Shown here: piece by piece, positions 1 through 64,000 of the stretch
How positions within the stretch are numbered: position 1 is the stretch's first letter
How the letters are laid out: each line of letters starts with the position of its first letter
Assembly (NCBI RefSeq): GCF_048593235.1
Contig: NC_133620.1
Span: 258,045,929 to 258,109,928 of the forward strand
Source: Sminthopsis crassicaudata
Lineage: Eukaryota
DNA length: 64,000 bases
Direction of reading: 5' to 3'
Notes under the pieces: model-generated
Databases searched by the model: none
What the model was told of the DNA's origin: nothing
The model's input: the letters and a program-made list of their open reading frames with translations, nothing else
Position numbers and translations under genes: made by a program

Positions 1-177
1 CTTCCCTTGATTTTCTATTAGTATTTAACATACCTTATTGGCTGCATCTTTCCCTTAATCTCCAGCTTGTATCCTTTGTGGCAATTTAAGTTCAGTCCCT
101 CTTTTTCTTTTCTCAATGGAAGAGAAAGAGCAGCTGGTGACTGGTTTCTATTGCCGATTGTAACAGCCTTTTTGGGC

Positions 178-340
178 AGGATCCTATCTGACAGCTGGAA
201 GGGACCCTGGAGGTCATCTAGTCCAACCAGTCTCCCAATGTAAGAGTCCTGACAGATGGTCTCTCAACCTTAAACATTTCCAGTGATGGACAATTCATGA
301 CATCCTGAGATAATGCAGAACCAACTTTGGAGGTTGGTTT
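178..340 (-). mobile_element. CR1/L3 LINE 3' end fragment
   Basis: agctggaagggaccctggaggtcatctagtccaacc ... catttccagtgatgg is the reverse complement of the typical L3/CR1 3' terminus. Confidence 0.7.
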
Positions 341-1100
341 TCTGTGCAGAAAAAAAATGTCCCTTGCTAGGCTTGTCTTATATATGTGAAAATAGCAAAA
401 CAAACAAGCAAGTAATCAAAACCCTAGGAAAAAAAAACAAAAAAAGTATTTAAAAATAACAATAACAGTAATAATAATTTCATAAAGTTGCTAGTATCTC
501 AGAAGTTTTCTTCCAGCTCCACTGTTCTGGGGATATGCTTTCTGAGGTGGTAATATGCTATAATTGGAGGGACACTGGAATTGAGGTAGAGATAAGGGCT
601 GGAATCAGTCCCCATTTCAATAACTTGCTAGCTATGTGACTGTGGCCAAATCCCTTGTCTTCTTTGTTTTCTTGTCTGTGAAATGAGAGGGTTAACCATC
701 TCCACTCCAGATCTGTGAATCTCTCATTTATGGTATTTTGCCCCTTGCCATATTAGGACAAAAGTACTTGAGTATTGCTGTATTTTGGGGACACAGATCT
801 CCTATATACTGAGAAATTTGGCTTCTCTTCACCTTCTTCCACCCCCACGTATCGTATGACACTACAAGAAGTATCTTCTCACATTTCCTTCAATCCTCAT
901 CTGATGAATGATTCTGTGATGAAGCATACTGGGTAACACTAGAGTTACTATGCATGGCAAACCCAAAGTTTATCATCAGATGTTTTCCAGTTATGGAAAA
1001 CTTGCAGGATAATAGTTCTGATATTATAATATTTCATATTTCCTTTGTGTCTCAGCTTTGACTTTTTCTTCTAATACCCAGGTACTTTCTAGCTTTCTAT

Positions 1101-1495
1101 AGCTAGATGGTCTAGTGGGTAGAATACTGTACTTACAATCAGGAAGACCTGGGTTCAAATTTGGCCTCAGACATGTACTAGCTGTGTGATGCTGGACAGA
1201 TCACAACCCTTCTTTGTCTCATTTATAAAAAGGGAATAATAATAGCACCTAAAACATTGGTATATATGTAACTGTTTTACATTTCCAGTTGTTAAATCTA
1301 ACACAATAAATAATTCATTTTTTCTGTCTTTGTTGGATGGAATGATTAAAAAGAATTTTAAGGGGCCAAAAAAAAAATAAATAATAGCACCTATCTCCCA
1401 GAATTGTGAGAATCAAGGAAGATGGTAATTATAAAGTTCTTAGCATCATGATTGGCACATAATAAATATGCTCTATAAAAATGGTAGCTATTATT
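1101..1495 (+). mobile_element. CORE-SINE (MAR1/MIR-like), interrupted by a 128-bp insertion at 1252-1379
   Basis: tRNA-like head (agctagatggtctagtgggtagaa...aggaagacctgggttcaaat), core (gctgtgtgatgctggacagatcac) and tail (aatagcacctatctccc...ggcacataataaa...gctattattat). Confidence 0.8.
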
Positions 1496-1576
1496 ATCAT
1501 TATCATTATTATCATTTACTATTATTACTATTATTGTTATTAGTATAATTCCTATTATTATCATTATTATCCAACT

Positions 1577-1725
1577 TTAGACACTTACTGGCTGTGTGAT
1601 CCTGGACAAGGAATTTAATCGCTACTTGCCTTGTTTCCTCTTTTGTAAAATGAAGTGAGATGATATTTGTAAATCACTTAGTGAAGTCCCTGGCACATAG
1701 TAGGCTCTAAATAAATGTTCATTCC
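1577..1725 (+). mobile_element. CORE-SINE (MAR1/MIR-like) fragment
   Basis: ttagacacttactggctgtgtgatcctggacaag ... tgtaaaatga ... tggcacatagtagg core and tail motifs. Confidence 0.75.
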
Positions 1726-1960
1726 AATCTCTCCATTCGTTCATGCTTAACACAAATTCTCTTCTCATTTCTGCATACATCCATAGCCATTGAAAGGTGC
1801 CTTCCTTCCTAACTCTCTAACATGAAGGTAGATTTCATCAAAGATTGAAGCAGACCTCTAAATGGCTAGCTTTGGGATATATTATCAATCTCATAAGAAG
1901 AAAAAGAATGGTTATAGAAGTGAAGGAGATCAGAGCTCCTCACTATTAATAGCATAAGGG

Positions 1961-3380
1961 ATGCTTCCAATCCTTCACCAAGTGGAGAGAGGACATCTTA
2001 GAGTTTCTAGACCAATTCAGGTTATTCATGCTCTGCCCTCCTTGGGAGATCCCTGCAGCCTGGACTTCATTGCATTGTTTGATGGGACTGACTACTGGTT
2101 GGTCTGATAGGAGATAGCCTTGATCAGACAGTATAGAGATAAAATATATTTTAGGATGTGTCCTACATCTATTTTTGGTCTGAAGTTGGCTCACTTGTGA
2201 TTTATTGACTCTGGAAGGGGCAAGGGACCATAGTAGAATATTCCACTTCCTTCTAGGGTCTGAAACAGCACAAACTCTTCTTGGAACAGAATATTTCCCC
2301 ATTTATTGGATCAATTATTTTATGTTTAAAAAAAAAAAAAAAGAGGACACCTTGGGGATAAGAAATTGTCTTTTTTTTTTTTTTTTTTTTGCTTAGCTCA
2401 GGTACCGGCAAACAATAAATGCTTTATGAATACTTTTTTCATTCATTAAAAAACAAACATTTTCCCTTCTGTAATGACTTAATGTAAATAAATGGCATCA
2501 AACCTTATCTTAATTCCTGGAGAAAATTGTGGAATTCTGATTATGCATTTGTAGTTCAATATGACACTGGGAGCTTTATTTTCTTTTTGTTTATTCTTAC
2601 CTTGCACCATATTCCAGGCTCTTTTGAGGCATGACCCTATCAATCACCATGGATAAAGAACTATTGACAATAGTCCCTTCCCTAAGTATCTCTAATCTCA
2701 TCAGTTCTTATAGCCCACCTTGTGGCCATTTGTTTCTCACTCTTGAAATTCAACTTCTAAGCCACCAAGAATTGCAGATCTCAGCTATGGTGGATTCAAG
2801 GGATTGTAGATTTTGTGAACTGTTTCCACTCCAAGACAGCAAATGTTGATTTAACTCTGTGTCTATCCAGTTATAGTAGGAATACCCATAGTGAATGCTA
2901 TTCACTACAGTCCAGAGAGGTGACCTAGAAGATGCTGCTTAAGTCCAAGAAGGGAGAAGCATTGTAAAATATCCACCATGAATGTAATCCTTTCCTCCTT
3001 CTTCTTGATGGTTCTTTGGATTAAAAGGATTTTAATACATAATTTAGCCTGAAATTGCTTTATCTTCAGTGCATAATTTCTTTTTTGGAGAGATTGGAAT
3101 AGTCATAACAATTGGAAAAAGTCCCTAGTCCTCTGTTTTGTTGATCACCTCCCATCATAGCTTCAGTATCATTAATTAAAGAGGAGAAAATGGAGTTATA
3201 ACTCTGCCATAATCACAGAATCCAAAATGTTATTATCATCTGGTATCAGTATCCCCAGCCTTTGATACCCAGGTCTGCTTTATCAGTTAATGAGACAGTA
3301 ATATGCTCCATCTTAGTCCATCTGATCTCGATATGGGAAGGTAACAGATGGAAGATAGCTTTCTAGCTATGGCATGTCCT
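1961..3380 (+). mobile_element. Decayed Ty3/Gypsy (sushi-ichi/PEG10-like) retrotransposon internal region: gag, aspartic protease and RT N-terminus
   Basis: Manual translation. Gag: SFTKWREDILEFLDQFRLFM..LMGLTTGW (1971-2102) and IY*LWKGQGTIVEYSTSF (2200-2253). Protease: HLFLTLEIQLLSHQELQISAMVDSR (2727-2801), IVNAIHYSP (2888-2914) and MNVILSSFFLMVLWI (2978-3022). RT: L*LCHNHRIQNVIIIWYQYPQPLIP...HLISIWEGNRWKIAF (3196-3363). Motifs are in canonical order on one strand, with stops and frameshifts. Confidence 0.85.
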
Positions 3381-3834
3381 GCATTAATACTACTGTTGGT
3401 AGAGAGAACATTATAGCAATAAAACTACAACAGTGTAAGGTCATGTGAATATATTCAAAAAGTGCTATAAGCAAGAAGTGATAGGTTCAAGATACCATAC
3501 ATTTTTGGACATGACTCCTGTGTGAATTCATTTTGCCTGAAAAGGGTGCATTTTAAAAAATGCACACAAGAGAATAAAAAGAAGTTAAGAAGGAAACACA
3601 GACAAACAAGACAGAGACCAGTAACCCTGAATGGTCTTCAAGACTCTGTTCTGAAATCTCTTCTCTTTTCCCTCTATACTATCTCACCTGGTGGTTCCCT
3701 AATTTCTTATGAGTTCAGTTATCATCTCTGTACTAATAATTCCCATATACATTTAGTCTTAATCTGTTTCCTGAGGACTAGTCTTTTTAAAAAAGTAGTA
3801 TTTATATTTTTTTCAATTACACGTGAAGACAATT

Positions 3835-4235
3835 TTTAACATTCATTAAAAAAATTTTAGTTCCAAATTTTCTTTCTCTCCTCTTGGTAAGAATTTTAAA
3901 TAGGTATGTATGTGCAATCATGTAAAATAAATTTCTGTCTTAATCATGTTAGTAAAGAAACATACCAAAATGGGAGAAAATCATAAAAAAGATAAAGAAA
4001 GTGAAAATAGTATATTTCAATCTTTATTCAGACTCCATCAATTCTTTTTCTTGATGTGGATAGTATTTTTTATCATGAATTTTTTGTAATGTCTTGGATC
4101 ATTGTATTGCTGAAAAGAGCTGAGTTATTCATAATTGATAATCACCCAATTGTGTGTGCAATTTTCTCCTGGTTCTGCTCACTTCACTTTATATCAGTTC
4201 ATGCAATTCTTTCTAGGTTTTTCTGAAATCTGCCT
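3835..4235 (-). mobile_element. L1 3' end (marsupial L1)
   Basis: ttttaacattcattaaaaaaattttagttccaaattttc ... ggttctgctcacttcactt, the reverse complement of a marsupial L1 3'UTR. Confidence 0.75.
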
Positions 4236-5425
4236 ACTGAACTCTAGTCTTACATTAACTCTCTTGGATATCTTGAACTGGATGTCCAATGAACTTCTCA
4301 AACTCAAGATATTTAAACAAAACCTATTATTTCCCCCTTAAATCATCCCCTCTTCCAAATTTCTTTATTGGTATTAAGGTCCACACCAGCCTTTTAATTA
4401 CCTAAGCCCACCACATCAATATCTTCCTTGAATCCTCATTGGCACTCTCCCCACAGATCCAATCTGTTCCTAAATGTCATTTCCATGTTCACATTTCTCA
4501 TACATGTCTAATTTTGTTTTCTTTGTTTTTGAGAGGCAATTGGGACTAAGTAACTTGCCCAAGGTCACCTAAATAGGAAGTGTTAAGTGCCTGAGATCAA
4601 ATTTGAACTCAGGATACAGCATTGGCTGTATCCACTATACTATCTAATTGCTCCACATATCTAATTTTCTCAACTCACACAGCCATTACCTTGATGTAGG
4701 CCCTCATCATCTTACAGCTAGACTGTTCTAATGAATAGCAGTCTGATTGATCTTCCTGTCCCAAGTTTCTCCCCCCTCCAGACTATTCTTCACTTATTTG
4801 CCATAGTGATTTTCCTAAAAAGTAGGTCTGTCCAAGTTACCCTTTCCCCTTCCTTCCTTTTTTACCCTGCTCTAAACACCAGTGTCTTTCTATTATCTGT
4901 AGGACCAAATATAAAATCCTCTGGTTGGCTTTTTAAAGATTTTCACAACCTGTCCCTTCATGCTTTTAGGCTTTTTTAATACTTTATTTATTTCCACATA
5001 ATCTACAACTATCCAGCCATACCAGCTATTTTTTTTTTTTTTTTGCTGTTTTTAGATCCATCTTCTGATGCTATGTCTTTTTATCTGTTTGCACCCTTAC
5101 CCCACTTCCCATCCCTGCAATATTCTCTCTCTCCTTATATCTGCTGGCTTCCTAGCTTCCTTCAAGTCTTAGTTCAGATCCCACCTCTGCAGGAGGATTT
5201 TCCTGGGACTTCTTTTCCTCTTACTGCTAGTTCCTTTCCTTTGAGATTATTTTCTACTTAAACTCTATGTATATTGGACATAGTTTTTTGAATGTGATTT
5301 CTTCCATTAGTATGTTAGTTTCTTGAGGGCAGGGACCATGTTTTCAACCTTTCTTTGCATCTCCAGTGCTGAGCACCCTGGTGCAGAGTAAGTATTTAAT
5401 ATTTAATAAGTGCTTGTTGACTTGA
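4236..5425 (+). mobile_element. L2 LINE 3' portion (interrupted by a SINE)
   Basis: ggatgtccaatgaacttctcaaactcaa, cctaaaaagtaggtctg, and the 3' terminus cttgagggcagggacc...aataagtgcttgttgacttgact. Confidence 0.75.
4516..4654 (-). mobile_element. WSINE1/SINE1-type marsupial SINE with 14-bp TSD
   Basis: gaggcaattggg...acttgcccaaggtcac...caaatttgaactcagg, flanked by acatgtctaatttt (4502-4515) and acatatctaatttt (4655-4668). Confidence 0.8.
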
Positions 5426-7344
5426 CTTAAGTGAAATAAAGAATTGAAAAAATAACTTTCAAAGATGACCTGCTTGCCTATATTTCTTTCTGCCTTCCTT
5501 TAAAAGATACTCCAATGTCTGTTCTCTTTTTCTTTCTTGGCAGCCATATTATGACTATCTCCTATCTTCCTCTCATCTCCCCAATGCGGAAAAATAAAGA
5601 AAGAAAAACACTTTTAACAAATAATCATACTCAGCAAAACAAATCCCCTCAGTCTTTATTAATGTTCATTAGTATATACCCTATACTTATTGTTTTGAAA
5701 GATGCTTGAGTCCATTGAGAAGATAATGATTTGGCTGAGTCAGATAGCCAATATCTTTCAGAAATGGGATTTGAACCAAAATCTTTCAGTCTTTGGCTAT
5801 CTTTTAATCTATTAGGCCAAGTGATCTTTCCCAGTGCTTGTCCCAAGGACATACAGCTACTAACTGTTCTTTGCCCCCAAAGTCAGCACTCTTTCTGTTG
5901 TTGTGCTGATGGAGAAGAGGAGAGGAAGTCCATCTCAAATATAGTCAGATAATATAGCCTGTAATTCATATTTTGTAAATTAGGCTCTAATTTATTTATT
6001 CATGGGGCAAAATTTCCTGAAGTATAAATTTCCTTGTAGTGAGTGAGGCCCTTTTGGAAGTTTTGGACATTTTCTTGTAAGTTTAAGTATCCTAAATGTA
6101 GGATAGTTGATATGGTTTCACGAACCTGGATTTGTAATGAAAGGATCTAGATTCAAAATCTAGATAATAGTTGTGTGGTTGGTCATCAATAGAAGGAGCC
6201 ATGTCATATTCATTATCAAAAGATACAGTAGGATCCTTGGATAAATTAGAGATGGGAAATGGACTGCCAATCTATTGGTACTAATGCAGCACTGGATACA
6301 GTCCAGCCTTTCCAGGTTGGACGACAGCAGGACACTTAAGACTTTTTTTGTGTCAAGTTAAATTAAGTGTGACTATAAGCAGGGTGGGCAAAAGAATAAT
6401 GGAGAGACCCAGTGAAGAGCTAAACAATTTAGGGCAAGGCAGACATTAGTAGTTGGAAATGCAAAATGACAGAATTTGAAAGATCCTAGTAGCTCCAAAA
6501 TTTGATGAGTCTGTAGATTAAAAGTTACTTATTTTAAACATAGGATTCATGCCTCAAATGGAACAAAAAAACAAGGATACAGAATTATAAACAGCCAATA
6601 GAACAAACATTGAATCATTATTCAGTGAACAAATTGTTAGCATTACTGGCAAAATGACTGCGGATTAGTGTCAGGTTTCAATTTAATAAGCATTTACTGT
6701 ATCTGAGGTACTGACAAGATCCAGATCTAAGACTCTGTTCTCCTATTTGCCAGGCATCATTCTGGGCCCTGGGGATAGAAAGAAAAAAAAAAGTAAATAC
6801 TCATATTCATAGGAAATAATACATTCATAGAGTTTTCTATAATTGAGTAGATTTTGGGGCTTAATATATATGTTTGTATATATGTATGTATGTTTGTATA
6901 TATGTATGTATATACTCTTGGAAGACTGAGCATCCCCAATAGGCAGGTTTATACTTATTGGTTGTCAGTTAATGAGAAAATGAATATTAAAATGACATGG
7001 GCCTATGCTAATCAGGGGCTAGGGGATTTAACTTTGTTTATGTCACTATTAGTTCTAGACTACTCCTAGCCTCAGACAATCCAGACAAAAGGATCTTGTC
7101 CAACCATGCACTCCCAGTCTGAGTAGAACACAATGGGCCAGAATTCACCTATATTAGATTCTTTTTACTCTTTAATAAAAATTAAATTTTCCCAGCTGGG
7201 TGGGGTCTAAACAAGATTGAGAACAATGTTAAATCTAATCTCATCATCAGCCCTATTCTTCAGAGGCTGAGTTGACCTAGTAGAGAATGAGGAAATAGGT
7301 AGAGAAAAAAATCCTAGGTATCTCAAATAATAATTTGTTATTGA

Positions 7345-7756
7345 TGTAAGATGAAATAATCATCTCTCTCACTGTGCTCTTTTGTCTCAATTAGAGTCGA
7401 GAATCGGCTCTAACCTTGACCTTTATAATCATGGGCACTCTCAATTAGAATTAGGATGATGTATTATGAAAGGGCAACCCTTTGCCTTGGGGGGCCAGAA
7501 ACTGCCATTTGAAAATGAAAGATAATCTGGGAGCCTTCATCAGGGGAGACCAGAAAGACAGAAAAGTTCTTTCATCCACAGCAACAATAGTAGCAACAAT
7601 GGTAGGAGATTAGCAATGGTAGGGAGGATGAATCATCTTGGCCAGGGTTCATGATTAAGTCCAGTGTTAGTTCTTCACCCAGGATGGAGAAGTAGCAGGG
7701 GTTATAAGCCTACTAGTTTCTCCTGCAGAGACCTTGGCCTGAACCAGTATGTTACA
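7345..7756. mobile_element. Possible solo LTR
   Basis: 412-bp non-SINE/LINE segment bounded by TGTAA...TTACA inverted termini; no TSD found. Confidence 0.3.
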
Positions 7757-8513
7757 AGATTGGATATCTTCAAAGATATCATATCATATTTACAACCAAG
7801 AAAGCATTCATGAAAAAAAATTATATAATACATTTTATTTTGTTTGTTTTATTCTGAATTTAAACAGCAAATTTTAAAAATCCCACATACAGAGCAAAAA
7901 AAAAAAAAAAAGTTCTATATGAAACCAAAAATTTCCATTTTATATCTGTTGCTTTTTAAGAGTATATAATAAATTCTATACCTTATTTTCAAAATTTCCT
8001 GTTTGTGTTTCCTTTTTAACTTTTTTTCTATTCTCTTGTGAACATTAAAAAAAAAAAAAATGTTTCAATGGTCCTCCATTGAAATGGCAAAATGGAGAAC
8101 TCTGGATTAATTTGCTGGCTCTAACCACTACCTATATGACCATAGGGAAATTGCTTTATTTTCTGGGATTTAGTTTCTTCATCTATAAAATAAGGGATTT
8201 TAGCTAGCTTATATAAATATGATATCTTTTAAAAAACAAGTTATCTTAAAGAATCCTTGACAAGTATGGGATTATCAAATGCCTTGAGTCAATTGTTCTC
8301 AAACTTTTTGGTCTCAGGACCTCATTAATACTCTTAAAAATTGTTAAATTTTGTATTAGAAATTAAAATGGGTAATTTTAAAAAGTTATTAATTGATTTA
8401 AAGTAATAATCAAATGCTAATGTGCTAATGTGAATAGCATTTTTATAAAAATAACTATTTCCAAAACAAAATAATTCAGTGGGAATAGTGATATTATTTT
8501 ACTTATTTTTCCA

Positions 8514-8658
8514 NNNNNNNNNNNNNNNNNNNNNNNNNNNNNNNNNNNNNNNNNNNNNNNNNNNNNNNNNNNNNNNNNNNNNNNNNNNNNNNNNNNNNNN
8601 NNNNNNNNNNNNNNNNNNNNNNNNNNNNNNNNNNNNNNNNNNNNNNNNNNNNNNNNNN
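8514..8658. other. Assembly gap (145 N)
   Basis: Run of N. Confidence 1.
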
Positions 8659-8659
8659 A

Positions 8660-8810
8660 GATTTGTCTTCATATGTTCAAATGTGACCTCAAACACCTAA
8701 CAGCTGTGTATCCCTGGACAAGTCACTTAACCTTGTTTGCCTCAGTTTCCTCATCTGTAAAATGAGCTAGAGAAAGAAATGGTAAATCACCTTAGTATCT
8801 TTGCAAAAAA
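8660..8810 (+). mobile_element. MAR1 SINE (CORE plus RTE tail)
   Basis: cagctgtgtatccctggacaagtcacttaacc...ctcagtttcctcatctgtaaaatgagctagagaaagaaatggtaaatcac..agtatctttgc. Confidence 0.8.
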
Positions 8811-8842
8811 AAAAAATTTAAAAAAAAATATATATATATATG

Positions 8843-8875
<33 letters not shown>

Positions 8876-9769
8876 TGTTTTAGTTAAGTGAAGAAAATCT
8901 GGATTCACATTGATATGTAGTTGGAAAGGGGAGAATTATTTTAATCAGCAAACAATGTCTTACTTATTGTCATGAAAAAAAAGTTTTGACCTTCTCAGGA
9001 AATCCCCGAAATGATCTGGGATCTATAGACCATTATTTGAAAATGGTTGTCCTAAGTAATTCTTCTGTTAAATTTTTTTCCAAGAACCCCACCCCCCCAT
9101 CAAATATGGCAATGAAAAAATTCCTCTAACTTCAAACAATGAATACCTATCTAAAATCTGGAGTGAGAATAGATGTGAAATTAGGATTAGCTAAAGGAAA
9201 TAACACTGATTGCTAACATTTTATATTGAGATTTAAAGTGTTATAATACATCAATTCATTTGTTCCTCATAACATCTCTGGGAGTTAGGTGCTTTTGCAG
9301 AAGAGGAAACTGAGACTAAGAAAATAATTTGCTGAAGGTCACAGACTAAAAAATTTCTTAGAAAAGATTCAACCAGATATTTTGCTGACTCCAAATGCCA
9401 TTCCCATGCTATTTCCCAGTGAGACTGGTACTAATATTTGGAAAATAGAATGTTGACACTCTAAGTTGTCTTTTTTTTTTTTAAACATTTAAATCTTTTT
9501 CAAAATAGTAATTTAAGAACAGGCAATGAATATGAATAAGAGCTCTCTTAAATCAAATAAGAGAGATATTAGGTTATTTTAATTTGGTTTGTTCAAGAGC
9601 AGAATGATCCTACTCAATTCTGATTTTTTTAGATATTATACTTAAGACCCAGATCAATATTTTATAGCCAAGGGTATATAAATATCAGGAGGGGTCTTTG
9701 GTTTATGAGAAATAGCCAAATGACCATCCTTTTTTAATGAATTGAACCCAAGACTGTTCTTTTCTTTAA

Positions 9770-10590
9770 AAACATTTTTATTATTATATCTTTTTATTTG
9801 CAAAACATATGCATGTATAATTTTTTTCAACATTGATCCATGCAAAACCTTTTGTTTCAAATTCCCCCCTCCTTTTCCACACCCCTCTCCTAGGCAGGTA
9901 GTCTAATACATGTTAAATCCAATATATATATATATATATATATGTATATGTATATGTATATATATATATATTTATTTATTTATTTATACAGTTATCTTAC
10001 TATTCAAGAAAAATCAGATCTAGAAAGAAAAAAAAACCTGAGAAGGAAAACAAAAATGCAAGCAAACAACATAAAGAATGGAAATGCTATGTTGTGGTCC
10101 AAACTCAGTTCCCATAGTCCTCTTTCTAGATATAGACATCTCTCTTCATTACTGGACAATTGGAACTGATTTGAATCATCTCATTTTTAAAGAGAGCCAC
10201 GTCCATCAAAATTGATCATCATATAGTTTTGTTGTTGCCATGTACAATGATCTTTTGGTTCTGCTCATTTCACTTAGCACCAGTTCATGTAAGTCTCTCT
10301 GGGGTTCTCTAAAGTTATCCTGCTGATGTTTTCTTACAGAACAATAATATTCTATAACATCCACATACTACAATTTATTCGACCATTCTCCAACTGATGG
10401 GCATCTACTCACTTTCCAATTTCTTGCCACTACAAAAAGGGCTGTCACAAACATATATGTCCTTTTCCCTTTTTTGTGACCTCTTTGCTATAAAGGCCCA
10501 GTAGAGATACCTCTGGATTAAAAAGGATGCAGTTTGATAACTTTTCGAGCATAGTTCCAAATTTCTCTCCAGAATGGCTGGATTCATTCA
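9770..10590 (-). mobile_element. L1 3' end (ORF2 C-terminus and 3'UTR), 5'-truncated
   Basis: gcaaaacatatgcatg...ttttttcaacattgatccatgcaaaa 3'UTR motif; the ORF at 10405-10587 (ERNLELCSKSY...) resembles frameshifted L1 ORF2 C-terminal sequence. Confidence 0.85.
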
Positions 10591-12535
10591 CAGTCAAGAT
10601 ACTATTCTTTATTCCTTCAAGATGCCCTGCCTCCCCATTGTGGAATGCTGCTGATATAGGAGGATAGTTGTCTTATTCATCTAGGAATTTTATTTTTATG
10701 TGAACTATGAATGTCCTCCCCATTCTTTCTCTAACTTCCTTGGTTACTTGCTACCTGGGTAAATTGGGAGCTGCCCAGGCCAACTTACAATACATTGTGT
10801 GCAGCAACCCTGTAACTGAAACACTGCAACTTTGGGAGCCCTAATATGGAAGAAATTGTGTTTGGCTATCATCTCAGAATTTACCAACCAATAGATCTTC
10901 CCAGGATGATAGTGGCCTAGTTTTGGGATTAAATTAAGCCTTCTTATGGCAAATCTAATTTCATTCCTGGTGATGTGTCTACCTCAATCTTTAACAACCC
11001 TATGTCTATTGAATCATTCCTTCTCTTGGTATGGAAACTTGATTGAAGCTTTTCCTGGACTACCAATTATTATTGCTTTTTCACTCTTCAAATTAGCATG
11101 TATATACTGATCTAGTTATATGTGCTACATCCCCCCACCTCTCCTGGTATAATTTAAGTTTTCCCAGCAAGGACTGTTTTCCATCTTATCTTTGTATCAC
11201 CAATATCTAGAAAAGTATTTTACATACAGTAGATGCCTCATAAATACTTGCAAAATTGGCTATATTGAAAGAGTAGTAATTATAAGAGAGGAATAGGCAG
11301 TCCAGAAAGTTCTAAGCTCCCATCATAAGCAATATACCAGAACTAGCTATAGAGAAGTAGAAAGAATATTGCATTTGGCATGGGCAGGATTCTAGCCCAT
11401 CTGACACTTATGACTTGTTAATCTTGAGTCAGTCACTTAAAACTCCTAAAACTTAGTTTTCTTGTCTGTGAAATGAGAGAGCTGGTCTAGATGACCTCTA
11501 AAGTCCCATATAGCTTTAAATCTATTATTTAAAAAGCAAAATAAAAAAAAAACCTAAGGTTACAGAAGTGGGGAAGAAAACTGTATAACACCCTCCCAGC
11601 AAGTCAAGATGGAGTTCCTGGAAGATATTCTAGGAGGAAAGATGACTTTACAATTCATAGAAGTGTCCATTTGATTAGACAAGAAAGACATATAGATTGT
11701 ACATTACAATAATGAAAAAAAATTTTAATTTTAGGTAAATTTTAGGTAAAGAATGTTTATAGGACAAACCATCATTTCAGGATTGTTTTGATTATCTCTC
11801 TCCTTGTTAATATTTTTCACCCTATGCTCTTTAAGGAGGTTAACTTGTCCAGTTTAGGAATCAGAGTGCTGAATATAATAGTGGTGAATTTAATTTCCTT
11901 GCTGCCTTGTCTTTATGGATGCAGTGCTTCAAGATGAATGACCTCAACTGGATTTTGTAACTCAGATTCCTCAACTTTGTTTCCTTCCCCAGGAAGATGT
12001 TTTCCATGTATTCTCTATGATTTCATTAGTGTAAGAGAATTAGTAGTGTGGACATACTTTCTACCAATGCTTTAAAATATATTTTTAAGAATTCTGACCT
12101 TAACAAACAGTAAATAACATTATATGCAAAAGGGAATTGAAATTGTCATTTCCATTATTCATAGCTTGCTTTTCCTTTGTGACATTGTTCTCCTCTGGTT
12201 CTCCTCTTACCTGTTTGACCACTTCTCATTTTTTGCTGGCTCTGAGACCAAAAAGTTTGAGAACTATTAATTGGTATTTGCTAATACCATAGCTGTCAAG
12301 GATTCTTTAGAATATCTCTTCTTCTTCTTTTTTTAAGTCATCATATTTAGGACTGGAAGATATTTAGATATAATCTAGCTGAAAGAATTTATTTTACTCA
12401 TGAGAAAACTAGAGCCCAGAGAAATAAAGCAATTTGTCTGGGGTCACATAGGTAGTGGTTAGAGCCAGAAATTCATTGCACTTTCTCCTATTCTATATTG
12501 TTCACACTATTTTCAACTTCCACATAAGGGTAGAT

Positions 12536-12785
12536 TATGGGGCAATTAGATGGTGCCATAATGCATAGAATGCAGGCCTGGAGTCAGGAAGATTCATTTC
12601 CCTAAATTCAATCTGGCACTAGACACTTACTGGCTGTGTAATCCTTGGTAAGTCACTTAACCTTATTTGCCTCAGTTTCCTCATTTGTAAAATGAGAAGG
12701 AAATGGCAAATCACTCCAGTATCTTTGCCAATAAAACCTTGAATGTGGTCACAAAGAGTTGGATAAGACTGAAAAATGATTGAGC
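12536..12785 (+). mobile_element. Near full-length MAR1 SINE
   Basis: tagatggtgccataatgcataga...ggagtcaggaag...ctcagtttcctcatttgtaaaatgagaaggaaatggcaaatcactccagtatctttgcc (Bov-B/RTE-like tail). Confidence 0.85.
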
Positions 12786-15323
12786 ATGAAAGATAGGTAC
12801 TGTAAGCATTATTACCTTTACTTTACAAATGAGGAAACTGAGGCTTGGAGAACTTAAGTAATTAACCCAGTCACCATGATATTAAGCAACAGAGCTTCAC
12901 CCAAGCCTTTTGACTCTGAAGTTTATTCAGTGCACTTTCCACTATATGAAGCTGTTTTTCCCTCACTTAAAAAGCTCTCTGTCTGTCTCTCTCTCTTCCC
13001 GCTCTTTCTTCTACTCTTTCCTTCCCCTCCCCACACATATTCTCTTTATATATAAAAATATATACAAGATATGTGTATCTTGTATATATATGATATATAT
13101 ATATACAAATATGTGTGTATATGTTATATAAATTATATAATGAATTACATATCCTTAATGATAATAGTTGTAGTTTTTATAGTCCTTTAAGTCTTGAAAG
13201 CAATTAACATAGGTTATTTCATTCAGTCCTTAAAACAACCTTGTGAGGTTATTATTATTTTCATTTTAGACTTGAGAAAATTTAGGCTGAGAAGTTGTGA
13301 CTTTCTAAGAGTCACACAATTTACATCTAAGGCAAAACTTGAACTCATCTCCCTTACTCTAAGTACAGCACCCCCAACACTGTACTATCTGTCTTTAAAA
13401 ATATATATCTAAAAGTTTATTTGTTATTATATTATTTTTTTCTTTCTGTATGTATTGAATCTGAAATTGATTACTAAAAGAGAATAGCTAAACAAAGAAG
13501 GGCAGGAATCAGACTGCTTAGTTGTCTTTCCAAAAGTAAAATAAAGATTTATTTTGATTTATTTATTTAGTGTAAAGAAAGGCCTTCAACTTTCAATATT
13601 ACTTTATTGTAGTGCAATGAACAGAATCCAATATTCTGATATAGGTCATGAAATTTTGATGACAGCTACAATATAAGATAACAGAGTCATCCTATCGTCT
13701 TGAGTTAATTAGTAATGCTGACATCATTGCAATTTTATACCTAACTTCATTATACAAGCAAGCATAGCTTGTAGATTATTCTCTTTTCTTTTGTTACTAA
13801 CGCTTTTATTTATCATTGCTAATAAAGGACACCAGTTAGTCAATTTATGTTTAATTCCCACAAGTCAAAAGGTTCAACTGGTCATTATGATGCTTGAGGA
13901 CAGTATGGTATTTTAGTAGGGTATTACCTCAATAGTTAGCTGGACTGGGTTTGAATATTGGCAATCACTCAAGGTTTCAGTTTCCTCATCTGTAAAAAGG
14001 AACCATTAGATGTCCTCTGAGATTCCTTCCAGTTTTAAATATGTGATCTGGATATTTCCTTCAAATGCCACCCCTGCCATAGACTCCCATACATAATTAT
14101 CAATTGGTTGTAATAAAATATTTTTTTCCAAGGGTGATAAAATGTAAAATTTGGCTTTTGTTGTCTTTCAGAGACTATGGAGATTTTTGTTGATCGATTA
14201 TTGTTAACCTATTAATATGCAAACCCTGTAAAGAGAAAATAATAAATGCCTTAAATGTGTCAAGCACAAGTTTTGAAAATAGGGTCATTTTCTTTGTTGA
14301 ATGAATGAAAAAAAAGCACTTTCCAAGCTCCAGATATAGGACTAAGTGCTAGGAGAAGTCTTTGCTCCCTAGGAACTTGCATTTAAATTTGGGGGAGATT
14401 ATACATAGAAGAAAATAGAGAAGAACAAAGGGAGTTTTATTCTTGGGAATTACAAGGATAAATCCTTTCCAGAAGCAATTGTGTTATTGATTTGATTTAA
14501 TGCCCAGAGTAAGAAGTAGAAAGGGAGAAGGGAGATTGTGGGATTGTATATGTAAATAGATAGATTGATTTGTCTGTAGAAGACAGGATAGAATGTGAAA
14601 GTGAAACTTGGTATAAAATTTAGGGCCAGCTATAGCTAATGAGCCAGGTAAGGTAGTTTGAACTCAATCAGATCAATTTGTCTCTAACTGGGGCAGACAG
14701 ACATTACAAAGATTAGTTATCACAGAATGGCCATTTCCTTTGAACTATAATAACATATAATTCTGTCATCTAAATACTTTAGATTGCTTCTTGCACTCCC
14801 ACATTCTAAGACGGTTAAATATTATTGAGCATTAACCCTTGTCCCAGGAATTCAAAGGGTGAGGAAGTTTGCTTTATCTTAGTAACCAATGTGAATATAT
14901 CCTGAAAAAATAGAGCTTCATGATTCAATTTCATTCAACAAATATTTATTATGCAGCAATTATGTGCAAGGCATTATGCAAGTCAGTGTGGATGCAAAAA
15001 CAAATAAAAGATTTTCCTTGATCTCCAGGAGTTATGGACATTTAACAAGTGGAACATTTAACAGGTATGCAGATCAACCATTTGAGAGAGAAAGCATTGG
15101 TGTGGGTGAGATATGATATACTGGTAGATGAAGGAAATCAGGAAAACATTTAGGCGGAAGATATCATTTAGATTTCTACAGTTAAACTAGGTTTTGTAAA
15201 TAACATGGCATTCTGAAACATAAGAAAAGAGCATGTGGCTTCTAGTAGTCAATTATCAGGATAATTTTTTTTTCATTTTTAAAAATTTTGGTTCTTCTAA
15301 CCTCTGTATAGCATATTTAATTG

Positions 15324-17825
15324 TGATGGAATATAGCTTCTAGGAAAGAGAGCACTAGGGAGATCCCCCCTGACCTTGGTGCTTCTGTACTAATAATTAA
15401 TCTGTCATTGATTCTAAATTCTTCTGGTTTTGGAATCTGTGATACTGAGGTTCCCCCCTCAACTTTGGAGTGCTATTATTCTGACAAACTGTCCATCAAT
15501 GATTGTAAAAGTCTTCTGGCCTGGGAATATAATAATAGCCCCACCTAAAATCTTTTATACTATACATTGATGAAAGGAGAGGCCAGATCCTAGGGGTCTA
15601 GACTCAATCTCTGGAACCCTATTCTAGACCTTTGCTTACTTCTCAAAGAAACTTGGTGTTTTGGGGATGACCTTATTGTCGAGCTAGCTGCCACAGCTCT
15701 TATAATTGAGGAAGCCTCTAAGCTCACCCTAGGCCAATTATTGGAGTTTCTAATTTCCCAGAGGGTTCAGAGCATTTTTGCCCTCACAGAGTTTTAGAAT
15801 TCTAAAAGGAATGAGAAAGGAATGACATCTATACTGATTCCAAACTTTCATGTTTTATATGGAAAAAAAAGAGATTTTTGACAGAAAATAAATAAATAAT
15901 TCATCCATTAAATATGCAAGGGAAATTCTACAATTATTGCAAGCTGTCCATGGACCTTGAGAGGTTTCTGTTATGTTTTGTAAAGGACACCAGAAGGTGG
16001 ATTCACTTCGGGCCAAGGGAAACAGGTTTGCAGATTCAGCTGCTAGTGCTGCTGCCTTTGTTTGCTTCTGACCATGGCACCTTTAATTCCTCAACTCCCC
16101 AATTCTACACTCTTTCATAGTTCCCAGGAACAGGTCCTTTGCTAAAGAAAGGGGGCACACCCTTTTTCCTTCTAGGTGATTTCAAACACCTTCAAGCCAA
16201 CTTCTAATCCCAAACCCAGCCAGTGGAAACTTCTCTTTAGCCTATACCAATCTACTCACTTAGGGAAAAAATGCTCTCCAATCCCTTGCGAAGAAACAGT
16301 CAAGTAGATCTGTCAAATCTGCCCAGTTGTGCCCAAGTAAATTTGGAAAGGGCTGTTAAATTCCCCATCCTGAACCCTATCTGGAGGAGGGATACACATT
16401 TAGGGATGGACTGGCAGATAGATTTTACACCTACCCCCTCTCAGGGGTTTCAAAGTGCTTTTGGTTTTTGTTGTCACCTTCACTAACTGGGTAAAAGCTT
16501 TTCTTCCCTTGTAAAACTGAAAAGGCTCAGAGATTTTTGTTAAAGGAGGTCAAATTCATTTAAGATTAATTATCTCCACAATGCATGTCATCCTCTCTAC
16601 CCAATGTTTAATGCCTTTTAAACATTATGGTACTTGAATTCTAAGCCACCTGAACACTCCTTTTACTGTGTATAATGCCACACTATTCTATCCATTACCC
16701 CTACTCCTTTGAGGAGACAAAAGCAGGGATTTGGGGAAGTGTTCTTTGCTATAAACCCTAGGAAAAGCTGTCTGAATGTGAGACATTCATGGTAGCCTTA
16801 TCTACTCACCAAGTCTTCCTCTGTGTGGGGTTCCTGGTTACTGTTCTTGGTAACCTCCATACTAGCTCCACTTTTAATTATTATTATTATTATTTTTTGC
16901 TCATATTTGGCCCTTGTATTTTTAACCTTTTTGTGAGATTTGTTTCTTCTGGGCTCCAAGCTATAAATTTCCAAACTGAATAGCATTAGCTATCTGATTC
17001 TGACACTCAGCACCCTTCTGAGTGCTGCTGCCATCTTCAAGTTGCATTCCTCCCCTACTCAGTCTGGACCCTAACTAGTCAGGGACAGCTCTACATGTCT
17101 TATGAGCATGAAGTAGCTCCAGAAAATGAGATCTCTGTCCCTTTATTCCAAATGAATTGGGGGTTCAAACTGCTTGAGAGGGACATGATGAAATATAGCT
17201 TCTAGAGGAGACAGCATTAGGGAGGTCCCCTTGACCTTGGGGTGCTTCTGTTCTAACAACCTATCAGTGATTCTAAAGTTTTTTGGCTTTGGAATCTGTT
17301 ATCTTGAGGTTGTCCCCCTCCCCCAATCTTGGAGTGCTATTGTTCTGGCAATCTGTCCATCAATGATTGCAAAAGTCTTCTGGCCTAAGAATATAATAAT
17401 ACTTCTTCCCTTACATTTTAGGGAAGATATATTATTAATCCTGAGGCCTTCTGACCTTAGAATGCTATCATCATGTTATTGTTCTAACAATCTGTCAATG
17501 ATTTCAGTGTCCTACAGACATTACTGTCAAGTAGTTAATCTGTTGGTCAGTGATAACCAAGTTCCTGAGACAATAGTGAAAGGAGCTCCCTTCAAACCTA
17601 CTTGTAAGACATAAAATTAGCAAATAAGTAAGATGAAGCTCTGATCAACTTTGTATATATACAAATACAATAGATTTATAAATCTATCTTTTTTTCTCTT
17701 GGGTCCTTTGCTAAATTCTTTTGGAACTTAGCCCACTTCAATTGGCATTACAGTTCCAATAAACTTTGCCTCTTGACTTAGATATAAGTTCAAACCTGCA
17801 AATTCTTTTGAATTACCTTGCAACA
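15324..17825 (+). mobile_element. Internally deleted class I (gamma-like, ERV1) provirus with two LTRs
   Basis: LTR homology between 15324-~15545 and 17186-~17400. Pol remnants AATALIIEEASKLTLGQL (~15687-15740), CKGHQKVDSLRAKGNRFADSAA (~15978-16045) and DWQIDFT (~16408). Env TM remnant LLIFGPCIFNLFVRFVSS (~16897-16950). Purine tract before the 3' LTR, AATAAA at 17758, terminus caaca. Confidence 0.9.
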
Positions 17826-18089
17826 CTGGTTTACTTTAGATGGATATACTGAACTTCAAAACAGAAAGGTTGCTGAATAATTGTGGCAGAAAAAAGGCCT
17901 GGAAATAATAATGAGGCGCAAGAAGTGTTCTAATTTTTCCTCTTGGCCCAGTGTGTCAGGGGTATGAGTAAAGGAGGAATCAATATTGAAGACATCAATT
18001 TCAGACATAGCATCTTCCATAGAAAGCCAGATTTTCTTAAGCACAAGCAGATAGGAATGTAAGGAAAAAAAAACCTATGATGAAAGGTA

Positions 18090-18560
18090 TTTGGTTAACA
18101 ATAGAATGTAAATGTGCATATATTCTTGACACTGAGAATTTTTTACAAATATTTTTACAAAATATTTTCAAAATTTCATATTTATAAACTATAACATTTT
18201 TATTGAATAAAAAACTGGTTGGTGATTATTATGATATGTCAATATGATAGATTATTTCATTGTGATTTAAGAAATGAAAAATTCAGGGAAATGGTATAAT
18301 TTACATGAACTAATGCATAGTTAATTGAACAGAACTAGGAGAACAATTCAAATAGTAAATGGCATGGAAAATAATATCGAAAGGTATTAGATCTTTAATT
18401 GATATTGTAACTAATTGTGATATCAGTGAATTATTGGTAAGGCATATCTCCCTCTCAGAGAAGAAGTGGTAGACTATATATGCAGAATGAGGCACATATC
18501 AGATAGGACCAAAGTATTGACCAATTTTGCTTAGCTGTATTTCTTAGTTTCCAAAAGAGT
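18090..18560 (+). mobile_element. Old L1 3' end
   Basis: aagaaatgaaaaattcaggg...atttacatgaactaatgcatag...aacagaactaggagaacaatt. Confidence 0.6.
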
Positions 18561-18954
18561 AATACTAAAAACTGGGGGGAGGAGAGTGATTGGAGGAAAC
18601 AGGTCTTTGGAAAGTGAGAGAGATGTAAAAAGTGTCCTATAATGTTTAATAGAAAACATTCATTTTTGGAGGAGCTGTTAGGAAAAAGTATATTAGTTCA
18701 TTGCTAATGGAATTCTAATAAATAATTTAAAATTCTGAAAGAAAAGTTACTGAATTGTTTATAGGCAAGAATTCCTAGTTATAGCTTTGAGAGTGGAGAA
18801 AGATTTTGGGGAGAGATCTGATATTGATTTCAAATCAGAAATTTAGGAAGTAAAAAGTAGATGTATGTTAATCATAGGACAAGGGAAATTGATCAAGTTA
18901 TTCAATTGAGGAGACCAAAGAATAGAGAGGTTGATGGCAATGGCATTTAAAAGG

Positions 18955-19147
18955 TAGGGTTTCAAGACCTCTTTAAAATCTGAAAAATTATTGAGGACTT
19001 TTGGTTTATGTGGCTTATATTAATTAATATTTATTAGAAATTAAAACATCTTAACATCATTATGAAAATAGTTTTGATACCAAAGGTGCCCTGAAAATAC
19101 CATAGGAAACCCCCAAATTCCTAAGCTATATTTTAAAATCTGCTGGT
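18955..19147 (+). mobile_element. hAT/Charlie-derived MITE
   Basis: aaaaattattgaggacttttggtttatgtgg ... gaaaatagttttga ... tattttaaaatctgctg, the same family as 8290-9049. Confidence 0.6.
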
Positions 19148-19899
19148 CTAGATTGTCTCTAAGTTCTCTTCAAATTTTGACCACATTTTAATTTCAGTAT
19201 CTATTAGTGATCAGAACTCAGTAAACAACTTCAATAACTTTTGTGATGAGCTGGAAATAATAAAGAAGGTTAACTGCACAATATCACTGTGCTACTTAGC
19301 CAGATAGAAGAGTTTCCTTTAATTAGCAACTAACTCTAAGAAATAAGGATGCAAAGTTATGTCTCTCAGGTCTTATGTACAGTATAATTTCAATTGAAAG
19401 TTACAGACAGTACAATCAAACAATTTCCTTGTCTTTTGTTCTTAATATAATTAAGAGTAAGAAACTAGAATAATTTTGTTTCCTGCAAAGACAAGATTCA
19501 TGTTCACATTACTGAGAAATATTGAGACGTAATTGTGGTATTTAATTAATTCATTTTCAAAACTCAGATGTAAACTGATTTCAGTTTTCCACTAGCAAAT
19601 ACATTTTTTTTTCGATTAGAACAGGAAACAAATTTGGTTTGTACTTGTACATTTATATTTGTACATTCAATCCATTCATTCCATTTATTCAACATTATTA
19701 AGACTTTATTTTCACAAAGTATTCTTTTAGGCATTAAGGGAAATAAATAAAGTACAAACCTAGTTTTCTGATATTTTACCATATAGCTTTTTTCTTTTCA
19801 TTATATAATGAATGATTAAAACTTCTAAAGTGAATGATTAAAACCTCTAAAGATGGGTACTCAGAAAACATCAGCCTACCTATCCACACTGGGAAAAAA

Positions 19900-20090
19900 T
19901 GAAATGGATGAAGAATGTATATTGCTGAGATTCTGATATGCATTTGGATAGATAGACTGTGAATAGACAGTAAAGGCTTAGAATTGAATAATAAGAAAAG
20001 AATGAACTAAATTGCCTTTAGGAAACAGTGCCACATTTTTAAAGATCCTAAGATTCTCTCTGAAATGAAGATGTATTTTTAAACATAGGT
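19900..20090 (+). mobile_element. RTE LINE RT fragment
   Basis: gaattgaataataagaaaagaatgaactaaattgcctttaggaaa translates to ELNNKKRMN*IAFRK, followed by DPK...; resembles RTE/Bov-B RT. Confidence 0.6.
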
Positions 20091-20699
20091 ATTAATAGTA
20101 ATAACTAACACTTTTATACTGATCTAAGTTTTTCAAATTGTTTATCTCACTTTATCCTCACAACACCTCTGTGAGAAGATTGATGCATTATACAGATGAG
20201 GGAACTATCACAACCACAAATTAAAAGACTTGCCCAGGATCCCGTGTCTAATAAGTATGTCTATAACATGTCACCAGTGTATAGTCTATAACATGGCACC
20301 AATGAGGTGTTACACAAGAGAAGCAGGATACAGGATATAATTAGAGAGATTTGTGACTCTGGGAGAACAATCTTTTTATTTCATTTTGTCTACTCAGTGT
20401 CTAGAGGAAAACCCAAACATATTGGGTGGGTCATCTGTGGAGAATGTATAGGAGGATATGAACCAGAATCATAGGCTTATAGGAATCTTAAAGGTCATCA
20501 AGTTCAATGTCATTTTACAAATAAGGAAACTGAGGTCTAGAAAGGTTAAATGGTTTGCCTAGGGCCATACTCTTAGAAAGGATTTCAGCTTAAGTCTTCC
20601 TGACTATTCCCTGCTGTCTCTCTCAGACAGGATGAGAAAATAAATGTAGATTATGATATCCATGATTGCAAGTAATTCCCACTTTGATAAGATCATAGA

Positions 20700-21020
20700 T
20701 TGACTGATGTTTGAACTTTAAATATGGATAGGAGCTCATCAGGCAGACCTAGGGGAAAAGATGTTATAGGAAAAGAGGTAATAGATTAAGCAAAGGCATG
20801 GAGACCAAGATAGGATGCTTTTAAGGAACTGCAAGTAATACAGTTTGGTTGGAATATAGCAAACATGAATAATGATGGATAAGGCTATAGAGGAAGATTG
20901 GAACCAGATTGGGGAGGGGCTTAAATGGTAGGACTTTACTTGTTATGTGATATGGAACTACTGTTGAAGATAGAGTTGGGTTAAAAGAAGGGGAAATGTT
21001 ATGATTAATGTTAGATTTCA
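20700..21020 (-). mobile_element. L2 fragment
   Basis: gtttggttggaatatag...gaagattggaaccagattggggaggggcttaaatgg is typical antisense L2. Confidence 0.6.
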
Positions 21021-21371
21021 ACTACCGCTTCAGTCTTGTGACCCTGTGACACTGGGGTGCTAAGATAATATGGAAGGGCTTAATATGGAAGGTATTGCTA
21101 AGGGCACAACAATTGATGACCTCATAACACGCTTCATCATATCCTGCCCTTTGGAATATTCTATGTCCATGGTTTCAAGCAACTTGCATCATTGCTTGAC
21201 TTATACCAGGTATACCAAGCCAGCAGAGCCATACTGCTACATCATCAACAGGTATCACTTTACTGTATTTCTTAACTCAAGGACACTCAATTTTGCAACC
21301 AGAATACAGTGGATCAGCCTAAAAGCATTAGCCTGGGACAAGGTTTTAAAATTGTGGGGTATTGTATACTC

Positions 21372-21557
21372 TTCTACTATAATAGGTCTTTTGTGCCTCT
21401 TCATGTAGTATAATTTACCCTCATTTTACCTCTTCTTTCCTCTTCAAAGTCAATTTAAAGCCACACACTATCTCTGCATATACTTTCTAACTACCCTCAC
21501 AAAAATACAATTCTCAGTAGTTACAAGTATCTTCTTGTGTAAGAATATACACAGTTT
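21372..21557 (-). mobile_element. L1 fragment, a diverged copy of 22306-22505
   Basis: Both begin ctactataataggtcttttgtgcc and end ttaaataacattttt. Confidence 0.7.
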
Positions 21558-21559
21558 AA

Positions 21560-21712
21560 ACTTTAAATAACATTTTTAGCAGTCTGGTAAAGGTTATAAT
21601 TCATAATTGAAAGTAATGCTAAGTCTCCATTAGAGGTCAGTGAAAATAGAGATGTATTTTTTTTGGTCTCAGTTTCTAGAACCCCTGAAATCTATCCATG
21701 AAGCCCTCTGTG
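21560..21712 (+). mobile_element. hAT MITE fragment (same family as 25255-25462)
   Basis: gcagtctggtaaagg ... gtgaaaatagagatgta ... cccctgaaatctatccatg. Confidence 0.55.
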
Positions 21713-22127
21713 GCTTAAATTGTATGTTTTTCCTGATTTTAATTACTTTGTATAAGCAGCCTTCGAATAGAGTAGCCTTAGTCTTAGAGTAGAATAGATA
21801 TTGATTTAGTCCTCAAGGCTTAGTGGCAAAGCTTTTTCTTCTTTTTCCTAATGTGGTAAAAGTATTTTCCTTCTAAAATTTGTCTCCCTCATTTTACCTT
21901 CCTGTAGGTGTACTCCTCCTTTCCACATTTCCCTATGACTACAAAAGACTCTCTTCATGCTCTTGGCTACTGTTGGCTTCCTTTTCCTGAGCTAGTGGTT
22001 CTACATTAGTAAAAGCCTATATAGTATTTCTCAGTACATCTCTGTCCAGCATTTTCTAAATCTTTTCTGGCCTGTGTTAAGAGCTATTTTTATTATTTCT
22101 TTGTGAATTATGTTTTCTTTATATTCC

Positions 22128-22286
22128 CAACTTCTTGAAAAATACCTTTGATGAAATGGGGAAAAAACATACTGAAGAAAACATTTTCTTAAAAAATAGA
22201 ATTTGTGAAATGAAAAAAAAATCTATGAAACAAAACAATTCCTCTAAAAGTAGAATTAACCACATGAAAAAGGAGGTAAAAAAGCT
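22128..22286 (+). repeat. Inverted duplicate (~97% identical) of 23172-23331
   Basis: Base-by-base comparison gives 4 substitutions and 1 homopolymer indel over ~159 bp. Confidence 0.95.
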
Positions 22287-23610
22287 CATCTCCCTCCCTT
22301 CTTTCCCTCTACTATAATAGGTCTTTTGTGCCTTTTCATGTGGTGTAATTTACCCCCATTTTACCTCCCCTTTCCTCTTTAAAGTCAGTTTATACCCACA
22401 CATTCTGTCAATGCTACCCTTTCTAACTACCCTAACAAAAATATAGTTCTTAGTAGTTGCAAGTATCATTTTCTTGTGTAAGGATATATTTTAAATAACA
22501 TTTTTTTCCTTTTCTGCTTACCTTTTTATGCTTCTCTTGAGTCTTGTATTTAAAAATCAAATTTCCTCTTCAGCTCTAATCTTTTCATCAGAAATGATTG
22601 AAAATCTCCTATTTCATTGAAAATACCTCTTTCCCCCTAAAACATAATTCTTAGTTTTGCTGGATAGTTGATTCTTGGTTGCAGTCCATGTTCTTTTGCC
22701 TTCTGGAATATTATATTCCAAGCCCTTCAATCCTTTTAATGTGGAAGTTGCCAAGTCCTGAGTAATTTGAATTATTTCTTTCTGGCTGCTTTTAGTAGTT
22801 TCTCCTTGACCTGATAATTCTGAAATTTTTAGCTATAGTATTCCTTGAAATTTTGGGGTTTCTTTCAGGAGGTGATCAGTGGATTTTTTTAATGACAATT
22901 TTACCCTTTGGTGCAAGATATTAGGGCAGTTTTCCTTGATAATTTCTTGAAAATATTGTCCGGGCTCAATTTTTGATCATGGCTTTCAGGTAAGTCCATT
23001 CTTAGTAGTTACTCTCCTGGATCTATTTTCAAGATTGATTGTTTTTCCCATAAGGTATTTTATGTTTTCTTATTATTTTCATTTTTAAAAAAAATTTGCT
23101 TGATTCTTGATGTCTCATCGAGTCATATACTTCCATTTGACCAATTCTTTAATGAATTATTTTCTTCAATTAGCTTTTTTACCTCCTTTTTCATCTAGTT
23201 AATTCTACTTTTAGAGGAATTGTTTTGTTTCATAGATTTTTTTTTTCATTTCACAAATTCTATTTTTTAAGGAAATGTTTTCTTCAGTATGTTTTTTCCC
23301 CATTTCATCAAAGGTATTTTTCAAGAAATTGTTTTGTTCAGTCAATTTTTGTGCTTTCTATTCTAAGCTGTTGGCTTTCCCTTCCCGACTCCCCATGATT
23401 CTCCTGCATAACTCTTATTTCTTTTCTCTGTTTTTCTTCTCCCTCTCTTAGTTGCTTTTTAAAATTCTTTTTGAGCTCTTTTAAGACAATCTTTTGAACT
23501 TGAGACCAATTCATATTCCCCTTTGAAGTTGTACCTATAGACATTTTGATATTGCTTTTATCTTTTGGGTTTGTGTTCTGATCTTCCCTGTCACCATAGT
23601 AGCTTTCAAT
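22287..23610 (-). mobile_element. L1 ORF1 plus downstream linker, 3' part missing
   Basis: Minus-strand ORF 23338-23544 (NWSQVQKIVLKELKKNFKKQLREGEEKQRKEIRVMQENH) matches the marsupial L1 ORF1p coiled coil; antisense ORF1 CTD motifs lie at 22600-23000. Confidence 0.85.
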
Positions 23611-25254
23611 AGAAAGCGCGAATTTAGGGTTCTTTTTTTTAAAAGCTCATTTTTAAAAGGTGAGCTCTGTTCCTAGAGCATAGAGGAGGCTGTCCCAAGT
23701 TTCTTTTGCAGATTCTCAGAGCTTATCACAGTGTCTTGCACATAGTAGGTGCTTATTCAATTCTTGTTGATTTGACTTGATTTGAAGAGGCATTCATAGA
23801 TAGTTCCTATACTTTCTTTTCCCCTTTTTGTAGTCTCTGTATTTGAATAGAAGCTTGACCTTAAACATTTTACCCTTTAGAGGAATTCTCTTTATCCCAG
23901 TATTCAAAGTCTTTTGTACCAAAGAACATTGGTTTTGGAGTCAGACAACTTGTTTCCAAATCATAACTATGCTCCTTTCCCCCTGAAATTCAATTCATTT
24001 CCCTTTCCTTCTCTGCATGATGCAGCAGTAAGGCTTCAGGTTTTAGAGTTAGGAGCTGTGTTCAAATCCCAGCTTTGCCATTACTTTTTGGATCATTTTG
24101 GACATATCACTTACCTTTTCTAGAACTATTTTTTCAACTTTAAAATGAAAAGGTTAGATGAGATTAGAGGATCATAGATCTAGAGCTAGAATATATCTCA
24201 TCTGTAAAATATGAGGAAATTGAGGCTCAGTGGCTTGGTCAAGATTATACATGTAGTAAGTGTCAAAGTTAGAATTTGAATCTAGGTCCTCGAACACTTT
24301 TTCTTACCATGTCATACTGCTCTTTCTAAGATCTCTTTCAGTTTGAAGTCTATAACCTCATTTAAAAACAAATGGGAAATAGTTTTGGTTTTAGACTTTG
24401 AATTGCTGGAAAACATCTACAGAGTTTAAAGTAGCAGTCAGAAGGCCCATGAGCATATTCAGCTTTATGGGATAGTCTAATCACAGAACAAATGAGAAAT
24501 TACTCTCTTTAGTTCCTAGAGCTCCCTTAACCAATGCATCATTTATATCAAATGTTCTAGGATTACCTGTGGTGGGGAGTAACAAAGAACTATGGCAGGG
24601 AAGGAGTAGGTGGGAATCATTCTTACAATGCTGCTATTAATTTTCATTATCCTTTAACCTCTTACAGTATTGTAACCTTTCTTGCCAGAGACATGTATCT
24701 GTGATTATGACAAATATAAGGTTTGGACAATTTTCTTCTGGGGAAAGAGTGACAGACTCTAAATAAGGATTCAAGAAAAAAATAGTCCAAAAGCCAGGGT
24801 AGGTTGGGGCCAGTGCTTTTTCAGAAATGCTAATGGGCTGGGAAGGAAGTAGAAAGCTACATGTGGAAATGACAATTTAAAATCCAGGAGGTCAACGTCA
24901 GATCAGGAACCAAGATAGAGGGAGTTTGAGCAGGCTTATTGTGCATGATTCAGTCCTTGTTTAGTAAGTTCTGCCTTATTTCATAGTGTTATGTATTCTC
25001 TGCCCTCATTTTGCTTTATGTGCAGGTTTGTGTTTACACTGGCACAGAGGCAGGCTCCTGTTTGGTTGTACTGGAAGATCATTGTGCCAGGCTGCCTCAT
25101 ATAAATATATATATATATATAACCTACAGTGAAAAAAAGCATTTCAATGGAAGCAAAAGACTTCTTTGAAGCATTTGAAACAAATTATGGTTAAAAGACT
25201 TTAAAAAATAACTTAAATGATGTTATAATCTTTAAAGCAAGTATTTTTGGACTT

Positions 25255-25462
25255 TTTTTGTATGTATTATAGAACTGTTTGGCAGTATAGTTAAGTCTAT
25301 GGCTCCCTTCTCAGGAACAAGCTTTTTAGTTTTGTGTGCACATGAAAAAAAAATCATAATGGAAGAAAATGTTAAATTTGGTTAGATGTTAGTGAAAATA
25401 AAAATGTAATATTTTTTCATTTATGTTCCTAGATACCCTAAAATTTATTCATGGACCTCATT
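25255..25462 (+). mobile_element. hAT MITE
   Basis: tttggcagtatagttaagtctatggctcccttctcagg ... gtgaaaataaaaatgta ... ccctaaaatttattcatggacc. Confidence 0.6.
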
Positions 25463-26007
25463 CTAGAGAATAATGCTTAGAGCAGAGAATTTCCAAGTTT
25501 ATTTTTTGAAACGGGTGACATCCCCATAACTTCAAGTACCTTCTTATGTTTATTGGAGAAGAATCAGCAAGTCTGAGGCCTCAGTTTTCAGGATCCTAGG
25601 GAAGTAGAAACATAGCTTCTCCTCAAACTTAGGAGGGCTATTCTTCATGAAGAAATGACAATCATTGCTTCCTGTTTTTTAATCTTAATAACAGTTTGGA
25701 ATTTTGCCAAAACTCACATGTGTAATTTAAATGTACCATAGGACTGAATACTAAAAATTGAGGAATTCATACAGATGAAAATTTCAGTGACCTTGAATAG
25801 GAGAAGCCATAGAAAGGGCTAGAGTTGTTCCAAAATGCCCACTGCTCTGCATTCACTATCATGAGGTAATTCTTTCTTTTCTGAGGTCTTATAATATCCC
25901 TTGTTATGTATAAAGATATATTTTAAAAGAGTATAGTTATTCCATGTTAAGAATGTTTAAATGATTAGTTCTGTATAGGTAGGAAGACCACATTTTAAAA
26001 AAAAAAT

Positions 26008-26360
26008 TATTAAAGCTTTTTATTTACAAAATATATGCATGGGTAATTTTTCAACACTGATCCTTGCAAAAGTTTGTGTTCCAAATTTTCCCTCTTTCCC
26101 CCCACCTCCTCTTTTAGATCACAGGTAATATAATACATGTTAGATATGTTAAAATATATATTAAATCCAATATACATATACATATTTATACAGTTATCTG
26201 GCTGCACAAGAAAAATTTGATCAAGAAGGAAAACAAAAACTGAGAAAGAAAACAAAATGCAAGCAAAACAATAACAGAAAGAGTGAAAATGCTTTATTGT
26301 CCATACTCAATATGGTCCACACTCAGTAACCACAGTCCTCTCTCTGGGTGTAAATGGCTC
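26008..26360 (-). mobile_element. L1 3' terminus, 5'-truncated
   Basis: caaaatatatgcatgggtaatttttcaacactgatccttgcaaaa, the same subfamily as 9770-10590. Confidence 0.85.
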
Positions 26361-26939
26361 TGGAAGATCACATTTTTTAGATCTTTTTTATTTTTTTGTA
26401 CTTCAAGAACTTTCAGAGTGCTTGGCATATAGTAGTTGACCAAAAAGTTTCCTGGTATATTGAAAATGTAATCAGAAAAGCTTTAAACTGAAAAGGAAGG
26501 ATAAAGAAAACACCTTATATATGTTGGTCAATCTAGATACAATTGTAGAGAATTACAGGGCAGGAAAGAATAATTGGAGAGACATTGAGTGACTCAAAAG
26601 AGATACAGACAAAGTGAAGAAGCAGTAGTAGAACATATTGCTTCAAATTTCTATGTGAATCTGTACAAATATGGATAATAAGAAAGGTGAAGAAAAATTC
26701 TAAAATGGAGGCAAATTCAATTTCATAAGTATCACTGGGAATTGATGGGATGAGACCTGTGACTGGAACATGACTTTGAAAGAATATATGTTATTCAGAA
26801 GTCACAGAATAGATAAAGAGGTAGGAGAGGTAAAAGGAAGTTATTAAGAAGATAACATGTAGAGAAATAGAAGGGATTTAATCTGGTGCATTTTCTAGAT
26901 TTGTTAGAGGAATTTATGTATCTCTCTGTCATCTAAACT

Positions 26940-27330
26940 GTGATTTAAAAACAAAAAAACATTTTTGATGACTGAAAGCATAGATCTTTATCAAATGTGT
27001 GGAATGAAGCTGAGAGGGATAGTTAACATGTTGGATCATACAATCAGGATCCAAAAGGAGCTGGATAGTTGGACTAAATTTATTAAGATGAAATTTAATA
27101 GGAATGAATGTGTTCATTTTTTCTTCCAAATCAAACTCACAAGTAAAAGAGGGTCAAAGCATGACTAACTAGATCTTTGTATGAGAATGTTATAATTGAT
27201 TTCAAGCTTAGTTGTAGAATGTGGCAGCTCAAAAAGGTTTTTTGATAATAGACTTCCTTTAGACACATAGCATCAAGAGCCAGGATGGTTATAGTTCACT
27301 GTACTAGTCCCAGTTCAAACACACCTGAGG
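26940..27330 (+). mobile_element. CR1/L3 RT fragment
   Basis: ORF 26965-27168 MKLRGIVNMLDHTIRIQKELDSWTKFIKMKFNRNEC resembles CR1 RT TKLGG.AN..DD..RIQKDLDRL..W...NKMKFN.DKC. Confidence 0.8.
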
Positions 27331-27796
27331 GAGTTTTACTAAATAACTTTAAAGATACTTTCCAACTAAGGGATTGTGGGAAAACTTTGTGGATTGATTG
27401 AAACTGTAGTACTAAGATGTTAAATAACTTTGAGTAATATTAAGTGGCCACATATTTAGATTATAGAACTTAGAACCCAAGTGAGGGAACTAAAATTCAG
27501 AAAGATTAAAGTGAACTTCTCATTTAAAATGCTTGCCTTTCCTATCTTTGTGGGAATCCAGTGGAAATAATGAAAGCATTTTGAAAATTGTGAATTTGTA
27601 AAAACTGTGAATACTATGCAAATATTCTTCAAGGCTTTTGTTGGTTTAGTGAGCTCATTGGTATGGGTATATCTGTGAAGATAACAACTCATTTATGTTG
27701 TTATCTTTCAAAGGTTCTCCTAGATTCACTAGAACCCATCCTTTTAATATTTCGTTGATAACAAAACAACACTCAGATTGTCCTCTGGTATCTGTC

Positions 27797-27939
27797 TTTT
27801 TTTTTTTTTTTCTGATTAATTGGGATGAAATGACTTGCCCAGGGTCACACAACTAGGACGTGCCTGAGGTCAAATTTGAACTCAGGTCCTCCTGACTTCA
27901 GGGCTGATGCTCTAACCATTATGCCACCTAGCTGCCCCA
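27797..27939 (-). mobile_element. WSINE1-type SINE, young and intact
   Basis: T-tail then tgacttgcccagggtcacacaactagg...tttgaactcaggtcctcctgacttcagggctg...cctagctgcccc; short tatctgt direct repeats on both sides. Confidence 0.9.
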
Positions 27940-29052
27940 TATCTGTAGTTTTTAATACATATCCAAAAAGATGTGAATTGAAGGTTCTCTTTTCTTTGAA
28001 TAACTTCCCTTGTAGGAAGCAAAGACATTTACAATTATTTCATTAAATTTTTTTTCTTTTAAAAGTCATTGTTGCAGCTAAATATTTGAAAGACTTAAAT
28101 TAGGAGGCTTTTGAGAGTTTACTGAATTTGAGTCCCTGTTTAAAATTAATATTTCTTCTGGGTTTTCCCCCCTCTTTCCCCTTCTTGTCCCTTCCCAGTT
28201 TTCAAGCTCCATCTCTTAAACAACAATATACAGGGGGTATCCTGAAAAAAAATCACAAAAGAGTATACTGAGAAGGACATGTGAAATAGAAAAAGGATCA
28301 GTGACTATATTCCTTTGCCTTGGAGACTCCGGATGTTTATAGGTTATCTGTGTGGAGATCAGGCTTTTTTATATCCTGCTTGGCTCTGTTCACTCCTTGA
28401 GATCACATGTTGAAACCAGTGACTATGTATATGAAAGGTTGAGAAAAAAAAGTAAAGCTCCTAATTAGGCAAGGCTGAGTGGGCATAGCAGTGACAGGCA
28501 AAGAAGCATGCTGGGTGTACCTAGAAAAAAGGGTTATGTGAATATCAATATGTACTTCATTTAACTTTCCTTTTTGTGAGCTTTCTTTATTGATGGGGTG
28601 AATATTTTGTAAGTAACTTAGCTGCTCAATGAAGATCATCAGCTTCCTTTATCAGTCATTTCCTAACAGGTCCTAAGAGAAATCAGAAACAAATAGTTTT
28701 CCAACAAAGTAGAGCACAGAAGCTATTCACTACCAATTTGCAATGCATATCTGTCATTGGGATTTTTGAACTAATAACTTCAGTAAGGACTTAGAATTAA
28801 GTCATTTTTGTGTTTTGTATTCATGCAAGTATTTGCTTCCAGAAGATAAATTTAGGACTGGAAGTAGTTCCTCATCTGAGTTATCCATCCTCTGTAGGGT
28901 CAAGGAGTTATTTGGTGAATATTATTCTATTGAAATAGAAGCAGTATAGCAGTATACTAGCAGTATTAGTGGGGAAAATATTGTGGATTAGAGAGAGAAT
29001 GATAAAGAGGTAGGGATAGACAGGGATGGAGGGTGAAGGGTAGGGAAGAGGA

Positions 29053-29204
29053 NNNNNNNNNNNNNNNNNNNNNNNNNNNNNNNNNNNNNNNNNNNNNNNN
29101 NNNNNNNNNNNNNNNNNNNNNNNNNNNNNNNNNNNNNNNNNNNNNNNNNNNNNNNNNNNNNNNNNNNNNNNNNNNNNNNNNNNNNNNNNNNNNNNNNNNN
29201 NNNN
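29053..29204. other. Assembly gap (152 N)
   Basis: Run of N. Confidence 1.
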
Positions 29205-29964
29205 AAATTGAATGCAATTGAAAAACACATCAGAAGAAATAATTCCTGACCAAAACCAAATAAATGAAATTTGAATCTAAATTGATTTCTAGCCAACAAA
29301 GTTACAAAACTTTTGTTGTATTTTGAAGAATTATCTCCCATTTTTACCAAATATACACAAGAATTTAATGAAATTTATAATTACTTTATAAATCAAGATT
29401 CTTGGTCTTGCTCCTAATCTGAAGCAAGAAACAATATCTCCCTGCAAAATTATACTGTGGATAAAACTTGGTTGACAAGAAACAGAATCAGGGAGTCTTA
29501 CTCATTTATTTGATTAGGCTTTGATATATAATGAACAACTTTATGGAATTAAAATGTTTTTATGTAATAAAACTTTTATGTAATAAAACTTTCTTTATGA
29601 AAAAAATCAAATTTATATGCACATATATGGTAAATCTAGAATTTTTCTTTTATATTTATATGAATAAGGGGCATTCGAAGGTTTCCTAAAAATCAAGGAG
29701 TATAAAGACAAAAATATTGGGATCCCATTTGGAAATCATTTACTTATTTATTTTAATTTATGGAATAAAATAAGCATTTCCATAATATATTATAATAAGA
29801 AAGAAGATTGTGCACAAAACTGCAAATTCACTACTTAAAACTTGCTGTTCCATTTAAATATACAACAAAGTTATGTAAATTTTCTTCCCTTTTTTCTCCC
29901 TTCCCTTTCCTTTCTTAGAGATGGCAACCATTTGATACAAATAGATATATGTATAAAATTAGCC

Positions 29965-30046
<82 letters not shown>
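29965..30046. repeat. (TA)n microsatellite within an antisense L1-type 3' end (~29740-30070)
   Basis: Direct reading. Confidence 0.95.
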
Positions 30047-30047
<1 letters not shown>

Positions 30048-30529
30048 TTCTATTTATCAGTTCTCTGAGTGCAGATCATCCCCTTCATTTTACAGAGGAA
30101 GAGACTAAGGCATATAGACTTATATAATTCATCTCACACCATACAAAGTAAACATGGAGTAGGGATTTAAGTTGCAAGCCTGATTCTAAATAAGTACTTT
30201 TTCTTAATATACTTATGTATATATGTGTGTGTGTACATGTATCTATATGTTCTCTATATAACACATATATATAAAGATACAGATTTTTCTAACCAATTGC
30301 TTATCTCCTATATTTATTTTTCTTCTTCCCAGATACTGTCTATAGATACATTCCCTCAAAGTACTATCTTATATTCCCTTTCCTTCCTTATTCTTTCATT
30401 CTACTGAGTTGTTCTGTCTTTCTGTCTGTCTGTCTATGTTTGTGTCTCTGTGTTTTTTTGTGCTTCCGTGTCTCTGTTTCTCTGTCTGTTTCTATCTCTC
30501 TCTCTTTCCCTATTTCTCCTTTTGTTATT

Positions 30530-31370
30530 GGGTAATCTTATTCACTTCCATGACTTCAGATATCATATTTTTTAGATGACAAATCTAAGTCTGGCTCTGA
30601 TTTCTTTTCTGAACTCCTTAAACTGCATCTGTTCTTCTACTCTGTCCAAAAGGATGTGTGGTTTCATCTGGGCTCCCTTATGGTGGGCTAGCCAGGGCCG
30701 AAAGCAGAGAATCCTCCATGCTGCTGACACATGGGTACAGTACTGAGGTGGAAAGTCATAAATAGTAAGATTACAGTTCATAAGGGGCCAGATTTAAGAG
30801 GCAGGCTGTCTGGAACCAGATGGTCATTTATAGGAATAGAGCTCAAAAAATAGAAAGCAAATTGCTACCTAAGACAGATAACATATCTGGAACTAGAAGT
30901 AAACACAATACTCACTTTTGAGGGTGATAGTCTAACTTTGTCCTAGTTATTCCATTTTAGGGCTACCAATATTAATCTAGGCTCACATTTCCAGGAGATT
31001 GGGATATTAATTTCTTGCAAATGACACTCCATTTTCAATCTCATGCTTTTCCTACTGACTGTCCTCTATTCTGGAATGTTCTGTCTTCTCACTTCTGCCT
31101 CTTAGAATCCCTGATTTCTTTTAAGCTTAAACACTCCTTTCAGCAGCAGGTATCTTTTGGTGCTCTACTGCATTAAATCCTTTCTAATGATAGCTCCCAT
31201 CCACTCTCTCTCTATTTCATATGTACCTATTTATATACATGCTTTCTCACCCATTATAATGTCATCTCTTTGTGGGAAGGAACTGTTTGGTTTTTTTTTT
31301 TAATCTCTATATTCCTAATATTCAGCACAGTGCCTAGAACATAGTAAGCAGCAAATAAAAGATTACTGAT
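30530..31370 (+). mobile_element. L2 fragments including the 3' terminus
   Basis: tttagatgacaaatctaag...ctgaactcc; ttcagcacagtgcctagaacatagtaagc. Confidence 0.65.
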
Positions 31371-32009
31371 TGATTCAGAAAAATTCTTGATACAGTTTTC
31401 ATTATTGTAGAAGTGGATGGGGAGGGAAATAATTAGCTTCAATTCGCTGAAGGTGGATGGGTTAGGGAATAATTAGGAAAATCAGGAAATAGGTAGATTG
31501 TTGTTGTATAGAAAAAAGATGATAAATATGAGATTATCCTTATCACAGGAAACTTTAGAGGGTTAGTAAAAGATTCAGTGATCATAGTAACCTATGTGTT
31601 ACCTGGCTTGAGAATATTTTGTGACTGCCAGGAGAGAGCAGTTTTTATGAATATTCTTTCTTGGTATTATTCACTATGGCATATTAGTAGATTTTTATCT
31701 CCATTTAATTCAGTTCAGTAAGTAATTCTTAAACATCAGTCAATAAGAATTCAAAGAAGAAAGAGTTCTTGTCCTCAATGACCTTGTATTCTACTCAGTT
31801 CAACTTTGTGACCTAGTTTGCTTTGCTTCTCCTATAGTGTACAGCAGTCATGAGAAATGTAACATTTATAATATTTGCCATGTAGAATTTTATTATAATA
31901 TGTCTCCACTTCCAATTCCTAAAGAAGAACATGTATCAGAGCTGCTTAAAATCTTATATCTCTTTAGTCACCGTTGATACTATGTTGGATTCCTTTGTTC
32001 TTCACCTGT

Positions 32010-32745
32010 CTTATCTAATCAGGTACAAAATATATTTTCATTTCTACTTCTAACATATATCTTGTGATCTCCAGTTCTACTTTCACCACACAGGTATAGA
32101 TTCTCATTATTATCTATCCAAATAAGTGTCAATAGCCTTTTATTGGATTTTTTCATGCTTTCTAACCATCCTTCACATGGAACAGTTATGTCACTCCTCT
32201 GCTTAAAACTCTTCAAAATCTTTCCATTACTTTACTGAATAAATTTTAAATTGCTTAGTTTAGCTTTTCCCAGTATAACCCAACTTTGCCTATTTCACTT
32301 TATTTAATTTTATTACATTACTCCCCTTCATCCTTTATAATCTGACCAAATTGGCCTTGTTGCTGTTCCTCAACACTCAACTTCTGTCTTGCACTTCTGT
32401 AGAAGCTTTCTTCAATGCCCAGAATATATTCCCTCCTCATTTTCAACTCTTAAAATTCCTTGATTCTTTCAGATTTCCATTTAAACATTACCTTCTGCAT
32501 GAAGGTTTTTTGGTTGTGTTTTTTTTTAATGGCTCTCCCTTTCTCCAGCCTTAACACCAACTACAGTACTTCCTACTACCAATTATCTTTAATTAACTTT
32601 TTATATTTTTTGTATTGATATTTGTATATATTGTTGATTCAATAGAATACTTAAGGCAGAGACAGTTTCATTTTGGCTTTGTATCCCTAGCATATTTAGC
32701 ATAGTACTTGATACATAATAATAAAAATGATTGTTGATGATTATT
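32010..32745 (+). mobile_element. L2 3' portion
   Basis: atgtcactcctctgcttaaaactcttca; ggcagagacagtttcattttggctttgtatccctagc. Confidence 0.7.
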
Positions 32746-32892
32746 TGCATGATTATTGGTTGTTAACTGATTTCTTTCTGTTCAAACTTTCAGTTATTTT
32801 ATACCACTATTATACACTTTTATATAATTTTGTACTATAGCACTTGTGTATCTGTTATATTCCCTATAAGACAGAAGATCTATGACAGCAAG

Positions 32893-32894
<2 letters not shown>

Positions 32895-32938
<44 letters not shown>
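32895..32938. repeat. (GT)22 microsatellite
   Basis: Direct reading. Confidence 0.98.
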
Positions 32939-32941
<3 letters not shown>

Positions 32942-33141
32942 CTTTAAACTCTTTGATTTCCAGTACAATGATGTATATATAGTATTTTACTTGGATTTAA
33001 GTATGCCCTTGTTTTATATTGTAGAAGGGAGAAAGCAGCATTGTATGGTGGTTAAAGGGCTGGCCTTGAAATCAGAAGTTCATATCTCTACTTTTGACAT
33101 TCTGACTCTGAGAAAGTCACTTAATCTTCATGGCTCACTAG

Positions 33142-33143
<2 letters not shown>

Positions 33144-33182
<39 letters not shown>
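33144..33182. repeat. T39 homopolymer
   Basis: Direct reading. Confidence 0.98.
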
Positions 33183-33185
<3 letters not shown>

Positions 33186-33829
33186 TTGATAGAGAGAGAT
33201 TGCATACTAGAAGTTGTCCAATACTCTAATGGATTTGTGATCTCCAAACCATGGGCATTTGCTCCTATGATAAAGATCATAACCCTATGGGATTCTTGTT
33301 AATACCCTCCCATAAATTTACCACATGCAGGACAACCAAAGTCTAGGGGTTTTTCTCACAATCTTTTAATATCATGTGGCTACCAATAGAGGAAACAAAC
33401 TGTCAGTTATCCTAGATCACAAATTCATTTTTTTCCTGTAATGTCTTTCTGTGTGGGGATTGCTCACATATTTTTCCCTTATATTTTATCATCTACAATG
33501 TGCTATACCCTGATGTCTACTCTATATTTTTCATTACCCAAATGAGTGATCTTTTAACTTTTATTCTTTGGAGATTTTGGTATTTCATGTCTATTATACA
33601 GCGTTATGGAAGGAATGCTAGTGTTAAAAGTATGGATCTTCCTTCTAGACTATAATTTGATGTCATAAAAGACTAGACGTCTATGAAATCTATAAAGGGA
33701 AGGAAAGGGAAAAAGCATTTATTAAGCATCTACTATGTGACAGGAACTATGCTAAGTGCTTTACAAATGTTATCTCATGTAATCCTCATGATAAACCTGA
33801 GAGATAAATATTATCATTCATATTGAACT

Positions 33830-34230
33830 TTTCTGTGTTCAAGTGAACATGCATTATCTTCATGCACTAGAGAATATTGAAAACTATCTTTGCACATATT
33901 TTGAAAACTTAAAAAACTATTATTTTGATAAAATAAAATAAAATGTAATAAAACAAAAAAAACGTTTTGTTGATGTGTTTGTTCATGTAGTTCCTGGCTT
34001 TGTTTTAACAGGTAGACTCCCATGTGTTTTGTATTATCTGTAGTTGTTTTGGATGGGATTTATTGTTTTATCTCTTGCTTCTGGGCTTTACTGGTGGTGT
34101 GTAGAGATGGTGATGATTTGTGTGAGTTTGTTTTTTGTCCTGCAAATTTACTAAAGTTGGTTGTTTCTAGAATTTTAAAATTGATTCTCTGAGATTCTCT
34201 GGTTGTGCCATCATATTATCTGCTAAAAAA
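33830..34230 (-). mobile_element. Old L1 ORF2 RT fragment
   Basis: Minus strand gives ADNMM..ENLRES..., resembling FADDMMVYLENPRES. Confidence 0.7.
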
Positions 34231-37200
34231 ATAAGAAAGAAAGAAAGAATGAAAGGAATACCCTTCAAGGAATTTTGCTTAGATCTGGGGCAGGACCACT
34301 CACTATTGTATGATGAGAAGTAGATGTAACCTGAGGCAGCTAAGTGTCCTAGTGGATAGAGTACCAGCCTTAGAATCAGGAGAATTTAAGTTCAAATCTG
34401 GCCTCAGATTAACCTTGATTGTCTCAAAAAAGAAAGAAAGAAATATATATGAATTTTTGATTCTACACTCCATACTCAGTGTTAGCAGGGATATAATATA
34501 TCCCCTCCATTTCAGGACAGAAAGGTTAGATAAATTTCCCAGGATCACAAAGAGTCAGTGACAGAGCTTGGCTTAGAACTCAAGAAAGTCTTTCTGATCC
34601 TTTTTTATTGTAGCAAATTTCTTTGGATGCTCCTTATTAAGAGATATGTTGAGAAATTACATGACAGTAGGTTGGGATGATCACACTGATGCTGAAATAA
34701 TTCCTGGGCATATATGTACTTTAAAAACCCTCAACAACTTAAAAATCATTTGAGTTGAAGTCTTCACTCTTTAAGGATAGGAATGGATTCTCTCTTATAG
34801 AAAACTACTGAAAAAAGAAATAAAACAGGCTTGACTTTATGGGTTTATGACAGTCCACTCTCCAGTCTCTGGATTGGATAATTAGGTTTTCTAAGGTCTG
34901 GATATTTGACAAACACCGAGAATTCTTTCTTATCTCTGTTATTGTTTCTCATTTTCTTTTATAGAATGCCTGTAGTCAAAGCCAATTTCCTGGCACCTTT
35001 AGACAGATTAGGGTGCTATGCTGGTCAAGTTCCAATTCAGGCAGTTCCATTGTACTTATCCCAAATTCCCTATGGGGCTTTCAATTAGAGAAGTTATTGT
35101 TCACTTCCTTTTCTAAAAGTATTGTATGATGTAATGATCTCAGCATAGAAAGATCCCTACTGTTTTTTATATAATGTAGTTGAATTGGCTCTTAATTGAA
35201 TGCTTTTAGCCATTTTTGAGACCAACCAGCCATGGATTACTTATTTTTGTTATATTGATCCAACTTCAGTCTAGACATGTAGACTTATGTCATTACTAGA
35301 GAGTTGCAAAATGTTAAAAAAAAAAAGTTTGGGGGTACAATTACCTTTACAGGCCTCATATATATTCACTCTTTTCTTTTTATAATTTAGGAAAAGACTG
35401 ATCCTCTAGAATCTAAGGTCTCATCTAAATTGAAATCCATGATCCCTTGAACTCTTGCAAAATTCTGATATATAAAATGTATAGGAAATTAACACAAATT
35501 TTGAAAAATCTGTGAAGTATGAAAAAATTATCTTTGTTGTCCCTTTGCTTCCTTTGTCTTTTATAAATGTTTTCATTCTCACTCTCTTCCACTCTGCCAG
35601 TCCTAGGCATTTTATGTTCCCAAACTGTTTTTTGGCCCACTCACCCATTTTGCAGTAAATATTATTGATATTTAAAATTTTTACATTACAATAGCTAGAT
35701 AGCTCCTTCCTCCCATTGCATTCTAAATCTCTCCTGTCTTAAGTAAAAAAAGAAACAAGTAAGCAAAATCACTTGATGGGTATCATGTATGGCCATTTAT
35801 GCAACATTTTGTATCCAATAATGTTATCCAAAACACTAACAAATGCAGGGAAGTGCATTTCACTACCATTCTACAGGCCCCAAATTAATCATTTTGGTTG
35901 CTCAGATGTTGTCTGGCTTCCTTTTCTTGTTTTTTTTTTTTTTTTTTCTCTTTTTCTATTATAGTCCTTGTGCTTAGCACAGTGCCTTGTACATAAAATA
36001 GGTGCTTAATAAATGTTTATTTATTTATTATATCCTCTTGTTTCTGCTTACTTTTTATTCTGCCAATTCAAATAAATTTTTCATATCTCATAGAATTCTT
36101 AAGATTTGCAATTTCTTAGCATGCAATAATATTATATTATATTCCACCCCAGAATTTGTTCTCATTCCTCCACCTAAGGAGATATAATATTGTTCCTTTT
36201 TTTTTTCTTTTTTTTGGCAATAACAGAAGGTGCTGCTAGGAATATTTTATTGTATTTGGAAATTTTTGTCTTTGTCCTCCTTGGATTCTTTCCCTAATAG
36301 TGAGATCATTTGGAAAAATGCCATGAACACGTTAGCCACACTTCTTGTGTAAGTTCAGTCAGTCATTTCACTAGCATTTATTAAGCTTATACATTATCCT
36401 AGATAAATTGATAATCTGGGGAAATGGAATGGAAATGGGGAAAAAGAATGAAAAAAAAACAGACTCTCTCTACTTTCAAGGAACGTATAGACTAATGGGG
36501 AAAATAATATACAAGCAATTACACATAAATAAGTTACATACAGGATAAATTCAAGGTAATCTCAGAGAGAAATCACTAAAATTGAGAAGAAATAGAAAAT
36601 GATAAGATTTTATCTCAGACTTTTAGGAAGTCAGGGAAACCATGAGGATGGTCAGATGATTTGTTATAATAATTAGGCCAATTCACATACCCATCAACTA
36701 TTTTAGAGTGCTTGTCTTCCCTTAGTCCCTTCAGCTTTTTAGTACTTCTGGTTTTTTTGTTTTTTTTTTTTTCATCTCTGTCAGCGTGACACATGTGAGG
36801 CAAAATCCTCAGTATTGTTTTGGTTTATGTTTTCTTACTTTTGGTTATTTGAAGCATTCTTTCATATGGATGTTGATACTTTGGAGTTGTTTTGAAAACT
36901 ATTCAGGTCTTTCAGCCATTTTATATATTAAGGAACAGTTCTTGGCCTTTTTACAAATTTGTTTCAATTTCCTACATATGAAAATTTTTATCTTATATTA
37001 CAGACTTTTTGTCAACAATCAAAAGATCAGAAGTTTCAGTTTGGAAGAGACCTTATATTCTAAAGCAATAAAAATAAAATGGGGCCACTGATCCATACAT
37101 AATTATATAATGTTATTTACATTTTTTGTGTTTTTAATTATTTTGAAAATATTTCCCAATTACATTGTAATCTGATACCACTGGATGGGAGTATTGTGTT

Positions 37201-37645
37201 GACACCTGTGGTCTAGAAGACAGTTCCACAACTTCATTTTATATATGAAGAAGAAACTGAGTAATAAGGAGGTTAACTAGCCTATTTCACATGAGTCAAA
37301 TGAAATTTTGTTCTTAAAAACATTTTACAAAGTGTCAAGTGCTATGCAGATGTAAGATATTGTTGCTCTCATTACTAAATTATAACTGTGGAGTTAGCTG
37401 TAAAAAAAAAAGTTATGGTGAACTCCTTTGTAAAGATTTTAAAAAATTCATCACAATTTATAGCCCCTAAGCTTAGATTTTAATCTATCAGATTCTTACT
37501 TTTCTCTTAAAAAATTGACTTGCTTAGGGCCCCAAAGGTAGTAAGTGGCATAGCTGGAATTCGAACTCAACTTCTTTAATGTTTATTTCAACATTTAAAG
37601 TCAGTTCTCTTTTTTTTATTTCATCATAGAATTTTCCCATTTGAG

Positions 37646-37650
<5 letters not shown>

Positions 37651-37714
<64 letters not shown>
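37651..37714. repeat. (CT)32 microsatellite followed by a T run
   Basis: Direct reading. Confidence 0.98.
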
Positions 37715-37722
<8 letters not shown>

Positions 37723-50610: not shown

Positions 50611-53600
50611 TAGTTGAGCTTAATGTTATGTACATAATACTAATTTAGATATTACTTGTCTTTGTATATTTATATAGAGGAGGAGAATATTTGTGGAACT
50701 GAGTATATTTACTTTGCTTCCATTGGGAGGAACAAAAACTTTGGCTTTACTATTGGATCCTGATGGGTTTTTATGTGTCTCCAAGGTTAAAGGGTGAGCA
50801 TGTTTCCTTCCTCCCTGAGCCAAAGTATGAACGCTCAGATCCATGATAAGTACTCTAGTTCAATCTCTCTGCTACACAAATAAGGTGAAACATTAGGCTC
50901 TGGTCTCAAAGACTTTATAAGTTTAAGCAATACAAGATTTAATGACATCCTGATAACATATATGCCAATCAAAAAACATTATGCACTTACCGTGTGTGTA
51001 TGCCACTGTGCTAAGTGCTGGGAATATGAAGATAAAATAAAAAAGATAGTCCTTGTCTTCAAGTAGTTTACATTCCAGCACAAGTGGACTGAGCTGTCAA
51101 TTGAAGGGATCTACAATCCTTGGATACAAAACTGGAAGAGACCTAGAAATCATTTAGATTTCCCAATCATTTTCAAAGCATTCAATCTGCTCTCTGTTAA
51201 TGACTTCCCCCAGGTCATCGAGGTAGGGGAATAACAGAGATGGTAGCCCAACCCAAGTCCTCAGAAACTAATAATTATTCTTTCCATTAGGACTAATGTA
51301 AAAATAATTCACTCATAAATTATCTCATAAGCATGGCAATGTAGAGGGATAGGATATTATTATAGAAAGAATAGTTCAGACTGGGATTCAAGAAGTTGAA
51401 TCAAGAAGATTTGAACTGAGAGATTCAGAACCTACATTTGACATATACTGGTTTTAGATCCTGGGAAAGGCACTTAATCTATCAATATTCCTAAATAATT
51501 CTCTAAGATTTAAGTTGCAGAATAATTTCCAGTTTGCTTTGGTAGAGGGAATTTCTTCACAGTGGTTTCTCTATGTCAATGAAAACATAGGTCAGGTCCA
51601 AAAAAAAAAAAAAAAGGCATCAAAATGTGTATGAAGTAATAACTGACAAATGGGGGAGCTAGTGGAGAATAAAACCTTGGAGAATGAATGTTGGAGAATA
51701 AGAGCCCCTCCTTTTATTTTGAATATTCAATCATCAGAAAATTTGTTTTCTTCCTCTCCTACCTTCCTATATACTATTGGGGGGGGGGAAGAAAAGTAAA
51801 ACAAAACTCTTATATCAAATATTAATAGTCAAGCAAAACAAATCTCATTGGTCATGCCTAAAACATCTCATTTTGTAACCTGGATCCACAATAGCATGGA
51901 TAGCATGCTTCTTCATTGGCTCTCTGGAATCATGTTGGTCAATAGAATGATCAGTTAAATTTTTCCAAAGTTCTTTGTCTCTATAGTTTTTTATTATAAA
52001 AATTATTTTTCCTGTTCTGTTCTTTTAATTCTACATATTTTCATGTTCATCTTTCCAGATTTCTCTGAAAAATCCCTTTAGCTATTATGGCATAATAGAA
52101 TTCCAGTCATTTTCTCTAATTTATTCAACCATTTTAAAATCAACGGGCATCTCTTTAGTTTCCAGCTATTTACCTCTGGGGGGGGGGGGAAGCTGCTGTA
52201 AATTTTATTTGTATACACATATCCCTTCCTTTTTTTCTTTGATTCTTTGAGATATCTAGGCCTTGAAGTAGAATCTCTGAGTCAAAGGGTATGCACACTT
52301 TTGGGGCATAGTTCCAAATTACTCAGAATGGCAGGACCTATTCTCAGCTTCACCAAGGCATCGATGTGCCTGTTTCCTGAAGCTGCTCTAACATTTGTTA
52401 TTTTCCTTTTGTCAGCTTTAACAATTTGATGAGTGGAGGATGATGGGACCTCCAGGTTGTTTTTAACTTATGTTTTTCTAATTATTAGTTAGACATTTTT
52501 ATGAGGCTACTGAAAGCCTGGATTTCTTCCTCTCAAAATTGCCTGTTCATATAATTTGACCATTTATCAATTGTAGAGTGGTTCTAAGGGGAAACAATCT
52601 TAAAAGGCTCAGTAGGCTTTGGAGGACATTAACATGAAACCCATGTTAATATGTTAGGTGTTGGAGAAGGGGAAAAGGATGGAAAAGTTAGTTTAATTAG
52701 CTCCTGGAAAATGGAAGTGCATTCAAGATTGAAGGGAACGGTCCCTTGGTCACCAAATGACTTTAAATTGTCATGAAGAAAGAAGGGAAATGGGTAGCAA
52801 TCTAGGGTAGTGCTGATGCTGTAGCTGCTCGAATTGAATTGTACGTGTGAGACAAACAGAAGGAGCCCGAGTGGTTCTGAAGGCGCGGGTGGGGGGGAGG
52901 TAGGAGGAGGAGAAGGAGGAGGAGGAACCTGGATGGGCTGATAAGTCCTCAGTAGGGCGGGTTCTGGGATGGGCCATCGGGAGACAGCTGGAGCGCAGGC
53001 GCCGCTCCTGCTGTCACAGCTCTGAGCTGTGGGGCCACCTGCAGAGGCAATTTGCTCTCCTCTGCAGCTCGTCCCTTGGGAGGCTTCTCAGTGGCACCCA
53101 GGCCTTGAACTGGCCAAACAGATGCTCCAGATTAGACGAAGGCAGAGACGACCCCCTTATTTCACTAGGCTGGGAAAAATTATTTCCCACCCCTTTCTCC
53201 TCCTCCTTCTCCTCCTCCTGGGAGGGCAAATGCAGCCGCCCTCGCTTGCCCCTTTGCATGACTGGGTTTCCAGGACACCTGTTGTGGGTCCCAAATAGCA
53301 ACCTCGCCTTTTGGGTTCCGGGGCCGGCCTGCTGGTCTCCGGGAGTGGGCGTGCTTAAATGAGGTGATAAACCAGGGTGGAAAGAGTGGGCTGCAGAGAG
53401 AGGCGGGGAGAGCTGTCCGAGCCAGGGGGCCCTGCAGCATTACATTGAAGGGAGGGGCCGAAGCCCTGGCGGACCTTCTCGTGCTCTACTCCCTTCCATC
53501 TCCTTTCTTTCGCTCTCATCCTCCGCCGAAGCACCCACCCGCCTGCTGCCTTTGCTTCTGCGGCGGCCCGAAATGCCGCAATTGAAAAACGCATCCCAGA

Positions 53601-54091
53601 GCTCAGGCAGGATCTCTTTCCCCTTGTGAGAAACCGAGCATCTTTGCATTGCTCCTTCCGCAGGGTGCGGAAGAAAAGAAGAGTGAGTGGGCACCTCTCC
53701 TGATCCGCCTTCCCCGTCGGCGTTCTGCAGTGGAGTGCAGTGCTTACCCCGCTTTCTCCTCTTCAGCCTGGCTCTTGGCGTTCGCGTGGCCCCTGTGCGG
53801 ACACTAGCCCAGCCGGTCCCTTAAGTCACCGCCCCCTGGCGCACAGTCGGGTTCCCATTGGAGGCTAGGCCAACTGCTCGGGCAGCCAGGCTGGGGAGGG
53901 GTCCTGGGCGTGTCTTTGGACCTCTCTGGGCCGACACTGGCCTTGGGCTTCAAACCTTCTACCCCTTCTGCAGTTTTCTTCCCCTTCCCCTTCTCTAGGT
54001 CCTGGAGGCTGCTTGTGGATTCCAGCCTCGGGGGCCGGTGGGGAGGGGGGAGAGCTGAACTCATCTTTCAGCTTTGAAAGGAACTTGAGCC

Positions 54092-54182
54092 ATGGCGGGT
54101 TACCTGTCCCCGGCTGCATACCTTTACGTAGAGGAACAAGAGTACCTCCAGGCTTATGAAGATGTCCTGGAGCGATACAAAG
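54092..54182 (+). CDS. DST: Dystonin alternative first coding exon (isoform-1 N-terminus): [30 protein letters not shown]+G
   Basis: Strong Kozak gagccATGG; 91 nt; donor AAG|gtaccg in phase 1; matches the recalled DST isoform-1 N-terminus; shorter than the ORF-track cutoff. Confidence 0.97.
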
Positions 54183-54359
54183 GTACCGTGACTCCGCTGG
54201 TTTCGGACCTGCTTGGGTACTGCCCTGTATTTCCTTCCAGGGACAGCTCTTAAGGATTTATTTTACATTATTGGGGGGGAGGGAAAAAGGAAAGAAAGAA
54301 ACCCTAGAACCTTTGGTTAAAAGTAAACAGGTGTTAGGACCAATAGTGGTGCTGATAGT

Positions 54360-54377
54360 GGGGCGGGGGTGGGTGGG
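54360..54377 (+). other. Canonical G-quadruplex motif GGGGCGGGGGTGGGTGGG
   Basis: Four G-tracts with 1-nt loops, ~180 nt into the intron. Confidence 0.7.
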
Positions 54378-57300
54378 TAGAAACCCTAGTCTACTTTTTA
54401 GATGAAATACCGTCAGTCCCAGAGCAGAGCCAGCAGGGTGGGGGTGGCGGCTTCGGAGACGCCCTTAGATTGACCGTGGTGCTTTCTTGAGGGGGCTTTA
54501 TTGCCAGGGAGGAGTCTGATGCTTTCTTTTTTTTCTAAAAGCTCTTAAGCTGCGCCTAATTCTTTCCGGCGTCTCCTATACCTCCGACAGCCCAAAGAGA
54601 TTATCTTGAGATGCTGCAGCTCGGGCTTGGTTTACTATATTAGTTCATGTCAGAGAAAATTAGACATTTTCTGAAATTCATTAAACGTAGCATCACTTCT
54701 GGAAAGATCACTAGTTCATTTCCCTTTGAAATTAAGTTCGTGTGTATATATATGTATATACAGGTTCCTGTTTTCACGTGACATGACAATGTCTAAATTG
54801 GTTGATAAACGAGGGATTTTAATTACTGAGAAATCTTTCTAATTTAATTGCATATAGTTCATTTTATGTGTGCTTTTCCTCCCTGAGCTTAATGTGTGTG
54901 TGTGTGTCTATATATAGAGAGACACACATATACAAAATACCTGGTAAACATTGATTTTCAGTATTGTGTTAATGTTAAATTTTAACTGTGAAGATAGATT
55001 ATTAGATAAAACAAAGTTTCACCTTTTAAAGTCTTTTTGGAACTAGAATGTAAATATCAAGGCATAGCTGAAACATATCTTTGTAGCGTCTCTTATAACA
55101 ATTAAAAAAATTGAATAGTTGGTAAATGTATGGTGGGTTATAGAGACTTTCAGCATTAGCAATGTTTTTATGTTTCCGGTGAAATTCAGACCATATTACA
55201 TTTTTTCAAATGAGTATGTGAGGCTAAGTCATAGACCTTTCATATACTGGATGAAAATCAAGTAGTTAAAATGCAACACAACTCTTCACTCATTAATGGT
55301 TTTAATATTTAATTGTTAATGATTTTATGCTAGTGGGAAAAATTAACAGGAAGAACTGAAAAACAAAGAATATTTTCTTTCTGGTGGTCTGAGTGAAATA
55401 TAAACAGTGTAGTAACTTATAATTCCTTTGTGCAAAGTGAAGCTGCTAAGCAGGTGAAACAATACAAGACTGGTTTGGTACTATTTACAAAATTGATGTA
55501 AGTTATGAGAATCCTTCAGTTTTTTATGGGAAGCCATATCATTGTTTTTCTAACAATCTCTCAAAAGTAACCTTGCATTACTGGTCAGTACATTTGGGAA
55601 AGAAATCAATTATCTTTTTAAATTTAATTTTTAAAATTTATACATTGAAAATGGATTTTGCTATAAAACTTAAACTGAGATTCTAGTAAAGTGTTTTTTT
55701 AACCAACCTAATTACTTGTATGCAATATGAATTATGGATTTTAAGCAGAAATAGTTGAAATATCAATGTAGTTATAAGTAGATTTTCAAAGAGCATATGC
55801 TTTATAGAAAATATCATTTTTCACATGAAATTCAGGAACTGAAAATACCATTGCTTAATTATTTTAATCGGTTTGCTTAATCATTTACAATTCTCAGCAT
55901 TTTAATATTTTTAAAATACTTTTACAGTTATATATTTAGTATTTCAATAAGATACTTTCAATGAAAGTCTTCTTCAATGTCTTCTTTTTTGCTTACTTAT
56001 TCTTTTTGGATATAAATAAATATTTGTCTTGATCTGTCCTATATTGTATTACTCTTGATCATTGGAAAGAAGATAGACATATTGGCTAGTGGACAACATG
56101 AAAAAATTGGAGTCCTGGAAAACACATTATTTTCCAATGTGTTTTTAAGCCAGTTATGATTTCCCATCAGTATCCCAATAGGATGACCTCACTACAGTGC
56201 TCATTCTACTGATGACTTGCTGTGGGAGCTGATCTAATCAGAAAAGAATTGTAAGCTTTCACTAGGGGAGTGCCGGTTTACTAAACTTTAAGCTATCATT
56301 GGTGATCTTTTGAAAGCATATGTTATAGCAAGCATTTTGAACTCCCATTTGAACTCAGAATGGCTGTGTGTACATACACATACACAAGCACACACCCTTG
56401 TTACAGAGAATAGCTAGCTTTGTGTTCACAAAGAATGTTTTGGGGTCATCAAGTCATAGTATGTGCCTCAGCTGTTGTATAATATAAGAGGTAGAGTCAG
56501 TTGTAACTAATTCAAAATTTGTCTGAAACATGGACCCTCAGAATCAACTGAAGCCAAGTGAGGAAAAATTATTTGGGAGTTGAGGTAGCTCAAAGTTCTT
56601 AGATGGTCTTAGATTGTTTTCAATGTTCTAGAACATTGTAGAAAAACAAGAATAATGACAAATGAATCCTAAATAATTTGTATTATCTGCCAATTCTTAT
56701 CTCTCTCTGTCTTGATCCTTTTATTCTGACTGTAAATGGCCAACTGTGTGCTAAATTAGGGTAAGCACAGAATACTTGTTTGCTACACAGAGACCTGTGC
56801 AGTATTCTGATTCATAGTCTACTATTGATGCTTATAAAACTGATTCATAGCCAGAATATCCATGACCTCCAATTTTTTTTTAAAGCAATAACATAAAATC
56901 ACATTGCCTCAGCCACTGCCAAAATTGGATTGAATAAAGCCAGTTATTCATGAAGAAAAAAATTGCTTCTTTGTTATTATTTATTTTAAGGGTTGTCAAG
57001 GGCAATGCCTTTGTTTTGATATCTGTAATAAATTATCCAGAACATTTGCTTTATAGAATAAAATATGTTATTTTTGTTTATAACTCAGCATGGAAGACAC
57101 ATGGAATGATTTGCACAAAGGAATGGATGAATGCCTAAATAATATTGTTTTATTTTAAAGAGTTAGACTGGCCTAAAGCATTGGTCACATTAATGAGATG
57201 CCATTTAAATCTACATCTATCAGCTACTAGGATATGTTTTAGTGAGGTTTTATGTTTTCTCTTCCTGTTTTTTTTTTTTAAACCAGATCTGTGATTTCAT

Positions 57301-59505
57301 AGTTATAAGTAATTCCTGGTGCAGAACTTCCTATCCAAAAGCACAGCAGCATCTTTTTTTTTTTTTTTTTTTTCCTTCCCCAATTCTTACTCTTTGAGAG
57401 TTGCCTGGGGCCTGATTGGTTAAGTAACTTGTCAGAATACTTGGGACTTGAACCAGATCCTTTGGATTTCAAGATTGACTCTGCCATACTGCCTCTCTAA
57501 GACTCCTTCCCTCCCCGACTTTTTTGACTTATTTCATTCATCATAATGACATCCACTCAAACTTTATCAAAGTTTCAATCAAATGTCATTCTGTAATAGG
57601 TCTTTACTGACATATTAGATAATATTATATAATTTAATCACTATAGTTGTTGGTTCCCCAACCAAATCAAATATGGTAGGATAGGTGGAAGAATCCCATT
57701 TTGAGAGATGGAAGCCACATGTCCAGTTCCTGCCCTGCTGTTTGCTGAATGACACTAGATAAGTTATTTAATTTCTCTAGGCTTTAGTTTCTTCTTTAGC
57801 AAAATTGAAGTTGAATGGGATGGTGGTGGTTTAAAATGGAGGGCAGGATTGATCTCTAAAAACCAATACATCTCTAATATTCTGGTTTCAAAGTCATGAA
57901 GTCTTGGGTTTAAGTTTTGCCTCTGATACATCCTGATTGTGTGACTCTTTGGCAAAATACTTCACCCTTCAATGCCTCTGACAATTCTCTAAGACTATAA
58001 GCTATAGATTAATTATTGATATGCACAGGTAGAGTGGTTTCCTTGTTAACAGTTCCTTAGATCAGTGAAATCACAGATCTAGTTCTCAATTTTAAAAAAT
58101 TAACAAATTACAGTAAATTGGGGGAATTGTCCTAACCTCAATAGATAGACTGCACAGAAAATTGGACTAGCTGATTTTTGAGATCCCTTCTAACTGAAAG
58201 TTAATGCCATTGTCTCCAAAATCTTTTAAAATATAAAAATCACAATATTCCCAAGAATCAAAGCAGTATCATAGATTGTGACAATTGCCTTCAAAATTAA
58301 GTTTATTTCCTTAAGAAAATCCTTCTAAAGAGAGTTTTTGCCTTGGGTGTTTTGAATCACCTCTTGCTCTTCTGCTTGTCAGGGCCACATCTATTTGTTT
58401 GCTGATAGCCTGCCTCTGAGGATTGTTTCAAATATAATTTTCATTTCAGTGGATTACTAGAGTCTGGCTTTATCCAGGCTTGGTTGGCAAAGATCCAAAA
58501 AATATTAGTTTCTCCCAATAATTTCTTTGTGTAAGATCACTCTGACTCGTATTTGTAGGTCAAATGTTACATAGCTCCTTCACAGTTGTGTAGACATAGA
58601 ACCAGTCCGTAGTTAGGGCTGAGATGTTTTTTTCCATCTCCATCTTTAGTTCCTACTCTCTGTTCAGCAGTGCCCAAGAAATATCAGTGACAATATAGGA
58701 TCCATAGGACTGGCCACAATGGTATTATAAAAATTATTCACTTACGGTTGAGAGATCTGGATAATTGTTTCATCCATATTACTTATTTAGACATTTTATA
58801 GACTTTGATTAGAAGTCTCCCCTAATCTAAGGCAATCCAACAATAATATATCAAGCACTTGAGGATCCAAAGACAAAAAAAATATTTGCCCTACATGAGC
58901 CTTACATTTTTCAGAGGGAGGGAAATGAAAAAGTAACTAATTTTCACCTTGGATAGTATAATTGGTAAATTTTGGATAAAATTATTTTTCTCATGATAGC
59001 AGGCTTAGGTACACAAGACATATGAAGAGATCTGATGACATGGATCTATCAGCTTGTATTTGTAGCACAAGGAACAAAATTTTTTGAAAGATACTATCTC
59101 ATTTGTGCATGCTTTGGAAGAAGCATTCAATTTGAATGCTACTGCTGTGGGGAACTGGAATATTTGACCAAATGGTCATCTTGAAATGAGAAACCATAAT
59201 ACAATCTAACAGGTCTAAAGCCAAATTCTTCAGAGCTGACTGGGAAAGAGAAGGTCCTGGCAGCCATAGTCTTACCATCAGGTCACTTATTTAAATCTTA
59301 CTTTAAGAATTTGTGCCATTGACTGTTGCAAATAGAAAGGCATCCTAGTTCAATAGCACTCTACATCTACTGAGAAAGGTGAAGGGAATAGTAAAAATAA
59401 ATACTCTTAGAACATCTCTCTATTTTTGTGTAGGCTTTTTAGAAAAATATGACGACCTTCCATATTTATAATGTTTACTTGCTGAGATGTTTCACGAGGT
59501 ATGAA

Positions 59506-60175
59506 ATCAACCCAACAGGTCTTTATTAAACATCAAATATGTGCTTAGGCATTGTGGATACAAAGCCAGAAATGAAAAATCCCTATTTTTAAGGAAATTA
59601 CATTCTTCTATTATTATACATGAACATGGATGCATAAATATAATATACAAATAAATAAAATAAATCCAAAATAAATTTGGTTGGGAAATTATTAACAACT
59701 AAAGAATGATGGCAATTGGTAAGAATCTATTGTAGTGTGGCACTTGTTTTGAATTTTGAATGGGAGCTCAAGAGATTGAAGTGAAAAAGGGAGAAGATTA
59801 CAGACATGGGAAATAGCTTTTGAAAAGATGTACAATTAATTTAGAAAGATTGCTTGGAATCATATTGTGGAGAACTTTAAATGATGGAGGAATGTGTACT
59901 TTATTCTTTAGGTAATAGGGAGCCATTCAAATCTCTTGAGGAAAGAAAGTGATATGATTAAACCTGTACTTTTAGACAGCTGTGTGGAGATGGATTGAAG
60001 GAGTGAGATGTTAGAGTCAGGGATTCAATTAGAATAATTCAGTATAGTGCAACTATTGTACTAGTTCAGACTAGAGGTAATGAAGGCCTGAACTAGAATG
60101 GTGGCCATATAAATGGAGAGAAGGGAGACAGATGTTGAATACTGGAGAATTAGAATGATTAAAATTTGGCTATTA
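59506..60175 (-). mobile_element. L2 3' portion
   Basis: aatcaacccaacaggtctttattaaacatc...aggcattgtggatacaaag; ctagttcagactagaggtaatgaaggcctgaactag. Confidence 0.75.
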
Positions 60176-61899
60176 ATTTGTGTGAGGGAAAATTTAAAAA
60201 AAATTGGTCAAGCACATAATTTGGTTTAGTCATTTTACATTTTAAGTCCAGAGCAAAACCAGTTACTTCTACCCCTCAGGATTATAGGAATTGGGAGTGA
60301 CTTTCATTTTATTAGTTCAAGTTCTCATTCTGGTCTGATCCTTCAATTGTTAGACGGCCTGTGATTAATGTTCCTTTTCCATTTAATGTTAATTAGCATT
60401 TCAAAGGATTTTAACTTTAATTATACAACAAGGACAGAAATATCTACTCTTAGCCACATCTGAAGATACATTTTCCTCTCTTATACCTTGATTCCTAGGG
60501 ACTAGGGGCTCAGACTTAATACCATTTTTATGTAGCATTCATTCTACCAAGTTCACTTGCAAATGTAGCACTTCCAAATGATAAGTGAGTCCCTATCTCA
60601 GCTGACTGAGGGCTCTAGTTTCTTAATCTGGGACTGGCTAGAAACCCAGCCTGGCCTCTAATCATAGATTTTGCATAGCTTACTTTTTTAAACTTTCAAA
60701 ACTTACTTGGCAGCAACCATCTCCCATCTTCTTCATTAGCTAAAAACTGGGGTCCAGAGACAAAGAAGCAACAATAGGGCCATATGCTCTTAGCTTCATT
60801 CCAGATCCAGGTAATAGAGGGCCTGAGTTGCCTTCCCCACATAAAGGGCATTAACTCTTCTTCCTTCTCTGCTTTTAGCAGGTGTAGAAATACACTAAGA
60901 AATTAGTCCTAGATAACTAAAGCCTTTTGGCCCAATTTTTCATGGATGTGTAGCCAAATGAAAAGTTCCTTTCACTGAAGGGATGGCAAACTGAAAACAA
61001 TTGCAGGATCTTTGTATGTGCTCCAAATATCTCTAAGATACTTCTCTTATGTCTTCATACCTTCCCCAAGTACCTCTGTCTCTTCCAGATGGAAGATTGT
61101 ATAAACCACACCACCTGAGCATAATCCTAAGGATTGGGTTTATTGGCCAGTCCTTTATTATATAGATTTTTAAAAATTCCTTACTTATAGACAAGATGGC
61201 TTCCTGATTTAGAGGCTGACTACTCAGTTCCCATATACTCTTTCCAGTAAAACCCTAAATTTCATACTAGACCAAATGATCAATAAGTTAAATTAGAAAC
61301 TATAATCAATGACTGCTTTCACAATCCAGAATTATACATAACTTTAGCTGTAAACTTAAGAAAAATAAGGAAGAGGACCTCCACAAAGTCAGTGCCAATG
61401 TAAAGTTGCCTTTCTCTCAGAGATGGGCTAGCAAAATGTCTAACTTGTATGACTTTGTATCTATAGTCAACTAAAGTAGAAGTCCCCATATAAAACTTTA
61501 TCATGGTCAGAAAGCTGTAGAGTAGGGACTTTGGAAACCCTGAGTAATATCAGCACAGCAATAAGTACAGCAACATAGTTCTTAGTCCAACCTCAGAGGT
61601 CTCTAACATTCTGTTGTAAAATGCCATATTGGACTATGAGAATCCAGACAAAAATCCAGTGGGGACTAATTTAGGAGACCCTAGCTGAGACAAAGTTGAA
61701 CCAATTATTTCCACTAAAAAAATTAGCAATGAGCAGAGCTTTGGTCTCAGAATATAGCTCCATTTCAGGAAACAAAACTGGAGAGAGGAGCAAATAAAAG
61801 AAAATACCCCCAAAGTATTACAAAAATCATTATAACTTTAGAGATCTCAAGTAGAAGAGCTAGGTATTTAGTAACAACTACAAGTTGTGATTAAAGTAA

Positions 61900-63960
61900 A
61901 AGGATAGATTTTCCAAAAGAAATACATGATTACCTAGAAGATAGGAAGCAAAAGATTTAAAAAAGGGAAAGAATTGAAAAGAGAATAAACAGCTTGAAAA
62001 GAAAGTGTTAAAAATCCATTTAAACAATGGATTCTCTGAAAGGTAGGATAGAACAAGCAAAAATCAGTATGGTATGACATAGCTGAACATTTTAGGGGGG
62101 GAAAGCAGATTAAAAAATAGAATAAAATGTTAGATATATTTAAAAAAAGCTCATCTGGAAAACAGCTCAAGGAGAGGTCATTTTAAAATCATTGAGCTCT
62201 TTGAACACTACCATAAAAAGAAAAACTTTGGACGTGGCTTCACAAAATCATAAATGTAACTTCTTAAATCTTAAATCTATTGGAATCAGAGAGCAAATTA
62301 AAGAAAGAACTGACTGATCACCTCTTGAAAGAAACCCCAAAAGGAAAAAAAATCTCAGAATAAAAATAAAAAGCTCTTATATTAAATAAGAATACTGCAG
62401 ACGTATGGAAAGCAGCTAAAGCACTAATGAAATAAATTCAGGATCACATAAGACTTGCAGCTTCTACACTAACTGAGAAGAAACTTAGGATGCATTATTC
62501 CTACAGGCAAAAGATAAAAGTTTGCAAGCAAGGAGGATTTAACCTGCAAAGTTAAATGTAATCCTATAAGGGAAAAATGGATCTTTAATGAAATAGATGG
62601 CTTTCAATCATTTCTAATAAAAAAATCTGAGTGACCATTTGGAAGGAGCTGAACAATGATGTAAGTAGAAAAGAATAATATGTTTCTTCAGAAGTTTAAT
62701 ATCTTTAAAGGGTGTTGGAGGAAGTTAAGAAAAACAGATTTTGGGAAGAGGGTGCTAGATTTCATTTTATTTTCCTGAAGGTTTGCATAAGGGAAAGAGA
62801 AGGGAGAGTAAAAGGAACAACAATCTAGTAAAGACAAAAGAAAGGAGGGAATAGGATTTGCTATTTCCCATCATTAGGATCTGTGAGAATTGTACAAATA
62901 GGGCCTGATGGGTATAGGAACTTGCATCACAAGAACTCCAGTCTCACTTCAAATGAACACAAAGATGGTTGAACATATACAGCCACATGTAGTTGTTTAT
63001 AGAAATATATCAAACTCAGGGGAGGGGCTCAGTTAAGAGGGATGATAAAATTGAGGAAAGAATAGCTGCAGCAAGTGCCCTGGTTCTGGTGGAGGTAAGT
63101 ATCAGGAGGGAAAAAAGAAAAACATAAAGCTGGAATCTGAATATATATCAGTCAGTTGGCTAAACAAATTGTGATATATAAATATGATGAGATATTATTG
63201 TGCTGTAAAATTGCCTTGAGACAATTTCTTTGAATCTTGGAAAATATGAATTGATGTATTGAAGGGAGGAGAACTAGTAAAACATTTTATATGTGGAGAA
63301 CAACATTGTAAATTAAAGCCCAAGACTCCAGATTTGTCATTTCTGGACTTAGTCAAGGTAAATTAAATCAAAGCGATGATCAACTTTGTCTTCAGAGTAT
63401 CTGTAGAGAAACATTTTTCACATATGTATTCACATAAATAGGCACAGGTGCAAATAAAAATGTATAAATATATTATCTAACAGAATCAAATGGTGATGAG
63501 TTAAGAGGAAGAGAAACATAGGAGAGAGGAGTCATAAGCAATATCTTCATCTAATATACACACTAAGTTTAGAGAGAAGCAAAAAGGGGGGGGAACAAAT
63601 GGTATCATAGGAAGATTCATATTTCCACATGGAATCCATTTCTGCTTTCTATATGGGAATGTCTTTGGGATGTTTGTGTTTAGTATAAATTTTAAAAATT
63701 CTTCTATTTACTTTTCTATGAAAAAGAGAAAAGAATAAAGTCACTAGAATCTAGATAGACTCTTAGAAAATTGGGGAATGGTTGAATAAATTGTGGTATA
63801 TGAATATATTGAATATTATTATGTGGTAAGCAATTATGAAAGAGATAATTTCAGAGATTCCTGAATAATATGAATTTAGCAGAAAAAAAAAGTTTATACA
63901 AAGCCAACAACATTATAAAGAACAACAATTTTGAAAATCCAAGAACCTCAGTCAGTTCAG
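61900..63960 (+). mobile_element. Old L1/HAL1-type remnants: ORF1, linker and two ORF2-end/3'UTR pieces
   Basis: ORF1 motifs (agacttgcagcttctacact = DLAASTL; gggaaaaatggatctttaatgaaatagatg); ttggctaaacaaattgtgatat (~63155) and ggttgaataaattgtggtatatg (~63780) = WLNKLWY. Confidence 0.65.
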
Positions 63961-64000
63961 TGACCTTTTATTTCTAAATGATCCATGTTGAAATATGATG

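What the first reader, a model, noticed from the sequence alone, without database searches (positions are those of the whole stretch)
1961..3380. Hidden sushi-ichi/PEG10-like Ty3/Gypsy fossil (gag-PR-RT) in a DST intron
Manual translation across stops and frameshifts recovers collinear motifs of the lineage that gave rise to PEG10/RTL/SIRH genes. Gag REDILEFLDQFRLFM...G-x4-W...IY*LWKGQGTIVEYSTSF compares with recalled PEG10 PDML.PFM.QCQIFM...GRAARW...IRRLRQGMGSVIDYSNAF. A protease and an RT N-terminus follow. None of this is visible as a long ORF. The parental retrotransposon is extinct in mammals and known mainly through domesticated genes (therian PEG10, eutherian RTL/SIRH genes, marsupial SIRH12). 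A non-domesticated gag-pol relic would document the source family in the marsupial lineage.
Basis: partly seen in the sequence, partly recalled or inferred. Interest (0 to 1): 0.8.

Follow-up and report, generated by a model that had tools for sequence, protein, structure and literature searches.

The report
Dead PEG10-like Gypsy retrotransposon relic
This stretch is the badly decayed remains (capsid, protease and the start of reverse transcriptase) of an ancient Gypsy-type retrotransposon of the same family that gave mammals the PEG10 gene; it is real, but dead relics of this kind are already known in mammals.

Summary
On the + strand, 1986-3363 holds collinear remains of gag, protease and the reverse-transcriptase (RT) N-terminus of a Ty3/Gypsy element. 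They are broken by roughly ten frameshifts and seven stops.

- **RT N-terminus (3145-3363):** more than 20 vertebrate Gypsy polyproteins hit it by tblastn, best E=2e-7, and nothing else in the 64 kb is hit.
- **Whole-window null:** in my frameshift-aware scan of both strands, the protease active-site strand ranks 1 of 2132 bins. Gag part B ranks 1 and gag part A ranks 2-3.
- **Chain test:** a spacing-constrained gag-gag-PR-RT chain scores z=13.
- **Link to PEG10:** a marsupial PEG10 contig aligns collinearly with almost constant spacing from gag to the protease end. It also matches at DNA level (69.5% over 82 nt; 0 of 200 shuffles reach it).

Pfam and PDB see nothing, even on X-joined read-throughs. 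No RT core, RNase H, integrase, zinc knuckle or LTRs remain.

Its novelty framing is overstated: MamGyp-type fossils, degenerate sushi-like gag copies in wallaby and many ancient Gypsy protein fossils are published. I cannot tell whether this is an independent insertion of PEG10's source family or an ancient PEG10 paralogue.

The scan flagged six other Gypsy fossils in this genome. One was followed up as a PNMA-type relic.

The parts
1986..2104 (+). gag part A (capsid N-terminal region, DUF4939/PEG10 type): ..EDILEFLDQFRLFM..P..P......L..L.TGW
   Evidence: Aligns to marsupial PEG10 gag residues 2-45 and to sushi-like gag references. Bins 2041-2160 rank 2-3 of 2132, z about 3.4. Shuffles 2/500. 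No Pfam hit.
2168..2326 (+). gag part B (..FG..L.KGQG.IVEY..SF....WN....LLDQ..), read across 2-3 frameshifts and 2 stops
   Evidence: Bin 2281-2340 ranks 1 of 2132, z=4.9. The gag-only A-then-B chain is the best in the window. PEG10 gag B: 0 of 1262 null bins reach it. Spacing from A to B is 37 codons, against about 42 in references.
2328..2390 (.). A15 run (2328-2342) and T20 run (2371-2390) inside the fossil; low-complexity spacer of unknown origin
   Evidence: Read directly.
2397..2726 (+). Place where the capsid C-terminal part, CCHC knuckle and gag/pol frameshift site should lie; nothing recognisable is left
   Evidence: PEG10 gag C-terminus/NC scan z=0.2. No CCHC pattern and no GGGAAAC.
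2727..2798 (+). Protease N-terminal strand and active-site motif (HLFLTLEIQ..ELQISAMVDS, then a frameshift)
   Evidence: Rank 1 of 2132 bins, z=8.6, next unrelated bin z=4.6. It is the top bin for 15 of 59 references. Shuffles 0/500, z=7.
2799..3043 (+). Rest of the protease: YPVIV (2864) = PEG10 WPVLV; SSFFLMVLWIKRILIHN (2984-3040) = PEG10 SPFFPVVLGVRWLTQHN; 4 frameshifts and 2 stops over the whole PR
   Evidence: Constant offset to PEG10 contig L001, about 1967 nt. nhmmer aligns L001 950-1052 to 2914-3019 as the second-best hit in the window, E=0.61. On protein scores alone this part is ambiguous, rank 7-41.
3044..3138 (+). PR-RT linker, about 170 nt shorter than in marsupial PEG10 and about 45 codons shorter than in autonomous references
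   Evidence: Offset to L001 changes from about 1967 to about 1795. No significant similarity (z=1.5).
3139..3363 (+). Reverse transcriptase N-terminus (S.P..A.V.LIK......LC.N.R..N.I....YP.PLIP ... EGNRWKIAF), with one in-frame stop and a 5-codon gap
   Evidence: tblastn hits from more than 20 references, best P0034 (Naja naja Gypsy) E=2e-7, 35% over 78 aa. z=16 against the window null. Shuffles 0/500, z=18.7. Marsupial PEG10 RT remnant z=13.3. DNA level 69.5% over 82 nt to PEG10. nhmmer E=0.017 to king-cobra Gypsy.

Best explanation
Window 1986-3363 (+) is a dead, neutrally decaying internal fragment of a Ty3/Gypsy (Metaviridae) LTR retrotransposon. It belongs to the vertebrate sushi-like group that also gave rise to PEG10 and the RTL genes.

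**How it arose and what is left.**
- Shown: what survives is the capsid part of gag, the aspartic protease and the first two motif blocks of RT.
- Shown: everything downstream (RT catalytic core, RNase H, integrase, chromodomain) is gone. So are the zinc knuckle and the LTRs.
- Shown: the reading frame is broken about every 30 codons.
- Inferred from established knowledge of the family: an element copy was reverse-transcribed and integrated into the germline of a distant ancestor.
- Inferred: the fragment has no present function and works as nothing.

**Most likely origin.** It is an independent insertion of an autonomous member of PEG10's source family that was later truncated. I put this sub-reading at about 0.5 and an ancient PEG10 paralogue at about 0.3. 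The stated confidence is for the general statement.
For: - **References are genuine.** They are gag-PR-RT-RH-INT Gypsy polyproteins with DUF4939/Retrotrans_gag, RVP_2 and RVT_1. They come from snakes, frogs, fish and Anolis, and include RTL1 and marsupial PEG10.
- **RT.** The RT N-terminus is hit by more than 20 references and nothing else in the window is.
- **Four ordered parts.** All four parts rank at or near the top of the whole window, in the right order and spacing, chain z=13.4. Shuffles agree.
- **Closeness to marsupial PEG10.**
  - One collinear gag alignment, 33/104 identical.
  - PR 28/99 identical.
  - RT remnant 26/49 identical.
  - The offset is nearly constant over about 1050 nt.
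  - The DNA-level hit is unmatched by 200 shuffles.
  - The W..Q residues before YP.P occur together only in marsupial PEG10 among the 44 YP.P-motif matches found in the reference proteins.
- **An autonomous-type RT once existed.** EGNRWKIAF matches EGDEWKTAF of autonomous elements. PEG10 ranks 33rd of 37 in this sub-stretch.
- **Age.**
  - The fossil is 31-37% identical to references that are 60-97% identical to each other.
  - Its composition equals the flanks, with CpG observed/expected 0.04.
  - A second species holds 15% of its 31-mers.
Against: - Pfam and PDB detect nothing, even on X-joined read-throughs of gag, PR and RT. All support therefore rests on close reference proteins and on my own alignment statistics.
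- The gag signal is modest, z 3.4-5. The best gag references were partly chosen after seeing alignments.
- No LTRs, zinc knuckle, RT YxDD core, RNase H or integrase were found, so most defining parts of an LTR retrotransposon are absent.
- The phylogenetic position is unresolved: the terminal branch is 2.8-5.5 changes per site.
Confidence: 0.88

Rival explanations
1. It is an ancient paralogue of PEG10 itself. That means a duplicate or retrocopy of an already truncated gag-PR-partial-RT unit, or a second insertion of such a truncated non-autonomous element, which then decayed. It would not be the remains of a full-length autonomous element.
For: - Detectable homology ends at 3363. That corresponds to about 11 codons before the stop of marsupial PEG10 ORF2.
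- No downstream pol is present anywhere in 64 kb.
- Spacing to PEG10 is nearly constant from gag to the PR end.
- The best local score in 3130-3292, when frameshifts are allowed, is with marsupial PEG10: 92 against 76.
- DNA identity is 69.5% over 82 nt.
- It shares W..Q before YP.P with marsupial PEG10.
Against: - The fossil keeps the ..EG..WK.AF RT block in the autonomous form, which present PEG10 has lost.
- The PR active-site part scores higher with RTL1 and other elements (49, 47) than with PEG10 (34-41).
- It lacks about 170 nt of the PEG10 linker.
- No slippery site remains.
- Closeness to PEG10 is equally expected for a sibling insertion of the same family.
- The king-cobra Gypsy also matches at DNA level.
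- The locus is not the PEG10 locus (SGCE-PPP1R9A) or the SIRH12 locus (ENC1-RGNEF) described in PMC3158469.
Confidence: 0.3
2. It is a chance resemblance: motif-like strings picked by eye from three frames of AT-rich intronic DNA.
For: No Pfam or PDB hit for any piece or read-through. The word-indexed search found nothing.
Against: tblastn E=2e-7 with more than 20 concordant references. Whole-window ranks of 1 for RT, PR and gag B, and chain z=13.4. 0/500 shuffles for RT and PR. A DNA-level hit to PEG10.
Confidence: 0.01
3. It is a fossil of an endogenous retrovirus (ERV class I-III) or of another Gypsy lineage such as the PNMA/Gypsy12_DR type, rather than the sushi/PEG10 type.
For: ERVs are abundant in marsupials. 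Another follow-up in this genome found a PNMA-type Gypsy pol fossil (s1-189965).
Against: - The read-through RT piece finds no retroviral or Ty3 RT chain in the PDB.
- The RT block has the Gypsy form ..C.(D)YR..N..T....YP.P.I.
- The gag aligns to DUF4939/PEG10-type gag and to PEG10 itself.
- There is DNA-level similarity to PEG10.
Confidence: 0.03
4. It is an exapted, still functional element (a conserved non-coding or regulatory piece derived from the fossil).
For: It is shared with a second species at about 94% identity, inferred from 15% shared 31-mers. Many ancient TE protein fossils survive because they were exapted (PMC9004415).
Against: The k-mer share in the PR-RT core (0.15) is close to that of the wider stretch (0.09), so there is no sign of special conservation. 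Composition and CpG depletion equal the flanks. Decay is heavy and uniform.
Confidence: 0.04

Closest known systems
Marsupial PEG10 (contig L001; proteins P0165, P0006, P0166, Sarcophilus-type)
   Same: Same order and almost the same spacing of gag capsid, protease and RT remnant. Gag 32% and PR 28% identical; the RT remnant is up to 53% identical. It shares W..Q before YP.P. There is a DNA-level match of 69.5% over 82 nt. Homology stops near PEG10's ORF2 end.
   Different: The fossil is full of stops and frameshifts. It has no slippery site or zinc knuckle left and lacks about 170 nt of the PEG10 linker. It keeps the EG..WK.AF RT block that PEG10 lost. It lies at another locus.
Autonomous sushi-like (vertebrate chromovirus-type) Gypsy elements of squamates, amphibians and fish (P0034 Naja naja, P0077 Ophiophagus, P0025 family of Anolis, P0079 Leptobrachium, P0011)
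   Same: Gag of DUF4939/Retrotrans_gag type, then RVP_2-type protease, then RT. The RT N-terminus is 31-37% identical over 71-78 aa. nhmmer E=0.017 to the king-cobra element.
   Different: Those elements are intact or nearly so and continue into RT core, RNase H, integrase and chromodomain. None of these is detectable here.
MamGyp-int, MamGypsy2-I and associated MamGypLTR families (Repbase/Dfam ancient mammalian Gypsy fossils)
   Same: The same kind of object: rare, very old, non-domesticated Gypsy remains in mammalian genomes (PMC5753468; MamGypsy2-I is listed in PMC11353194).
   Different: Whether this copy belongs to one of those families could not be tested, because no Dfam or Repbase library was available.
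SIRH12 and the three 'degenerated' sushi-ichi gag hits of tammar wallaby (Ono et al. 2011, PMC3158469)
   Same: Marsupial sushi-like gag sequences with multiple nonsense mutations, found by TBLASTN with sushi-ichi Gag.
   Different: SIRH12 lies between ENC1 and RGNEF and is gag-only. The present fossil also keeps PR and the RT N-terminus. Identity with one of the three unnamed degenerate wallaby contigs could not be checked.
Ancient Gypsy protein fossils found by frameshift-aware search (Frith 2022, PMC9004415)
   Same: Highly degraded Gypsy coding remains that are invisible to standard tools and recovered only by frameshift-tolerant protein-DNA alignment.
   Different: Those were reported for human, alligator, turtle and other genomes, and many are exapted. 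This is one locus in a marsupial-type genome with no sign of constraint.

Membership tests
Ty3/Gypsy (Metaviridae) LTR retrotransposon | Gag with capsid domain (Retrotrans_gag / DUF4939 type) | tested here: met
   Parts A and B rank 1-3 of 2132 bins, in order and with the reference spacing. One collinear alignment to PEG10 gag. Pfam itself finds nothing, so support is moderate.
Ty3/Gypsy (Metaviridae) LTR retrotransposon | CCHC zinc knuckle in nucleocapsid | tested here: not met
   No C..C....H....C in any + frame of 2300-2760, and the NC region scan gives z=0.2. Loss by decay is expected in a fossil.
Ty3/Gypsy (Metaviridae) LTR retrotransposon | Retropepsin-type protease with D-S/T-G active site | tested here: met
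   ..ISAMVDS at 2778-2798 followed by a frameshift. Rank 1 of 2132, z=8.6. 0/500 shuffles.
Ty3/Gypsy (Metaviridae) LTR retrotransposon | Reverse transcriptase downstream of the protease | tested here: met
   The N-terminal blocks are present at 3145-3363, E=2e-7.
Ty3/Gypsy (Metaviridae) LTR retrotransposon | RT catalytic YxDD core | tested here: not met
   The core was not found anywhere in the window.
Ty3/Gypsy (Metaviridae) LTR retrotransposon | RNase H and integrase after RT (Gypsy gene order) | tested here: not met
   Slices of 83 pol segments give no bin near or downstream of the fossil. tblastn gives nothing.
Ty3/Gypsy (Metaviridae) LTR retrotransposon | Flanking long terminal repeats, PBS and PPT | tested here: not met
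   No direct repeat pair flanks the fossil in 1-12000. There is no self-similarity in the window. PBS and PPT were not searched.
Sushi/PEG10-like branch (source of PEG10, RTL/SIRH genes) | Gag of the DUF4939/PEG10 N-capsid type and closest similarity to PEG10/RTL/sushi-like elements | tested here: inconclusive
   All detecting references are of this type, and PEG10 matches at protein and DNA level. No competing Gypsy lineages were available as controls, and the tree cannot place the fossil.
Sushi/PEG10-like branch (source of PEG10, RTL/SIRH genes) | C-terminal chromodomain of the integrase (vertebrate chromovirus type) | tested here: not met
   No integrase or chromodomain remains.
PEG10 gene (orthologue or paralogue) | Locus between SGCE and PPP1R9A; intact ORF1/ORF2 with a -1 frameshift site GGGAAAC | tested here: not met
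   No intact ORF and no GGGAAAC. The only exon-like ORF in the window (46496-46900) looks like a plakin-family 5' exon, from my own recollection, not SGCE or PPP1R9A. So it is not the orthologue. Paralogue status stays open.
Catalogued mammalian Gypsy repeat families (MamGyp-int, MamGypsy2-I, marsupial-specific Gypsy models) | Nucleotide match to the family consensus in Dfam/Repbase | not testable with these tools
   No repeat library is offered. The literature shows only that such families exist (PMC5753468).

The most novel reading that the evidence does not exclude
The fossil is a second, independent copy of the same truncated gag-PR-partial-RT unit as PEG10. Its homology stops within about a dozen codons of PEG10's ORF2 end, and its spacing is PEG10-like. 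That would mean the truncation predates PEG10's domestication, so PEG10 descends from a non-autonomous, already shortened element that was mobilised more than once. Alternatively, PEG10 was duplicated very early in therian or marsupial history. Either way, the copy preserves an older state of the RT remnant than any living PEG10.
Probability: 0.3. Interest if true: 0.55.

Novelty: new member of a known kind. Interest (0 to 1): 0.33.

Why it matters
PEG10 is essential for placental development and is the oldest therian gene domesticated from a Gypsy element. The element family it came from has no living members in mammals.

A decayed sibling copy gives an outgroup very close to PEG10.
- It keeps an RT block that PEG10 lost.
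- It shares PEG10's spacing and some PEG10-specific residues.

It can therefore help to date when the family was active relative to the marsupial-eutherian split. It can also show whether PEG10's truncated architecture arose before or after domestication.

As a single locus it is a modest addition. Ancient Gypsy relics in mammals, including degenerate sushi-like gag copies in wallaby, are already documented.

On method, it shows that Pfam and PDB searches miss such fossils even when read through with X. Close vertebrate references and a frameshift-aware alignment recover them clearly.

Tried and rejected
1. **Pfam on ten stop-to-stop pieces and PDB on three pieces.** Nothing relevant turned up.
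2. **Word-indexed homologue search with the 73-codon protease piece.** Nothing found.
3. **Profile HMMs built from my own MAFFT alignments of the references.**
   - They were weaker than single close references (RT E=0.017, PR E=1.5, gag none).
   - The alignments were probably too gappy, so I replaced them with pairwise frameshift-aware DP.
4. **A 600-nt-bin test with whole gag segments.** It gave gag rank 19 of 212. I rejected this test as too blunt, because long, variable gag flanks inflate the null. Splitting into conserved parts A and B gave ranks 1-3.
5. **An alternative reading of the protease C-part.**
   - In this reading YPVIVGIP..HYSP at 2864-2920 was the ..PVILGIPWL..HNP motif, with a 50-codon internal deletion.
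   - I rejected it in favour of the constant PEG10 offset.
6. **Trees of PR+RT and of RT alone with an X-at-breaks read-through.** The fossil's branch is too long and there is no supported placement.
7. **The third homologue search.** I set it too strict and it returned only Anolis relatives.
9. **The devil PEG10 model P0165.**
   - Its first 330 residues are an out-of-frame translation.
   - They gave spurious hits in the GC-rich 52-53 kb region.
   - I replaced it with contig L001.
10. **The apparent extra PEG10 matches 'SQNP' and 'LLYQL' in alternative frames.** I judged them not decisive after looking at the DNA.
11. **Looking for a CH-domain exon to confirm DST.** None lies in the window.
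12. **The bait for the reference search.** It served only to fetch real database proteins (99-100% matches), and no analysis rests on the typed letters.
Full report
**1. Observation.**
  - REDILEFLDQFRLFM lies at 1986-2030.
  - ..IY*LWKGQGTIVEYSTSF lies at about 2200-2253.
  - A protease-like ..ELQISAMVDS ends at 2798, inside a 73-codon open stretch (2628-2846).
  - An RT-like ..YPQPLIP...EGNRWKIAF ends at 3363.
- Tested alone, the stop-to-stop pieces give no Pfam hit, no PDB hit and no word-indexed homologue.
- Standard tools therefore do not see the feature.

**2. Getting references.**
- It retrieved a real PEG10 fragment, P0001 (99% identical, PF08284).
- An exhaustive phmmer search with P0001 then returned 150 representative relatives.
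- Pfam shows the long ones are true Gypsy polyproteins: DUF4939 + Retrotrans_gag, RVP_2, RVT_1, RNase H, integrase and chromodomain.
- Source names include Naja naja, Ophiophagus hannah, Leptobrachium, Esox, Cirrhinus and Anolis. They also include a rodent RTL1 and a Sarcophilus PEG10.

**3. Is it more than chance?**
- *tblastn.* tblastn of all references against the window gives one significant place only, 3145-3363, frame +1.
  - More than 20 references hit it.
  - The best is P0034 (Naja naja), E=2e-7, 35% identity over 78 residues.
  - The alignment shows the canonical Gypsy RT N-terminus, S.P..PV..VKK.....R.C.DYR.LN..T....YPLPLI.....KTAF.
- *My own alignment.* I wrote a frameshift-aware local alignment and used the whole window, both strands, as the null.
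  - With 600-nt bins the RT bin ranks 1 of 212 (z=11.4) and the protease bin ranks 1 of 212 (z=4.6).
  - With 60-nt bins and conserved sub-segments, the protease active-site part ranks 1 of 2132 (z=8.6; next unrelated bin 4.6).
  - Gag part A ranks 2-3 and gag part B ranks 1 (z=4.9).
The null maximum is 11.4, giving z=13.4. The gag-only A-then-B chain is also the best in the window.
- *Shuffles.* Dinucleotide shuffles reaching the observed score: RT 0/500 (z=18.7), PR 0/500 (z=7.0), gag B 0-1/500, gag A 2/500.
RT and PR are strong and gag is moderate.

**4. Anatomy.**
- Gag A (1986-2104) and gag B (2168-2326) are 37 codons apart, against about 42 in references.
- The gag B motif and the protease D-S are 188 codons apart, against 182 in marsupial PEG10 and about 200-210 in autonomous references.
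- An A15/T20 low-complexity pair sits at 2328-2390.
- Nothing recognisable remains at 2397-2726, where the capsid C-terminal part, the CCHC knuckle and the gag/pol frameshift site should be.
- The protease spans 2727-3043.
  - An early alternative reading of its C-terminal half was dropped.
  - The marsupial PEG10 contig showed a constant offset of about 1967 nt through YPVIV (= WPVLV) and SSFFLMVLWIKRILIHN (= SPFFPVVLGVRWLTQHN).
- The PR-RT linker is about 170 nt shorter than in PEG10.
- The RT N-terminus runs from 3139/3145 to 3363.
- Beyond 3363 no RT core, RNase H, integrase or chromodomain is detectable anywhere in the 64 kb.
- No LTR-like direct repeats flank the fossil, and it has no DNA paralogue in the window.
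- Along the PEG10-guided paths:
  - gag has 3 frameshifts and 3 stops;
  - PR has 4 frameshifts and 2 stops;
  - the RT remnant (3139-3289) has 3 frameshifts and 2 stops.
- The in-frame RT alignment to P0034 instead has 1 stop and a 5-codon gap.

**5. Age.**
- In the RT segment the fossil is 31-37% identical to each of eleven references. Those references are 60-97% (median 71%) identical to each other.
- By a rough inference, this means more than half of the codons have changed, or roughly 0.3-0.4 substitutions per site. That fits a Mesozoic insertion.
- GC content (0.37) and CpG depletion equal the flanks.
- A second, coded species holds 9% of the sampled 31-mers of 1900-3500 and 15% of those of 2720-3370. 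This is seen across four studies.
  - That implies a copy about 6-7% diverged.
  - The fossil therefore predates that species split by far.

**6. Relation to PEG10.**
- A Logan contig of a marsupial PEG10 (L001) carries ORF1 (gag), ORF2 (PR plus RT remnant) and part of the 3' UTR.
- *Protein level.*
  - Its gag aligns to 1989-2314 in one collinear alignment, 33/104 identical.
  - Its PR aligns to 2727-3043, 28/99 identical.
  - Its RT remnant aligns to 3139-3289, 26/49 identical with frameshifts allowed, z=13.3.
- *DNA level.*
  - The best blastn hit of L001 in the whole window is the fossil: 69.5% over 82 nt, 39.7 bits.
  - None of 200 shuffled PEG10 contigs exceeds 35.4 bits.
  - nhmmer gives E=0.0024, plus a second collinear hit in the protease.
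  - A king-cobra Gypsy contig also matches by nhmmer over the full RT N-terminus (E=0.017). A third element does not.
- *Shared residues.* The fossil shares W..Q before YP.P with marsupial PEG10. Among the 44 YP.P-motif matches found in the reference proteins, only marsupial PEG10 has both.
- *Against close descent from present PEG10.*
  - The block EGNRWKIAF matches autonomous elements (EGDEWKTAF). PEG10 ranks 33rd of 37 there.
  - The protease active-site part scores higher with RTL1 and others than with PEG10.
- *Trees.* Trees with an X-at-breaks read-through cannot place the fossil. Its terminal branch is 2.8-5.5 changes per site, and the nearest rows by path are the Anolis family and Naja.

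**7. Interpretation.**
- The stretch is a dead relic of a sushi/PEG10-type Ty3/Gypsy element (confidence about 0.88).
- Two sub-readings remain.
  - *An independent insertion of an autonomous member of PEG10's source family, later truncated (about 0.5).* This explains the autonomous-type RT block and the mixed affinities.
  - *An ancient PEG10 paralogue, or a second copy of an already truncated gag-PR-partial-RT unit (about 0.3).* It is suggested mainly by the end of homology about 11 codons before PEG10's stop-equivalent and by the PEG10-like spacing.
- Closeness to PEG10 is expected under both readings.
- Chance, an ERV or other Gypsy lineage, and exaptation are each unlikely, as set out in the rival explanations.

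**8. What is known.**
- Repbase lists ancient mammalian Gypsy fossils (MamGyp-int with MamGypLTR1-2, LTR85/88 and others). [quoted passage not shown] MamGypsy2-I appears in human TE tables (PMC11353194).
- Ono et al. found PEG10, SIRH12 and three degenerate sushi-ichi gag sequences in tammar wallaby and none in opossum. SIRH12 lies between ENC1 and RGNEF, so it is not this locus (PMC3158469).
- Henriques et al. treat PEG10 as at least about 160 My old, with marsupial paralogues previously described (PMC11011659).
- Frith found 83 pre-amniote Gypsy protein fossils in human, only 3 of them seen by RepeatMasker (PMC9004415).
- Within this scan, six other first-reader notes report Gypsy fossils in the same genome. 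One was followed up as a PNMA-type pol relic.
- This is therefore a new member of a known kind. Whether it matches a catalogued family could not be tested.

**9. Context.**
- The 'DST intron' statement was not verified.
- The window holds an ORF at 46496-46900 whose start resembles, from my recollection, the 5' coding exon of a plakin (DST/MACF1) isoform.
- No calponin-homology exon lies in the window.

**10. Verdict.**
- Novelty is low to moderate and interest is about 0.33.
- The most novel reading not excluded is that the truncated PEG10 architecture existed in more than one copy.

Noticed in passing
window 15324-15537 and 17186-17401 (+): Two copies of a repeat, 81% identical over 221 nt. 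The first has a 56-nt, 75% DNA match to the CCHC/frameshift region of marsupial PEG10 (L001 623-676; 36.8 bits, above all 200 shuffles). The second lies inside a 127-codon ORF (17231-17614). At protein level there is only ..NCPS..KSSG.G across two frameshifts. This may be chance or a scrap of another Gypsy-derived repeat.
   Followed up: partly
window 46496-46900 (+): A 134-codon ATG ORF begins MSSSADFSDEDDFSQ... and contains ..GDTLPWNLPKHERSKRKIQGGSVLDPAERAVLRIA. From memory this resembles the 5' coding exon of a DST/MACF1 (plakin) isoform. No CH-domain exon follows within the window.
   Followed up: partly
window 53001-55000, and 52100-53400 on the - strand: A GC-rich, CpG-rich patch (GC 0.60, CpG observed/expected about 0.5) stands in an otherwise 34% GC window, like a CpG island or promoter. 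It gave strong spurious matches to the proline/arginine-rich out-of-frame part of a PEG10 gene model.
   Followed up: no
window 2328-2390: An A15 run and a T20 run 28 nt apart sit in the middle of the fossil, between gag part B and the lost nucleocapsid region. Their origin is unknown; they could be tails of small insertions or a hairpin-forming indel.
   Followed up: no
window 1946-2302 (-): A 118-codon ATG ORF lies antisense to the gag fossil and is the longest ORF near the finding. The window holds 18 ORFs of 90 codons or more, so it is probably chance.
   Followed up: no
window about 1570-1740 and about 3600-3790: Stretches just upstream and downstream of the fossil look, from memory, like common marsupial interspersed repeats (a MIR/Mar1-like SINE core, and the '..atctctgtactaataattcccatatacattt..' type). 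They may mark the present edges of the relic.
   Followed up: no
window 4155-4240 and 10241-10326: A direct repeat pair of 86 nt at 74% identity, probably two copies of an interspersed repeat.
   Followed up: no
protein P0165 (UniRef Sarcophilus harrisii 'Peptidase A2 domain-containing protein'): The first about 330 residues of this public PEG10 model are the gag region translated in the ORF2 frame (P/R/G/A-rich nonsense). The -1 frameshift was not modelled. Only its C-terminal 300 residues are usable.
   Followed up: yes
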